DNA from: a virus
Lineage: Duplodnaviria; Caudoviricetes
Direction: 5' to 3' (one strand)
IMG/VR virus record: IMGVR_UViG_3300043416_000465
Coordinates: 1-37,958 of that record
DNA: 37,958 nt
Shown here: in pieces, positions 1 through 37,958 of the stretch
How the letters are laid out: every line of letters begins with the position of its first letter
How positions within the stretch are numbered: position 1 is the stretch's first letter
The notes under the pieces: model-generated
The model's input: only the letters and a program-made list of their open reading frames with translations
The model's database searches: none
What the model was told of the DNA's origin: nothing
Made by a program: the position numbers and the translations under genes

Positions 1-861
1 GCCCTGATAGTCGCTACCACCGGCTCGACTAGCCTCAATTAGGCCAATAGTGGTACCTTCGGGGCTAGTTGTCCAGTCGTCTTCGCCAAAAGCCTGCAAG
101 GCTTCCTCTAGCGCCTCGATCTCTTCTGGCTGCGAGCCGATCGGGTAAGTTCCATGTCGATGTGGTTTGGCATATTTCTCTAAAAACAATACCCACCAGC
201 GCATTCCTTGGCGCTTGAAAAAAGTTGGCCAGTAGAGCCAGTATGCCAGTCCTCGCCCATTAGGATCGTCGATCGAATCATCGCCTAAACTAAAGTACCA
301 GTATTTGTTAGGCAGCAATTCAGCGCCGTTATAGTCACGGTTGTTTCGCCACCTAATTTCATTTTCATACGTCCACAGAAATCTTTTACGATGCCTGGGT
401 AGCAGGTCTGCTAACTCCACCCGGTCGCCTTCCCCTGGCTCATACATAGCTTCGGCGATCGAGAAGCCCCAAAAAGCGCCCCAGGCCATTTTTGAGCAAA
501 CATCATCCCAGCAAATATCGCTCAACTGCTGCTTGAGGTCTACGGCGGCTTCGATATCGATCGGCTTGTTGCCACCTGGCAGCACTATGGTTTCACGGCT
601 GATAATTTGAGCTATAAGCTGGCCAAAACCCGCTTTTACTTGGTCGTCTTGCCTGACCGGCTCGTAGAAATCTAGATTCCCACTGCCCTTATCTCTAAGA
701 ATTGGGTCGCTTGGAGCCAGTACAAATTTATCTAAATAAGCCCCCCAGAAATCAGCGCGCTTGGGAGTTTGCTCTTGGCTTAAGCTCGCCCGCTGTATAG
801 CCGGTGGAATTTGGCGTTTCTTGGTGGAGGTTGATCGACTTTGGTTGGACGCTTTAGGCAT
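1..861 (-). CDS. Portal protein, Mu gp29/DUF935-like, N-terminal 287 aa; continues across the circular junction into 37949..36099
   Basis: Not in the ORF track because it has no stop before the window edge. Manual translation from ATG at 861: MPKASNQ...DPNGRGLAYWLYWPTFFKRQGMRWWVLFLEKYAKPHRHGTY...IEASRAGGSDYQG. It joins in frame to MVDICNAAISKIINGQTMTT, a typical DUF935 motif. Confidence 0.9.
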   Translation of the reverse strand, partial: MPKASNQSRSTSTKKRQIPPAIQRASLSQEQTPKRADFWGAYLDKFVLAPSDPILRDKGSGNLDFYEPVRQDDQVKAGFGQLIAQIISRETIVLPGGNKPIDIEAAVDLKQQLSDICWDDVCSKMAWGAFWGFSIAEAMYEPGEGDRVELADLLPRHRKRFLWTYENEIRWRNNRDYNGAELLPNKYWYFSLGDDSIDDPNGRGLAYWLYWPTFFKRQGMRWWVLFLEKYAKPHRHGTYPIGSQPEEIEALEEALQAFGEDDWTTSPEGTTIGLIEASRAGGSDYQG

Positions 862-866
862 TTCAA

Positions 867-2012
867 TTAATATCCGTTAATTGGTAGTTGCAGAGCCTTG
901 GATCGCGTCACGTCGCCATACTTGCCATCCTCGGTAATGCGATCGGTGGGGTTGTTTTTATTCCAGTACTTCTGGAGAGCCAAAACTGTTTCGATCGGCG
1001 CACCTAAGTCCTTCTCGAAATGGACTGGATCGTTGCCCGATTTATCCATCTGCCAAACCCAGCCATATTTTTTAAAGATAGGTCGTGCCCCGTCAATATC
1101 TTCAACGTCGATCGCCTGCCCAGCCTCATGATTAGAGGTTCCCGGCTTGGCACACGCAGGGATGCTGCACATCTTACGCTTAAACCACTCATACAAGCAG
1201 ATTTGCTGGGCTGCCGTGCGATACAGACTATTGATCCTCAGTGGCCTGCCACTTATCTCATAGTAATCATTTACTACTTGCCAAAAACTTGGCTCTAAAG
1301 TCTGGCTAATAGCTAGGTTAACTGCTGCATCATTGCATTTTATCTTTGGGCAATCGCTACGAATTACAGCCATGCTGGAGGCGGATCGAATTAGCCCAGC
1401 ATTCAGACCGGCAAGGCCAGCGGTAGAGCAGCCACCCTCGTCGATATACTGCCCCAAAGTTTTGCCAGTATTTAGTGGAGTCTCGCCCAAGATAGCCGAG
1501 GCAATCGCCGTAGCCATGCCAACAGCTCCAATTTTTTTGTACTGCACGACATCGGCGATCGAATCACAGAAGAAAAGTTCAATCAAGATTGCTGGTGCCT
1601 GAGTATATTTGATTACGAAAAGATGGCTTCCATCCTTTACACCTCGCGACTTCCATCCAAGTCGCGAAATCTGCGTCTCCACCCTTTTAGCAACTTCCGT
1701 AGCCGCTTTGCTAACAGCAAAAACTTCTACTCCCATGGGGTTTGGGTTGGATTTGTAGGCGTTGCAGTGGATAGACACAAACAAATCAGCAGATCCCTGG
1801 TTACTGGTCTTTACCCGCAGATCGAGGCTGTTGTTTATCGATTTTGCTGCTGATGGTCGGCACATGATGATCCGTCTGCCGCGAAGCATCAACTCATTTC
1901 TGAGGGCTTCCCCTACAGCCTCGGTTACAATGTCCTCCAGCACGACTCCATCAGCACCAGTGTCCGGGCTGACTCCGTGACCACAGTCGATCGCTATACT
2001 GGCAAAAATCAT
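867..2012 (-). CDS. Endolysin: Amidase_3 N-acetylmuramoyl-L-alanine amidase + M15/VanY-like peptidase + peptidoglycan-binding tail
   Basis: IDCGHG, LED, FVSIHCNA, PAILIEL (Amidase_3 Zn ligands). INSLYRT...PGTSNHEAGQAIDV...DPVH (SxHxxxxAxD M15 motif). C-terminal LQ...ITEDGKYGDVT resembles PG_binding_1. Confidence 0.88.
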   Translation of the reverse strand: MIFASIAIDCGHGVSPDTGADGVVLEDIVTEAVGEALRNELMLRGRRIIMCRPSAAKSINNSLDLRVKTSNQGSADLFVSIHCNAYKSNPNPMGVEVFAVSKAATEVAKRVETQISRLGWKSRGVKDGSHLFVIKYTQAPAILIELFFCDSIADVVQYKKIGAVGMATAIASAILGETPLNTGKTLGQYIDEGGCSTAGLAGLNAGLIRSASSMAVIRSDCPKIKCNDAAVNLAISQTLEPSFWQVVNDYYEISGRPLRINSLYRTAAQQICLYEWFKRKMCSIPACAKPGTSNHEAGQAIDVEDIDGARPIFKKYGWVWQMDKSGNDPVHFEKDLGAPIETVLALQKYWNKNNPTDRITEDGKYGDVTRSKALQLPINGY

Positions 2013-2050
2013 AATTATTTTTGTTGTGTTGGGTGGTTAAAGCCAAATTA

Positions 2051-2082
2051 GTGAACTTTGTAAATCTCTTGAATTTTATCAG
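2051..2082 (-). promoter_or_regulatory. Promoter-like element CTGATAAAAT-N5-AGATTTACAAAGTTCAC upstream of endolysin/portal
   Basis: Near-identical copy at 23208-23240 on the + strand; contains a TAAAAT -10-like hexamer. Confidence 0.55.
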
Positions 2083-2148
2083 TATTGCTGATTCCTGTGC
2101 TGTTATTGGCCGATCTCGGGAACCATGAATAAAATTGCGAATCAAAAA

Positions 2149-2511
2149 ATGAGATTTTTCACCCTGGCGTTTCTGCTCTTAGGTGGTTGTTCAGGCACGC
2201 CCCCCACAGAGATCAGTCCCACCCCTTCAACTTTGAGCGCCCCAGCCGCGACACTTCCCCCCGTTCCGTCCGACCCCGCTTGCAACAGACCGCATGTCAG
2301 CATAAAACTAGACACTTTCCAATCCTGCCTAGTCGAAGGGATGAGCTACATTCAAGTGGCGAATATTCTGGGCAGCGCAGGCACTCTTCAGGCACAGTCA
2401 GGATCTGCCCAAGTATGGGAGTGGGGTGATGGCAACGGGGGCTTTCTATTCGTTAGCTTTCGTGATCAGTTAATGATCAGCAAATCTCAAACGGGCTTGG
2501 CTCGTCAGTAG
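2149..2511 (+). CDS. Lipoprotein with BLIP/SmpA(OmlA)/DUF3862-like C-terminal domain
   Basis: Signal peptide MRFFTLAFLLLGGC (lipobox), Pro-rich linker, EGMSYIQVANILGSAG...VWEW...SKSQTGL. Opposite strand to its neighbours. Start chosen at the second ATG. Confidence 0.75.
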   Translation: MRFFTLAFLLLGGCSGTPPTEISPTPSTLSAPAATLPPVPSDPACNRPHVSIKLDTFQSCLVEGMSYIQVANILGSAGTLQAQSGSAQVWEWGDGNGGFLFVSFRDQLMISKSQTGLARQ

Positions 2512-3923
2512 CCTGCGTAATCGATCGATCGCTGCTTCTGCCTAGATCCCGACGCTTTGGGCTGCCGGAGTTCCTCTCCGGCTCCCATTGCTTTGTAGAC
2601 TGCCAGTGTCAGCGCCGAATAGTGGTCAGCGTGGCCGCCATCGCGCCGATCGGCAGTGAATCGCACATTCCCGCTTGCGCTCACACACCGCACGATCGAG
2701 CGCAAATCTTCTTCGATCCTTTCAATTACGGCGGCTGCTTTTTGCTCGCTCGGCATCGGTGGCAACAATATCATGCCAGATTCTAGCCCCCGCTTGGTCT
2801 GTAGCGCCATCGCCCCCTTATTGTTGCCATTAAAAATTACCCCCTCAACTCTGGTGGATCCGTACTTTTTAATGTATTTTTCGGTGCTCTCCTCGCCCAT
2901 TCCTCCTTGGTCGATCGCCATCCCCTCGAACTTGTACTTTGTAAATAGAGCAGCAATCACCCTTTCTTGCTCCTCAAAATCCGCCCCCTGCAAAGCTATC
3001 ACTTCTACAGTCCGCAAAAATCGACCATCCCGTTGCAGCACCCAAGCTACCCACCGATCGCCCCGTAGCCCAATGTCGTTACCCAGGAAGAAGCGAGGTT
3101 TTAGAGTGGTCAAGTTATTGAATTTAGCCTTGCTGCCATCGATCGAGCACTGAGCACTTCTAGCTAGTCTAATCAAACCCTGGCCTAGCCACTGGGTAAC
3201 GCCATCGATCCACTGAAGCATCATTTCCCGCGCCCATTTGTCAGGATCTGATTGCTCCTTTTCTCGATTGATGTCGTACAGCCTCCCCTCCGCTACGGCT
3301 TGGACAATATCGACTATCGACTTACTCCACAGCGGCTTGCCTTTGTAGATCTTATCGCTGTGAACGAGTTGGTAAAACATATTGTCTCGATCGCCCCAAG
3401 GGGTACCGGAGACAATCATTTTAAAAATACCTCTGGTACAGTGGCGTAGAGCTTCATACATTTCTTTACCATCCGGATGATGCGCTGCTTCATCCCACCA
3501 AATATTAGCAGTGTACCCCCGCGCTGCCGCTGGTGATGCCGCTTGAGCCATGATCCGCTGGCTGCCAATTCTGATCAAGTACCTGGTAAAGATCTCTTTA
3601 CCATCAGGCGTTTTCACCTCTTCCTCAATGATTCCAATTTCTTTACCGAGTGCAAAAAATACCTTGCACCACTTAGCCACCATATCGATCGCCTCCCTGG
3701 CCTGATCTCTGGTGGCGCTGGCGATCAGCCAGGTTTCGACTCGCCCATCGGCTTCAGCCTTAAAGGTATGTCGAGTAATTTTGGCAGCAATAACGAACGT
3801 TTTGCCATTGCCACGCGCCCACTCAACGACAATATCTCGTTCCTCGTTAGCAATGAGGGCTAGTTGAGATGGCCGAAAAAATTTAAGCCGAGGCTGATTA
3901 GGTGGTTTCGCGGATCGAAGCAT
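2505..3923 (-). CDS. terL: Terminase large subunit (Mu gp28/Terminase_6-like)
   Basis: Walker A WARGNGKT, Walker B IWWDEAA, coupling motif SGTP, RNase H-like GNDIG, AIDQGGMG, and HADHYSALTLA. Confidence 0.93.
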   Translation of the reverse strand: MLRSAKPPNQPRLKFFRPSQLALIANEERDIVVEWARGNGKTFVIAAKITRHTFKAEADGRVETWLIASATRDQAREAIDMVAKWCKVFFALGKEIGIIEEEVKTPDGKEIFTRYLIRIGSQRIMAQAASPAAARGYTANIWWDEAAHHPDGKEMYEALRHCTRGIFKMIVSGTPWGDRDNMFYQLVHSDKIYKGKPLWSKSIVDIVQAVAEGRLYDINREKEQSDPDKWAREMMLQWIDGVTQWLGQGLIRLARSAQCSIDGSKAKFNNLTTLKPRFFLGNDIGLRGDRWVAWVLQRDGRFLRTVEVIALQGADFEEQERVIAALFTKYKFEGMAIDQGGMGEESTEKYIKKYGSTRVEGVIFNGNNKGAMALQTKRGLESGMILLPPMPSEQKAAAVIERIEEDLRSIVRCVSASGNVRFTADRRDGGHADHYSALTLAVYKAMGAGEELRQPKASGSRQKQRSIDYAGY

Positions 3924-4524
3924 CTACCACCTGCGGCTCAAAATTTTCATCATAGGGCAGCACCCCGAGAAATCTTTCCATCTCTAGGACGAATTCATCG
4001 GTAATGTCGCTACGAGGCGCTTCTTTCTTGCCGTAAAGTTGCTCCTTCCGAAAAGGCAGCTCAATCGCGTACTTGGCTTGCAATGCTTGAGATCTGGTCG
4101 TACTGGCGCTATTCAACGCCAAAACCCGCAGATCCATCAGTAAGCTTGATCGCCGTTCAGCTTTCTTGCTAGGGTCTGGCTCATGCTCTAAGCTGGCCAG
4201 CTCTTCTCGCAAGGATTTTCCTAATTCGTAACAGATCAAGGCTTGCTGATCTAAGGCTACGGCCATGATCGATCGCTCGATCGGCATCGTCCCCAGATTG
4301 CTAAGCAGCAGGACTTCATCGCGATCAGCTAGATACTTCTCGATTTTCCCAACACAAAGTAATCTTGCGCGATCAATATCAGCAGCGCTTACTACCTCGC
4401 TAAATTCCGCCCCCACTAGCGCCACTATTTCCGCAGTGGGGAGCTTAAGCACAAGGCTATCCAAGGCTCGCTTCCTAGCCTTGGCCGACAGCCCTGGCAG
4501 CAGGTTCTTTGGCGGTTCGCTCAC
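3898..4524 (-). CDS. Probable terminase small subunit
   Basis: Helical 208-aa ORF immediately upstream of and overlapping terL; assignment by position only. Confidence 0.5.
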   Translation of the reverse strand: MSEPPKNLLPGLSAKARKRALDSLVLKLPTAEIVALVGAEFSEVVSAADIDRARLLCVGKIEKYLADRDEVLLLSNLGTMPIERSIMAVALDQQALICYELGKSLREELASLEHEPDPSKKAERRSSLLMDLRVLALNSASTTRSQALQAKYAIELPFRKEQLYGKKEAPRSDITDEFVLEMERFLGVLPYDENFEPQVVDASIRETT

Positions 4525-4703
4525 GTATGTAAGTTTTTAATTAAATCCATTGTTTTTCGCCCTTTCTTCTTGGGCTTGTAACCTGGTGGATGTTTTCGAT
4601 CCAAGCATGGTTCAAGATCCCGCCTGTCCGCACCTACCGCCCATTCCCAATTATCCATAAACCCTCTTTTGTAGTTCCGTGTTTGCACGGATATCATTTG
4701 CAA
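4521..4703 (-). CDS. Small basic hypothetical protein
   Basis: Stop overlaps the GTG start of the next gene (GTGA coupling); exact start uncertain. Confidence 0.4.
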   Translation of the reverse strand: MQMISVQTRNYKRGFMDNWEWAVGADRRDLEPCLDRKHPPGYKPKKKGRKTMDLIKNLHT

Positions 4704-4747
4704 AGCTTACTTTATATTATTGCAATATAAAACAAAGAGAGCTTTAT

Positions 4748-4915
4748 ATGTCATTGACCAGCTTGATCGCCGCCAATCAAAATACCCCATTTGAATTTAC
4801 GCCTGTAACTGCTTGCCAGTCCGCGATTAGTGGTGTAGAGATTAACTGGGCAGATCTAATCAAGTCAGCAGAAGAGTCAATCATAGAAAAAGCACTAGAA
4901 GAGCTGGGTTTATAA
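4748..4915 (+). CDS. Hypothetical protein
   Basis: ATG at 4748 after an AT-rich promoter-like stretch; adjacent to the following ORF. Confidence 0.5.
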   Translation: MSLTSLIAANQNTPFEFTPVTACQSAISGVEINWADLIKSAEESIIEKALEELGL

Positions 4916-4916
4916 A

Positions 4917-5126
4917 GTGAGCTTGATCAAAGAATCAACTGATCACAAGAAAATATTGCTCGCCGCACTACAGACCATGCCCACTGGTATCAGGCGAGCA
5001 ATATGGCAAGAATATCAGGACTACAGGGCGATCGGGAAGCCCCGTAACTGGGCAGCGATCGCGGCCATGACAAAATATAGCAATTTGATGGCTAACAAGC
5101 ATCTGTGGGATAGTGAGACTAGATGA
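4917..5126 (+). CDS. Hypothetical protein
   Basis: 69-aa ORF directly after 4915, followed by a hairpin. Confidence 0.55.
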   Translation: MSLIKESTDHKKILLAALQTMPTGIRRAIWQEYQDYRAIGKPRNWAAIAAMTKYSNLMANKHLWDSETR

Positions 5127-5138
5127 TAGTTAGCTACC

Positions 5139-5179
5139 AAAGCCGCTCAATCAGCCTCATTAGCCGTTGGGCGGTTTTT
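5139..5179. terminator. Probable bidirectional intrinsic terminator
   Basis: AAAGCCGCTCAA...TTGGGCGGTTTTT stem between convergent genes; loop is long (16 nt). Confidence 0.55.
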
Positions 5180-5408
5180 ACTGCCCAACATCATCAGCAC
5201 TACTTGCCAGGTTCCCTGACTTGCCAGTCATGAGCAATGCAATTATCTGCCCAATACCCAGGAGCAGATCTGCGCTACTCAAGTCCCTCCTCCCAGTCAA
5301 TTCAAGGCTCAATCCAATAAACATAACGATCGCGACGATCGAGCTAAGAGCATCTTTTCTGGTTGTCCCGAAAATCCAAACCAAAGCCGCCTTGATATTT
5401 TTCGTCAT
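5178..5408 (-). CDS. Putative holin
   Basis: 76 aa with two hydrophobic segments (LSSIVAIVMFIGLSL; LLLGIGQIIALLM) and a polar C-terminus; lies at the end of the tail operon. Confidence 0.55.
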   Translation of the reverse strand: MTKNIKAALVWIFGTTRKDALSSIVAIVMFIGLSLELTGRRDLSSADLLLGIGQIIALLMTGKSGNLASSADDVGQ

Positions 5409-5823
5409 TTTTATATTGCTTAGCTGCGATCAGATCATATCTCACCCCAGCGGCCTTTTTCTCTGGCTGCGGTGGCCGATAATTAATAACGATACTGCTG
5501 ATCGCGATCAGCATGGCGCAGGCAAATCCACCCCAAGCCTGAACGACAATCCCCTCCATCTTTTTTTGGGACCGATCAAAAGCGTCGTAAAGCAAATCCA
5601 CTTTTTTCAGGTAGGCTGGTAGCTCGCTAATTGCTAATTCCTGGCGAGATTTGCTGGCATTGAGTAAGGCGATCGCTTGGTGAGCCTGTGCTATGGCTCG
5701 CCTGACTTCCGACAAATCACTCCCATGAATATCAATCTTCTTTGCCAGATCTTGCAGTTGATATGCGGCTAAGTCTAACCCACTCAAAATCTGCCTGGCT
5801 TCTTCTTGACTCAACTCGATCAT
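5344..5823 (-). CDS. Coiled-coil membrane protein, possibly lysis-associated
   Basis: Heptad-rich N-terminus and a TM segment IVVQAWGGFACAMLIAISSIVI. Confidence 0.55.
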   Translation of the reverse strand: MIELSQEEARQILSGLDLAAYQLQDLAKKIDIHGSDLSEVRRAIAQAHQAIALLNASKSRQELAISELPAYLKKVDLLYDAFDRSQKKMEGIVVQAWGGFACAMLIAISSIVINYRPPQPEKKAAGVRYDLIAAKQYKNDEKYQGGFGLDFRDNQKRCS

Positions 5824-6152
5824 GCTTTATCTCTGCTCTCCTCATTTTCTCTTGAATTGTAGCCCTTGCCACAACCAACTGCTCTATACAATTCCGCAGG
5901 TCGTTGATCACAAAATACCGCATAAAAAATACTGATTATTACTCTTTGACTATAGATCCGGCAGGACTGACCGCCTCAATAATTAATGTTTTTATTCGAT
6001 TCTCTGGCAGTATTACTGAATTGTTTATCAGAAGAGCTGATAAATTCTGCACTTTTTAAAACCCGTAGTTTTACGGATATCGATCGCTGATCAGGCAAGC
6101 TATAAAAGTAGGACAAGCAGCACCGCTTCACGCTGCCCTACAGGTAAAAGAG

Positions 6153-6497
6153 ATGAAAGTTACCACCCGCAAACCTCTCAACACCGCCGCTTCATTGATC
6201 GCGTCCGAATCTACTAAGTACACAACCCTTTCCGATGGTTCGATCTGGGATGAGGTGGTTTTGCCTGCCCCAATCGAACCACACCCAGCAGCAGTAAATC
6301 AGACAGCTAGCCCTGTGATTCTATTCCTGATTGCCTTTGTGGTTGCTACCGTGCTGGCTAAGGTATCGATCGCCCTCATCCTCATCACAGCCAAGGTTGC
6401 AAAAAAAATAGCCACCCAAATCGCGGCTTTTTGGGCAGCGCAGATGGGTGGCGAAAAAATAGACTTCCGGGTCTATCAGGCAATTTTTGACTTTTAA
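6153..6497 (+). CDS. Hypothetical membrane protein
   Basis: AGGT-like RBS, long hydrophobic helix VILFLIAFVVATVLAKVSIALILI; antisense to the tail operon. Confidence 0.6.
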   Translation: MKVTTRKPLNTAASLIASESTKYTTLSDGSIWDEVVLPAPIEPHPAAVNQTASPVILFLIAFVVATVLAKVSIALILITAKVAKKIATQIAAFWAAQMGGEKIDFRVYQAIFDF

Positions 6498-7198
6498 TTG
6501 GGGAGGACTTTGATAGTAATCACGAGGCTCTTGGTCTCGTTGAGGGCGATCGACTGGGTAGTAGCCTCGGTGCTTAAGTAGTCCTGCAACACTCCAGTGC
6601 CTGAGCCGATTGTAGCTGTGACGCTAGCCCCAAACAGGTACAGCACATGCTTGTATTCAAGCGCCGCAGCGTTGGTATTTTGAATGACGATTGCCTTTGG
6701 TGGTTTCTCGGCATTGCCACTCACCAGGGTAGACGCTCCGACTGCTGATAATGGCGATCGAGCCGTCCAGCTTGGGTGGGTGACCTCTTTGGCCAATAGT
6801 ACAGCCAGCAGATCTGTGCTATTCAGTTCTTGCTCGTTGGTGGTAATTGTTCCGGTGCCATCGTCGGTCAAGTTGATCGCCGTGCCCGCAACAGCCAGCG
6901 CCGCAGTAGTGGCCAGCTTGTAGGTGGTGGTCGATATCACGATCGCGAAATAATCTTGGCTGGCTGAGATTCCGGTAGGGAGAGCGCCCCCGCTAACCGC
7001 GAGTCTTACCCTCGATCCGGTGGTTAGCCCATGAGCGCTGCCAGTAGTCAGCACATCGGTACTGGACGCCACTGTGGTAGCTACGTTGAGCGTAAGAGCT
7101 GCGCTTAGTAGTGCGATATAGCCGATCGTTCCGATGTTGGGGAAATTGGTATCAGCAAGGCTGAGTAATGCCCGTTCAGTGGCTACTGCGATTGTCAT
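6494..7198 (-). CDS. Minor tail/structural protein with HGLxTG beta-barrel (FCCH-like) insert
   Basis: Thr/Ala-rich; TDVLTTGSAHGLTTGSRVRL...YFAIVISTTTYKLAT motif typical of phage structural proteins; GGAG RBS. Confidence 0.65.
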   Translation of the reverse strand: MTIAVATERALLSLADTNFPNIGTIGYIALLSAALTLNVATTVASSTDVLTTGSAHGLTTGSRVRLAVSGGALPTGISASQDYFAIVISTTTYKLATTAALAVAGTAINLTDDGTGTITTNEQELNSTDLLAVLLAKEVTHPSWTARSPLSAVGASTLVSGNAEKPPKAIVIQNTNAAALEYKHVLYLFGASVTATIGSGTGVLQDYLSTEATTQSIALNETKSLVITIKVLPN

Positions 7199-7215
7199 AG
7201 TGTCTCCTTTATTTT

Positions 7216-9810
7216 TTAAATACCTGCTGTTGGATATGGCAAGGTTGGGGTTGTGGTGCCGCTTCGGAATGCCCTAGTGATTCTTAGGTTTGAGAGGTAT
7301 CCGGTCAGCCCTTTAAAGCCAGCATTTTGGATGCCTCCAATGCGATAAACCGCGCTCAAATCATAACTTCCGGATCTGGTTTGAGAAAGCACCTCTACGT
7401 TGTCAACATGCAATTTGATGGTATTGCCTGATCGATTCAAATTTACATAGTGCCAAGCGTTCAGACTCAGCGCTCCTGCCGCTGATTCGTTGGTTTCTGG
7501 GCTGTACAGCCCGATCGCCCCATCGTTGTAGACGTATAGCTGGTGTGGTTGAGCGACCACAGCCCCCCGCGCATCGGACAGTCCCCAAAGCGCCCCCGGC
7601 GATCCATCCGCTGTTGGATAGATCCAAAATTCAAAGCAGAAATCGCCCGAAATGCCTTGCCCGGTTGTGTCGATGTCGATATAGCTGTTCCCATCCAGTG
7701 ATCGAATTCCGGTACTCATGCCAGATGGATCGTTGATGGCCGTTGATAAAGTACTTCCATTGTTCGTAATGGTCAAGCCGTTTTTTAGGTCTACCAGAGG
7801 GCTGGCAGAAGTGAAGGGGCAAAGCATAATCACATCAGCCCACAGCGGATCGAAGGTCACCGCAGCAATCACGCCGTTAATTTCGGGATGCCAGGAGATC
7901 TCTTGAAGGGAGGCAAGCAATAACTGTTGAGCGCCGCCAAATCCAACAAGCAGATCGATCGGGGAATCCGGCAGAATCGTAAACAAGCCAGAACCGATCT
8001 CTACATGCCAAGAGATTTCAACATCTGAGCCTTCCGGTGGTGGTGCAGCCGGTGCCGACTCGATCGAAATCTCCACCCTCCAGCCCAAATCGATCGGATC
8101 GCCAAGAACTACTTGATTCACTCCGCCCCGATCGATCCTATTCGCAATAAACGAAAAGCTGCTATTTGGGACTGACCCGATCGAGTCGATTTGTACTATC
8201 AAGCCCTCACAGTGGCACTTATCCCCACCTAGCACCACCACCGGCAAAGGTGGGCACCCAGCAGCTAGCCATTCATCAGGGATCGGCATGGTGATCTGTT
8301 GGGCATCCCTGCGCCGCCATTCGCGAGCGGCGATCTGTCGTGCCAGGTAGACGGCATCGGCGATCGAGGGAATAAAGCCGACTTCGATCGAGAGCACCCG
8401 CTTCGCGATCGGAGTCCAGCCCAGTGGCTCCACAAGTGCCGCGCCTGCTACTGGCACGGTTTCCAATGGGTAATCTGGCAACTGCTTCCGCTCTTCTTCT
8501 CTTGGCTTCGGCACCAAGCAGCCCGGTTGGCCGGTGTGGGGATTGATCACCCCTGCGTGGTCGGTAAAACCGGCGATCACCGGCTTTGTGGTCAGACGCT
8601 CGTATCGCTCAATAATCAAGGTGAAATCGCTGCCTACATCGCTTGCTAAGGTGCCACGACACACCCACCGCCCCTTTCTCCTCTCTGACTGGATATCGAT
8701 CGCGTAAACACTTAGGGAAGTATTAGATCCAAGCGCTGAGAAGATCCGGCCTGCTGGCCATTCGTAAATCGTGATTGTTTGGCAAGGACTATCGATCGGG
8801 TTTTCGGGAAGCGGATAGTCTGTTTGTACATCGAAGAAAATACTGGTAGTGATAAATCCGCCTAGCCTGGAATCCCAGGTGAGATCGTCCGGGTACTGGT
8901 AGAAGATATGCTTTATCTCGCTAGTGGTGGGTGTTGTGTCGTTTGATCCGACCCCAGAACTAAAAACTTTATTGATCGGCTGCTCTTCTGCTACCCGCTG
9001 ATACTTTGGCCGCGCCTTTCGATCGAGCGCATCATTAATCGGCTCTGGTGAAACCACACAAGGAATAGTTGCCAGTCGCTGATAAGCCCCCGAAACTATA
9101 ACTCGACTTGCTGCAAAGTCCAAGTGTTCGATCGCTGGCTCGCCTTCGTATTGATTATCATTCCGCGAGAATAGAGCGCCTTGCCCTGCCGGATCGCCGC
9201 TCACAGTGCGGATTGTCTCGGTATTGTCTTGATGCAGCCAGCTCCATGATTTGCTCAAAAAAGTCTGAGCATCCTGGATCGGGTTCCGGCTGGTCAGTAT
9301 GCCCAAATATATCCCCGGTTGGTTCCCTAGCACCCGCGCCGGGTTGATTGTAGCGCCTCGGAACCCTTCGGCAACCAGGACACTAACTAATCTGGTGACG
9401 CTCTCCCTCGGCAGCCTGCCGACCCCTCGCCCTCCTACTACAATCTCAAAGGGTCGATCGGTAGCAAGTAGCCCTAATGATTGGGTCAGAGTACCCCGGC
9501 CAATCTTCGCTTTTCGATCGTAAGCATACTTAGATATTCGCAATGTAGGGAAACTGTACCCCCGGATCTCCAGATTTACTGGTACTTGCCCTGGCCTCCA
9601 TCGGCTCGGAGTCTCCCAGCTATCAAAATCGTCTTCGCTTAGCCCGTTTCTAATCGCCTTGTGGTTATAGGTTACCTGAAAATCTCCAGTCCAAACCAGC
9701 AAGGAACCCATCTCAGCGAGTGGCAGAGACAAGGTAACTCGATCGAGGTATGGCGTTGCATCAAATGCCCCGATTGATAGCGATAGCTCTGGAACCCGAT
9801 AATCTAACAC
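7216..9810 (-). CDS. Tail tip/hub protein with C-terminal LamG (concanavalin A-like) receptor-binding domain
   Basis: 864 aa, downstream of tape measure. C-terminus GDFCFEFWIYP...LNAWHYVNLNRSGNTIKLHVD...RIGG...GYLSNLRIT matches Laminin_G_3. Confidence 0.8.
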   Translation of the reverse strand: MLDYRVPELSLSIGAFDATPYLDRVTLSLPLAEMGSLLVWTGDFQVTYNHKAIRNGLSEDDFDSWETPSRWRPGQVPVNLEIRGYSFPTLRISKYAYDRKAKIGRGTLTQSLGLLATDRPFEIVVGGRGVGRLPRESVTRLVSVLVAEGFRGATINPARVLGNQPGIYLGILTSRNPIQDAQTFLSKSWSWLHQDNTETIRTVSGDPAGQGALFSRNDNQYEGEPAIEHLDFAASRVIVSGAYQRLATIPCVVSPEPINDALDRKARPKYQRVAEEQPINKVFSSGVGSNDTTPTTSEIKHIFYQYPDDLTWDSRLGGFITTSIFFDVQTDYPLPENPIDSPCQTITIYEWPAGRIFSALGSNTSLSVYAIDIQSERRKGRWVCRGTLASDVGSDFTLIIERYERLTTKPVIAGFTDHAGVINPHTGQPGCLVPKPREEERKQLPDYPLETVPVAGAALVEPLGWTPIAKRVLSIEVGFIPSIADAVYLARQIAAREWRRRDAQQITMPIPDEWLAAGCPPLPVVVLGGDKCHCEGLIVQIDSIGSVPNSSFSFIANRIDRGGVNQVVLGDPIDLGWRVEISIESAPAAPPPEGSDVEISWHVEIGSGLFTILPDSPIDLLVGFGGAQQLLLASLQEISWHPEINGVIAAVTFDPLWADVIMLCPFTSASPLVDLKNGLTITNNGSTLSTAINDPSGMSTGIRSLDGNSYIDIDTTGQGISGDFCFEFWIYPTADGSPGALWGLSDARGAVVAQPHQLYVYNDGAIGLYSPETNESAAGALSLNAWHYVNLNRSGNTIKLHVDNVEVLSQTRSGSYDLSAVYRIGGIQNAGFKGLTGYLSNLRITRAFRSGTTTPTLPYPTAGI

Positions 9811-9843
9811 TGGAATCTCTCGATCACGCTAACAGCCCAAGTT

Positions 9844-10086
9844 TCATATATTTTGAGTAAATCCCGGCAGCCCAAGGCTGTTCGGCGAAAAAAGCGGGAT
9901 ATTTTGCGGCTCGTTGGTGCTGAGGTAATTCGAGGGAATTAACCCACCATCAGCCAGCCCAATCAATCTCTGCCCGGTGGTTTCGTCTATGCCCTGGTAC
10001 TGAGCTGTGGGAGAAGCCGATCGGTGCTGGCGATCAAGATCTCTGTACTGTTGCCGTTGTTGCTGAAGACGAATTAAATCAATCAT
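9844..10086 (-). CDS. Small tail-region protein
   Basis: ATGA-coupled to the upstream tail gene. Confidence 0.6.
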   Translation of the reverse strand: MIDLIRLQQQRQQYRDLDRQHRSASPTAQYQGIDETTGQRLIGLADGGLIPSNYLSTNEPQNIPLFSPNSLGLPGFTQNI

Positions 10087-10913
10087 ATCAAGCCCTCGTC
10101 GATCGTATACTGTGAAGCCCCAAGACTAGATCCACTATATTGATTTACGTTCCCCTGTGGCACAAGTTGGGGGGTAAACGGCGCAAAGCCGCCAGAGGAA
10201 GGGGCAAAATGACTTAGCCTGGGGTTCCTCACATCAATAAAAGCACCGATCGATAAATATTGCTGATTCAGCCTAGGCAGGGATGTATTAGTATCTGCCT
10301 GGAGATTGTAAAGCCTCTCGCCCCCGCTCGTAGTGCCAAACTTAAAGTAACTATTTGGGGCATATTCCCCGCCTACTCTCGGCTGCACAATGCCCGAATA
10401 CTCGCGAGCAAGCGACATGGCTAAGCGGCTGGTGATAAATTTCGCCACATCTAAACCAGGGTTGATTCCCATAAATACTCCGCTACTGTAACGCCTGGTA
10501 AATTCAAGAAACAGATAAGGTGTGCTTACCTCTGCCAAGTTGAGGGCGATCGTCCTGGTTTTGTTGCCTGGGGGATAGTCGATCGCGTCTTCCTCCGCCG
10601 AAAATCTAAAGTTCAGGGACTGGGCAGAATAGCTTGATGGCAGCGGACTGAGTTGCCCCCGTGGGTAGAAGTTGGATGGCACCGAGTAAGCTGTTAGCCC
10701 ATAGCAATCCCTTGAAGATGTTGGGACTAACGACAGATCTGGGCAAGCCCCGGCTGAGGGAACCGAGAAATCTGGCATCGTAGCAGGGAAGTAGATGATC
10801 GAGAATAGCAGCCACTCCCCCCGCCGTCCTTGTGGCCGATTAAAAACCTGGCCTCTCAAGTACCCCGCCGCTCTCGGCTCCTCGACTACTCCTGTCCCCG
10901 GTACCGCGCCCAT
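10083..10913 (-). CDS. Tail-region hypothetical protein
   Basis: 276 aa, abuts neighbours in the tail operon. Confidence 0.65.
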   Translation of the reverse strand: MGAVPGTGVVEEPRAAGYLRGQVFNRPQGRRGEWLLFSIIYFPATMPDFSVPSAGACPDLSLVPTSSRDCYGLTAYSVPSNFYPRGQLSPLPSSYSAQSLNFRFSAEEDAIDYPPGNKTRTIALNLAEVSTPYLFLEFTRRYSSGVFMGINPGLDVAKFITSRLAMSLAREYSGIVQPRVGGEYAPNSYFKFGTTSGGERLYNLQADTNTSLPRLNQQYLSIGAFIDVRNPRLSHFAPSSGGFAPFTPQLVPQGNVNQYSGSSLGASQYTIDEGLI

Positions 10914-11351
10914 TTAAACAACCTCCAACAACTCAAAAGATAACAGCTTCCAGTCAGCACCGATCGGCCTGATGTATCCTGATTTAATCAAAATAAATAC
11001 CGGGATATTCAGCACTGGAGCACCCTCCCAGTAGTCACTGATCACAACTTGATTAGCTGGCTGGGCATCAAGGAGTCGATCAAACAATGCAGCCATTGGT
11101 GGCTTAGCCAAAAAGGAGCAGCTCCATCTTCGCGGATATTGGCCGCTGGCCAAACCTTTTAATCTTAGGCTTCGCTCGATCGACCTTCCATCTGCCACGG
11201 GATGCTCATCTTCCTCTATCTGATAAGCGTTCTGCAATTCGAGAAACGCGCTAAGCACCAATTCATCGGTGATCGAGAACGCCGACAGAACTATGTGAGC
11301 CTCTTGGATCGTATTGGTGGGAGTGGTACCACGCCAGGTTACAAAGCTCAT
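10914..11351 (-). CDS. Probable distal tail protein
   Basis: 145 aa directly after tape measure (ATGA overlap); ends KLLSFELLEV, like Dit-type proteins. Confidence 0.55.
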   Translation of the reverse strand: MSFVTWRGTTPTNTIQEAHIVLSAFSITDELVLSAFLELQNAYQIEEDEHPVADGRSIERSLRLKGLASGQYPRRWSCSFLAKPPMAALFDRLLDAQPANQVVISDYWEGAPVLNIPVFILIKSGYIRPIGADWKLLSFELLEVV

Positions 11352-14300
11352 ATTTGCCCCGCTGCTGATGAGATAGTTGCCGATTGGCTGCGGATTAATT
11401 GGCGCATGGATTCTTCTCCTGTACCAGAAATATTATTGATTTGCTCTAATTTGGGCTGCCTACTCTCGATCGAGCGTTGCAAGTCCCTCACAGCTTCCTC
11501 GATCGCCCGATTGTTGAAATTATCAACGCCCGCCCTCGATGGCTGTGCTGCTGGCTGGCCAAATTGGGGAATGATGACATTAGGCTGTGATATTTGTGGA
11601 CCGATCGGAGATATCCCCGTAGCTGCCACTTTTGCTCGCTCCGCAGCCGAGGCATACTGACGCATGGCCTCGGCTGCATCATAGGTAGATCTCGCTGTGG
11701 CCTGAGTTATATCGAGCGTCTGCCGCTGAAGCTGATTAATAATTGTCTGCTGACTAATTTGCTCCTTAGCTTGAATTACTGCCTGTGTGGCAAAGCCTAC
11801 CTGCTGCTTCGCCAGGTCAATCGATTGCTGAGCATTAGCCTGGTTTATTCCAGCAGATTGTCTGGCCTGATCCAACTTGCCCTGAGCATCAGCGATTGCC
11901 CGATCTCGATCGCGCCCTGGTGCCTGCCCCTTGGCCTTGTCTACCTCTGACTGCGCCCCGGTGATTGCTCTCTGATCATTTATCCTCTGTGCCTGAAGTG
12001 CCGCTTGGGCATCCAGGACAGCTTGCTTGGCCTTCAATTCGGCGATCTGCGCTTCAATCAAAAGTCGTTTGTTAGCAAGGTCGTTTTTGCTTTGATCGAT
12101 CGCCAGGTTCTGTTGAGCGATCGACTGCTCAAGCCTCAAGGCGGCAGCTTTTCTGGTGGCTGCATCTTGCTCTATTTGCGATTGCTTAGCGGTAAGTTGG
12201 GCGACGCTTTGAGTATTGCTGCCCACTAATTGATTTAGCCGATCCTGAATCTCGATCCGCTGCCGACCACTGAGTTCTCCCTCCTTCAACTGCTTGGTTA
12301 GCTCGATCGCTGATCGGATTTTTTCGGCCTCGATATTGCCTTGGGCATCCGCCGCCCCCTCGATGGCTTTCGCCAGATTGACTCTGGCCTGAAATAGATT
12401 ATTTTGCAGATCTAACGATTTGCCGAGCCGATCAAGCTGATTTTGCTGCTTACCATATGCGGCCTCTGCCGCCCTGGCCGCCCTGGCCTGAGCTGCTGAA
12501 ACTGTGGTTATTTGGCTAAGCTGGGCATCTGCTGTCCTTGATCGGGCTGCCTGCTGATCATCGATTGCTTTAATCGTGAGAGATCTATTGGCTTGGATCT
12601 GCTGGCCTTCCTGCTCCAAAAGGCGAAGGGTAATCTGGCCGGTGGCGATACGCGCCGATCGGACCTCGTTTTGATAGGCTCTCTCAGCTTCAGGCGATCG
12701 GATTTCGTTAGCCAGTGCCCCCAATACCCTCTCAGCTTCCTGTGCCGTTTCGAGCTGAGTTTTCAGGCTCTCACGCTGCAAGCTGAGCTTATCTTGCTCG
12801 GTTTGCTCGAGTGTACTCAGTTGCCGGTTAGCTGCTGCCTGAATTCTTTTATTTCGATCAATTTCAGCCAATTGCAACAACTGTGCCCCCTTGGCCTGGT
12901 AGATCTTTATTTGATCAAGTTCTGCCCGGTATAGCTCATCATAAGCTGCGATCCGCTTGGAGATTAGAACTCTTATCTTTGTTTCAATTCCCTGCCGCCC
13001 TTCTTCGTCTGCTTTCCCCAGTCTGGAGAGAGCAAACTTTTGTAATTCAATTTCCCGATCGGCCTGCTCGAGTGAATTTTTTAGCCGCAATTGGGCAAAC
13101 TCGAACTCTGATATCTGACTAGTAGACTTGTACGCTTCATAAGCTTTCAAGTAGTTTTCATATCTGGTATTTTCCAGCTCGATCGCCTTCTGGTCGTAGT
13201 CCTTGATCAGCTTCTGGCGCTTACCTTCGGCCTCTCCAATCTGGCCTAAGATCTTATCCCGGCCAAGATTATCAGCAGCAGCTAATCTACTTAAGCTCTG
13301 CTGTAATTGAGCGATCTGCTCATCCAATTGATCGGCATTTAACAACAGCAACCTATCTTGATAATCCCTCTCACTGCTTAGCCCGATCTCTCTCTGTGCT
13401 GAGAGTAGTTGCCTTTGGGCATCATAGCCAGCCAAGAACGCCTTTCTAGCCCGTTCCTGGTAATCTCCAATCAATTGGAGCTTAGCTGCTTCGGTCTTCT
13501 CCAGTTCGGCGATCGCCTGATCTCTGGCCTGCTGACTTTGGGCATTTTCGATCGCGGCTGCCTGTGTCTCTTGCTGCTTGGCAAGCTCTTCTAGTTTGAG
13601 CCTGGTAGTTAGTCGATCAGCTTCTTGCTCGCCTAGCCGCTCATTTGCCTTCAATTGGGCAACGGCAGCAATCTGGGCAGCGATCGCCGTGCTTTCGGCA
13701 GCGATTCTAGCTTTGGTGATTCCGGTAATCTCATCGGCGGCTTTCTTTCTGGTGGCCGCTTCCAGCCCGCTATCATCCCGAATCTTAGCCAGCTCATCGA
13801 TCGCCCCTTCGTTAGTTTGCTGCCCGACCTCGATCAACTCTTTTATTTTGCTGATGCGCGAATTATAAAGTGACTCGATCGCCTCTTTGGCCTGAGTCCG
13901 CACCTCTAACTCAGCCTTGGTGCTGCCCTTAATAGCTTCCAATTCTGCCCTGGCAGCTTCGATGTTGGTGTATTTGGCCTTTACGCCCGATTCAGCCAGT
14001 TTAATCGAGTCCGCCAACGCCTGTTTGAATTGCACTGGATCGCCATTGCCCTCACTGGCAATCAGCGCCCTCGCCTGCGCCACCCTCTTGGCATAAAGCT
14101 CCTGTGTTGCCCCTAGATCCTCTAGTAGCTTAGCCTCAATCTTTATTCCTCCAGCATTCTTTTCGCTGGCAGCGGCCTGAGCTTCAGCCAACTTCACCAG
14201 ATTCTCTCTCTGGCTAATGATTGCCGGGTTGTTGGCCTGGACTTTGCCGATCTCGATCGCTTCCTGTTTGGCCTGATCTGCCAAGATTTTAGACGTTGCG

Positions 14301-15832
14301 AGCAATTGTTTCCTTTGCTTAACCTGATCCTCGGTCAGCAGTACACCCGATCTCTCGATCGCCTGTAGTTTCCGCAATGCCGCCCCGTTCTCCCCGATTG
14401 CTGTTTGCAGTTTAGTTATTTGCTCGAAATAGGCGTCTAGTGCCCCCATCGCGTCTTGATTGCCTCGGTAATTAATTGCATCATTAATTTTTCCAAGTCC
14501 GTCAAGTACGACCTCAATTGTGGTGATAGCCGGTTTCAAGACCTCTTGAAGCACCTGAGCAAGCACTACGGTTCCATCGATCGCCGCCTTGAATAGAGTG
14601 GAAACGATTGGGGCTAGCTTCTCGATCGATCCCTCTAGAAACTCAAATAAAGATTCAAACCTGGAGAGGGAATTAATACCCCCAGCAGCAGACTCACTGA
14701 AGCTCCTAAAGAAGTTAGTAATGGCTGCCTCATTCTGCTTAAGGTATTTTTCGACCTTATCAAGAGCCTGAATAATTGGCTCTAATAGCGGCTGCCCAGA
14801 TTCACGGCCTATTCTTTGCCCTAGATCTAAAATGTTTGAGCCGATACCCTCGATCGACCGAGCAGCCAGAGCATTCCCCGCTACAAACGTTTCTAAACGC
14901 TTATTCAGCTCGTCAACTAGCCGCCCTTGAGCCTTCCAGGTATTAGCCTGATCGTTGGTGATATTGAGGTTCTTTGCCAGTACCGAATTCTGGTCGATCT
15001 GCCCTTTCAGGATCGATGTGATTTCCTGCCGAGCCTGGTTTAGTGGCACTCCTACCACTTTCAGGGATGCTGCCCAGCCCTTTGTTAAGCTTGTGGCCGC
15101 AGATATCGCATCAGGAAATTGTTTAGATTGATTGTTTAGTACAGCCGCATTAGTTAGGGTGATTTGGAACAGTTCGTTTACCTGCTCGGTTGTCACTCCG
15201 ACCAATGACTGTGTATCGATTTCGATCTGTTTTAGAGATGATCGGAGCTGCGATTCAGTAGCCTTAATTTTGGCCGTAGGATCTGTTAATTCTGCACCCC
15301 CTGAAAATATCCTGCTACTGCTGGCTAGATTAGTTTGGCTGCTCAGTAATTGAGCATTTAGCTTTTCGTTGCTGGCAATCAGGGCATCGTAGACGGGCTG
15401 TGCTGCTGCCCTCAAAGTCTGCAACGATTGAACAATATTATTAAATTTAAAGGCCAGCAGTCCCAGCCCTTCAGAGAGCTGGCTTTGGCTGGCGCTAGTG
15501 GTTTTGCTTGCTCGATCAAGTGCTGAGAATTGCTCAGCAGTGATCTTGCCTTGAGCCGCCAACGTTGCAAATTTGGTGTAAGAATCCGCCCCCACTGCAT
15601 TGAGTTGGCGCAATGAGCCGATCGCCTGGGAAGCCTGATCAGCAGTTAGCCCCAGCCCATCAGCGAATCTCTTGGCCTCGCCATAGCTCCCACCTAGAGC
15701 ATTAGCCAGCCTAGCAATACCTGGAGATTGAGCCGCTGTTTGCTCGATCGACTTCTGCACAGCAGCCAGTTGAGCAACAGTGCTTGCCCCACCTTCAGCG
15801 CCAATCAACAACTTAAGGGCTAGATCAGCCAT
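11348..15832 (-). CDS. Tail tape measure protein
   Basis: 1494 aa, Ala/Gln/Leu/Glu-rich coiled coil; N-terminus MADLALKLLIGA; follows tail tube and chaperone genes. Confidence 0.9.
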   Translation of the reverse strand: MADLALKLLIGAEGGASTVAQLAAVQKSIEQTAAQSPGIARLANALGGSYGEAKRFADGLGLTADQASQAIGSLRQLNAVGADSYTKFATLAAQGKITAEQFSALDRASKTTSASQSQLSEGLGLLAFKFNNIVQSLQTLRAAAQPVYDALIASNEKLNAQLLSSQTNLASSSRIFSGGAELTDPTAKIKATESQLRSSLKQIEIDTQSLVGVTTEQVNELFQITLTNAAVLNNQSKQFPDAISAATSLTKGWAASLKVVGVPLNQARQEITSILKGQIDQNSVLAKNLNITNDQANTWKAQGRLVDELNKRLETFVAGNALAARSIEGIGSNILDLGQRIGRESGQPLLEPIIQALDKVEKYLKQNEAAITNFFRSFSESAAGGINSLSRFESLFEFLEGSIEKLAPIVSTLFKAAIDGTVVLAQVLQEVLKPAITTIEVVLDGLGKINDAINYRGNQDAMGALDAYFEQITKLQTAIGENGAALRKLQAIERSGVLLTEDQVKQRKQLLATSKILADQAKQEAIEIGKVQANNPAIISQRENLVKLAEAQAAASEKNAGGIKIEAKLLEDLGATQELYAKRVAQARALIASEGNGDPVQFKQALADSIKLAESGVKAKYTNIEAARAELEAIKGSTKAELEVRTQAKEAIESLYNSRISKIKELIEVGQQTNEGAIDELAKIRDDSGLEAATRKKAADEITGITKARIAAESTAIAAQIAAVAQLKANERLGEQEADRLTTRLKLEELAKQQETQAAAIENAQSQQARDQAIAELEKTEAAKLQLIGDYQERARKAFLAGYDAQRQLLSAQREIGLSSERDYQDRLLLLNADQLDEQIAQLQQSLSRLAAADNLGRDKILGQIGEAEGKRQKLIKDYDQKAIELENTRYENYLKAYEAYKSTSQISEFEFAQLRLKNSLEQADREIELQKFALSRLGKADEEGRQGIETKIRVLISKRIAAYDELYRAELDQIKIYQAKGAQLLQLAEIDRNKRIQAAANRQLSTLEQTEQDKLSLQRESLKTQLETAQEAERVLGALANEIRSPEAERAYQNEVRSARIATGQITLRLLEQEGQQIQANRSLTIKAIDDQQAARSRTADAQLSQITTVSAAQARAARAAEAAYGKQQNQLDRLGKSLDLQNNLFQARVNLAKAIEGAADAQGNIEAEKIRSAIELTKQLKEGELSGRQRIEIQDRLNQLVGSNTQSVAQLTAKQSQIEQDAATRKAAALRLEQSIAQQNLAIDQSKNDLANKRLLIEAQIAELKAKQAVLDAQAALQAQRINDQRAITGAQSEVDKAKGQAPGRDRDRAIADAQGKLDQARQSAGINQANAQQSIDLAKQQVGFATQAVIQAKEQISQQTIINQLQRQTLDITQATARSTYDAAEAMRQYASAAERAKVAATGISPIGPQISQPNVIIPQFGQPAAQPSRAGVDNFNNRAIEEAVRDLQRSIESRQPKLEQINNISGTGEESMRQLIRSQSATISSAAGQI

Positions 15833-16409
15833 TTTTCAACAGCTCCGATATATCCATTTTTTTTAGTTCAGCCAGCCGCTTAGCTCGATCGGCTGCCTCC
15901 CTTTCTTCGGGCGATTGATTATTCTCCTCTTGCGCCTTATTAATGGCAAAGGCCACCTGCGCTGGTAGCTCAGTCGCAATCATCAAGGCTTCCTCCACAT
16001 CGGCAGATAGGCAGGCGATACATTCCTCAATCGTCTGAGGATCTCCGATCGGTTCAGCTCCAGAGCTGAGCACCTCGGAATTTATCACGGCCAGCCAGCC
16101 AGCTTGATCACCGCCATCAGCATCCTTGCTGCTAAACAGTAGACCTTCGAGCTGATTAGGCGTAAACCAATCAGCCTCCAAGCCATTGAGCCTTAGGATC
16201 TCATCGATTGTGTGGCGCATTTCGGCGTTGCTGGAGTACAGATCGTACCAAGGTTGCTGCACATCGGAATTCTCCAGGATTATTTCAGAAAGCCGCTGCA
16301 TTCGTGCGGAAAACTGCCGCCGCCCAACAATCGAGCACCCCGCAGTTTTCCGCACCATGCCCGATCGATCAATGATTTCAGCCAGTATGCCAAGCTCTAA
16401 CCAGCGCAT
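15825..16409 (-). CDS. Probable tail assembly chaperone
   Basis: Acidic 194-aa ORF between tail tube and tape measure. Confidence 0.55.
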   Translation of the reverse strand: MRWLELGILAEIIDRSGMVRKTAGCSIVGRRQFSARMQRLSEIILENSDVQQPWYDLYSSNAEMRHTIDEILRLNGLEADWFTPNQLEGLLFSSKDADGGDQAGWLAVINSEVLSSGAEPIGDPQTIEECIACLSADVEEALMIATELPAQVAFAINKAQEENNQSPEEREAADRAKRLAELKKMDISELLKNG

Positions 16410-17195
16410 TTAGTGAAGCTTCCGCATGATAAACGGCAGCCCATCACTTTGATCTGTCTGAATTAATCGGTACTCTAAATCGAATGAGGTTTGAGAGCCG
16501 GACATCGACAGTGTGGGGACAGACACCCTCGACATTTCAGGGACAATGATCTTGCTGTGCTCCGTTCCGCCGTTTCCGTAGCCGATCGCCGAAAACGAAA
16601 CGTTGTTCAATCGCCGAACCGCCGACTCTTTCCCGATCGTTTCGGCGATTGACAAAAGGCTGACCAATCTGTAAACCACAACCTCATCAGCCTGGGACGT
16701 GGCGAAGGTCAGCTTATTGGTTGTCCGATTAATGGTGAACTGCTTATCAGTCAGCGCCGCTTGGAGTGTTGCCGGTGGCATCTCCTCATAGCTAAAATCT
16801 TTGTCTGGATTGGATACCTGAACCGGTACCAAGTAGGCTGGTGAAACGATCGCCAAGATAGCAGGATCTGTAATTTCTCCAGCGGACGTGATCTTAGCCC
16901 TCTTGACAACTGGATCGCTAAAGCCTGAAGAGGTAGCCGCAGATAAGCCGTAAGCGATCTGGAGTGTGCGCCAAGAAATCGCTTCGATCTTGACCTTGGC
17001 TTTGTAATTTTCCTCAGCCAACGCCGATCCCGTGATCACTGTTTTACCATCTCGCTGCCCCTTGGCCACAACCTCATTAGACTCTCCTTCTACCATGAAT
17101 TCGAGCGGTTCAGTAACCAGTAATTGCTGAGCTGGGTTGCCGTCGTTGGTCACAAATCCAAATTGCCCAGCCCCGTAGAAAATGCCCTTAGCCAT
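16410..17195 (-). CDS. Major tail tube protein
   Basis: N-terminus GIFYGAGQF, beta-rich, ends with SFDLEY; canonical position. Confidence 0.7.
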   Translation of the reverse strand: MAKGIFYGAGQFGFVTNDGNPAQQLLVTEPLEFMVEGESNEVVAKGQRDGKTVITGSALAEENYKAKVKIEAISWRTLQIAYGLSAATSSGFSDPVVKRAKITSAGEITDPAILAIVSPAYLVPVQVSNPDKDFSYEEMPPATLQAALTDKQFTINRTTNKLTFATSQADEVVVYRLVSLLSIAETIGKESAVRRLNNVSFSAIGYGNGGTEHSKIIVPEMSRVSVPTLSMSGSQTSFDLEYRLIQTDQSDGLPFIMRKLH

Positions 17196-17203
17196 AGTGC
17201 CCC

Positions 17204-17650
17204 TTAAATATCAAAAGTTTGTGTGTACTGCCGATCGATCTGCCAGATTGACTGATAGAGCCACAGCCCTTCAGCGAACTGCCCCGGCTGTGTGTTTTGG
17301 TGCCACAGCCCAACGGCTGAATCGGCTTCGATCGAACCCAGTCCGCTTAGAGCCGATCGAATAACATCCAGGTAATCAAGCTGGCCATCCGCATAGTAGA
17401 GATCAAACAATCTCAGTACTAGTACAAACCGCCAACTCTCTGACTGCCGCCAGTTAACCCGCCTCGTAGCCCCGCCTTCTGGTGGTTGAGAGCTAATGCT
17501 ATCTAGTCCCACCCAGATCGCCTGCTCAGTAACAGGCTCACCCAAGATCGCTGGATCAAATGGGCATTTCTCGATCGTCACCAGAGGTAATGCCCCGGAG
17601 AGCCGATCGATGATTAGCTGCTGGAATTGAGTAATTGTCAAAGCTGCCAT
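17204..17650 (-). CDS. Tail terminator/completion protein (Mu gp37-like)
   Basis: IIDRL...LDVIRSALSG...GLWLYQ pattern; follows gp36-like gene. Confidence 0.65.
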   Translation of the reverse strand: MAALTITQFQQLIIDRLSGALPLVTIEKCPFDPAILGEPVTEQAIWVGLDSISSQPPEGGATRRVNWRQSESWRFVLVLRLFDLYYADGQLDYLDVIRSALSGLGSIEADSAVGLWHQNTQPGQFAEGLWLYQSIWQIDRQYTQTFDI

Positions 17651-18090
17651 CAGTACCCCGTTAAGTCGATGCCAGCGCCCTTGCAGCCCTTAGCCCGATT
17701 ACTAGCCCCAGTCGTCGAGCCAGAAAGATCTGGCTGATTGGGCAGCCCCGGCTCTCCCCATTTGATCCGGCCATCAGCAACGCGCTTCAGCCAGTCGTAA
17801 GTCAATTGGCAATCATCATGGATCTTTGGCCTAGTAGAAATATTGTCCAGCTCGCACCGAGCCAGAACCAAGCAATGGTGCCGCAAAGGCTCAATCGCTG
17901 CCGGGATGGCGATTGGTACTTGATACCGGCCACTTAGCCAACTGTCGATCACCCCACTGGCCGCGCCGATCGCCAAGTCCAGGCGACTTGTATTGGGCAC
18001 GGTTAACGTGGGGCTGTTGCGATTAGAAAGCTGACTAGCCTCTTTATCGCCATATCGATCAACAAAATCTTGAGCCGTTGCGTAGGCCAT
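17650..18090 (-). CDS. Head-tail adaptor, Mu gp36/DUF1320-like
   Basis: MAYATAQDFVDRYG...IDSWLSGRYQVP...LAR...WLKRVADG. Confidence 0.85.
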   Translation of the reverse strand: MAYATAQDFVDRYGDKEASQLSNRNSPTLTVPNTSRLDLAIGAASGVIDSWLSGRYQVPIAIPAAIEPLRHHCLVLARCELDNISTRPKIHDDCQLTYDWLKRVADGRIKWGEPGLPNQPDLSGSTTGASNRAKGCKGAGIDLTGY

Positions 18091-18446
18091 TAAGCCCTCC
18101 TGATTTCATCGCCCTTCACCATGCGCCGATGTTTGAGTTCATCGGCGTTACTAGCCTGAGAGTTGATGTCAATCTCACCATTTGGGAGCGAGGTCACATC
18201 ATGCTCCTCAGCCTTGCCCCGCACTTGTACTGTTTCACCATTCCATTCTTGGCCAACCGCAAAAAGGATTTGCTTCCCAGGATCGATCGAGTCGCCCTTG
18301 TGATCACAGTGATCAAGCAACCCGAACATCACCCACTGATCGCCCATGTCAGCCATCAGCGGCTGAACGGAACCCGCCGGGAAACCGGTAGCCTCGGAGA
18401 GTACCTTGTAATAAGCGTGGGTGGCGATCTGGTTAGTAGTTTTCAT
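18090..18446 (-). CDS. Hypothetical virion-region protein
   Basis: Start re-called at MKTTNQ (ATG 18446) to limit overlap with the upstream ORF; stop coupled to gp36 start. Confidence 0.55.
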   Translation of the reverse strand: MKTTNQIATHAYYKVLSEATGFPAGSVQPLMADMGDQWVMFGLLDHCDHKGDSIDPGKQILFAVGQEWNGETVQVRGKAEEHDVTSLPNGEIDINSQASNADELKHRRMVKGDEIRRA

Positions 18447-18654
18447 CAGTTGGCGCGGTGAGTTTCTCCAACTCTTCATCGCTGATTTCTGGCGGCGTAT
18501 CATCAGCAGGGATCTCGATCGCGTCTGGCGGTGTATCAGACGTGACCTCCTCGACTATCCCCCATCCGATGCATTGTCTCCCCGTGGCATCATCTAGCAC
18601 GAACTCTGTGCCGATCGGCAGCCCCAGATCATCGGTAATGCAGCGTACTTTCAT
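18433..18654 (-). CDS. Small acidic head-associated protein
   Basis: GAGGG RBS; directly downstream of the capsid gene, where small head accessory genes usually lie. Confidence 0.6.
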   Translation of the reverse strand: MKVRCITDDLGLPIGTEFVLDDATGRQCIGWGIVEEVTSDTPPDAIEIPADDTPPEISDEELEKLTAPTDENY

Positions 18655-18693
18655 AGTCCCTCTAAAATTGGATAGTTTTGTTTCATTGGCTGC

Positions 18694-19731
18694 CTAGGCA
18701 GCCAATGAACTAACGTTCGAGATCAGGTACATGGCTGTCGCCTGAGTGATCACAGGTGTCCTGCTTGCTACCGCTGGGTAGTAATAAGATCTGGTCATTT
18801 CGTCGTAGTAGACCGGCTCAAAGACCTTCACCTCATCCCTAATACCGAATGTATACAGACAAGATGCTTGACCCATATCGGCCTCTGGGTGTCCGTTGAA
18901 GCTAGCGGTTTCGCCATAGGATTGCTCCGCGTCAAGCATGGAAGATTTAGCCCCAAACTCTGCGACGTACCCCATCCAAAACATGTTGTTGTACATCTTC
19001 AGTCGAGGATCTGTGAGCGGCGCGCCCTCGGGGCGATATGCAGCGTTGCCCACCAGCAGTTTACCGAGTCCGTAGGCTTCGGCGATCGCCTTTTCGCTAG
19101 CGAAAAAGTTATTCATGCTATTGGAATTATTGCTAAACCGGCTTCGGGTTTCTGGGTGCCGTTGCAACGCCTTGAAGGCATTGAGAGAGCAGACCGTAAC
19201 GTTCGGGTAGAAACCGGTTTTGTCAAAGATCGCTGTTCGAGCAGCATCAATATCAAGAGACGGGGTGCTGGTGGTCGGAGCGCTCCATTGAGTCCCGGCC
19301 ACCAGCGTCAACTTGTTTCCAGTAGGGAAATTGATCGGATTGGAGATCAACTGACTAACTCGAAACTCACGACTTAGATCGAGGGCATAGTTAGTCTTGC
19401 GAGTGGCCTGCTGATCAAGAGCCACTCCGTGGACTCCAACGGCGCGGAGCGATTCTTTTGTCAGCTTGTAAGCGATCGCCTCCTGAGTAATTTCAGCCCG
19501 ATCGGTTGAGAAGTCCCAACTGAAATGTTTAATCCGAGAACCAAAAGCCCGATCCATATTGAATAGGGTCAAGGCCGAGTCATCAAATCGCGGGTACCTG
19601 AACGAGTGCTGATCGCTAGGCACTATCGGCGCGTACTCCTCTGCAATCAGAGAGCCATTGCCCAGTCGCATTGCGAAATTCTGCAAAACGTAATCGAATT
19701 TGGTATCTGCTGTATTAATGGGAATGCCCAT
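18694..19731 (-). CDS. Major capsid protein
   Basis: 345 aa; IAEEYAPIVP, LDLSREFRV, WSAPTTSTPSLDI...AIFDKTGFYPN...FKALQRHP motifs of Mu-like/gpE-type capsids; follows protease and decoration genes. Confidence 0.85.
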   Translation of the reverse strand: MGIPINTADTKFDYVLQNFAMRLGNGSLIAEEYAPIVPSDQHSFRYPRFDDSALTLFNMDRAFGSRIKHFSWDFSTDRAEITQEAIAYKLTKESLRAVGVHGVALDQQATRKTNYALDLSREFRVSQLISNPINFPTGNKLTLVAGTQWSAPTTSTPSLDIDAARTAIFDKTGFYPNVTVCSLNAFKALQRHPETRSRFSNNSNSMNNFFASEKAIAEAYGLGKLLVGNAAYRPEGAPLTDPRLKMYNNMFWMGYVAEFGAKSSMLDAEQSYGETASFNGHPEADMGQASCLYTFGIRDEVKVFEPVYYDEMTRSYYYPAVASRTPVITQATAMYLISNVSSLAA

Positions 19732-19760
19732 CGTTTCACCCTGCGTTAAAAGTTAAATGG

Positions 19761-20162
19761 TTAGAGCGTGCCTTCGTTGTGGATCAACGCCGGGATATAG
19801 GTATTGGCTAGCCCCGCTCTCTGGGCACGACCAAATACTTTTTGACCTGCTACGGCAGTGACCCAATTATTGGCGGCATCAAGAGTCAGTGGCGCTCCGC
19901 GCACCACAGCCGCAGAAACGAAAACCTCAGTAATGCCTCTGTTGCAGCACGGGAGCTGAACCGCCTTGACAGCTCCTGTCAAATTGGGTAGCTGGCTTTC
20001 TACTAGCACCCCAAAAAATCCATTAGCAGCGATCGAATTGATCAACGGGTTCCCTGGGTTGTTACTAACCCCAATTCCCCGCTGAATTGCTGGAGCATTG
20101 ATCGCTAGCTGAGCATCGATCGAATGGATCTCCATCTCGGAAGTCGGCAAAGATACTGGCAT
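19761..20162 (-). CDS. Capsid decoration/cement protein (DUF2190-like)
   Basis: GV...GITEV...AAVVRGAPLTLDA...GRA pattern between protease and capsid genes. Confidence 0.7.
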   Translation of the reverse strand: MPVSLPTSEMEIHSIDAQLAINAPAIQRGIGVSNNPGNPLINSIAANGFFGVLVESQLPNLTGAVKAVQLPCCNRGITEVFVSAAVVRGAPLTLDAANNWVTAVAGQKVFGRAQRAGLANTYIPALIHNEGTL

Positions 20163-20180
20163 AATTGCACCTGATTATTT

Positions 20181-21113
20181 TTACTTAGGAGCACAGGCAG
20201 ACATCGCCGCCGCGTAACTCATACCTGGATTAGCTTTCATTTTGGCCTTGATCTTTTTGTCCATGGCCATTGAGGGATCTTCGTCTTCGTCTTCGTCCAC
20301 AGACATGGCCGCAAATTCGGCAGATTCAGCAGCGGCTTGGCTATTGTCCTTGCCATAAGGGATCGCCTTTTTAGCTATAGCTTGCGCCAAAAACTCGATC
20401 GCTGCATTACCGCCAGATCTTGACGCTGCAAACTCCGCTGAAAACTGTTCGGCGGGCACCATCGCCAGTTTTGTGAAAACATCTACCATTCCGGCCTGGT
20501 CTTTTGGGGCTATTGCGCCCTTGGCCACCAATTCGGCAACGATTGGGAGCACCTGAGACGCGGCATTAAACTGGGCTGTTTTCTTTGCGAACGCCTCTTG
20601 GTCGGCCTTCAGCTTGGCCTGCGCGGCTAATAGCTCTTCTTCGTCCATGTTTTTTACTCGTATAAAGGATACTTTCTGAGTGCTGAATTGAGCCACCTTG
20701 AGCTGATCAAGCGATACATCCTCGCCTTTCGGGAAGAAACCGACGTGATCAAACTCGAAGCCCCCGCTAGTGTTCTGCGGGTTGCCGGGAAGTCGGATCT
20801 TTGCAGAAACCTTTGCTGACAGGCTATTGATGATCCTGGCCGCTCCGTCACTTAGCCCATCATAGGCAACGCAAACAGCCCGACCAGCCCCGTTAATGGC
20901 CAGCCGCGTGGCGTAGCCAAACGCGGCCTCATTAGTCTGCGGATGACGCATAACCAAAGGCAGCCTCTGACCCGATCGATTAAAATGGCCGACGCTAGCC
21001 TGTAGCTCTTCAGCCGAAACGGGCACCACTAGACCGCTATAGTCCCTGTGTCGCCCTGGGTAAAAGATCTCTACCGGCCTTAAATCAGCCACCCCGCACC
21101 GCACCCTGATCAA
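20181..21113 (-). CDS. Mu gpI-like prohead protease with C-terminal scaffold (possible internal start MDEEEL at 20648)
   Basis: VEIFYPGRH, PLVMRHP, AFGY, KVSA, DHVGF motifs; C-terminus NPGMSYAAAMSAC is typical of scaffold capsid-binding tails. Confidence 0.8.
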   Translation of the reverse strand: MIRVRCGVADLRPVEIFYPGRHRDYSGLVVPVSAEELQASVGHFNRSGQRLPLVMRHPQTNEAAFGYATRLAINGAGRAVCVAYDGLSDGAARIINSLSAKVSAKIRLPGNPQNTSGGFEFDHVGFFPKGEDVSLDQLKVAQFSTQKVSFIRVKNMDEEELLAAQAKLKADQEAFAKKTAQFNAASQVLPIVAELVAKGAIAPKDQAGMVDVFTKLAMVPAEQFSAEFAASRSGGNAAIEFLAQAIAKKAIPYGKDNSQAAAESAEFAAMSVDEDEDEDPSMAMDKKIKAKMKANPGMSYAAAMSACAPK

Positions 21114-21180
21114 TTGCTAACTGCTGGTAATCATAATCGATTATCAAGTTTAGTTATCATTTTTTGAGAAAAGCTTAAAG

Positions 21181-21672
21181 TTAACTTTGCAGAAATTCGG
21201 AGACGATCGACTCTATCTCCACCCGATCAACGGCGCTAACGCCGAGAAAAACCCGCTTCACCATCCGGCTAGTTCCTAGCTGGTGAAGCACTCCATACCT
21301 CTGAGGTGTGCCGATCGCTACCGAATCAAGCTCAGCTTGATATGTAATGGTATCTCGCAGTAAAAAGGCATCCTTTAAAATATCGGCTGGGTTAGCCCTT
21401 GTCCGCCTCACCAGTCGCCCTCGCTTAGCTTGCGCCCGTCTATATTTCGGGTTTTGGCTTTTGGCCTTGGCTGCGATCGTGCTTTTTGCCAATGGTGCCC
21501 ATGGTGCTCCGCTGGGCGCAGTACTGCTATCAAATCGCAATCGGGTTTGGCGCAACATATACTCCCCGATCGATCTCATAGCAGGCCGCAGATTAGCAGC
21601 CCTGCCACTCAGCACAGAGAGGCGCTTTATAGCCTCTTTCTGGCCGCTCATGCTAATTTTAAAATTATTCAA
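21181..21672 (-). CDS. Virion morphogenesis protein (Mu gpG / Phage_tail_S family)
   Basis: LRPAMRSIGE...RFDSSTAPSGAPWAPL...LRDTI...IGT..YGVLHQLG...RVFLG. Confidence 0.85.
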   Translation of the reverse strand: MNNFKISMSGQKEAIKRLSVLSGRAANLRPAMRSIGEYMLRQTRLRFDSSTAPSGAPWAPLAKSTIAAKAKSQNPKYRRAQAKRGRLVRRTRANPADILKDAFLLRDTITYQAELDSVAIGTPQRYGVLHQLGTSRMVKRVFLGVSAVDRVEIESIVSEFLQS

Positions 21673-21673
21673 G

Positions 21674-21701
21674 TCAGCCTCTTTATATCAGCCTCTTTAT
21701 A
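21674..21701. repeat. 14-bp tandem duplication TCAGCCTCTTTATA x2
   Basis: Exact copies at 21674-21687 and 21688-21701; they fill the gap between two divergent starts. Confidence 0.9.
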
Positions 21702-22129
21702 TGGGAAGACAGCCGGAAATTAGAGCCAGCAAAGATGTGCTGGAGTTATGCCAACTACTGGGAACATCCCAAACAGAATTACTCAACATTATGGCGCAGA
21801 GGTTTGGGGTCGCCTTGGTGCAACAGATTAACGCCGAAACTTTGCATTATTCTACGCCTCGCGCCGTCAGGCAGTGGCTAAAAAATAATGGCCGATCGCC
21901 TCGCCGAATTATTGCCCACGAAATCAAGGCTGCTAGGTATCGGGCAAATCTTACCCAGAGAGAGTTAGCCGAAAAATTGGGAATTAATCGCAAATACCTC
22001 AGCAGGCTGGAGCTAGGGCAGCGGGTTAGCCCCGAAAGGGTGACAGCGATAGCAGAGATCTTAGGTGATCAAAAACTAGATTCTATAATCTCAAACTTTG
22101 GGCAATCACCCCCCAATCTTTTGGCCTGA
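21701..22129 (+). CDS. XRE-family HTH regulator (probably two HTH units)
   Basis: IKAARYRANLTQRELAEKLGINRKYLSRLELG; N-terminal LELCQLLGTSQTELL. Start re-called to ATG 21701. Confidence 0.8.
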   Translation: MGRQPEIRASKDVLELCQLLGTSQTELLNIMAQRFGVALVQQINAETLHYSTPRAVRQWLKNNGRSPRRIIAHEIKAARYRANLTQRELAEKLGINRKYLSRLELGQRVSPERVTAIAEILGDQKLDSIISNFGQSPPNLLA

Positions 22130-22293
22130 GTCTGCCAATTCATTGCCTCCAAATCGCACAAATCACGGCTATTGCGCCAATCCTCTGGAGATGGCCGATC
22201 AACTAGTCCATACGCACTAGGATCGACATCATTGCCGTGCCCGCGCCCCACATATTTCCCGGTGGTGGTGCGGAGAATGTAACGCTTAGGCAT
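22069..22293 (-). CDS. Hypothetical protein
   Basis: Starts 2 nt after the antirepressor stop. Confidence 0.5.
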   Translation of the reverse strand: MPKRYILRTTTGKYVGRGHGNDVDPSAYGLVDRPSPEDWRNSRDLCDLEAMNWQTQAKRLGGDCPKFEIIESSF

Positions 22294-22294
22294 G

Positions 22295-23083
22295 TTAAAC
22301 CAAGGGCGAGACTTGAGCCTCGATCGTCACAATCGCTGATTCTCTAGCCAGGTGTTTTTGATGGCGCTTAGCCAACCACGCCTGACCTTTGGGCTTTATC
22401 AAAGACACTGGGTAAGTTTGTAGACCCTTACTAGTTTGCTGCTGAATCTGGGTCACTCGGAAATAGCCAGAGTCGATCCACCGCTGGTAAGGCAGGGTCG
22501 AAGACAAACAAATAATGCCATCGCTTCGCAGCTCCTCAAAATATTTGTTTTGCCCCATACCGATCGACTTAGCAAAATCACCGATCCGAATTTCATTCAC
22601 CGCTGATTCAATTAGTTGCCCTAAAGCCGTGGCCGGTGCCGTGATATCAATCTGAGCCTGTAACCGCTCCTTTTCGTCCTCCGCAGCAATCAACAGATAA
22701 GCCAACTCCTTAGCCGTGGGTAGTTTAGGTGCCTCGACTGCCTGCACCCTGTAACCCGCCAAGCCATAAAGGTACATTGCGGCTCCGGCCTCAGCCATCA
22801 ATTTAGCTAGGGCAATGTCAAACTCAAGGGCAAGGTCTAAAACTACTGAGGCTGGATAGAGTGACACCTCATAATCTCTAGTATGGGAGCGGATTACAGC
22901 AGTTTTCAATTCACTTTTTGACACCTCTTCTAATCTGCGGCGAATGGTTGGAGAGCTGACGCTAGGGAAAATTCGCTCTAATTGAGCCAAGTTGGCGTAG
23001 GGCTGCTTGGTCTGGTTGCACACATAGATAATGTGCGTTGCCTGCTGCTGTGCGGTTACGGTTATATTTTGCATAAAGCTCAC
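22295..23083 (-). CDS. Phage antirepressor, KilAC (ANT) domain
   Basis: LPTAKELA...EKERL coil; IRIGDFAKSIGMGQNKYFEELR...PYQRWIDSGYF...KGQAWL. Confidence 0.85.
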   Translation of the reverse strand: MSFMQNITVTAQQQATHIIYVCNQTKQPYANLAQLERIFPSVSSPTIRRRLEEVSKSELKTAVIRSHTRDYEVSLYPASVVLDLALEFDIALAKLMAEAGAAMYLYGLAGYRVQAVEAPKLPTAKELAYLLIAAEDEKERLQAQIDITAPATALGQLIESAVNEIRIGDFAKSIGMGQNKYFEELRSDGIICLSSTLPYQRWIDSGYFRVTQIQQQTSKGLQTYPVSLIKPKGQAWLAKRHQKHLARESAIVTIEAQVSPLV

Positions 23084-23207
23084 CTTGTAAATATTTAACT
23101 ATTATATCAAGCCAACCTTAAAAACAATCCACCAAACGCCTTTAATCTACCTAATTGTACGGCTATCCGCAGAACCGTAAAAATACTGAGGATTTTACAA
23201 AGCAGAC

Positions 23208-23240
23208 CTGATAAAATAAAAGCAGATTTACAAAGTTCAC
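23208..23240 (+). promoter_or_regulatory. Promoter-like element CTGATAAAAT-N6-AGATTTACAAAGTTCAC heading the early + strand operon
   Basis: Matches 2051-2082; ends 3 nt before ATG 23244. Confidence 0.55.
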
Positions 23241-23243
23241 CTT

Positions 23244-23363
23244 ATGTCTAAGAAGCAAATAGCAGAGCGCGATCGACAATCAAGAGAGCGCATGGAAAAG
23301 CTCAAAAAGCTCTCTGATGCAGAGCTGGCCAAATTAACCGACTATTCACTATTCAATCAATAA
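23244..23363 (+). CDS. 39-aa hypothetical protein (MSKKQIAERDRQ...)
   Basis: Manual translation; below the ORF-track cutoff; first ORF of the operon. Confidence 0.5.
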   Translation: MSKKQIAERDRQSRERMEKLKKLSDAELAKLTDYSLFNQ

Positions 23364-23369
23364 AGCAAA

Positions 23370-23495
23370 ATGACTTACCAAGAAATAATTGAAGGACTAA
23401 CCAGCGGCTCTCCAATGATCCGAGAGCAAGCCGCGATCGAGTACCTAAAGCTCAAGCACGGGGCAAACATTGACTACCCACAGGAATGGCGATGA
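23370..23495 (+). CDS. 41-aa hypothetical protein (MTYQEIIEGL...)
   Basis: Manual translation; stop overlaps the next start. Confidence 0.5.
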   Translation: MTYQEIIEGLTSGSPMIREQAAIEYLKLKHGANIDYPQEWR

Positions 23496-23884
23496 TATTA
23501 GTTTTTGCCCCACCAATAGGAACAGCCGGTAGAGATGCCACCGACCTCGTTTTTGCCCGCATATTTAATGGGTCGGCCTTAAATACACGGCAGACTTTGA
23601 TCAAGAACGCGCCTCCCCTACCGGCCTACAAACCCAGTAAGCCCGATCGGGTATTTGTTGATAAACCGATCGAGAGCGACTCTACAGACTCAGTAACTAG
23701 GCACAGAAAAGACGGCAGATTAATAGACCTTCATCCCATCACTGAGGACGGGGGGTACTGGCTGAAGTGCGATGGATGCAGGAACTACGCATTGTTTAAT
23801 GTGCACTGGGTAGATATAGAGGACTCAAGAGAGTTTGACAGGTTCCGCGCCTGCGCCAAACACGCTCAGCGGTGGATGCCATGA
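23486..23884 (+). CDS. Hypothetical protein with CxxC...CxxH zinc-binding motif
   Basis: KCDGC and ACAKH. Confidence 0.6.
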   Translation: MAMILVFAPPIGTAGRDATDLVFARIFNGSALNTRQTLIKNAPPLPAYKPSKPDRVFVDKPIESDSTDSVTRHRKDGRLIDLHPITEDGGYWLKCDGCRNYALFNVHWVDIEDSREFDRFRACAKHAQRWMP

Positions 23885-24198
23885 TCCCCCAATACTGGCT
23901 AGTACTCCGATCTGACGGAACCCCTGACGCTTATCTATTGGCTGATTCAATAGAATCAGCCTGGTCAAAAATTCCGGCTGACTACACTGTTCGCCCCCTA
24001 AAAGTTAGCGATAACACAGCCGGACTGATCAAGGTGAATTCCCGCACCTACCGCCTAGACAGGCCAGACCCAGCCACCCAAAAAATAAATGTTTCGGTCT
24101 ATCTAACCCCAGAAAATCATTCTTGGTACAACCGACAACCCAACAAAACGGCAGCAATAAACAAATTAATTAGTGAGAAAATGAATGAGCAACGTTAG
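23881..24198 (+). CDS. Hypothetical protein with C-terminal ribbon-helix-helix-like segment
   Basis: KINVSVYLTPE...NKTAAINKLI; ATGA coupling at 23881. Confidence 0.55.
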   Translation: MIPQYWLVLRSDGTPDAYLLADSIESAWSKIPADYTVRPLKVSDNTAGLIKVNSRTYRLDRPDPATQKINVSVYLTPENHSWYNRQPNKTAAINKLISEKMNEQR

Positions 24199-24484
24199 AC
24201 TATTTGCCTTGAATGACAACAAGATTGAATTAGTGGTTGATGAAAAAACCGTAGGGCTTGCAAGACTGGCAAAAATCACTGATACCCCAATCGGTTTTGG
24301 CTCCAATATTTGTCCAGATATCATCGGCCTCGCAAATTTGGATGACGCGACCCCAAGCTCGCTGGTTTACAGCCTCGAATTCTTTACTGGCTTGAATTTG
24401 CTTTGCATCAGCCAGGAGTATATCGAGCCAGCAATTAACGATTTAATCGCTGCTGAATCAATAGATAGCAAGGAGTTTTTCTAA
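24185..24484 (+). CDS. Hypothetical protein
   Basis: Overlap-coupled within the early operon. Confidence 0.6.
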   Translation: MSNVRLFALNDNKIELVVDEKTVGLARLAKITDTPIGFGSNICPDIIGLANLDDATPSSLVYSLEFFTGLNLLCISQEYIEPAINDLIAAESIDSKEFF

Positions 24485-25140
24485 TGATTAATAAATCTAA
24501 CTTACTCCCTGCTCTAATTGCAGCCAAAAAACTTTTTAAGCCGTTGAAGAAAGACAAGGCCAACCCTTTCCACAAATCTAAATACACAAGCCTTGATGCA
24601 GTATTGGCCTCAGTTGAGCCAGCGCTGCTAGAAAATGGATTGGTTCTGACGCACAAAATTGATGAGGGGCACCTAATAACTATTCTCTATCACGAGAGCG
24701 GGGAAGAGATGGCTAGCACAGTCAAGCTTCCGGAATCGATCGATCCTCAAAAGATCGGCTCTGCTCTCACCTATTACCGCCGGTATGCGATTTGTGGATT
24801 ACTTTCAGTTTGTGCCGACGAGGATGATGATGCTCAATCGGCTAGCGATGAAAGCAAGAAGTTTGCGACTGTGCCCCGCTCACAACGGCCAGATCCACCA
24901 CTATACAAGCCGACACCAAAAGAAGTCTGCCAGCAGGAAGTAATCAGCCTGATTAGAGAAATTGGCTGGACAAAAGCTCAGAGTAAAAAGTGGGCGGCAG
25001 ATTTCTCCGATGAGCCTAAAGAAGACTGGCCTTTAGGTATGTGGGAGCAAGCTAGAGAGAAATTAATGCACGTCTTAGACGAAGTAATTCAGCAGCGAGA
25101 TCTAGAGGAGGATCTCGTAGCTAGTGGGCATACCGTCTGA
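24484..25140 (+). CDS. erf: ERF-family single-strand annealing recombinase
   Basis: KDKANPFHKSKYTSLD...HESGE...PQKIGSALTYYRRY...DEDDDA. Confidence 0.92.
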   Translation: MINKSNLLPALIAAKKLFKPLKKDKANPFHKSKYTSLDAVLASVEPALLENGLVLTHKIDEGHLITILYHESGEEMASTVKLPESIDPQKIGSALTYYRRYAICGLLSVCADEDDDAQSASDESKKFATVPRSQRPDPPLYKPTPKEVCQQEVISLIREIGWTKAQSKKWAADFSDEPKEDWPLGMWEQAREKLMHVLDEVIQQRDLEEDLVASGHTV

Positions 25141-25343
25141 TGCCCGCATATTTTCACGTTTCGACAGGTGCCGAAAATCGCCGAATTCGGCTAAAGGACA
25201 TTGAAAGTTTTTGGCCAACTCCGCCGAGCATCGTTTCCCTTAAGGCCGATCCGATCGGCACCACGATCTTGCTGAAAGACGGCACCCAAATAGATTTGGA
25301 TATGTCGATCGAGGATTTGAGATCACATATAAAAGGATGGTAA
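25140..25343 (+). CDS. Hypothetical protein
   Basis: TGATG coupling to erf. Confidence 0.6.
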   Translation: MPAYFHVSTGAENRRIRLKDIESFWPTPPSIVSLKADPIGTTILLKDGTQIDLDMSIEDLRSHIKGW

Positions 25344-25345
25344 TA

Positions 25346-26212
25346 ATGGCTAAGCCATTTCTCAAATGGGCTGGCGGGAAAGCCAAGCTAGCCCCTAAAA
25401 TTGCTGAATTATTGCCTGAAGAACTTGGCGTGTATCATGAGCCGTTTCTAGGCGGTGGCGCTGTATTCTTGCATTTGGCCGAAAATAAATTAATAAATAG
25501 ATTCAGCCTTTCAGATCAGTGCAGAGATTTAATTAGATGCTGGCAAATGCTGGCGATCAAAGGAGGTGTAGAAGATTTGCTTCCCACATTGGGCAGAATG
25601 AATCACCCAATTTGGTCGAGAGAACTTTACGATGAATTGAGGGGATGGGATCGAGATCCTAACTGGCATAAAAATGGCAGCTATACCTGCCACACTTCAG
25701 ATCAGAAAGTGGCGAGGTTCTTGCTGCTCAACAAACTCGGCTTCAATGGGGTGTGTCGGTATAATTCTCGCGGTGAGTTTAACGTGCCTTGGGGTAAAAG
25801 GACTACCTACAAGATGCCGGAGGAGTCCTATCTAATGGATATCCATAAGCTGTTGCGAGGCCGTACCGCCATCAGGTGCTGGGACTATAAAACCGCACTA
25901 CAAACCGCGCAGCCTGGAGATTTCGCCTATCTCGATCCGCCGTATGTCCCTCTCTCCAAAGCTGGCTTTACTAGCTATTCAGGGGCGTGGGGCGAAAAAC
26001 AGCAGCAGGAGCTATTTGCTGAGCTACAACGGCTCGACAAGCTCGGTGTGCGGTGGATGCTCTCTGGGCATGATGAGCCAACGTATCGAGCTTTGTACAG
26101 TAGCGATAATTTTAGGGTCTTGGATATCACTGAGATTTATGTCCGGCGCTCAGTGGCCGCCAATGGCGATCGGCCAAAAGTTAAAGAACTAATAATCAGG
26201 AATTACATCTAG
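25346..26212 (+). CDS. DNA adenine methyltransferase, Dam/D12 class
   Basis: KPFLKWAGGK, EPFLGGGAV, LNKLGFNGVCRYN..G.FNVPWG, YLDPPY, ELIIRNY. An alternative start at 25337 is possible. Confidence 0.93.
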   Translation: MAKPFLKWAGGKAKLAPKIAELLPEELGVYHEPFLGGGAVFLHLAENKLINRFSLSDQCRDLIRCWQMLAIKGGVEDLLPTLGRMNHPIWSRELYDELRGWDRDPNWHKNGSYTCHTSDQKVARFLLLNKLGFNGVCRYNSRGEFNVPWGKRTTYKMPEESYLMDIHKLLRGRTAIRCWDYKTALQTAQPGDFAYLDPPYVPLSKAGFTSYSGAWGEKQQQELFAELQRLDKLGVRWMLSGHDEPTYRALYSSDNFRVLDITEIYVRRSVAANGDRPKVKELIIRNYI

Positions 26213-26218
26213 GTGACT

Positions 26219-26392
26219 ATGAATTGCAGTAAGGACGTATATTTTAAAGCCCGTCGCGGTAGGAAAGTGATCCATAAGCGCCTTTTACCTGACAGCCTAA
26301 CAGAAGCTATGTGTGGGGCATTTGGCCACACCAGCAACTACGCCAACTTAGTTAATTGCCAAAAATGTTTGCAATCAAAAAAATCCAGCTAA
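26219..26392 (+). CDS. 57-aa putative zinc-finger protein
   Basis: Manual translation; AGGTG RBS; H...MCG...NCQKC pattern. Confidence 0.55.
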   Translation: MNCSKDVYFKARRGRKVIHKRLLPDSLTEAMCGAFGHTSNYANLVNCQKCLQSKKSS

Positions 26393-26400
26393 AAACCCGC

Positions 26401-27528
26401 TCAAATATCTGGCTGCCCCAATTCCCGGCTGATACCAAGGTAGCTACTCACCAACACTCTGGGCGAATTACCAACTAACTTGGCAATATCTTGGATTCTT
26501 GCCCCAGAATCCAAAGCCAAAGTTATATAAGTGTGTCGAGTTTGGTACGGATTTTTGGGCGGGACTTGGGCGGTTTCCAATGCCTCATACCACGGGGAGG
26601 ATCTTTTGCTTCTCCCAGGCTTACGACTGAAATTCCCCCAAACAATCAGCCCACCTTTTTCTGCCGGAAAGACCAAGCCATTCCCCTTCACCCCCAAAGC
26701 TTCCAAAATCTTTGGTGAGAGGGGGATTTTTCTTGCCACCTGACTTTTCAGGCCAGCCGTCACTACTTTCTGCCCAAATTCCCCAAACCCAGCCGACTCC
26801 ACCAGCAAGATGTGAGTAGAGCTGACATTTTCCCACCGCAGGGCGATCGCCTCGCTTGGTCGGGCACCAGTGTAAAACAAAAACTGAACCAGTCGCCAAA
26901 AGTGGCAGTGTTTTGTGTGCAGCCTGAAAGTCGCAATTATTCGATCGCGCTCCTCAGCCGTGAATGGGTCGATGTCTGGCTTGCTCTGGTTCTTTGGCTT
27001 GGGTATGGCCAGATTCTCAAATGGGTTTTGGTCAATCTTCCCCATTTGCACACCCCACTTACCCATCGCATTGATAGCCACCATCCACCGCCTTGCCACC
27101 TCGATCGAGTAATTATCCAATACCCAAGCCCGAATTTTTGCCCCTGATTCTAATTTGTATGGGCATTTTTCCACCAAATTTTGGTGGTGGCGATATTGGC
27201 CAAAAATCGTGGTGGTGCCCAAAGATGGAGCTTTAAATTCAGTAAATTGCTCCCAAAGTTCTAAAAAAGTAATTTTGGCAACCTTGGCCGGTGGCTTGCT
27301 AGGTTCAAAATCTGTCCCGCGATATTTGCTCAGTGTTGGATCGTATTGCCCGATGAAAATATCTTGCTCAATTTCTCTGGCAGTCCAACTAGCAATCGTT
27401 CGATTCTGCTCAGTATCAGCAAGGCCAGTCCCAAGGTAATTTCTTTTTTTTGCTGGGTATACCCAAACTAATTGCAATAGCCCCCGATTAACCCTGGTGG
27501 ACACCTTGACCGCTTTTCGTATGCTCAA
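26401..27528 (-). CDS. int: Tyrosine integrase with N-terminal arm-binding (DUF3596-like) domain
   Basis: GLLQLVW...YLGTGLADT N-terminus; TGARPSEAIALRW (R), K, YQTRHT (YxxR variant of HxxR), LVGNS, catalytic Y in SSYL. Confidence 0.92.
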   Translation of the reverse strand: MSIRKAVKVSTRVNRGLLQLVWVYPAKKRNYLGTGLADTEQNRTIASWTAREIEQDIFIGQYDPTLSKYRGTDFEPSKPPAKVAKITFLELWEQFTEFKAPSLGTTTIFGQYRHHQNLVEKCPYKLESGAKIRAWVLDNYSIEVARRWMVAINAMGKWGVQMGKIDQNPFENLAIPKPKNQSKPDIDPFTAEERDRIIATFRLHTKHCHFWRLVQFLFYTGARPSEAIALRWENVSSTHILLVESAGFGEFGQKVVTAGLKSQVARKIPLSPKILEALGVKGNGLVFPAEKGGLIVWGNFSRKPGRSKRSSPWYEALETAQVPPKNPYQTRHTYITLALDSGARIQDIAKLVGNSPRVLVSSYLGISRELGQPDI

Positions 27529-27535
27529 AATCTTT

Positions 27536-27554
27536 CACCCACTTTTCACCCATT
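27536..27554. repeat. Integrase arm-type site, 19-bp direct repeat copy 1 (CACCCACTTTTCACCCATT)
   Basis: Identical to 27767-27785; the pair flanks the att core and each copy holds two CACCCA units 11 bp apart. Confidence 0.75.
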
Positions 27555-27636
27555 TACCTATTTAGAGATTAGATAATAAGTGAACACAATACAAGTGAGC
27601 CAACAAAATGTTGATCGCCATTATCGGCCAAAACAA

Positions 27637-27662
27637 AAGCCACTCATGCTTTTGAGTGGCTT
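27637..27662 (-). terminator. Intrinsic terminator downstream of the tRNA 3' half
   Basis: Perfect 10-bp stem AAGCCACTCA/TGAGTGGCTT, 6-nt loop, followed by TTGTTTT on the - strand. Confidence 0.8.
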
Positions 27663-27672
27663 GCAGTATAGA

Positions 27673-27717
27673 TGGGTGATCCGAGATTTGAACTCGGAAC
27701 CAATTGATTAAGAGTCA
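27673..27717 (-). mobile_element. attP core: 3' half of tRNA-Lys(CTT)
   Basis: - strand reads TGACT-CTT-AATCAATTGGTTCCGAG-TTCAAAT-CTCGG-ATCACCCA: anticodon loop, T-arm and acceptor 3' strand. No D-arm or 5' acceptor strand upstream. Confidence 0.88.
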
Positions 27718-27766
27718 GTAGTGCGGCTGTTGCCAGAAGCTGATTCTGGCTCGTGTATTCTTGTTG

Positions 27767-27785
27767 CACCCACTTTTCACCCATT
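27767..27785. repeat. Integrase arm-type site, 19-bp direct repeat copy 2
   Basis: Identical to 27536-27554; overlaps the stop of the excisionase-like gene. Confidence 0.75.
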
Positions 27786-28211
27786 CTTTAATTTTTCGCG
27801 TAACCATCGCTGATGGTCTTTTAGCTGGTTGGATGCCCAGTGCTGCAACGGTTCCTTGTTCCAGCGGATTGATCGAGTGCCGTGCTTCAACCAGTGCACT
27901 CCCTCAAGGAGTCCTTTGTCCTTAAATCTTTGGCAAGTCCGATAATTATTCAAAGTGGCGATCGACAATTTAGCAATTTCAGACGCTTCTTTATTGCTTA
28001 AAAGCGTTAATTCGCCTCCCCATTTTTTACCAGAAGGCTGAATATCTGGGCGTTGTGTATCGATATTTAGGTACTGCTCGATCGCAACTTCCACTAATTT
28101 TCCTACCTTGTCCCCTTTGCTTTCGGCCAGCATTTTAAGACGGTTGAATACATCTCCGCTAACTCGTGAAGAAACGACCTTCTTCCAGCTTGAGCTGCTA
28201 GCTTTGACCAT
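27777..28211 (-). CDS. RHH (CopG-like) + excisionase-like HTH fusion protein
   Basis: VVSSRVSGDVFNRLKMLAESKG...LVEVAIEQYL (RHH); LLSNKEASEIAKLSIATLNNYR...EGVHW...IRWN (Xis/MerR-like). Adjacent to attP. Start re-called to MVKASS. Confidence 0.7.
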   Translation of the reverse strand: MVKASSSSWKKVVSSRVSGDVFNRLKMLAESKGDKVGKLVEVAIEQYLNIDTQRPDIQPSGKKWGGELTLLSNKEASEIAKLSIATLNNYRTCQRFKDKGLLEGVHWLKHGTRSIRWNKEPLQHWASNQLKDHQRWLREKLKNG

Positions 28212-28224
28212 TTTTAATACCTGC

Positions 28225-28248
28225 TTATTTGATGTATACATCAAATAA
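28225..28248. promoter_or_regulatory. Perfect 24-bp palindrome TTATTTGATGTATACATCAAATAA, probable operator
   Basis: Exactly self-complementary; lies between divergent xis-like and XRE genes. Confidence 0.7.
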
Positions 28249-28369
28249 TATCTTAAAAATGCAAACCTTACTTTGTTTTTCGACAGACTCTAGGCTGTAT
28301 GTACTCTTGACGCTCATGAAGCACGGTGTAAACATTGGCTTATACTGGACGCAGATCACAAGCAAAAGC

Positions 28370-28741
28370 ATGGAACCAACTCTTGATGAAAAATTTATTT
28401 TGATTGGACAACTCTTGCGGACTCGGCGAAAAATCCTAGGATTAGACCAACATGCAGCTAGTAAAAGGTTTGGCGTGAGCCAAGCCGCATATAGTGCCTG
28501 GGAAAATGCACGTTCCCATGCCGACAGCGACAACCTGCATAAAATAGCAATATTTTTGGGCTATTCCAGACTCTCGGAATTATGGGCAGTACTTGAGGCA
28601 AGTGTTGATGGAGAGCAATACCAAGCCAGCCAAGTCGCGCAGGCGCAAAAAATAATCGACAATCTGCCGATCAAAGATTTGGCTAACATCGGCGTAGAAA
28701 TTAGCCGCAAAATTGCGGCTCACGCTAGCCAGCTTTGCTAG
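28370..28741 (+). CDS. XRE-family HTH repressor (CI-like, no peptidase domain)
   Basis: LLRTRRKILGLDQHAASKRFGVSQAAYSAWENA...NLHKIAIFLG. Start re-called to MEPTL. Confidence 0.85.
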   Translation: MEPTLDEKFILIGQLLRTRRKILGLDQHAASKRFGVSQAAYSAWENARSHADSDNLHKIAIFLGYSRLSELWAVLEASVDGEQYQASQVAQAQKIIDNLPIKDLANIGVEISRKIAAHASQLC

Positions 28742-29820
28742 ATATATTTGATCGATTCGCAGGCTGCCTGAGCAACGATCGGCACAACCCCATTACCAAT
28801 CAACCGAACGGCGATTCGGCAATCATCGCCCAGAAACCAATTATCTGGGTAGCCTTGAAGTCGCTGCAAAGCGATTGAGTTAATGCCTTTTACTACCGCC
28901 CCCTGATTCAGCACGGCACGGCTACGGCCTTTCGAGCTAGCAGTGATTGTATTAGACGGCAATTCCCTTGACCGTGGGCAGCATTGCCACCCGCCGGAAA
29001 CCAAGTAAGCGTCTAGATATTTTTCGCGTTTGTTGCCACGGCCATCAGCTCCTAGAGATGCCCTAATAGTGCCGATCGGCTCATTCTCTGCCCAATATTT
29101 TGGCTCTTTACCAAAATAGCCAATCCGCTGAACTACGCTACTGACAGAACATTGATTGACGGCCTCTTGCTGCCGATCGGTTAGTGCGCTGTCCGGCAGA
29201 TCTGGAATCAGATCTGCGATTGCATTCAGCCAACCACGCCACCTTGGCAGCCCAAGAATAGCGCTTTTTTTTTCGTTCCAATTGCAGTGAGTTTGAACGA
29301 TCGGCATCAGCGCCGCCTTTTTAGGGTCTACCGCCAAAATTATCAGTCGCCGCCGGGTTTGTGGAGCACCAAAATCGGCGGCGTTTAAGATTTGACTCTG
29401 CACCACGTAGCCCGATCGGACCAAATTAGAGATCAACATCTGGCAGCTTTTAGAGCCTAGATATGGTGGCACGTTTTCGATCAAAACTGCCGCAGGCTTC
29501 CACACTGCCACGAATTCAGCCACCTTGAGAGATAACCATTGATCTATAAAAGTTTCCTTGCCGCCGACCTTGGCCACACTAAAGGATGGGCAGGGAGGCG
29601 AGGCCATGAGTAAATCTGGCCGATCAAACTCCTTGCTAGTCGGATCACACTGCAAAAGATTTTTGCACCATGCGTCACCGCTCACGTTTTGGCGGTAGGC
29701 ATTGATCGCCGGTTGCCAATAGTCGATCGCGCCGATCGGGAGATAGCCAGCATTGATCGCACCTTGGGTCTTGCCCCCAGCTCCGCAAAATAGTGAAAAT
29801 ACAGTCTTCTGCTTAGGCAT
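28738..29820 (-). CDS. DNA cytosine-C5 methyltransferase
   Basis: Motifs SLFCGAGG (I), SPPCPSFS (IV), ENV (VI), QTRRRL (VIII), RLQGYPD (IX), IGNGV (X). Start may be 29820 or 29898. Confidence 0.93.
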   Translation of the reverse strand: MPKQKTVFSLFCGAGGKTQGAINAGYLPIGAIDYWQPAINAYRQNVSGDAWCKNLLQCDPTSKEFDRPDLLMASPPCPSFSVAKVGGKETFIDQWLSLKVAEFVAVWKPAAVLIENVPPYLGSKSCQMLISNLVRSGYVVQSQILNAADFGAPQTRRRLIILAVDPKKAALMPIVQTHCNWNEKKSAILGLPRWRGWLNAIADLIPDLPDSALTDRQQEAVNQCSVSSVVQRIGYFGKEPKYWAENEPIGTIRASLGADGRGNKREKYLDAYLVSGGWQCCPRSRELPSNTITASSKGRSRAVLNQGAVVKGINSIALQRLQGYPDNWFLGDDCRIAVRLIGNGVVPIVAQAACESIKYI

Positions 29821-29894
29821 TAAGTCGCGGCCTCGTAGTACTCCAATAGCTCGCCGATTGGGTACCGGCAGATCCAAATCACAACTACACATTT

Positions 29895-30149
29895 TCAATC
29901 TCCTTCATTTTCGCCTGTCTGTAGTTGTTGTTTATTTTTTAAATCCGCGCAAATTGCCAGAGTCCATTCAGCCCCATCGGTAACGGCTCCCTTTTCACCT
30001 ATCAATGAACCCTTGTCGATATTGAGGGGGAGTGTCCTCAGTTCCTTGATGATGAACAGCTCCTCATCAACAAGAATCGTGATCATGATTATGTCGTCGT
30101 CAGTGTGGCCTTTCAGCGCGTCGATTAGCTCTCTTTTGGTAAAAATCAT
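29895..30149 (-). CDS. Hypothetical protein
   Basis: MIFTKRELIDALKG..DDDII, a common small-phage-protein N-terminal pattern. Confidence 0.6.
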   Translation of the reverse strand: MIFTKRELIDALKGHTDDDIIMITILVDEELFIIKELRTLPLNIDKGSLIGEKGAVTDGAEWTLAICADLKNKQQLQTGENEGD

Positions 30150-30170
30150 TGGTTTTCTCTTTGTAATTAC

Positions 30171-30857
30171 TTATTTTTCAACTTCACCAATCGCAGCCAA
30201 AACCCGATCCCTTTGCGCTGCTGGCAGCCTCCCCCCTGGCGCTCCAGATTTGCCGCGCAAAATTAGCCGCACAGTAGAAGGCTTGATTTCTCCAGATCGA
30301 AGCAGACGGCAGAGGCTATCAGCCCTGTCAGATCCATCGGCATCGCAGTAATCAGTGCGGCATGTTTTTCCGTGAGAATCAATAAAAGTCTCAACCTGGA
30401 ACGATGGGCTTGGGTTTCCCGACAGACTGATAGTTTCCCTGGCTGGTGGCAGTCCACCGGAGCCGACCTGCAAGTTATCGAAAAATTCCTTCTTCAGACG
30501 GTCAAGCTCACTATACGCTCCTTCGACCTTAGCCATAGCTACAGCCCTGACCCCGCCAATTGACTGGAGAGCGATCGCAGCTTGGCCACTAATCTCGCAG
30601 CTCTCGTATCTTCCTTGAGCAACTCCCATAATGCCTTCCCAGTCGTCGCGAGGGTTCACCCCTGCAACGGCTTGGAGGAAATCGGAAGGCTTAGGCACTT
30701 TATCGCTACAAATACTCCACCAGCAATCCATTAGCTGCTGATCAGATACCGAGGAAGTGCAGCCCATCCAGCCAGTCAGTAGCGCATCAGAGAAAGGCTT
30801 TCCATGAACATCGCAAGCCGCTATCAGATGATTTTTTAAGCAATCTAAGCTAGCCAT
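30171..30857 (-). CDS. Replication accessory protein / helicase-loader-like (DUF6475-like)
   Basis: Overlaps the initiator; PKPSDF, W..I, ALQSIGG, KKEF motifs. Confidence 0.55.
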   Translation of the reverse strand: MASLDCLKNHLIAACDVHGKPFSDALLTGWMGCTSSVSDQQLMDCWWSICSDKVPKPSDFLQAVAGVNPRDDWEGIMGVAQGRYESCEISGQAAIALQSIGGVRAVAMAKVEGAYSELDRLKKEFFDNLQVGSGGLPPARETISLSGNPSPSFQVETFIDSHGKTCRTDYCDADGSDRADSLCRLLRSGEIKPSTVRLILRGKSGAPGGRLPAAQRDRVLAAIGEVEK

Positions 30858-32050
30858 TCATCACCTACATAAATATCGTAATTTGGAAAATAGAAATTAG
30901 CCCAATCCTTCTCTAGCTTGCTGATAGATTCTCCAGCTTTTGCAGCCTTTGAAATCTTCCACCAAATACCCATCGCCCAAGTTTTTATTGTTGGATTGCC
31001 TTGCAAGTCGTGGTACTGAATTTGTTCTTTTTGCTGGGCAATTTTCAACGCCGCTCCAACTTTTGAAGAGTCGGGCAAAGATCGCCATTGGTAGGCATAA
31101 TCGACCAGCCGATCTTGGTTGCCAGATCTGCCGATTAAATAGCCAAAATGCTTACTTTCAAAATCTGGCTTGTTGAGCCATTCCGACTTGGCAGCCCACA
31201 ACGTTGCATCCCGTACCAAGGATATAAACTCATCTGGGGATCTGCCCGGAACCGTCAGCATTCTTTCGAGGCTATTTCTCGCGCTGTTGCTCAATCCTAC
31301 GCACTCGCCCCAAGCCCCTCGGTACTGGTTATAAGTGTTGATCGCTTGATCGACATAGGCGGATCGCTCATCAGCCGATGAGCGCCCCTGTAAGGCTGCT
31401 CTTTTTTGCTGCATGAGTATTTCATCACGCGATAGAGTCAAGGTGGTTTGCTGGTCATTCTCGGCGGGAGTGCTGCGCGAAACAGATGTGATCTCCTGAG
31501 TCGGATTTTTTCCAGGAGGCGACTGTGGTTGCTTTGCCGTGAGCTGGGATTTTTGCTCGGTGGCTGTTGGCTGAACGGGCAAATCAAATTTTTGATCGCA
31601 CACCTGCACGGCTACGCGCTCCGGATCTGCTTTGCTCTGGATCTGTTCTGTATTCTGATTCTGTTCTGTATCTGAGGACGTTCCCTTTCTGTTCCTGGGA
31701 ACGTTCCCGGAACGCTCCTTTTCTGTTTTCTTCTTTTCTTTATGCGCTGAAGTCCTTGCGGTGACATCATCGGAGAGAAACTGGCGCTTTCCCCATTTGG
31801 AAATCAAATAGCCCCCGTCTTGATGCTCGATCATGCCCTTGGCTCGGAACTTGTCGATCGCTGATTGCCACTGCTCTAAATTGATTCTTAGCTTCCAACA
31901 AATTTCAGTATCAGATAACAAGATTGTCCCTCTTTTGCTAGAGCTATTTGCAAGGCACAATGCTTTCACCCACAACAATTGGTCGCTGTCGTTCATCATG
32001 GCAATTTTAGGATCATCCATAAACTCATCGTAAAATCTAAACCACTTCAT
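30845..32050 (-). CDS. Phage replication initiator (replisome-organizer N-terminal domain)
   Basis: MKWFRFYDEFMDDPKI...LWVKALCLA...ISKWGKRQ, then a basic segment and a DTEQNQNTEQ linker. GGAG RBS before ATG 32050. Confidence 0.8.
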   Translation of the reverse strand: MKWFRFYDEFMDDPKIAMMNDSDQLLWVKALCLANSSSKRGTILLSDTEICWKLRINLEQWQSAIDKFRAKGMIEHQDGGYLISKWGKRQFLSDDVTARTSAHKEKKKTEKERSGNVPRNRKGTSSDTEQNQNTEQIQSKADPERVAVQVCDQKFDLPVQPTATEQKSQLTAKQPQSPPGKNPTQEITSVSRSTPAENDQQTTLTLSRDEILMQQKRAALQGRSSADERSAYVDQAINTYNQYRGAWGECVGLSNSARNSLERMLTVPGRSPDEFISLVRDATLWAAKSEWLNKPDFESKHFGYLIGRSGNQDRLVDYAYQWRSLPDSSKVGAALKIAQQKEQIQYHDLQGNPTIKTWAMGIWWKISKAAKAGESISKLEKDWANFYFPNYDIYVGDEWLA

Positions 32051-32149
32051 TTTCGACTCCTTTTTTCTGACTTTTAAGAATAAGTTTGTCGATATTTTCA
32101 GAGGTAATTGCAAAGGATCTGGCATCCTCAAACAGAGTTAGTTGTTTTG

Positions 32150-32575
32150 TCACTTTTCATCTCCAAATTTCCTGTACTTAACAACCCCTGCTGGCATCGG
32201 ACACCCTGGCAAAAAATAAAAGTGAGCCTTGCCGATATCAGCCCGATGCAACTTATCCTCTTTGTAAAGTCGCTCGACTTCGATCGAGGTGGCCTGTAGT
32301 TGCATTTTGGCTCCTGAGCTGATCTGGGCTTTTGTCCCCCAGCCAGCAGCTTCTAAGTAGCCAAGGACTCTAGCCGATCGGCTTTCTTCAGTACGTGTAG
32401 GCTTTTCCACGCATTCGACTAGTGTGCGGTCTTTGATACGCCGCCTGCCCTCCGGCGATACATAGGTACTGCCCACAACCCCGAACCTTTGCTCAAAGGT
32501 GTCTGGGCAATGATCCACGGGCTTGGGGTCGATATCTAAGTCGCCAAGAACTGAAACAGTAGAAACGCTACCCAC
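32150..32575 (-). CDS. Winged-helix DNA-binding protein
   Basis: RVLGYLEAAG..TKAQIS...VERLYKEDKLHR...HFYFL. Confidence 0.6.
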   Translation of the reverse strand: MGSVSTVSVLGDLDIDPKPVDHCPDTFEQRFGVVGSTYVSPEGRRRIKDRTLVECVEKPTRTEESRSARVLGYLEAAGWGTKAQISSGAKMQLQATSIEVERLYKEDKLHRADIGKAHFYFLPGCPMPAGVVKYRKFGDEK

Positions 32576-32741
32576 CGATCGCCCCCTTGGCTACAGCTTT
32601 CTTGATCGCAGCTTTAATTAAATCGTTGCCAATTTGGCTATAGCTCTTCCCTTCCGCCTCGCAAAGCTCCCTAAGCCGCGCCTTAAGCGCCTTGGGTAGT
32701 AAAATCACTACTTTGTCGTCCCGTTCTAAAATCTTAGTCAC
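32568..32741 (-). CDS. 57-aa RHH (CopG/Arc-like) regulator, Cro-like position
   Basis: Manual translation from GTG: MTKILERDDKVVILLPKALKARLRELCEAEGKSYSQIGNDLIKAAI...; AAGG upstream. Confidence 0.75.
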   Translation of the reverse strand: MTKILERDDKVVILLPKALKARLRELCEAEGKSYSQIGNDLIKAAIKKAVAKGAIGG

Positions 32742-32765
32742 AAAGTCAACCTTAAAAACATATTA

Positions 32766-32818
32766 AAAATAATATAGCGTACCTTGTAAAATAATTGCAA
32801 GGTACGCTATATTATTTT
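32766..32818. promoter_or_regulatory. 21-bp perfect inverted repeat with 11-bp spacer; overlapping divergent promoters/operator
   Basis: AAAATAATATAGCGTACCTTG-N11-CAAGGTACGCTATATTATTTT. Gives TTGTAA-18-TATATT on + and TTGCAA-18-TATATT on -. Confidence 0.7.
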
Positions 32819-32869
32819 GGGCGTGATTCAATCAAAACAAGCCCGAGGGCACAGCAACAGGGGTCTAAG

Positions 32870-33035
32870 TATGAACAAAAAACTAGCTATACGTGCGATC
32901 AAGGCTGCCTTGATCGCACGTATTACAGATATCAACCCCGAATCAATCGGTAGTGAGGTGCTCTTTAGCAGTCACTTTGATCTAATGGAATCCAATCCAT
33001 TAGATCGAGCTAAAACCAAGAACCGGCTTAACTAG
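32870..33035 (+). CDS. Small hypothetical protein (MNKKLAIRAIK...)
   Basis: ATG near 32870 downstream of the + promoter; start approximate. Confidence 0.4.
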
Positions 33036-33699
33036 AAATTAACAATTCGCCGCGCATAAAATCTTTCAATACTTGATCGACCTTCATTTGGTCGATTTTT
33101 TTATCGATACCGCCTCGGTACAAAAAGCCCGGATCTGGTTCCAAACTAAATACTGACAACTTTCCACCGCTGCGATCAAGATCGCGATCGCTCAGGCTAA
33201 AGATTTGGCACGTACAGCCAAATCCCGCTGGTGGAAATACTACAACATCTTCGGCCTTGAATATTTTGCCGTCCATAGCCAAATGCTCTGGTCTTGGATC
33301 GCCACTTCCTCCGTGCCGCCACTGCCAATATGGTCGATCGGCCACGGTTTCCCTCATCTGCTGCTGCCGCCCCATTCCATAGGCTTGCCGGATGTTCTGA
33401 TCGTAGATTAGCTGCGCTCTCCATGCCGATTTGCCCACCCATCGATCGGTTACTTTTGCGAACCTATCCATAAATTGCTGCATGGATTCACCAGCACTGA
33501 TCGCCCGATCGAGCGTGTCGTGGATATCCTGCAATAGAGCTGCTTTCGTTCCAGCCACCGTAAAGTTAGCCAGTTGCACAATGCCTTGGCCGTCCTTCCA
33601 GGTATCGGTATCTAAGTTGGTTTTTTGGGCGAAATAGTCGATCGCCTCGTCCATCTCCAGCCGTTGATCATCAATGCCATAATCGTACAGCCTACTCAT
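33028..33699 (-). CDS. Head morphogenesis protein MuF (Mu gp30), no toxin extension
   Basis: EAIDYF..K, FTVAG, RAQLIYDQNIRQAYGMGR, RPYWQW, PRPEHLAMDG, PPAGFGCTC, PDPGF. Start probably MSRLYD. Confidence 0.9.
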   Translation of the reverse strand: MSRLYDYGIDDQRLEMDEAIDYFAQKTNLDTDTWKDGQGIVQLANFTVAGTKAALLQDIHDTLDRAISAGESMQQFMDRFAKVTDRWVGKSAWRAQLIYDQNIRQAYGMGRQQQMRETVADRPYWQWRHGGSGDPRPEHLAMDGKIFKAEDVVVFPPAGFGCTCQIFSLSDRDLDRSGGKLSVFSLEPDPGFLYRGGIDKKIDQMKVDQVLKDFMRGELLISS

Positions 33700-34183
33700 T
33701 TTCAGCCTCAAAATATCCGCCTAGGCTAGCCAAGGTTAAATAATTTTCAACCTGCATTTCTGCGCCACTTAATTCTGGGTACAGCTCAAAAATCGCATTT
33801 TTAGCAGTCGGCAGATCATCAGCCGTCAAGATCACATCTTTGATAGTAATCATCCAGTCCCTGATCGCTTCGTCTCCAGCAGCCTTGAAGCTGGAAATCA
33901 GTTGCTCCTGGGTATCTGGGTTTTTGGAGAATCTTGCCTGTGCCTCCGAGCTGGCAAGATCGCTGTAGTTCGCTAGCCGGATTGATGCTTGCTTGTCGCC
34001 AATTTTTATTGCCAGGATTTTTTTCCCATCTTGCCCGATCGCAACAATGTCGCCATTGTCATCAATTTTGGCCGCTAGAATCGCATCCATCCCATCGCCG
34101 TATGGTGGATCTTGCCCTTCGACGGCTGCCGTATTTAGGTAGTCGAGGATTTTTGGCCATTTTTCTTTATTGATTAATTCCAT
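33692..34183 (-). CDS. Unknown N-terminal domain + portal-type C-terminal helical segment
   Basis: C-half WMITIKDVILTADDLPTAKNAIFELYPEL...LASLGGYFE resembles the usual DUF935 portal C-terminus that precedes MuF; AGGA RBS. Confidence 0.65.
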   Translation of the reverse strand: MELINKEKWPKILDYLNTAAVEGQDPPYGDGMDAILAAKIDDNGDIVAIGQDGKKILAIKIGDKQASIRLANYSDLASSEAQARFSKNPDTQEQLISSFKAAGDEAIRDWMITIKDVILTADDLPTAKNAIFELYPELSGAEMQVENYLTLASLGGYFEAENE

Positions 34184-34218
34184 TTTTCCTGGGTATTATA
34201 TTTGATTAATTTTATAGT

Positions 34219-34482
34219 TTAAGGGATCGCCCCAGCAGGCAAAGGATCTATAGCAGCAGCAAGCAGATCTGCTCCTTTTTTTATTTCATAGGGCAGTTTC
34301 ATATTTATCAAAGCCGCGATTAAATCGCGTGGCGAACACACATTCCCAATCATTTGATCCCTGCCAAATGCGGCATACAGCCAGTTCGCCAGCTCTTGAT
34401 CACGGCAAGTGATTTGTGATGATTCATCGGCATCACCTGTTTTTAGACTTATTTCAATATCGCCAACAGCAACTACAAACAT
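34219..34482 (-). CDS. Small protein abutting the HExxH gene (immunity/partner candidate)
   Basis: 87 aa; ATG immediately follows the TAA of the 539-aa gene. Confidence 0.6.
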   Translation of the reverse strand: MFVVAVGDIEISLKTGDADESSQITCRDQELANWLYAAFGRDQMIGNVCSPRDLIAALINMKLPYEIKKGADLLAAAIDPLPAGAIP

Positions 34483-36102
34483 TTATACCTTAAGTACTTT
34501 TTCTAATACAAAATCAAAATGGTCTTTGGCTTCCGAGCGAAGCCTCAGCATACCTTCCGCTGTCGAAAAATGCTCCAACCCGACTGATACAACCTCGGTT
34601 GCAGCTTGATCGGGGTAGACTTTCCCAACATACTCTATAAGGTAGCTATCGGCTAGTGCAACCTCATCATCTCCATAGCCTTTATTTTGGGTAAGATCAC
34701 TAAGTCGCTGCAATTTCCCATTCCCAGCTTTTCTATTACGCCAATCCTTAGCAGCAGAGAGCAGACCATTATCGCTAAACTCGATGTGGTGAGCAAATTC
34801 GTGGTACAAAGTAGAGTTTGCGGATTGCCTGTATACCAGCAGCCCAGCGGGGCTGGCATATGCTCGGCCTTTTCCCATAACTACATCTTTCAATGTTGGG
34901 GGAATGCCTCCTGTTAGCTGAACAATTTCGGCCAAATCACGCTGGGTTTGCCTTATGGATCGATCAGCCATCGGTTGCCCAGTAAAGTCCTTGCTGTAAG
35001 TCAGATTTGCAGCAAGGACAATAGCCTTGGCTGCTGCTGAGTCGATCTTCTTCAGCTCAGTCCTGAGATCTTTAGCAGCCAGTAAAGCGTCTTCCTTCGG
35101 CCGGTCAAGGGCATAAGATAGCTCTGTCCTCTCTGCCCACAATTGATCTTTGCGAGCTTGAAACTGCTCAATGTCCTCGCCCTTCGATCGGGCTATTGCT
35201 AGGACTTCGCGAGTTTTGTCCTTCAACGCCTTTTCCCGAGCGTGAAACAAGGAGATCTTTTGATCTAAATCATTCAATTTTGCCGTAATTTTTAGAGATC
35301 GGCCGTTTTGCTTCTTCGGTTCCGAGGAATTCTTTTCAAATGCCCTCAGCTCCTTCTTGAGGGCTTTAGCTGCCCTCTGCTGCTCCAGTGTCATGGTAAT
35401 TCGGCAAGTCTTCTTACCCGAAATACAGCTATACCCACAACTGTGGCTAGTGGATTTACATTTAGGCTTTTCTCTCCCAGCGTCTTTGTTCGCGCCCTTG
35501 AATTCTGCGAACCCGCCCCCAGCCTTCCTTAGCACGCCATTCTCAGCGTTGTGTAGCCAGCGGTGGATTTCATACTGAGATGGGTTCCGGGGCAACGCGC
35601 TGGGCTGCTCCCCCACGGCGTAAGACTGTGCGGGGATCTTGATATCATCGGCTGCCCCGTAGAAGTTAATGAGTCCTTCGCCGATCAAAACATTTCGCCC
35701 CTCGATCAACAGCGACCCGCCAGAAGTCTCAAATTTGAAGCTACCAGTGTCGAATAAACTTGGCTTTCGATCAACCGTTACGGCATCCCCCGATCGACTA
35801 ACCGAGTAAGGTTGGCGAGTATTCAGATCATCTATCAGATCTTGTTCATCCTTTTCATACTGCCGATCTGCCTCCTCTTGATCGGCCTCTTCTTCTAGTC
35901 GCTCAGCTATTTCCGATTTGCTTTCAAGCAAGTCGCCGGTTTCAGCCGATCTCCACCGGCTATCTTTTAAATGGTAATTTTTACCATTTATCACCTTCTT
36001 GCTACCCTCTGGCAGCTTGGCGAATTCAGCAGTAGGAAGGTAGTTCACCGCCGCAAAGTTGGCCGCCGTTTCCCATGTTATTAGGTCAAGATCTAATTTC
36101 AA
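34483..36102 (-). CDS. Multidomain protein with Cys-motif, coiled coil and C-terminal zincin-like HExxH domain
   Basis: KPKCKSTSHSCGYSCISGKKTCRI; LYHEFAHHIE...YVGKVY...TEVVSVGLE. TTGA overlap with the portal stop. Confidence 0.8.
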   Translation of the reverse strand: MKLDLDLITWETAANFAAVNYLPTAEFAKLPEGSKKVINGKNYHLKDSRWRSAETGDLLESKSEIAERLEEEADQEEADRQYEKDEQDLIDDLNTRQPYSVSRSGDAVTVDRKPSLFDTGSFKFETSGGSLLIEGRNVLIGEGLINFYGAADDIKIPAQSYAVGEQPSALPRNPSQYEIHRWLHNAENGVLRKAGGGFAEFKGANKDAGREKPKCKSTSHSCGYSCISGKKTCRITMTLEQQRAAKALKKELRAFEKNSSEPKKQNGRSLKITAKLNDLDQKISLFHAREKALKDKTREVLAIARSKGEDIEQFQARKDQLWAERTELSYALDRPKEDALLAAKDLRTELKKIDSAAAKAIVLAANLTYSKDFTGQPMADRSIRQTQRDLAEIVQLTGGIPPTLKDVVMGKGRAYASPAGLLVYRQSANSTLYHEFAHHIEFSDNGLLSAAKDWRNRKAGNGKLQRLSDLTQNKGYGDDEVALADSYLIEYVGKVYPDQAATEVVSVGLEHFSTAEGMLRLRSEAKDHFDFVLEKVLKV

Positions 36103-37949
36103 AATTTACCCCCTTTGATAATTTCGGCGATCGAGCTGTACAGCTCTTTTTGCACTGCCAACTGTTTCTCGCCATTAGCCACGCGCAAGGCTGCCGCGCT
36201 TAGCGCCTTAGCGATCGGGCCTGAATCGTTCTTGAGCTGGTCAAAAACCGCCATCGTCTGCGCCGATTGCTGAGCAATGTCCTTACTCGCGGCCTGGTCG
36301 ATCACGTTGTTGCCTCTGGCCAATTCTTTGGCCGCCTGAGATCGAGATACTAAGCCAAAAATCTTCTTGTCTTTGCCTAACTGGTTCCGAATCGCGTTAG
36401 CTAAGCTCGCCCGCTCGATCGCGTTGGTCTTGGTTTCCATCGTGCTCCCAAATAAATCGAATTGCTCCACTTGGTTGCTGCTACTGGCCTTCACTCCTGC
36501 GACCAATTCGGCCAAAACCCCATCATTCAACTTTCTGCCCTTTTTCTCTGCCAGCTCATACAGATCGCGCTGTTGCTCTGGCTTCAATCCAGCCTCACCG
36601 ATGATCGCCGCCCGTGATTCAGCCAGATCACCGTTTACCACCTTGGTAAACAAAGTTGGTTCCAGCTTGGCGATCGCTAGTCCCTTTTGGGCGATCTGCT
36701 CCCTCATGGGTATCCCTTTCTTTTTCAAGTCGTCGATCGTCAGCCCCGTGTCCTTGAAAAACTTCGCCGCATCCAAGCCAGTGCCCCGGCCTTCCGCAAT
36801 GTTGGTCAGAGCGCCGATCGCCCGTGCGTGTGCCGCGTCTGGTGCGTCGATTATGCGAGCTGTCACCTTTTCAGCTCCCGCCCGGTTGGCAAGTGCTAGC
36901 CTATTATGCCCATTAATCACATATAAACCACCATCAGCAGGATCTTTCCACACCTGGACAATTCCCGCTAAGTTTGGATCGTAAGTACTAACACCCGACA
37001 AGCTGCCCGCTTCGCCGGTTTTGGTCTGCTGACCGATGATTTTATATTGGAAACGCTTTGGATCGGCCTTAATGTCCGTGGCATCAATTTCGCCAACAAA
37101 TCCCGCCTCTAACTTAGGCTTGGCCGCGATCGACTCCGCTAGATCTGCCTTCAACTTAGCGATCGCCTGCTGCATTTCGGCTGTTGCCTCAATCCTGCAA
37201 GTTTTCTTGCCACTGATGCAAGTTTTGCCGCATGAGTGACTGCCTGGGTTGCATTTGGGCTTTTTGCGCTCTGCTTTGCTGGGCATTCCCTTGAATTCAG
37301 CCGCCTGCAAACGGGCTAATAACGCCTCAGCGATCGGCAGTAGTGGATCTGCCGAGAATTTAGCGCTATCAAGCAATTCTTGCGCCTTTTCTGGCGATGG
37401 TGGTGCTGGCGACTGCCCTGGAGCAGCTCCACCCCCAAGATTTTTGGTAATGGAGGTGATCGCCTTATCAGGCCAGCTTGGGAATGCGCCGGATATTAAG
37501 CCAGCAACTAGCTCAGGCTTCCATCCGCCTTGTTGGGCATTGCTGACAATCGACACCAAGGCATTTACCTGCTCACCATTTAATTGAGTGAGCGCGTCAT
37601 CGGCCTCTGGTATCTCATATTCATCGCCATACTTGGCGGCAATTGCGTCAGCCTTCAGTTTGATGCCTAGCGCCGAAAGCACGGTGTCAGTATCGGCCTC
37701 AGTCCTAATGTCCTTGCTGTCGAATTGCCGCCAGACCTTGGGTATAGCCGCCCCTGGATAGTTCCACTGGGTCAGGTTTTTGCCGATCGACCGACTAAAG
37801 CTCTGGCACATCACATCAGATAGCTGTTTCGCCATGGCCAGCCCAATATCGGCGTGAACCTCAGCCTGCGATCGACTGCTGCCATCATCAGTAGTCATCG
37901 TCTGGCCATTAATGATCTTGGAGATCGCCGCATTACAGATATCCACCAT
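36099..37949 (-). CDS. Portal protein C-terminal part fused to a Cys-motif and a ParB-like domain (total about 903 aa with 1..861)
   Basis: Begins ISKIINGQTMTT...SRSQAEVH (DUF935 core). Then a Gly/Pro linker, KPKCNPGSHSCGKTCISGKKTCRI, and RFQYK...VWKDPADGGLYVINGHNRLALA (ParB/Srx-like GHxR signature). Confidence 0.85.
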   Translation of the reverse strand: MVDICNAAISKIINGQTMTTDDGSSRSQAEVHADIGLAMAKQLSDVMCQSFSRSIGKNLTQWNYPGAAIPKVWRQFDSKDIRTEADTDTVLSALGIKLKADAIAAKYGDEYEIPEADDALTQLNGEQVNALVSIVSNAQQGGWKPELVAGLISGAFPSWPDKAITSITKNLGGGAAPGQSPAPPSPEKAQELLDSAKFSADPLLPIAEALLARLQAAEFKGMPSKAERKKPKCNPGSHSCGKTCISGKKTCRIEATAEMQQAIAKLKADLAESIAAKPKLEAGFVGEIDATDIKADPKRFQYKIIGQQTKTGEAGSLSGVSTYDPNLAGIVQVWKDPADGGLYVINGHNRLALANRAGAEKVTARIIDAPDAAHARAIGALTNIAEGRGTGLDAAKFFKDTGLTIDDLKKKGIPMREQIAQKGLAIAKLEPTLFTKVVNGDLAESRAAIIGEAGLKPEQQRDLYELAEKKGRKLNDGVLAELVAGVKASSSNQVEQFDLFGSTMETKTNAIERASLANAIRNQLGKDKKIFGLVSRSQAAKELARGNNVIDQAASKDIAQQSAQTMAVFDQLKNDSGPIAKALSAAALRVANGEKQLAVQKELYSSIAEIIKGGKF

Positions 37950-37958
37950 GCCCTGATA
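37950..37958. repeat. 9-bp terminal overlap GCCCTGATA identical to 1-9 (circular contig junction)
   Basis: Identical sequence at both ends; removing one copy restores a continuous portal ORF. Confidence 0.85.

Follow-up and report, generated by a model that had tools for sequence, protein, structure and literature searches.

Across the B3 family of phages, a short amino acid mark ends both the protease domain and the portal core, and cargo domains are exchanged at this mark. The mark, x-x-F-[A/S], is common to B3/BcepMu-type heads and is not particular to the phage analyzed here, an uncultured phage with a likely cyanobacterial host, whose sequence of 37,958 nt is referred to below as the window. 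We consider it rather probable that the portal locus of this phage encodes polyproteins with modules joined at A-x-F-[A/S/K], and that its own protease cuts them in the prohead, the freed cargo being kept in the virion and entering the next host.

The window genome and its portal locus

The genome is circular and the portal gene (903 aa product) straddles the origin. The two ends of the window share 9 nt, in frame within the portal, and a 2880-nt contig from another run bridges both ends with the identical overlap. Misassembly of the locus was considered and rejected: run X1, possibly the source, has the locus in one contig, and long pieces from X4 show no differences over most of it; runs X5-X10, which share only small portions, carry no weight here. 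The 616-aa ORF, which an earlier note had read as portal core, Cys motif and ParB-like domain, is only the C-terminal part of the portal, including the end of the core, and the N-terminal part lies at the opposite end of the window (Table 1). Otherwise the inventory of that note held. Its six motifs translate at the positions given, although 37350-37364 reads AKFSA, with the leading S one codon outside; the four repeats in the protease-scaffold (AQFS, AQFN, AEFA, AEFA), the Cys motifs, HExxH, the 87-aa and 163-aa ORFs and the short MuF are all present.

Table 1. Features of the portal and protease loci in the window
Feature	Position	Strand	Basis or remark
Portal, N-terminal 287 aa, continuing across the origin	1..861	-	Homologues of 913-918 aa are Portal_Mu
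B3/BcepMu-type prohead protease-scaffold	20181..21113	-	His 20943-20945 and Ser 20805-20807, both invariant, kept
Protease-scaffold marks	20682-20693, 20565-20576, 20427-20438, 20310-20321	-	
MuF without C-terminal cargo, 227 aa	33028..33711	-	
Detached DUF935 portal C-terminal domain (part of 163-aa ORF)	33695..33925	-	Profile
A-R-F-S mark of 163-aa ORF	33926..33937	-	
Domain Y of 163-aa ORF, candidate targeting domain	33944..34183	-	Usually N-terminal leader of cargo proteins
87-aa ORF	34219..34482	-	
Zincin-type metallopeptidase	34486..35001	-	HEFAH 34789-34803 and invariant third-ligand Glu
539-aa cargo polyprotein: leader, SRW module, domain X, Cys module, coil, metallopeptidase	34483..36102	-	
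Basic four-cysteine module, copy 2	35404..35460	-	
A-E-F-K mark of 539-aa protein	35497..35508	-	
Domain X	35509..35940	-	
Short basic "SRW" module	35953..36009	-	
27-aa leader	36019..36102	-	With ANFA (36052-36063) and AEFA (36019-36030)
ParB/Noc-fold cargo domain, 337 aa	36102..37112	-	AF2 and Foldseek
Portal C-terminal part: end of Portal_Mu core, helical insert, two marks, Cys module, ParB-fold cargo	36099..37958	-	
Basic four-cysteine module, copy 1	37197..37253	-	
A-E-F-K mark of portal	37290..37301	-	Similarity of swapped module starts at or near mark
A-K-F-S mark	37353..37364	-	End of predicted mature portal

The head module consists of a DUF935 (Portal_Mu) portal followed by MuF, together with gpG, as in B3/BcepMu-type phages. 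gpG has been shifted away by an early-gene block, and the same displacement is seen in a relative (L005). The protease gene lies about 12 kb from the portal locus, beyond the early-gene block. It encodes a protease-scaffold fusion that is homologous to BcepMu gp32 and B3 ORF36 and keeps the catalytic His and Ser. The protease models as a predicted assemblin-like prohead protease, its matches to PDB folds being weak (best E 5.5e-3).

A mark common to B3/BcepMu-type heads

Head-locus proteins of the window contain 10 instances of A-x-F-[ASKN] where shuffles give 2.7; the figures are 2 and 3.1 for tail proteins and 2 and 1.9 for early proteins. The expected enrichment was found, but this test is post hoc and the weight rests on independent tests in relatives. 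There, 34 of 42 non-redundant loci have F[ASKN] among the first 12 residues that follow the protease domain, against 89 of 389 control windows. Ahead of the portal C-domain, at a distance of up to 36 residues, it is present in 30 of 33, compared with 95 of 297 for the control. The density of x[EQD]F[AS] is 4.7-fold over shuffles in the protease/scaffold, and 0.7-1.7 in gpG, MuF, portal, capsid and terminase; the mark is also found in the terminase subunits of the window genome. Cultured B3 and Lsp-JY19 carry it as well. Strict Ala is found at only 12/42 and 14/33 sites in distant relatives. A-x-F, proposed earlier as the cut site of this phage's protease, does mark what is most likely a prohead-protease site, but the motif is family-wide and better written [A/V/P]-x-F-[A/S].

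As predicted, comparison of homologous loci showed the portal locus opened at the motif and modules exchanged there. Of 64 internal alignment starts, 26 fall 8 aa or less from a mark (4.4 expected), these events not being independent. Such clustering of breakpoints could also arise if the marks were left-over DNA homology used for crossover, without meaning at the protein level, and GAATTC is indeed common to three of the window sites. However, codons at 43 sites vary synonymously about as much as background, no listed repeat family is found at the sites, and the mark is retained in invariant loci of distant phages. Neither DNA repeats nor an excess of promoters was seen at the junctions. We therefore regard crossover homology as a very improbable explanation.

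The position of the portal mark invites comparison with Mu, whose portal is found in the virion without its last 124 residues, a loss ascribed to protease I (PMC11915804). Like the window portal, Mu gp29 is a DUF935 portal, and its C-terminal domain, the one absent from the virion, is homologous (profile E 2.6e-6); Mu also has a protease-scaffold fusion. Unlike the window, Mu has a protease of a different family, with no match to the B3-type profile, and a portal devoid of cargo. It lacks the F mark at matching places, where Ala-Leu-[Ser/Ala]-Ala-like words were read by eye. From the position of the motif, we infer that the window protease is active and cuts at the mark. A literature search of mostly open-access papers found no measured cut site for a B3/BcepMu-type or DUF2213 protease.

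Exchanged cargo and the detached portal tail

In a cyanophage branch, the portal is split at the mark before its C-terminal domain. The A-K-F-S mark of the window portal is positioned like the mark that precedes this domain in ordinary B3-type portals, and the domain itself is found in the 163-aa ORF (136 proteins matched by the detached-tail profile, 129 of them portals). The first domain of this ORF, domain Y, had been taken for an effector, but it usually heads cargo proteins; the ORF is a leader joined to the detached portal tail, not an effector. The Atlas gave only weak structural matches for domain Y, from a poor model. Direct profile comparison of domain Y with the leader of cyanophage PaV-LD gave no match (E 0.29), and the link between them rests on two proteins matched by both profiles. 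The 27-aa leader is a candidate capsid-targeting sequence that is reused on other cargo.

Across relatives, the cargo exchanged at the mark includes ParB, DdrB-like metallopeptidase, ART, kinase and DnaJ domains, and the swapped cargo stands behind the basic four-cysteine module. This module was found in 325 clusters at E<=0.001, and its relatives carry InPase, LPD1 and ART-PolyVal (the last below its cut-off). The literature search, mostly of open-access papers, found no description of it, though the supplement of Iyer 2017 may list such architectures. The SRW module follows an x-[EK]-F mark in 10/10 distinct pattern matches. Domain X, for which there was no Pfam or PHROG match and no usable Atlas match, is excised exactly between marks in two relatives (P0002 and P0004). 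The ParB cargo domain (AF2 pLDDT 80; Foldseek Noc/ParB match, E 1.8e-4) is also present on heads with other proteases. Its assignment as DdrB-like (PF18763) was rejected, with 0/14 members matched by the ddrB-ParB profile and an hhalign E of 0.24; the domain nonetheless has a ParB/Noc fold. When solved structures were searched with profiles from the peptidase, protease and ParB alignments, nothing significant emerged.

The metallopeptidase is homologous to the C-terminal peptidase of P1 DdrB and its metal ligands are intact. Since autoproteolysis by such peptidases has been proposed in passages of Iyer 2017 (PMC5512222), and for DdrB in particular, the peptidase itself might free the cargo, with the marks as its own sites. 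This is highly unlikely, because the mark is found in B3-type loci, yet the peptidase occurs in only 14 of the 222 loci searched, and the same peptidase family stands behind R-x-D or Arg marks on other heads.

The product of the 87-aa ORF is probably an inhibitor or immunity partner of the peptidase, and is treated here as a candidate. An ORF of 70-131 aa directly follows 18 of 21 C-terminal peptidases, and the 87-aa ORF lies behind the peptidase as small ORFs do behind MuF toxin genes. Complex prediction for the peptidase and the 87-aa protein lends weak support (0.35 against 0.01 for the best control, with contact agreement of 33% or more and a partner pLDDT of 65 or above). The threshold for such predictions is reached by 116/157 solved and 2/215 mismatched pairs; at scores of 0.60 or below, it is reached by only 18 solved pairs and both mismatches. 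The window copy deviates from its family at two otherwise conserved positions, and the family did not match P1 Hxr, P7 OdaA, PaV-LD 082R or pippi gp29.

Effectors borne on portal and MuF are already described in parts of three papers on MuF toxins (Jamet 2017, PMC5576092) and polyvalent proteins (Iyer 2017, PMC5512222; Iyer 2022, PMC9503650). Those systems and the window have in common head-module genes with variable C-terminal enzyme domains, a small downstream ORF and, counting the window's relatives, metallopeptidase, ART, ParB, InPase and LPD1 cargo. The DdrB-like peptidase of the window belongs to the polyvalent repertoire, where at least two conflict domains are joined in one polypeptide; the 539-aa protein combines the peptidase with domain X, and the portal has one cargo domain. 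In contrast to those systems, the window MuF is bare, with no toxin domain at its C-terminus (227 aa, no extension), and cargo is carried by the portal and by leader-tagged proteins. The passages of these papers considered here give no junction motif, prohead-protease rule or Cys module, and those of Iyer 2017 (PMC5512222) describe cyanobacteria as poor in polyvalent proteins. Mounting on the portal had been seen as setting the locus apart. It does not make this a system of its own: in the close relatives L002, L146 and L149 the same peptidase is fused to MuF, followed by an ORF of the 87-aa family, and portal-fused effectors have been published.

Protease families, packaging and proposed delivery

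In 24 Mu-portal fusions, F[ASKN] precedes the Cys module in 25/25 cases (background, 166/727 windows) and R-x-D does so in 1/25, whereas on Phage_portal_3 the module comes after R-x-D in 3/3. R-x-D precedes the module in 35/39 DUF2213 loci and 1/13 B3-type loci; by F[ASKN] alone, the two classes are not told apart at the level of loci (B3-type 10/13, DUF2213 16/39, p=0.052). The DUF2213 protease of PaV-LD contains 9 R-x-D marks where 1.1 are expected. On HK97-type heads, the module and cargo stand behind an Arg mark, a rule drawn from 7 modules in 3 loci with the pattern picked afterwards and per-protein enrichment absent. Since module and cargo are found behind R-x-D (DUF2213) or Arg (HK97-type), the mark tracks the protease family. 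PaV-LD and CL131 share the Cys module with the window, and PaV-LD also has a related leader domain and ART and peptidase cargo; both differ from the window in their DUF2213 protease and R-x-D marks.

These patterns bear on the suggestion that x-x-F-[A/S] serves to dock proteins, packaged whole, onto the surface of the capsid or scaffold. The scaffold repeats the motif, as binding motifs can be repeated, and some peptidase-bearing polyvalent proteins, e.g. N4 virion RNAP, are packaged unprocessed according to passages of PMC5512222. Against docking, the mark coincides exactly with the junction of protease and scaffold and with the portal tail lost in Mu, a small residue follows Phe, and different protease families go with different marks. 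Capsid families vary in step with protease families, however, so that docking and cut-site readings are not fully separated; we consider docking improbable.

Packaging of the cargo, which the earlier note had predicted, is borne out for homologues: in the related cyanophage vB_AphaS-CL131, published mass spectrometry places 4/4 Cys-module ORFs among 23 virion proteins (149 ORFs), where they are listed as hypothetical structural proteins (PMC6293099, Table S5). These data, from a DUF2213-type phage and without peptide positions, concern presence in the virion and have no bearing on cleavage or injection.

In T4, gp21 strips scaffold and leaders at a short motif, cutting after Glu, and matures variable injected proteins (IPI-III, Alt) that are encoded by separate small genes. 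The window resembles this description in its one prohead protease, short motif and variable set, but T4 has no portal polyproteins. The Dar proteins of P1 (DarA, DarB, DdrA, DdrB, Hdf, Ulx) are internal head proteins with protease processing and reported co-ejection. The short capsid-targeting sequence of DarB has a candidate counterpart in the window leader, and the gene for the head protein DdrB, like the peptidase gene of the window, is followed by a small gene (hxr). On the other hand, the window ParB domain did not align with that of DdrB, no DarA, DarB or Hdf was found among annotated window genes, and the P1 capsid is cut after Glu.

Shaping of heads is a further role of DarA and Hdf (PMC12810830). 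This raises the alternative that the protease does cut at the marks and packaged cargo does result, but that this cargo acts in the head or the producing cell (DNA condensation, packaging, head assembly) and not as an injected effector. The ParB/Noc-fold domain is the commonest cargo here, DnaJ domains are frequent, and the modules after marks are basic. Conversely, ART, kinase, lipase-like and GNAT domains, and a peptidase with an inhibitor-like partner, would suit proteins directed at a host, and the cargo varies greatly; on balance we hold this alternative to be rather unlikely.

If the cargo is injected, as we favor, the C-terminal extension of the portal would, by analogy with other portals, face the head lumen in up to 12 copies, and free cargo proteins would be recruited by the 27-aa leader and domain Y. 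A cut after Phe would remove scaffold, leaders and portal tail and expose at the new N-terminus a basic module (Cys or SRW), which would probably tether the cargo to DNA. The ParB-fold domain and metallopeptidase, and in relatives ART, kinase and DnaJ, might act early in infection, the 87-aa protein keeping the peptidase quiet in the producing cell. It is possible rather than probable that cyanophages share a portable grammar of leader or portal, cut site of the resident protease, Cys tag and any enzyme. In such a scheme the tag, unmasked by cleavage, would bind packaged DNA and carry the cargo into the cell, and on transfer of the cassette to an unrelated head module the cut site would be rewritten (Phe, Asp or Arg) to suit the new protease.

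Cleavage after Phe is a testable rule for B3/BcepMu-type prohead proteases. It could explain the release of portal- and MuF-borne effectors, a step left open in the passages of the MuF-toxin and polyvalent-protein papers considered here. The Cys module, which is unannotated, marks probable virion cargo in cyanophages and could help in compiling candidate injected effectors; should it prove to be a delivery tag, it would provide a tool for cyanobacteria.

The Phe mark in the window and in related heads

All A-x-F motifs that the earlier note had described as delimiting the cargo cassette of the portal locus were found in the window. A-x-F-[ASKN] occurs 10 times in head-locus proteins against 2.7 expected, a post hoc count, and is about as frequent as expected by chance in tail and early proteins. 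Because the count was post hoc, the mark was tested in relatives. A profile built from the C-terminal 77 residues of the 163-aa ORF, a region that the earlier note had called portal-like, matched 136 proteins in 222 loci, and 129 of these are portals; ordinary B3/BcepMu-type (B3-type) portals, of about 500 aa, end in the same domain. Over 64 non-redundant loci, the wider form F[ASKN] lies at most 36 aa before this portal C-domain in 30 of the 33 loci having the domain (control 95/297), and in the 12 aa past the protease domain in 34 of 42 scorable loci (control 89/389). Ala, Val or Pro usually stands two residues ahead of the Phe. As these positions are kept across loci, including cultured B3 and Lsp-JY19 (portal and protease marks both present), the mark is ancestral to the B3-type head family, and the cyanophage branch of the window hangs cargo on it.

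The protease and the change of mark between head types

Across the 58 sequences compared, the protease keeps its His and Ser without exception. Its model (pLDDT 91) has herpesvirus assemblins as best, weak PDB matches (E 5.5e-3) and phage prohead peptidases as BFVD matches (E 1.8e-9); judged from sequence and model, the B3-type protease of the window looks active.

Between mark and cargo stands a basic four-cysteine (Cys) module, for which the window's proteins gave no Pfam match. A profile seeded with F-type copies matched 325 clusters at E<=0.001, and Pfam was scanned with the 123 proteins of at least 200 aa out of 144 new ones among the best 150 matches. Among these 123, all 25 Cys modules of 24 Mu-portal proteins lie at most 25 aa after F[ASKN] (background 23% of windows), and R-x-D precedes 3/3 modules in three Phage_portal_3 proteins. 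Two pattern scans of loci gave at least 155 distinct module contexts, and 102 of those listed have no assignable head. Among the matches listed, R-x-D precedes 35 of 39 modules in loci with a DUF2213 protease, a set from which one secreted-type protein was dropped and in which many members are close PaV-LD relatives, versus 1 of 13 modules in B3-type loci; for F[ASKN] the counts are 16/39 and 10/13. In three loci that pair a lambda-type portal with an S78 protease, genes are arranged as in the window (portal-Cys-ParB, leader-Cys or peptidase, small ORF), and 7/7 modules show an Arg mark and no R-x-D, the weakest of the mark classes. In phage Mu, whose protease belongs to a different family, the F mark is absent both before the portal C-domain and after the protease domain.

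Because it lies where the protease domain itself ends and differs when the protease differs, the mark is most likely a prohead-protease site. HK97, T4 and assemblin proteases cut before a small residue, and by analogy the cut here would fall after Phe. In P1, too, a cut lies before a small residue, at E120/S121 (PMC9024508).

Genome, probable host and integrity of the locus

The window is a complete, circular phage genome; the phage is temperate and has a Mu-like head, an integrase and a long tape measure. The two ends share 9 nt, and reading across the join gives a portal of 903 aa. A 2880-nt contig matching both ends comes from sequencing run X4, which is not among the runs flagged as possible source of the window. 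Four runs contain the greater part of the locus; each is a freshwater metagenome, and three may be the source. The sequence GCGATCGC, the cyanobacterial HIP1 repeat, has 11 sites in the window versus 0.82 expected, and a Chamaesiphon MAG holds the best genome match; both suggest a cyanobacterial host. A split head module is also described for KS10 (PMC2628397).

Positions of features in the window and in collected loci (L) and proteins (P)
Source	Position	Feature
Window	35837-37958	Run X4 contig, 1-2122
Window	1-767	Run X4 contig, 2114-2880
Window	3787 region; terS 3898-4524	One A-x-F-[SN] each in two terminase subunits, probably chance
Window	22069-33000	About 11-kb early/lysogeny block between MuF and gpG, dividing the head module: antirepressor, ERF, two methylases, integrase, repressor, replication initiator
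Window	32766-32818; 32889-32923	24-bp near-perfect inverted repeat and terminator-like hairpin directly past MuF, at early-block boundary
L005; L002		Early genes between MuF and gpG: at same place in L005, not in L002
L149	7465-12293	Portal C-domain, Y, Cys and cargo repeated as tandem units; portal tail duplicated, serving as leader
L229 (Prochlorococcus phage P-SCSP1g, T7-like cyanophage)	4741-12432	Same ParB-fold domain (37% identity) inside 2563-aa protein, downstream of tail tubular gene
L495 (CL131)	8800-12981	gp012, 1393-aa portal with four R-x-D-A marks; appears to carry a MuF-like region
L498 (Mu)	2055-3593; 5557-6642	By eye, Ala-Leu-Ser-Ala or Ala-Leu-Ala-Ala before portal C-domain, past protease domain and in scaffold; candidate Leu version of cut rule
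L355, L358, L359, L390, P0064, P0089		Cys module, sometimes tandem, in small proteins of secreted type, behind what look like signal peptides; may be disulfide-bonded there
P0102		Cys-module match at N-terminus of S78 protease-capsid fusion

Exchange and probable packaging of cargo

The comparison of DUF935 loci that the earlier note had proposed revealed variable domains, with internal alignments starting within 8 aa of a mark in 26 of 64 cases versus 4.4 expected, many of the 26 reflecting the same module. After the mark, portal homologues carry a ParB, peptidase, ART, kinase, DnaJ or H-N-H-P domain, the last presumably JAB/RadC-like. Domain X of the 539-aa protein is absent between two marks in P0002 and P0004 and fused to the 163-aa protein in P0006; in P0012 the entire 539-aa content is carried by the portal, and in L002, L146 and L149 the peptidase is attached to MuF. 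Codons at the marks vary synonymously.

The window's portal cargo has a ParB/Noc fold by structure model and fold search; its assignment to the DdrB type was rejected. The HExxH domain shares homology with the peptidase at the C-terminus of P1 DdrB (E 3e-8). Of 21 C-terminal peptidase copies (three internal copies set aside), 18 have a small ORF behind them, which in 10 cases aligns with the 87-aa protein, and a predicted complex hints weakly at pairing of the latter with the peptidase. Domain Y, which begins the 163-aa ORF, comes first in 23 collected proteins of the form Y-Cys and so probably serves for targeting, as a leader, rather than as an effector; the 163-aa protein would bring the detached portal tail back to the prohead.

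Scanned in all six frames, the complete CL131 genome has the Cys module in ORFs 044, 045, 047 and 048 only. PMC6293099 (Table S5) lists 23 virion proteins, among them all four, with 9 to 105 peptides each; the table gives no peptide positions, and CL131 is a phage of DUF2213 type, unlike the window. Packaging of the cargo in virions is likely, and we lean towards injection of at least part of it as effectors.

The earlier note had read the locus as encoding polyproteins cut at A-x-F, with effector domains released and co-injected; the observation holds and the interpretation stands only in part. MuF- or portal-fused effectors and their proposed injection (PMC5512222, PMC9503650, PMC5576092), removal of the Mu portal tail (PMC11915804) and processing and co-ejection of P1 Dar proteins (PMC12810830, PMC9024508) are already published. 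The present analysis adds a probable Phe rule in B3/BcepMu-type heads, a portal in two pieces, and a single cargo toolkit across three head types with three marks.
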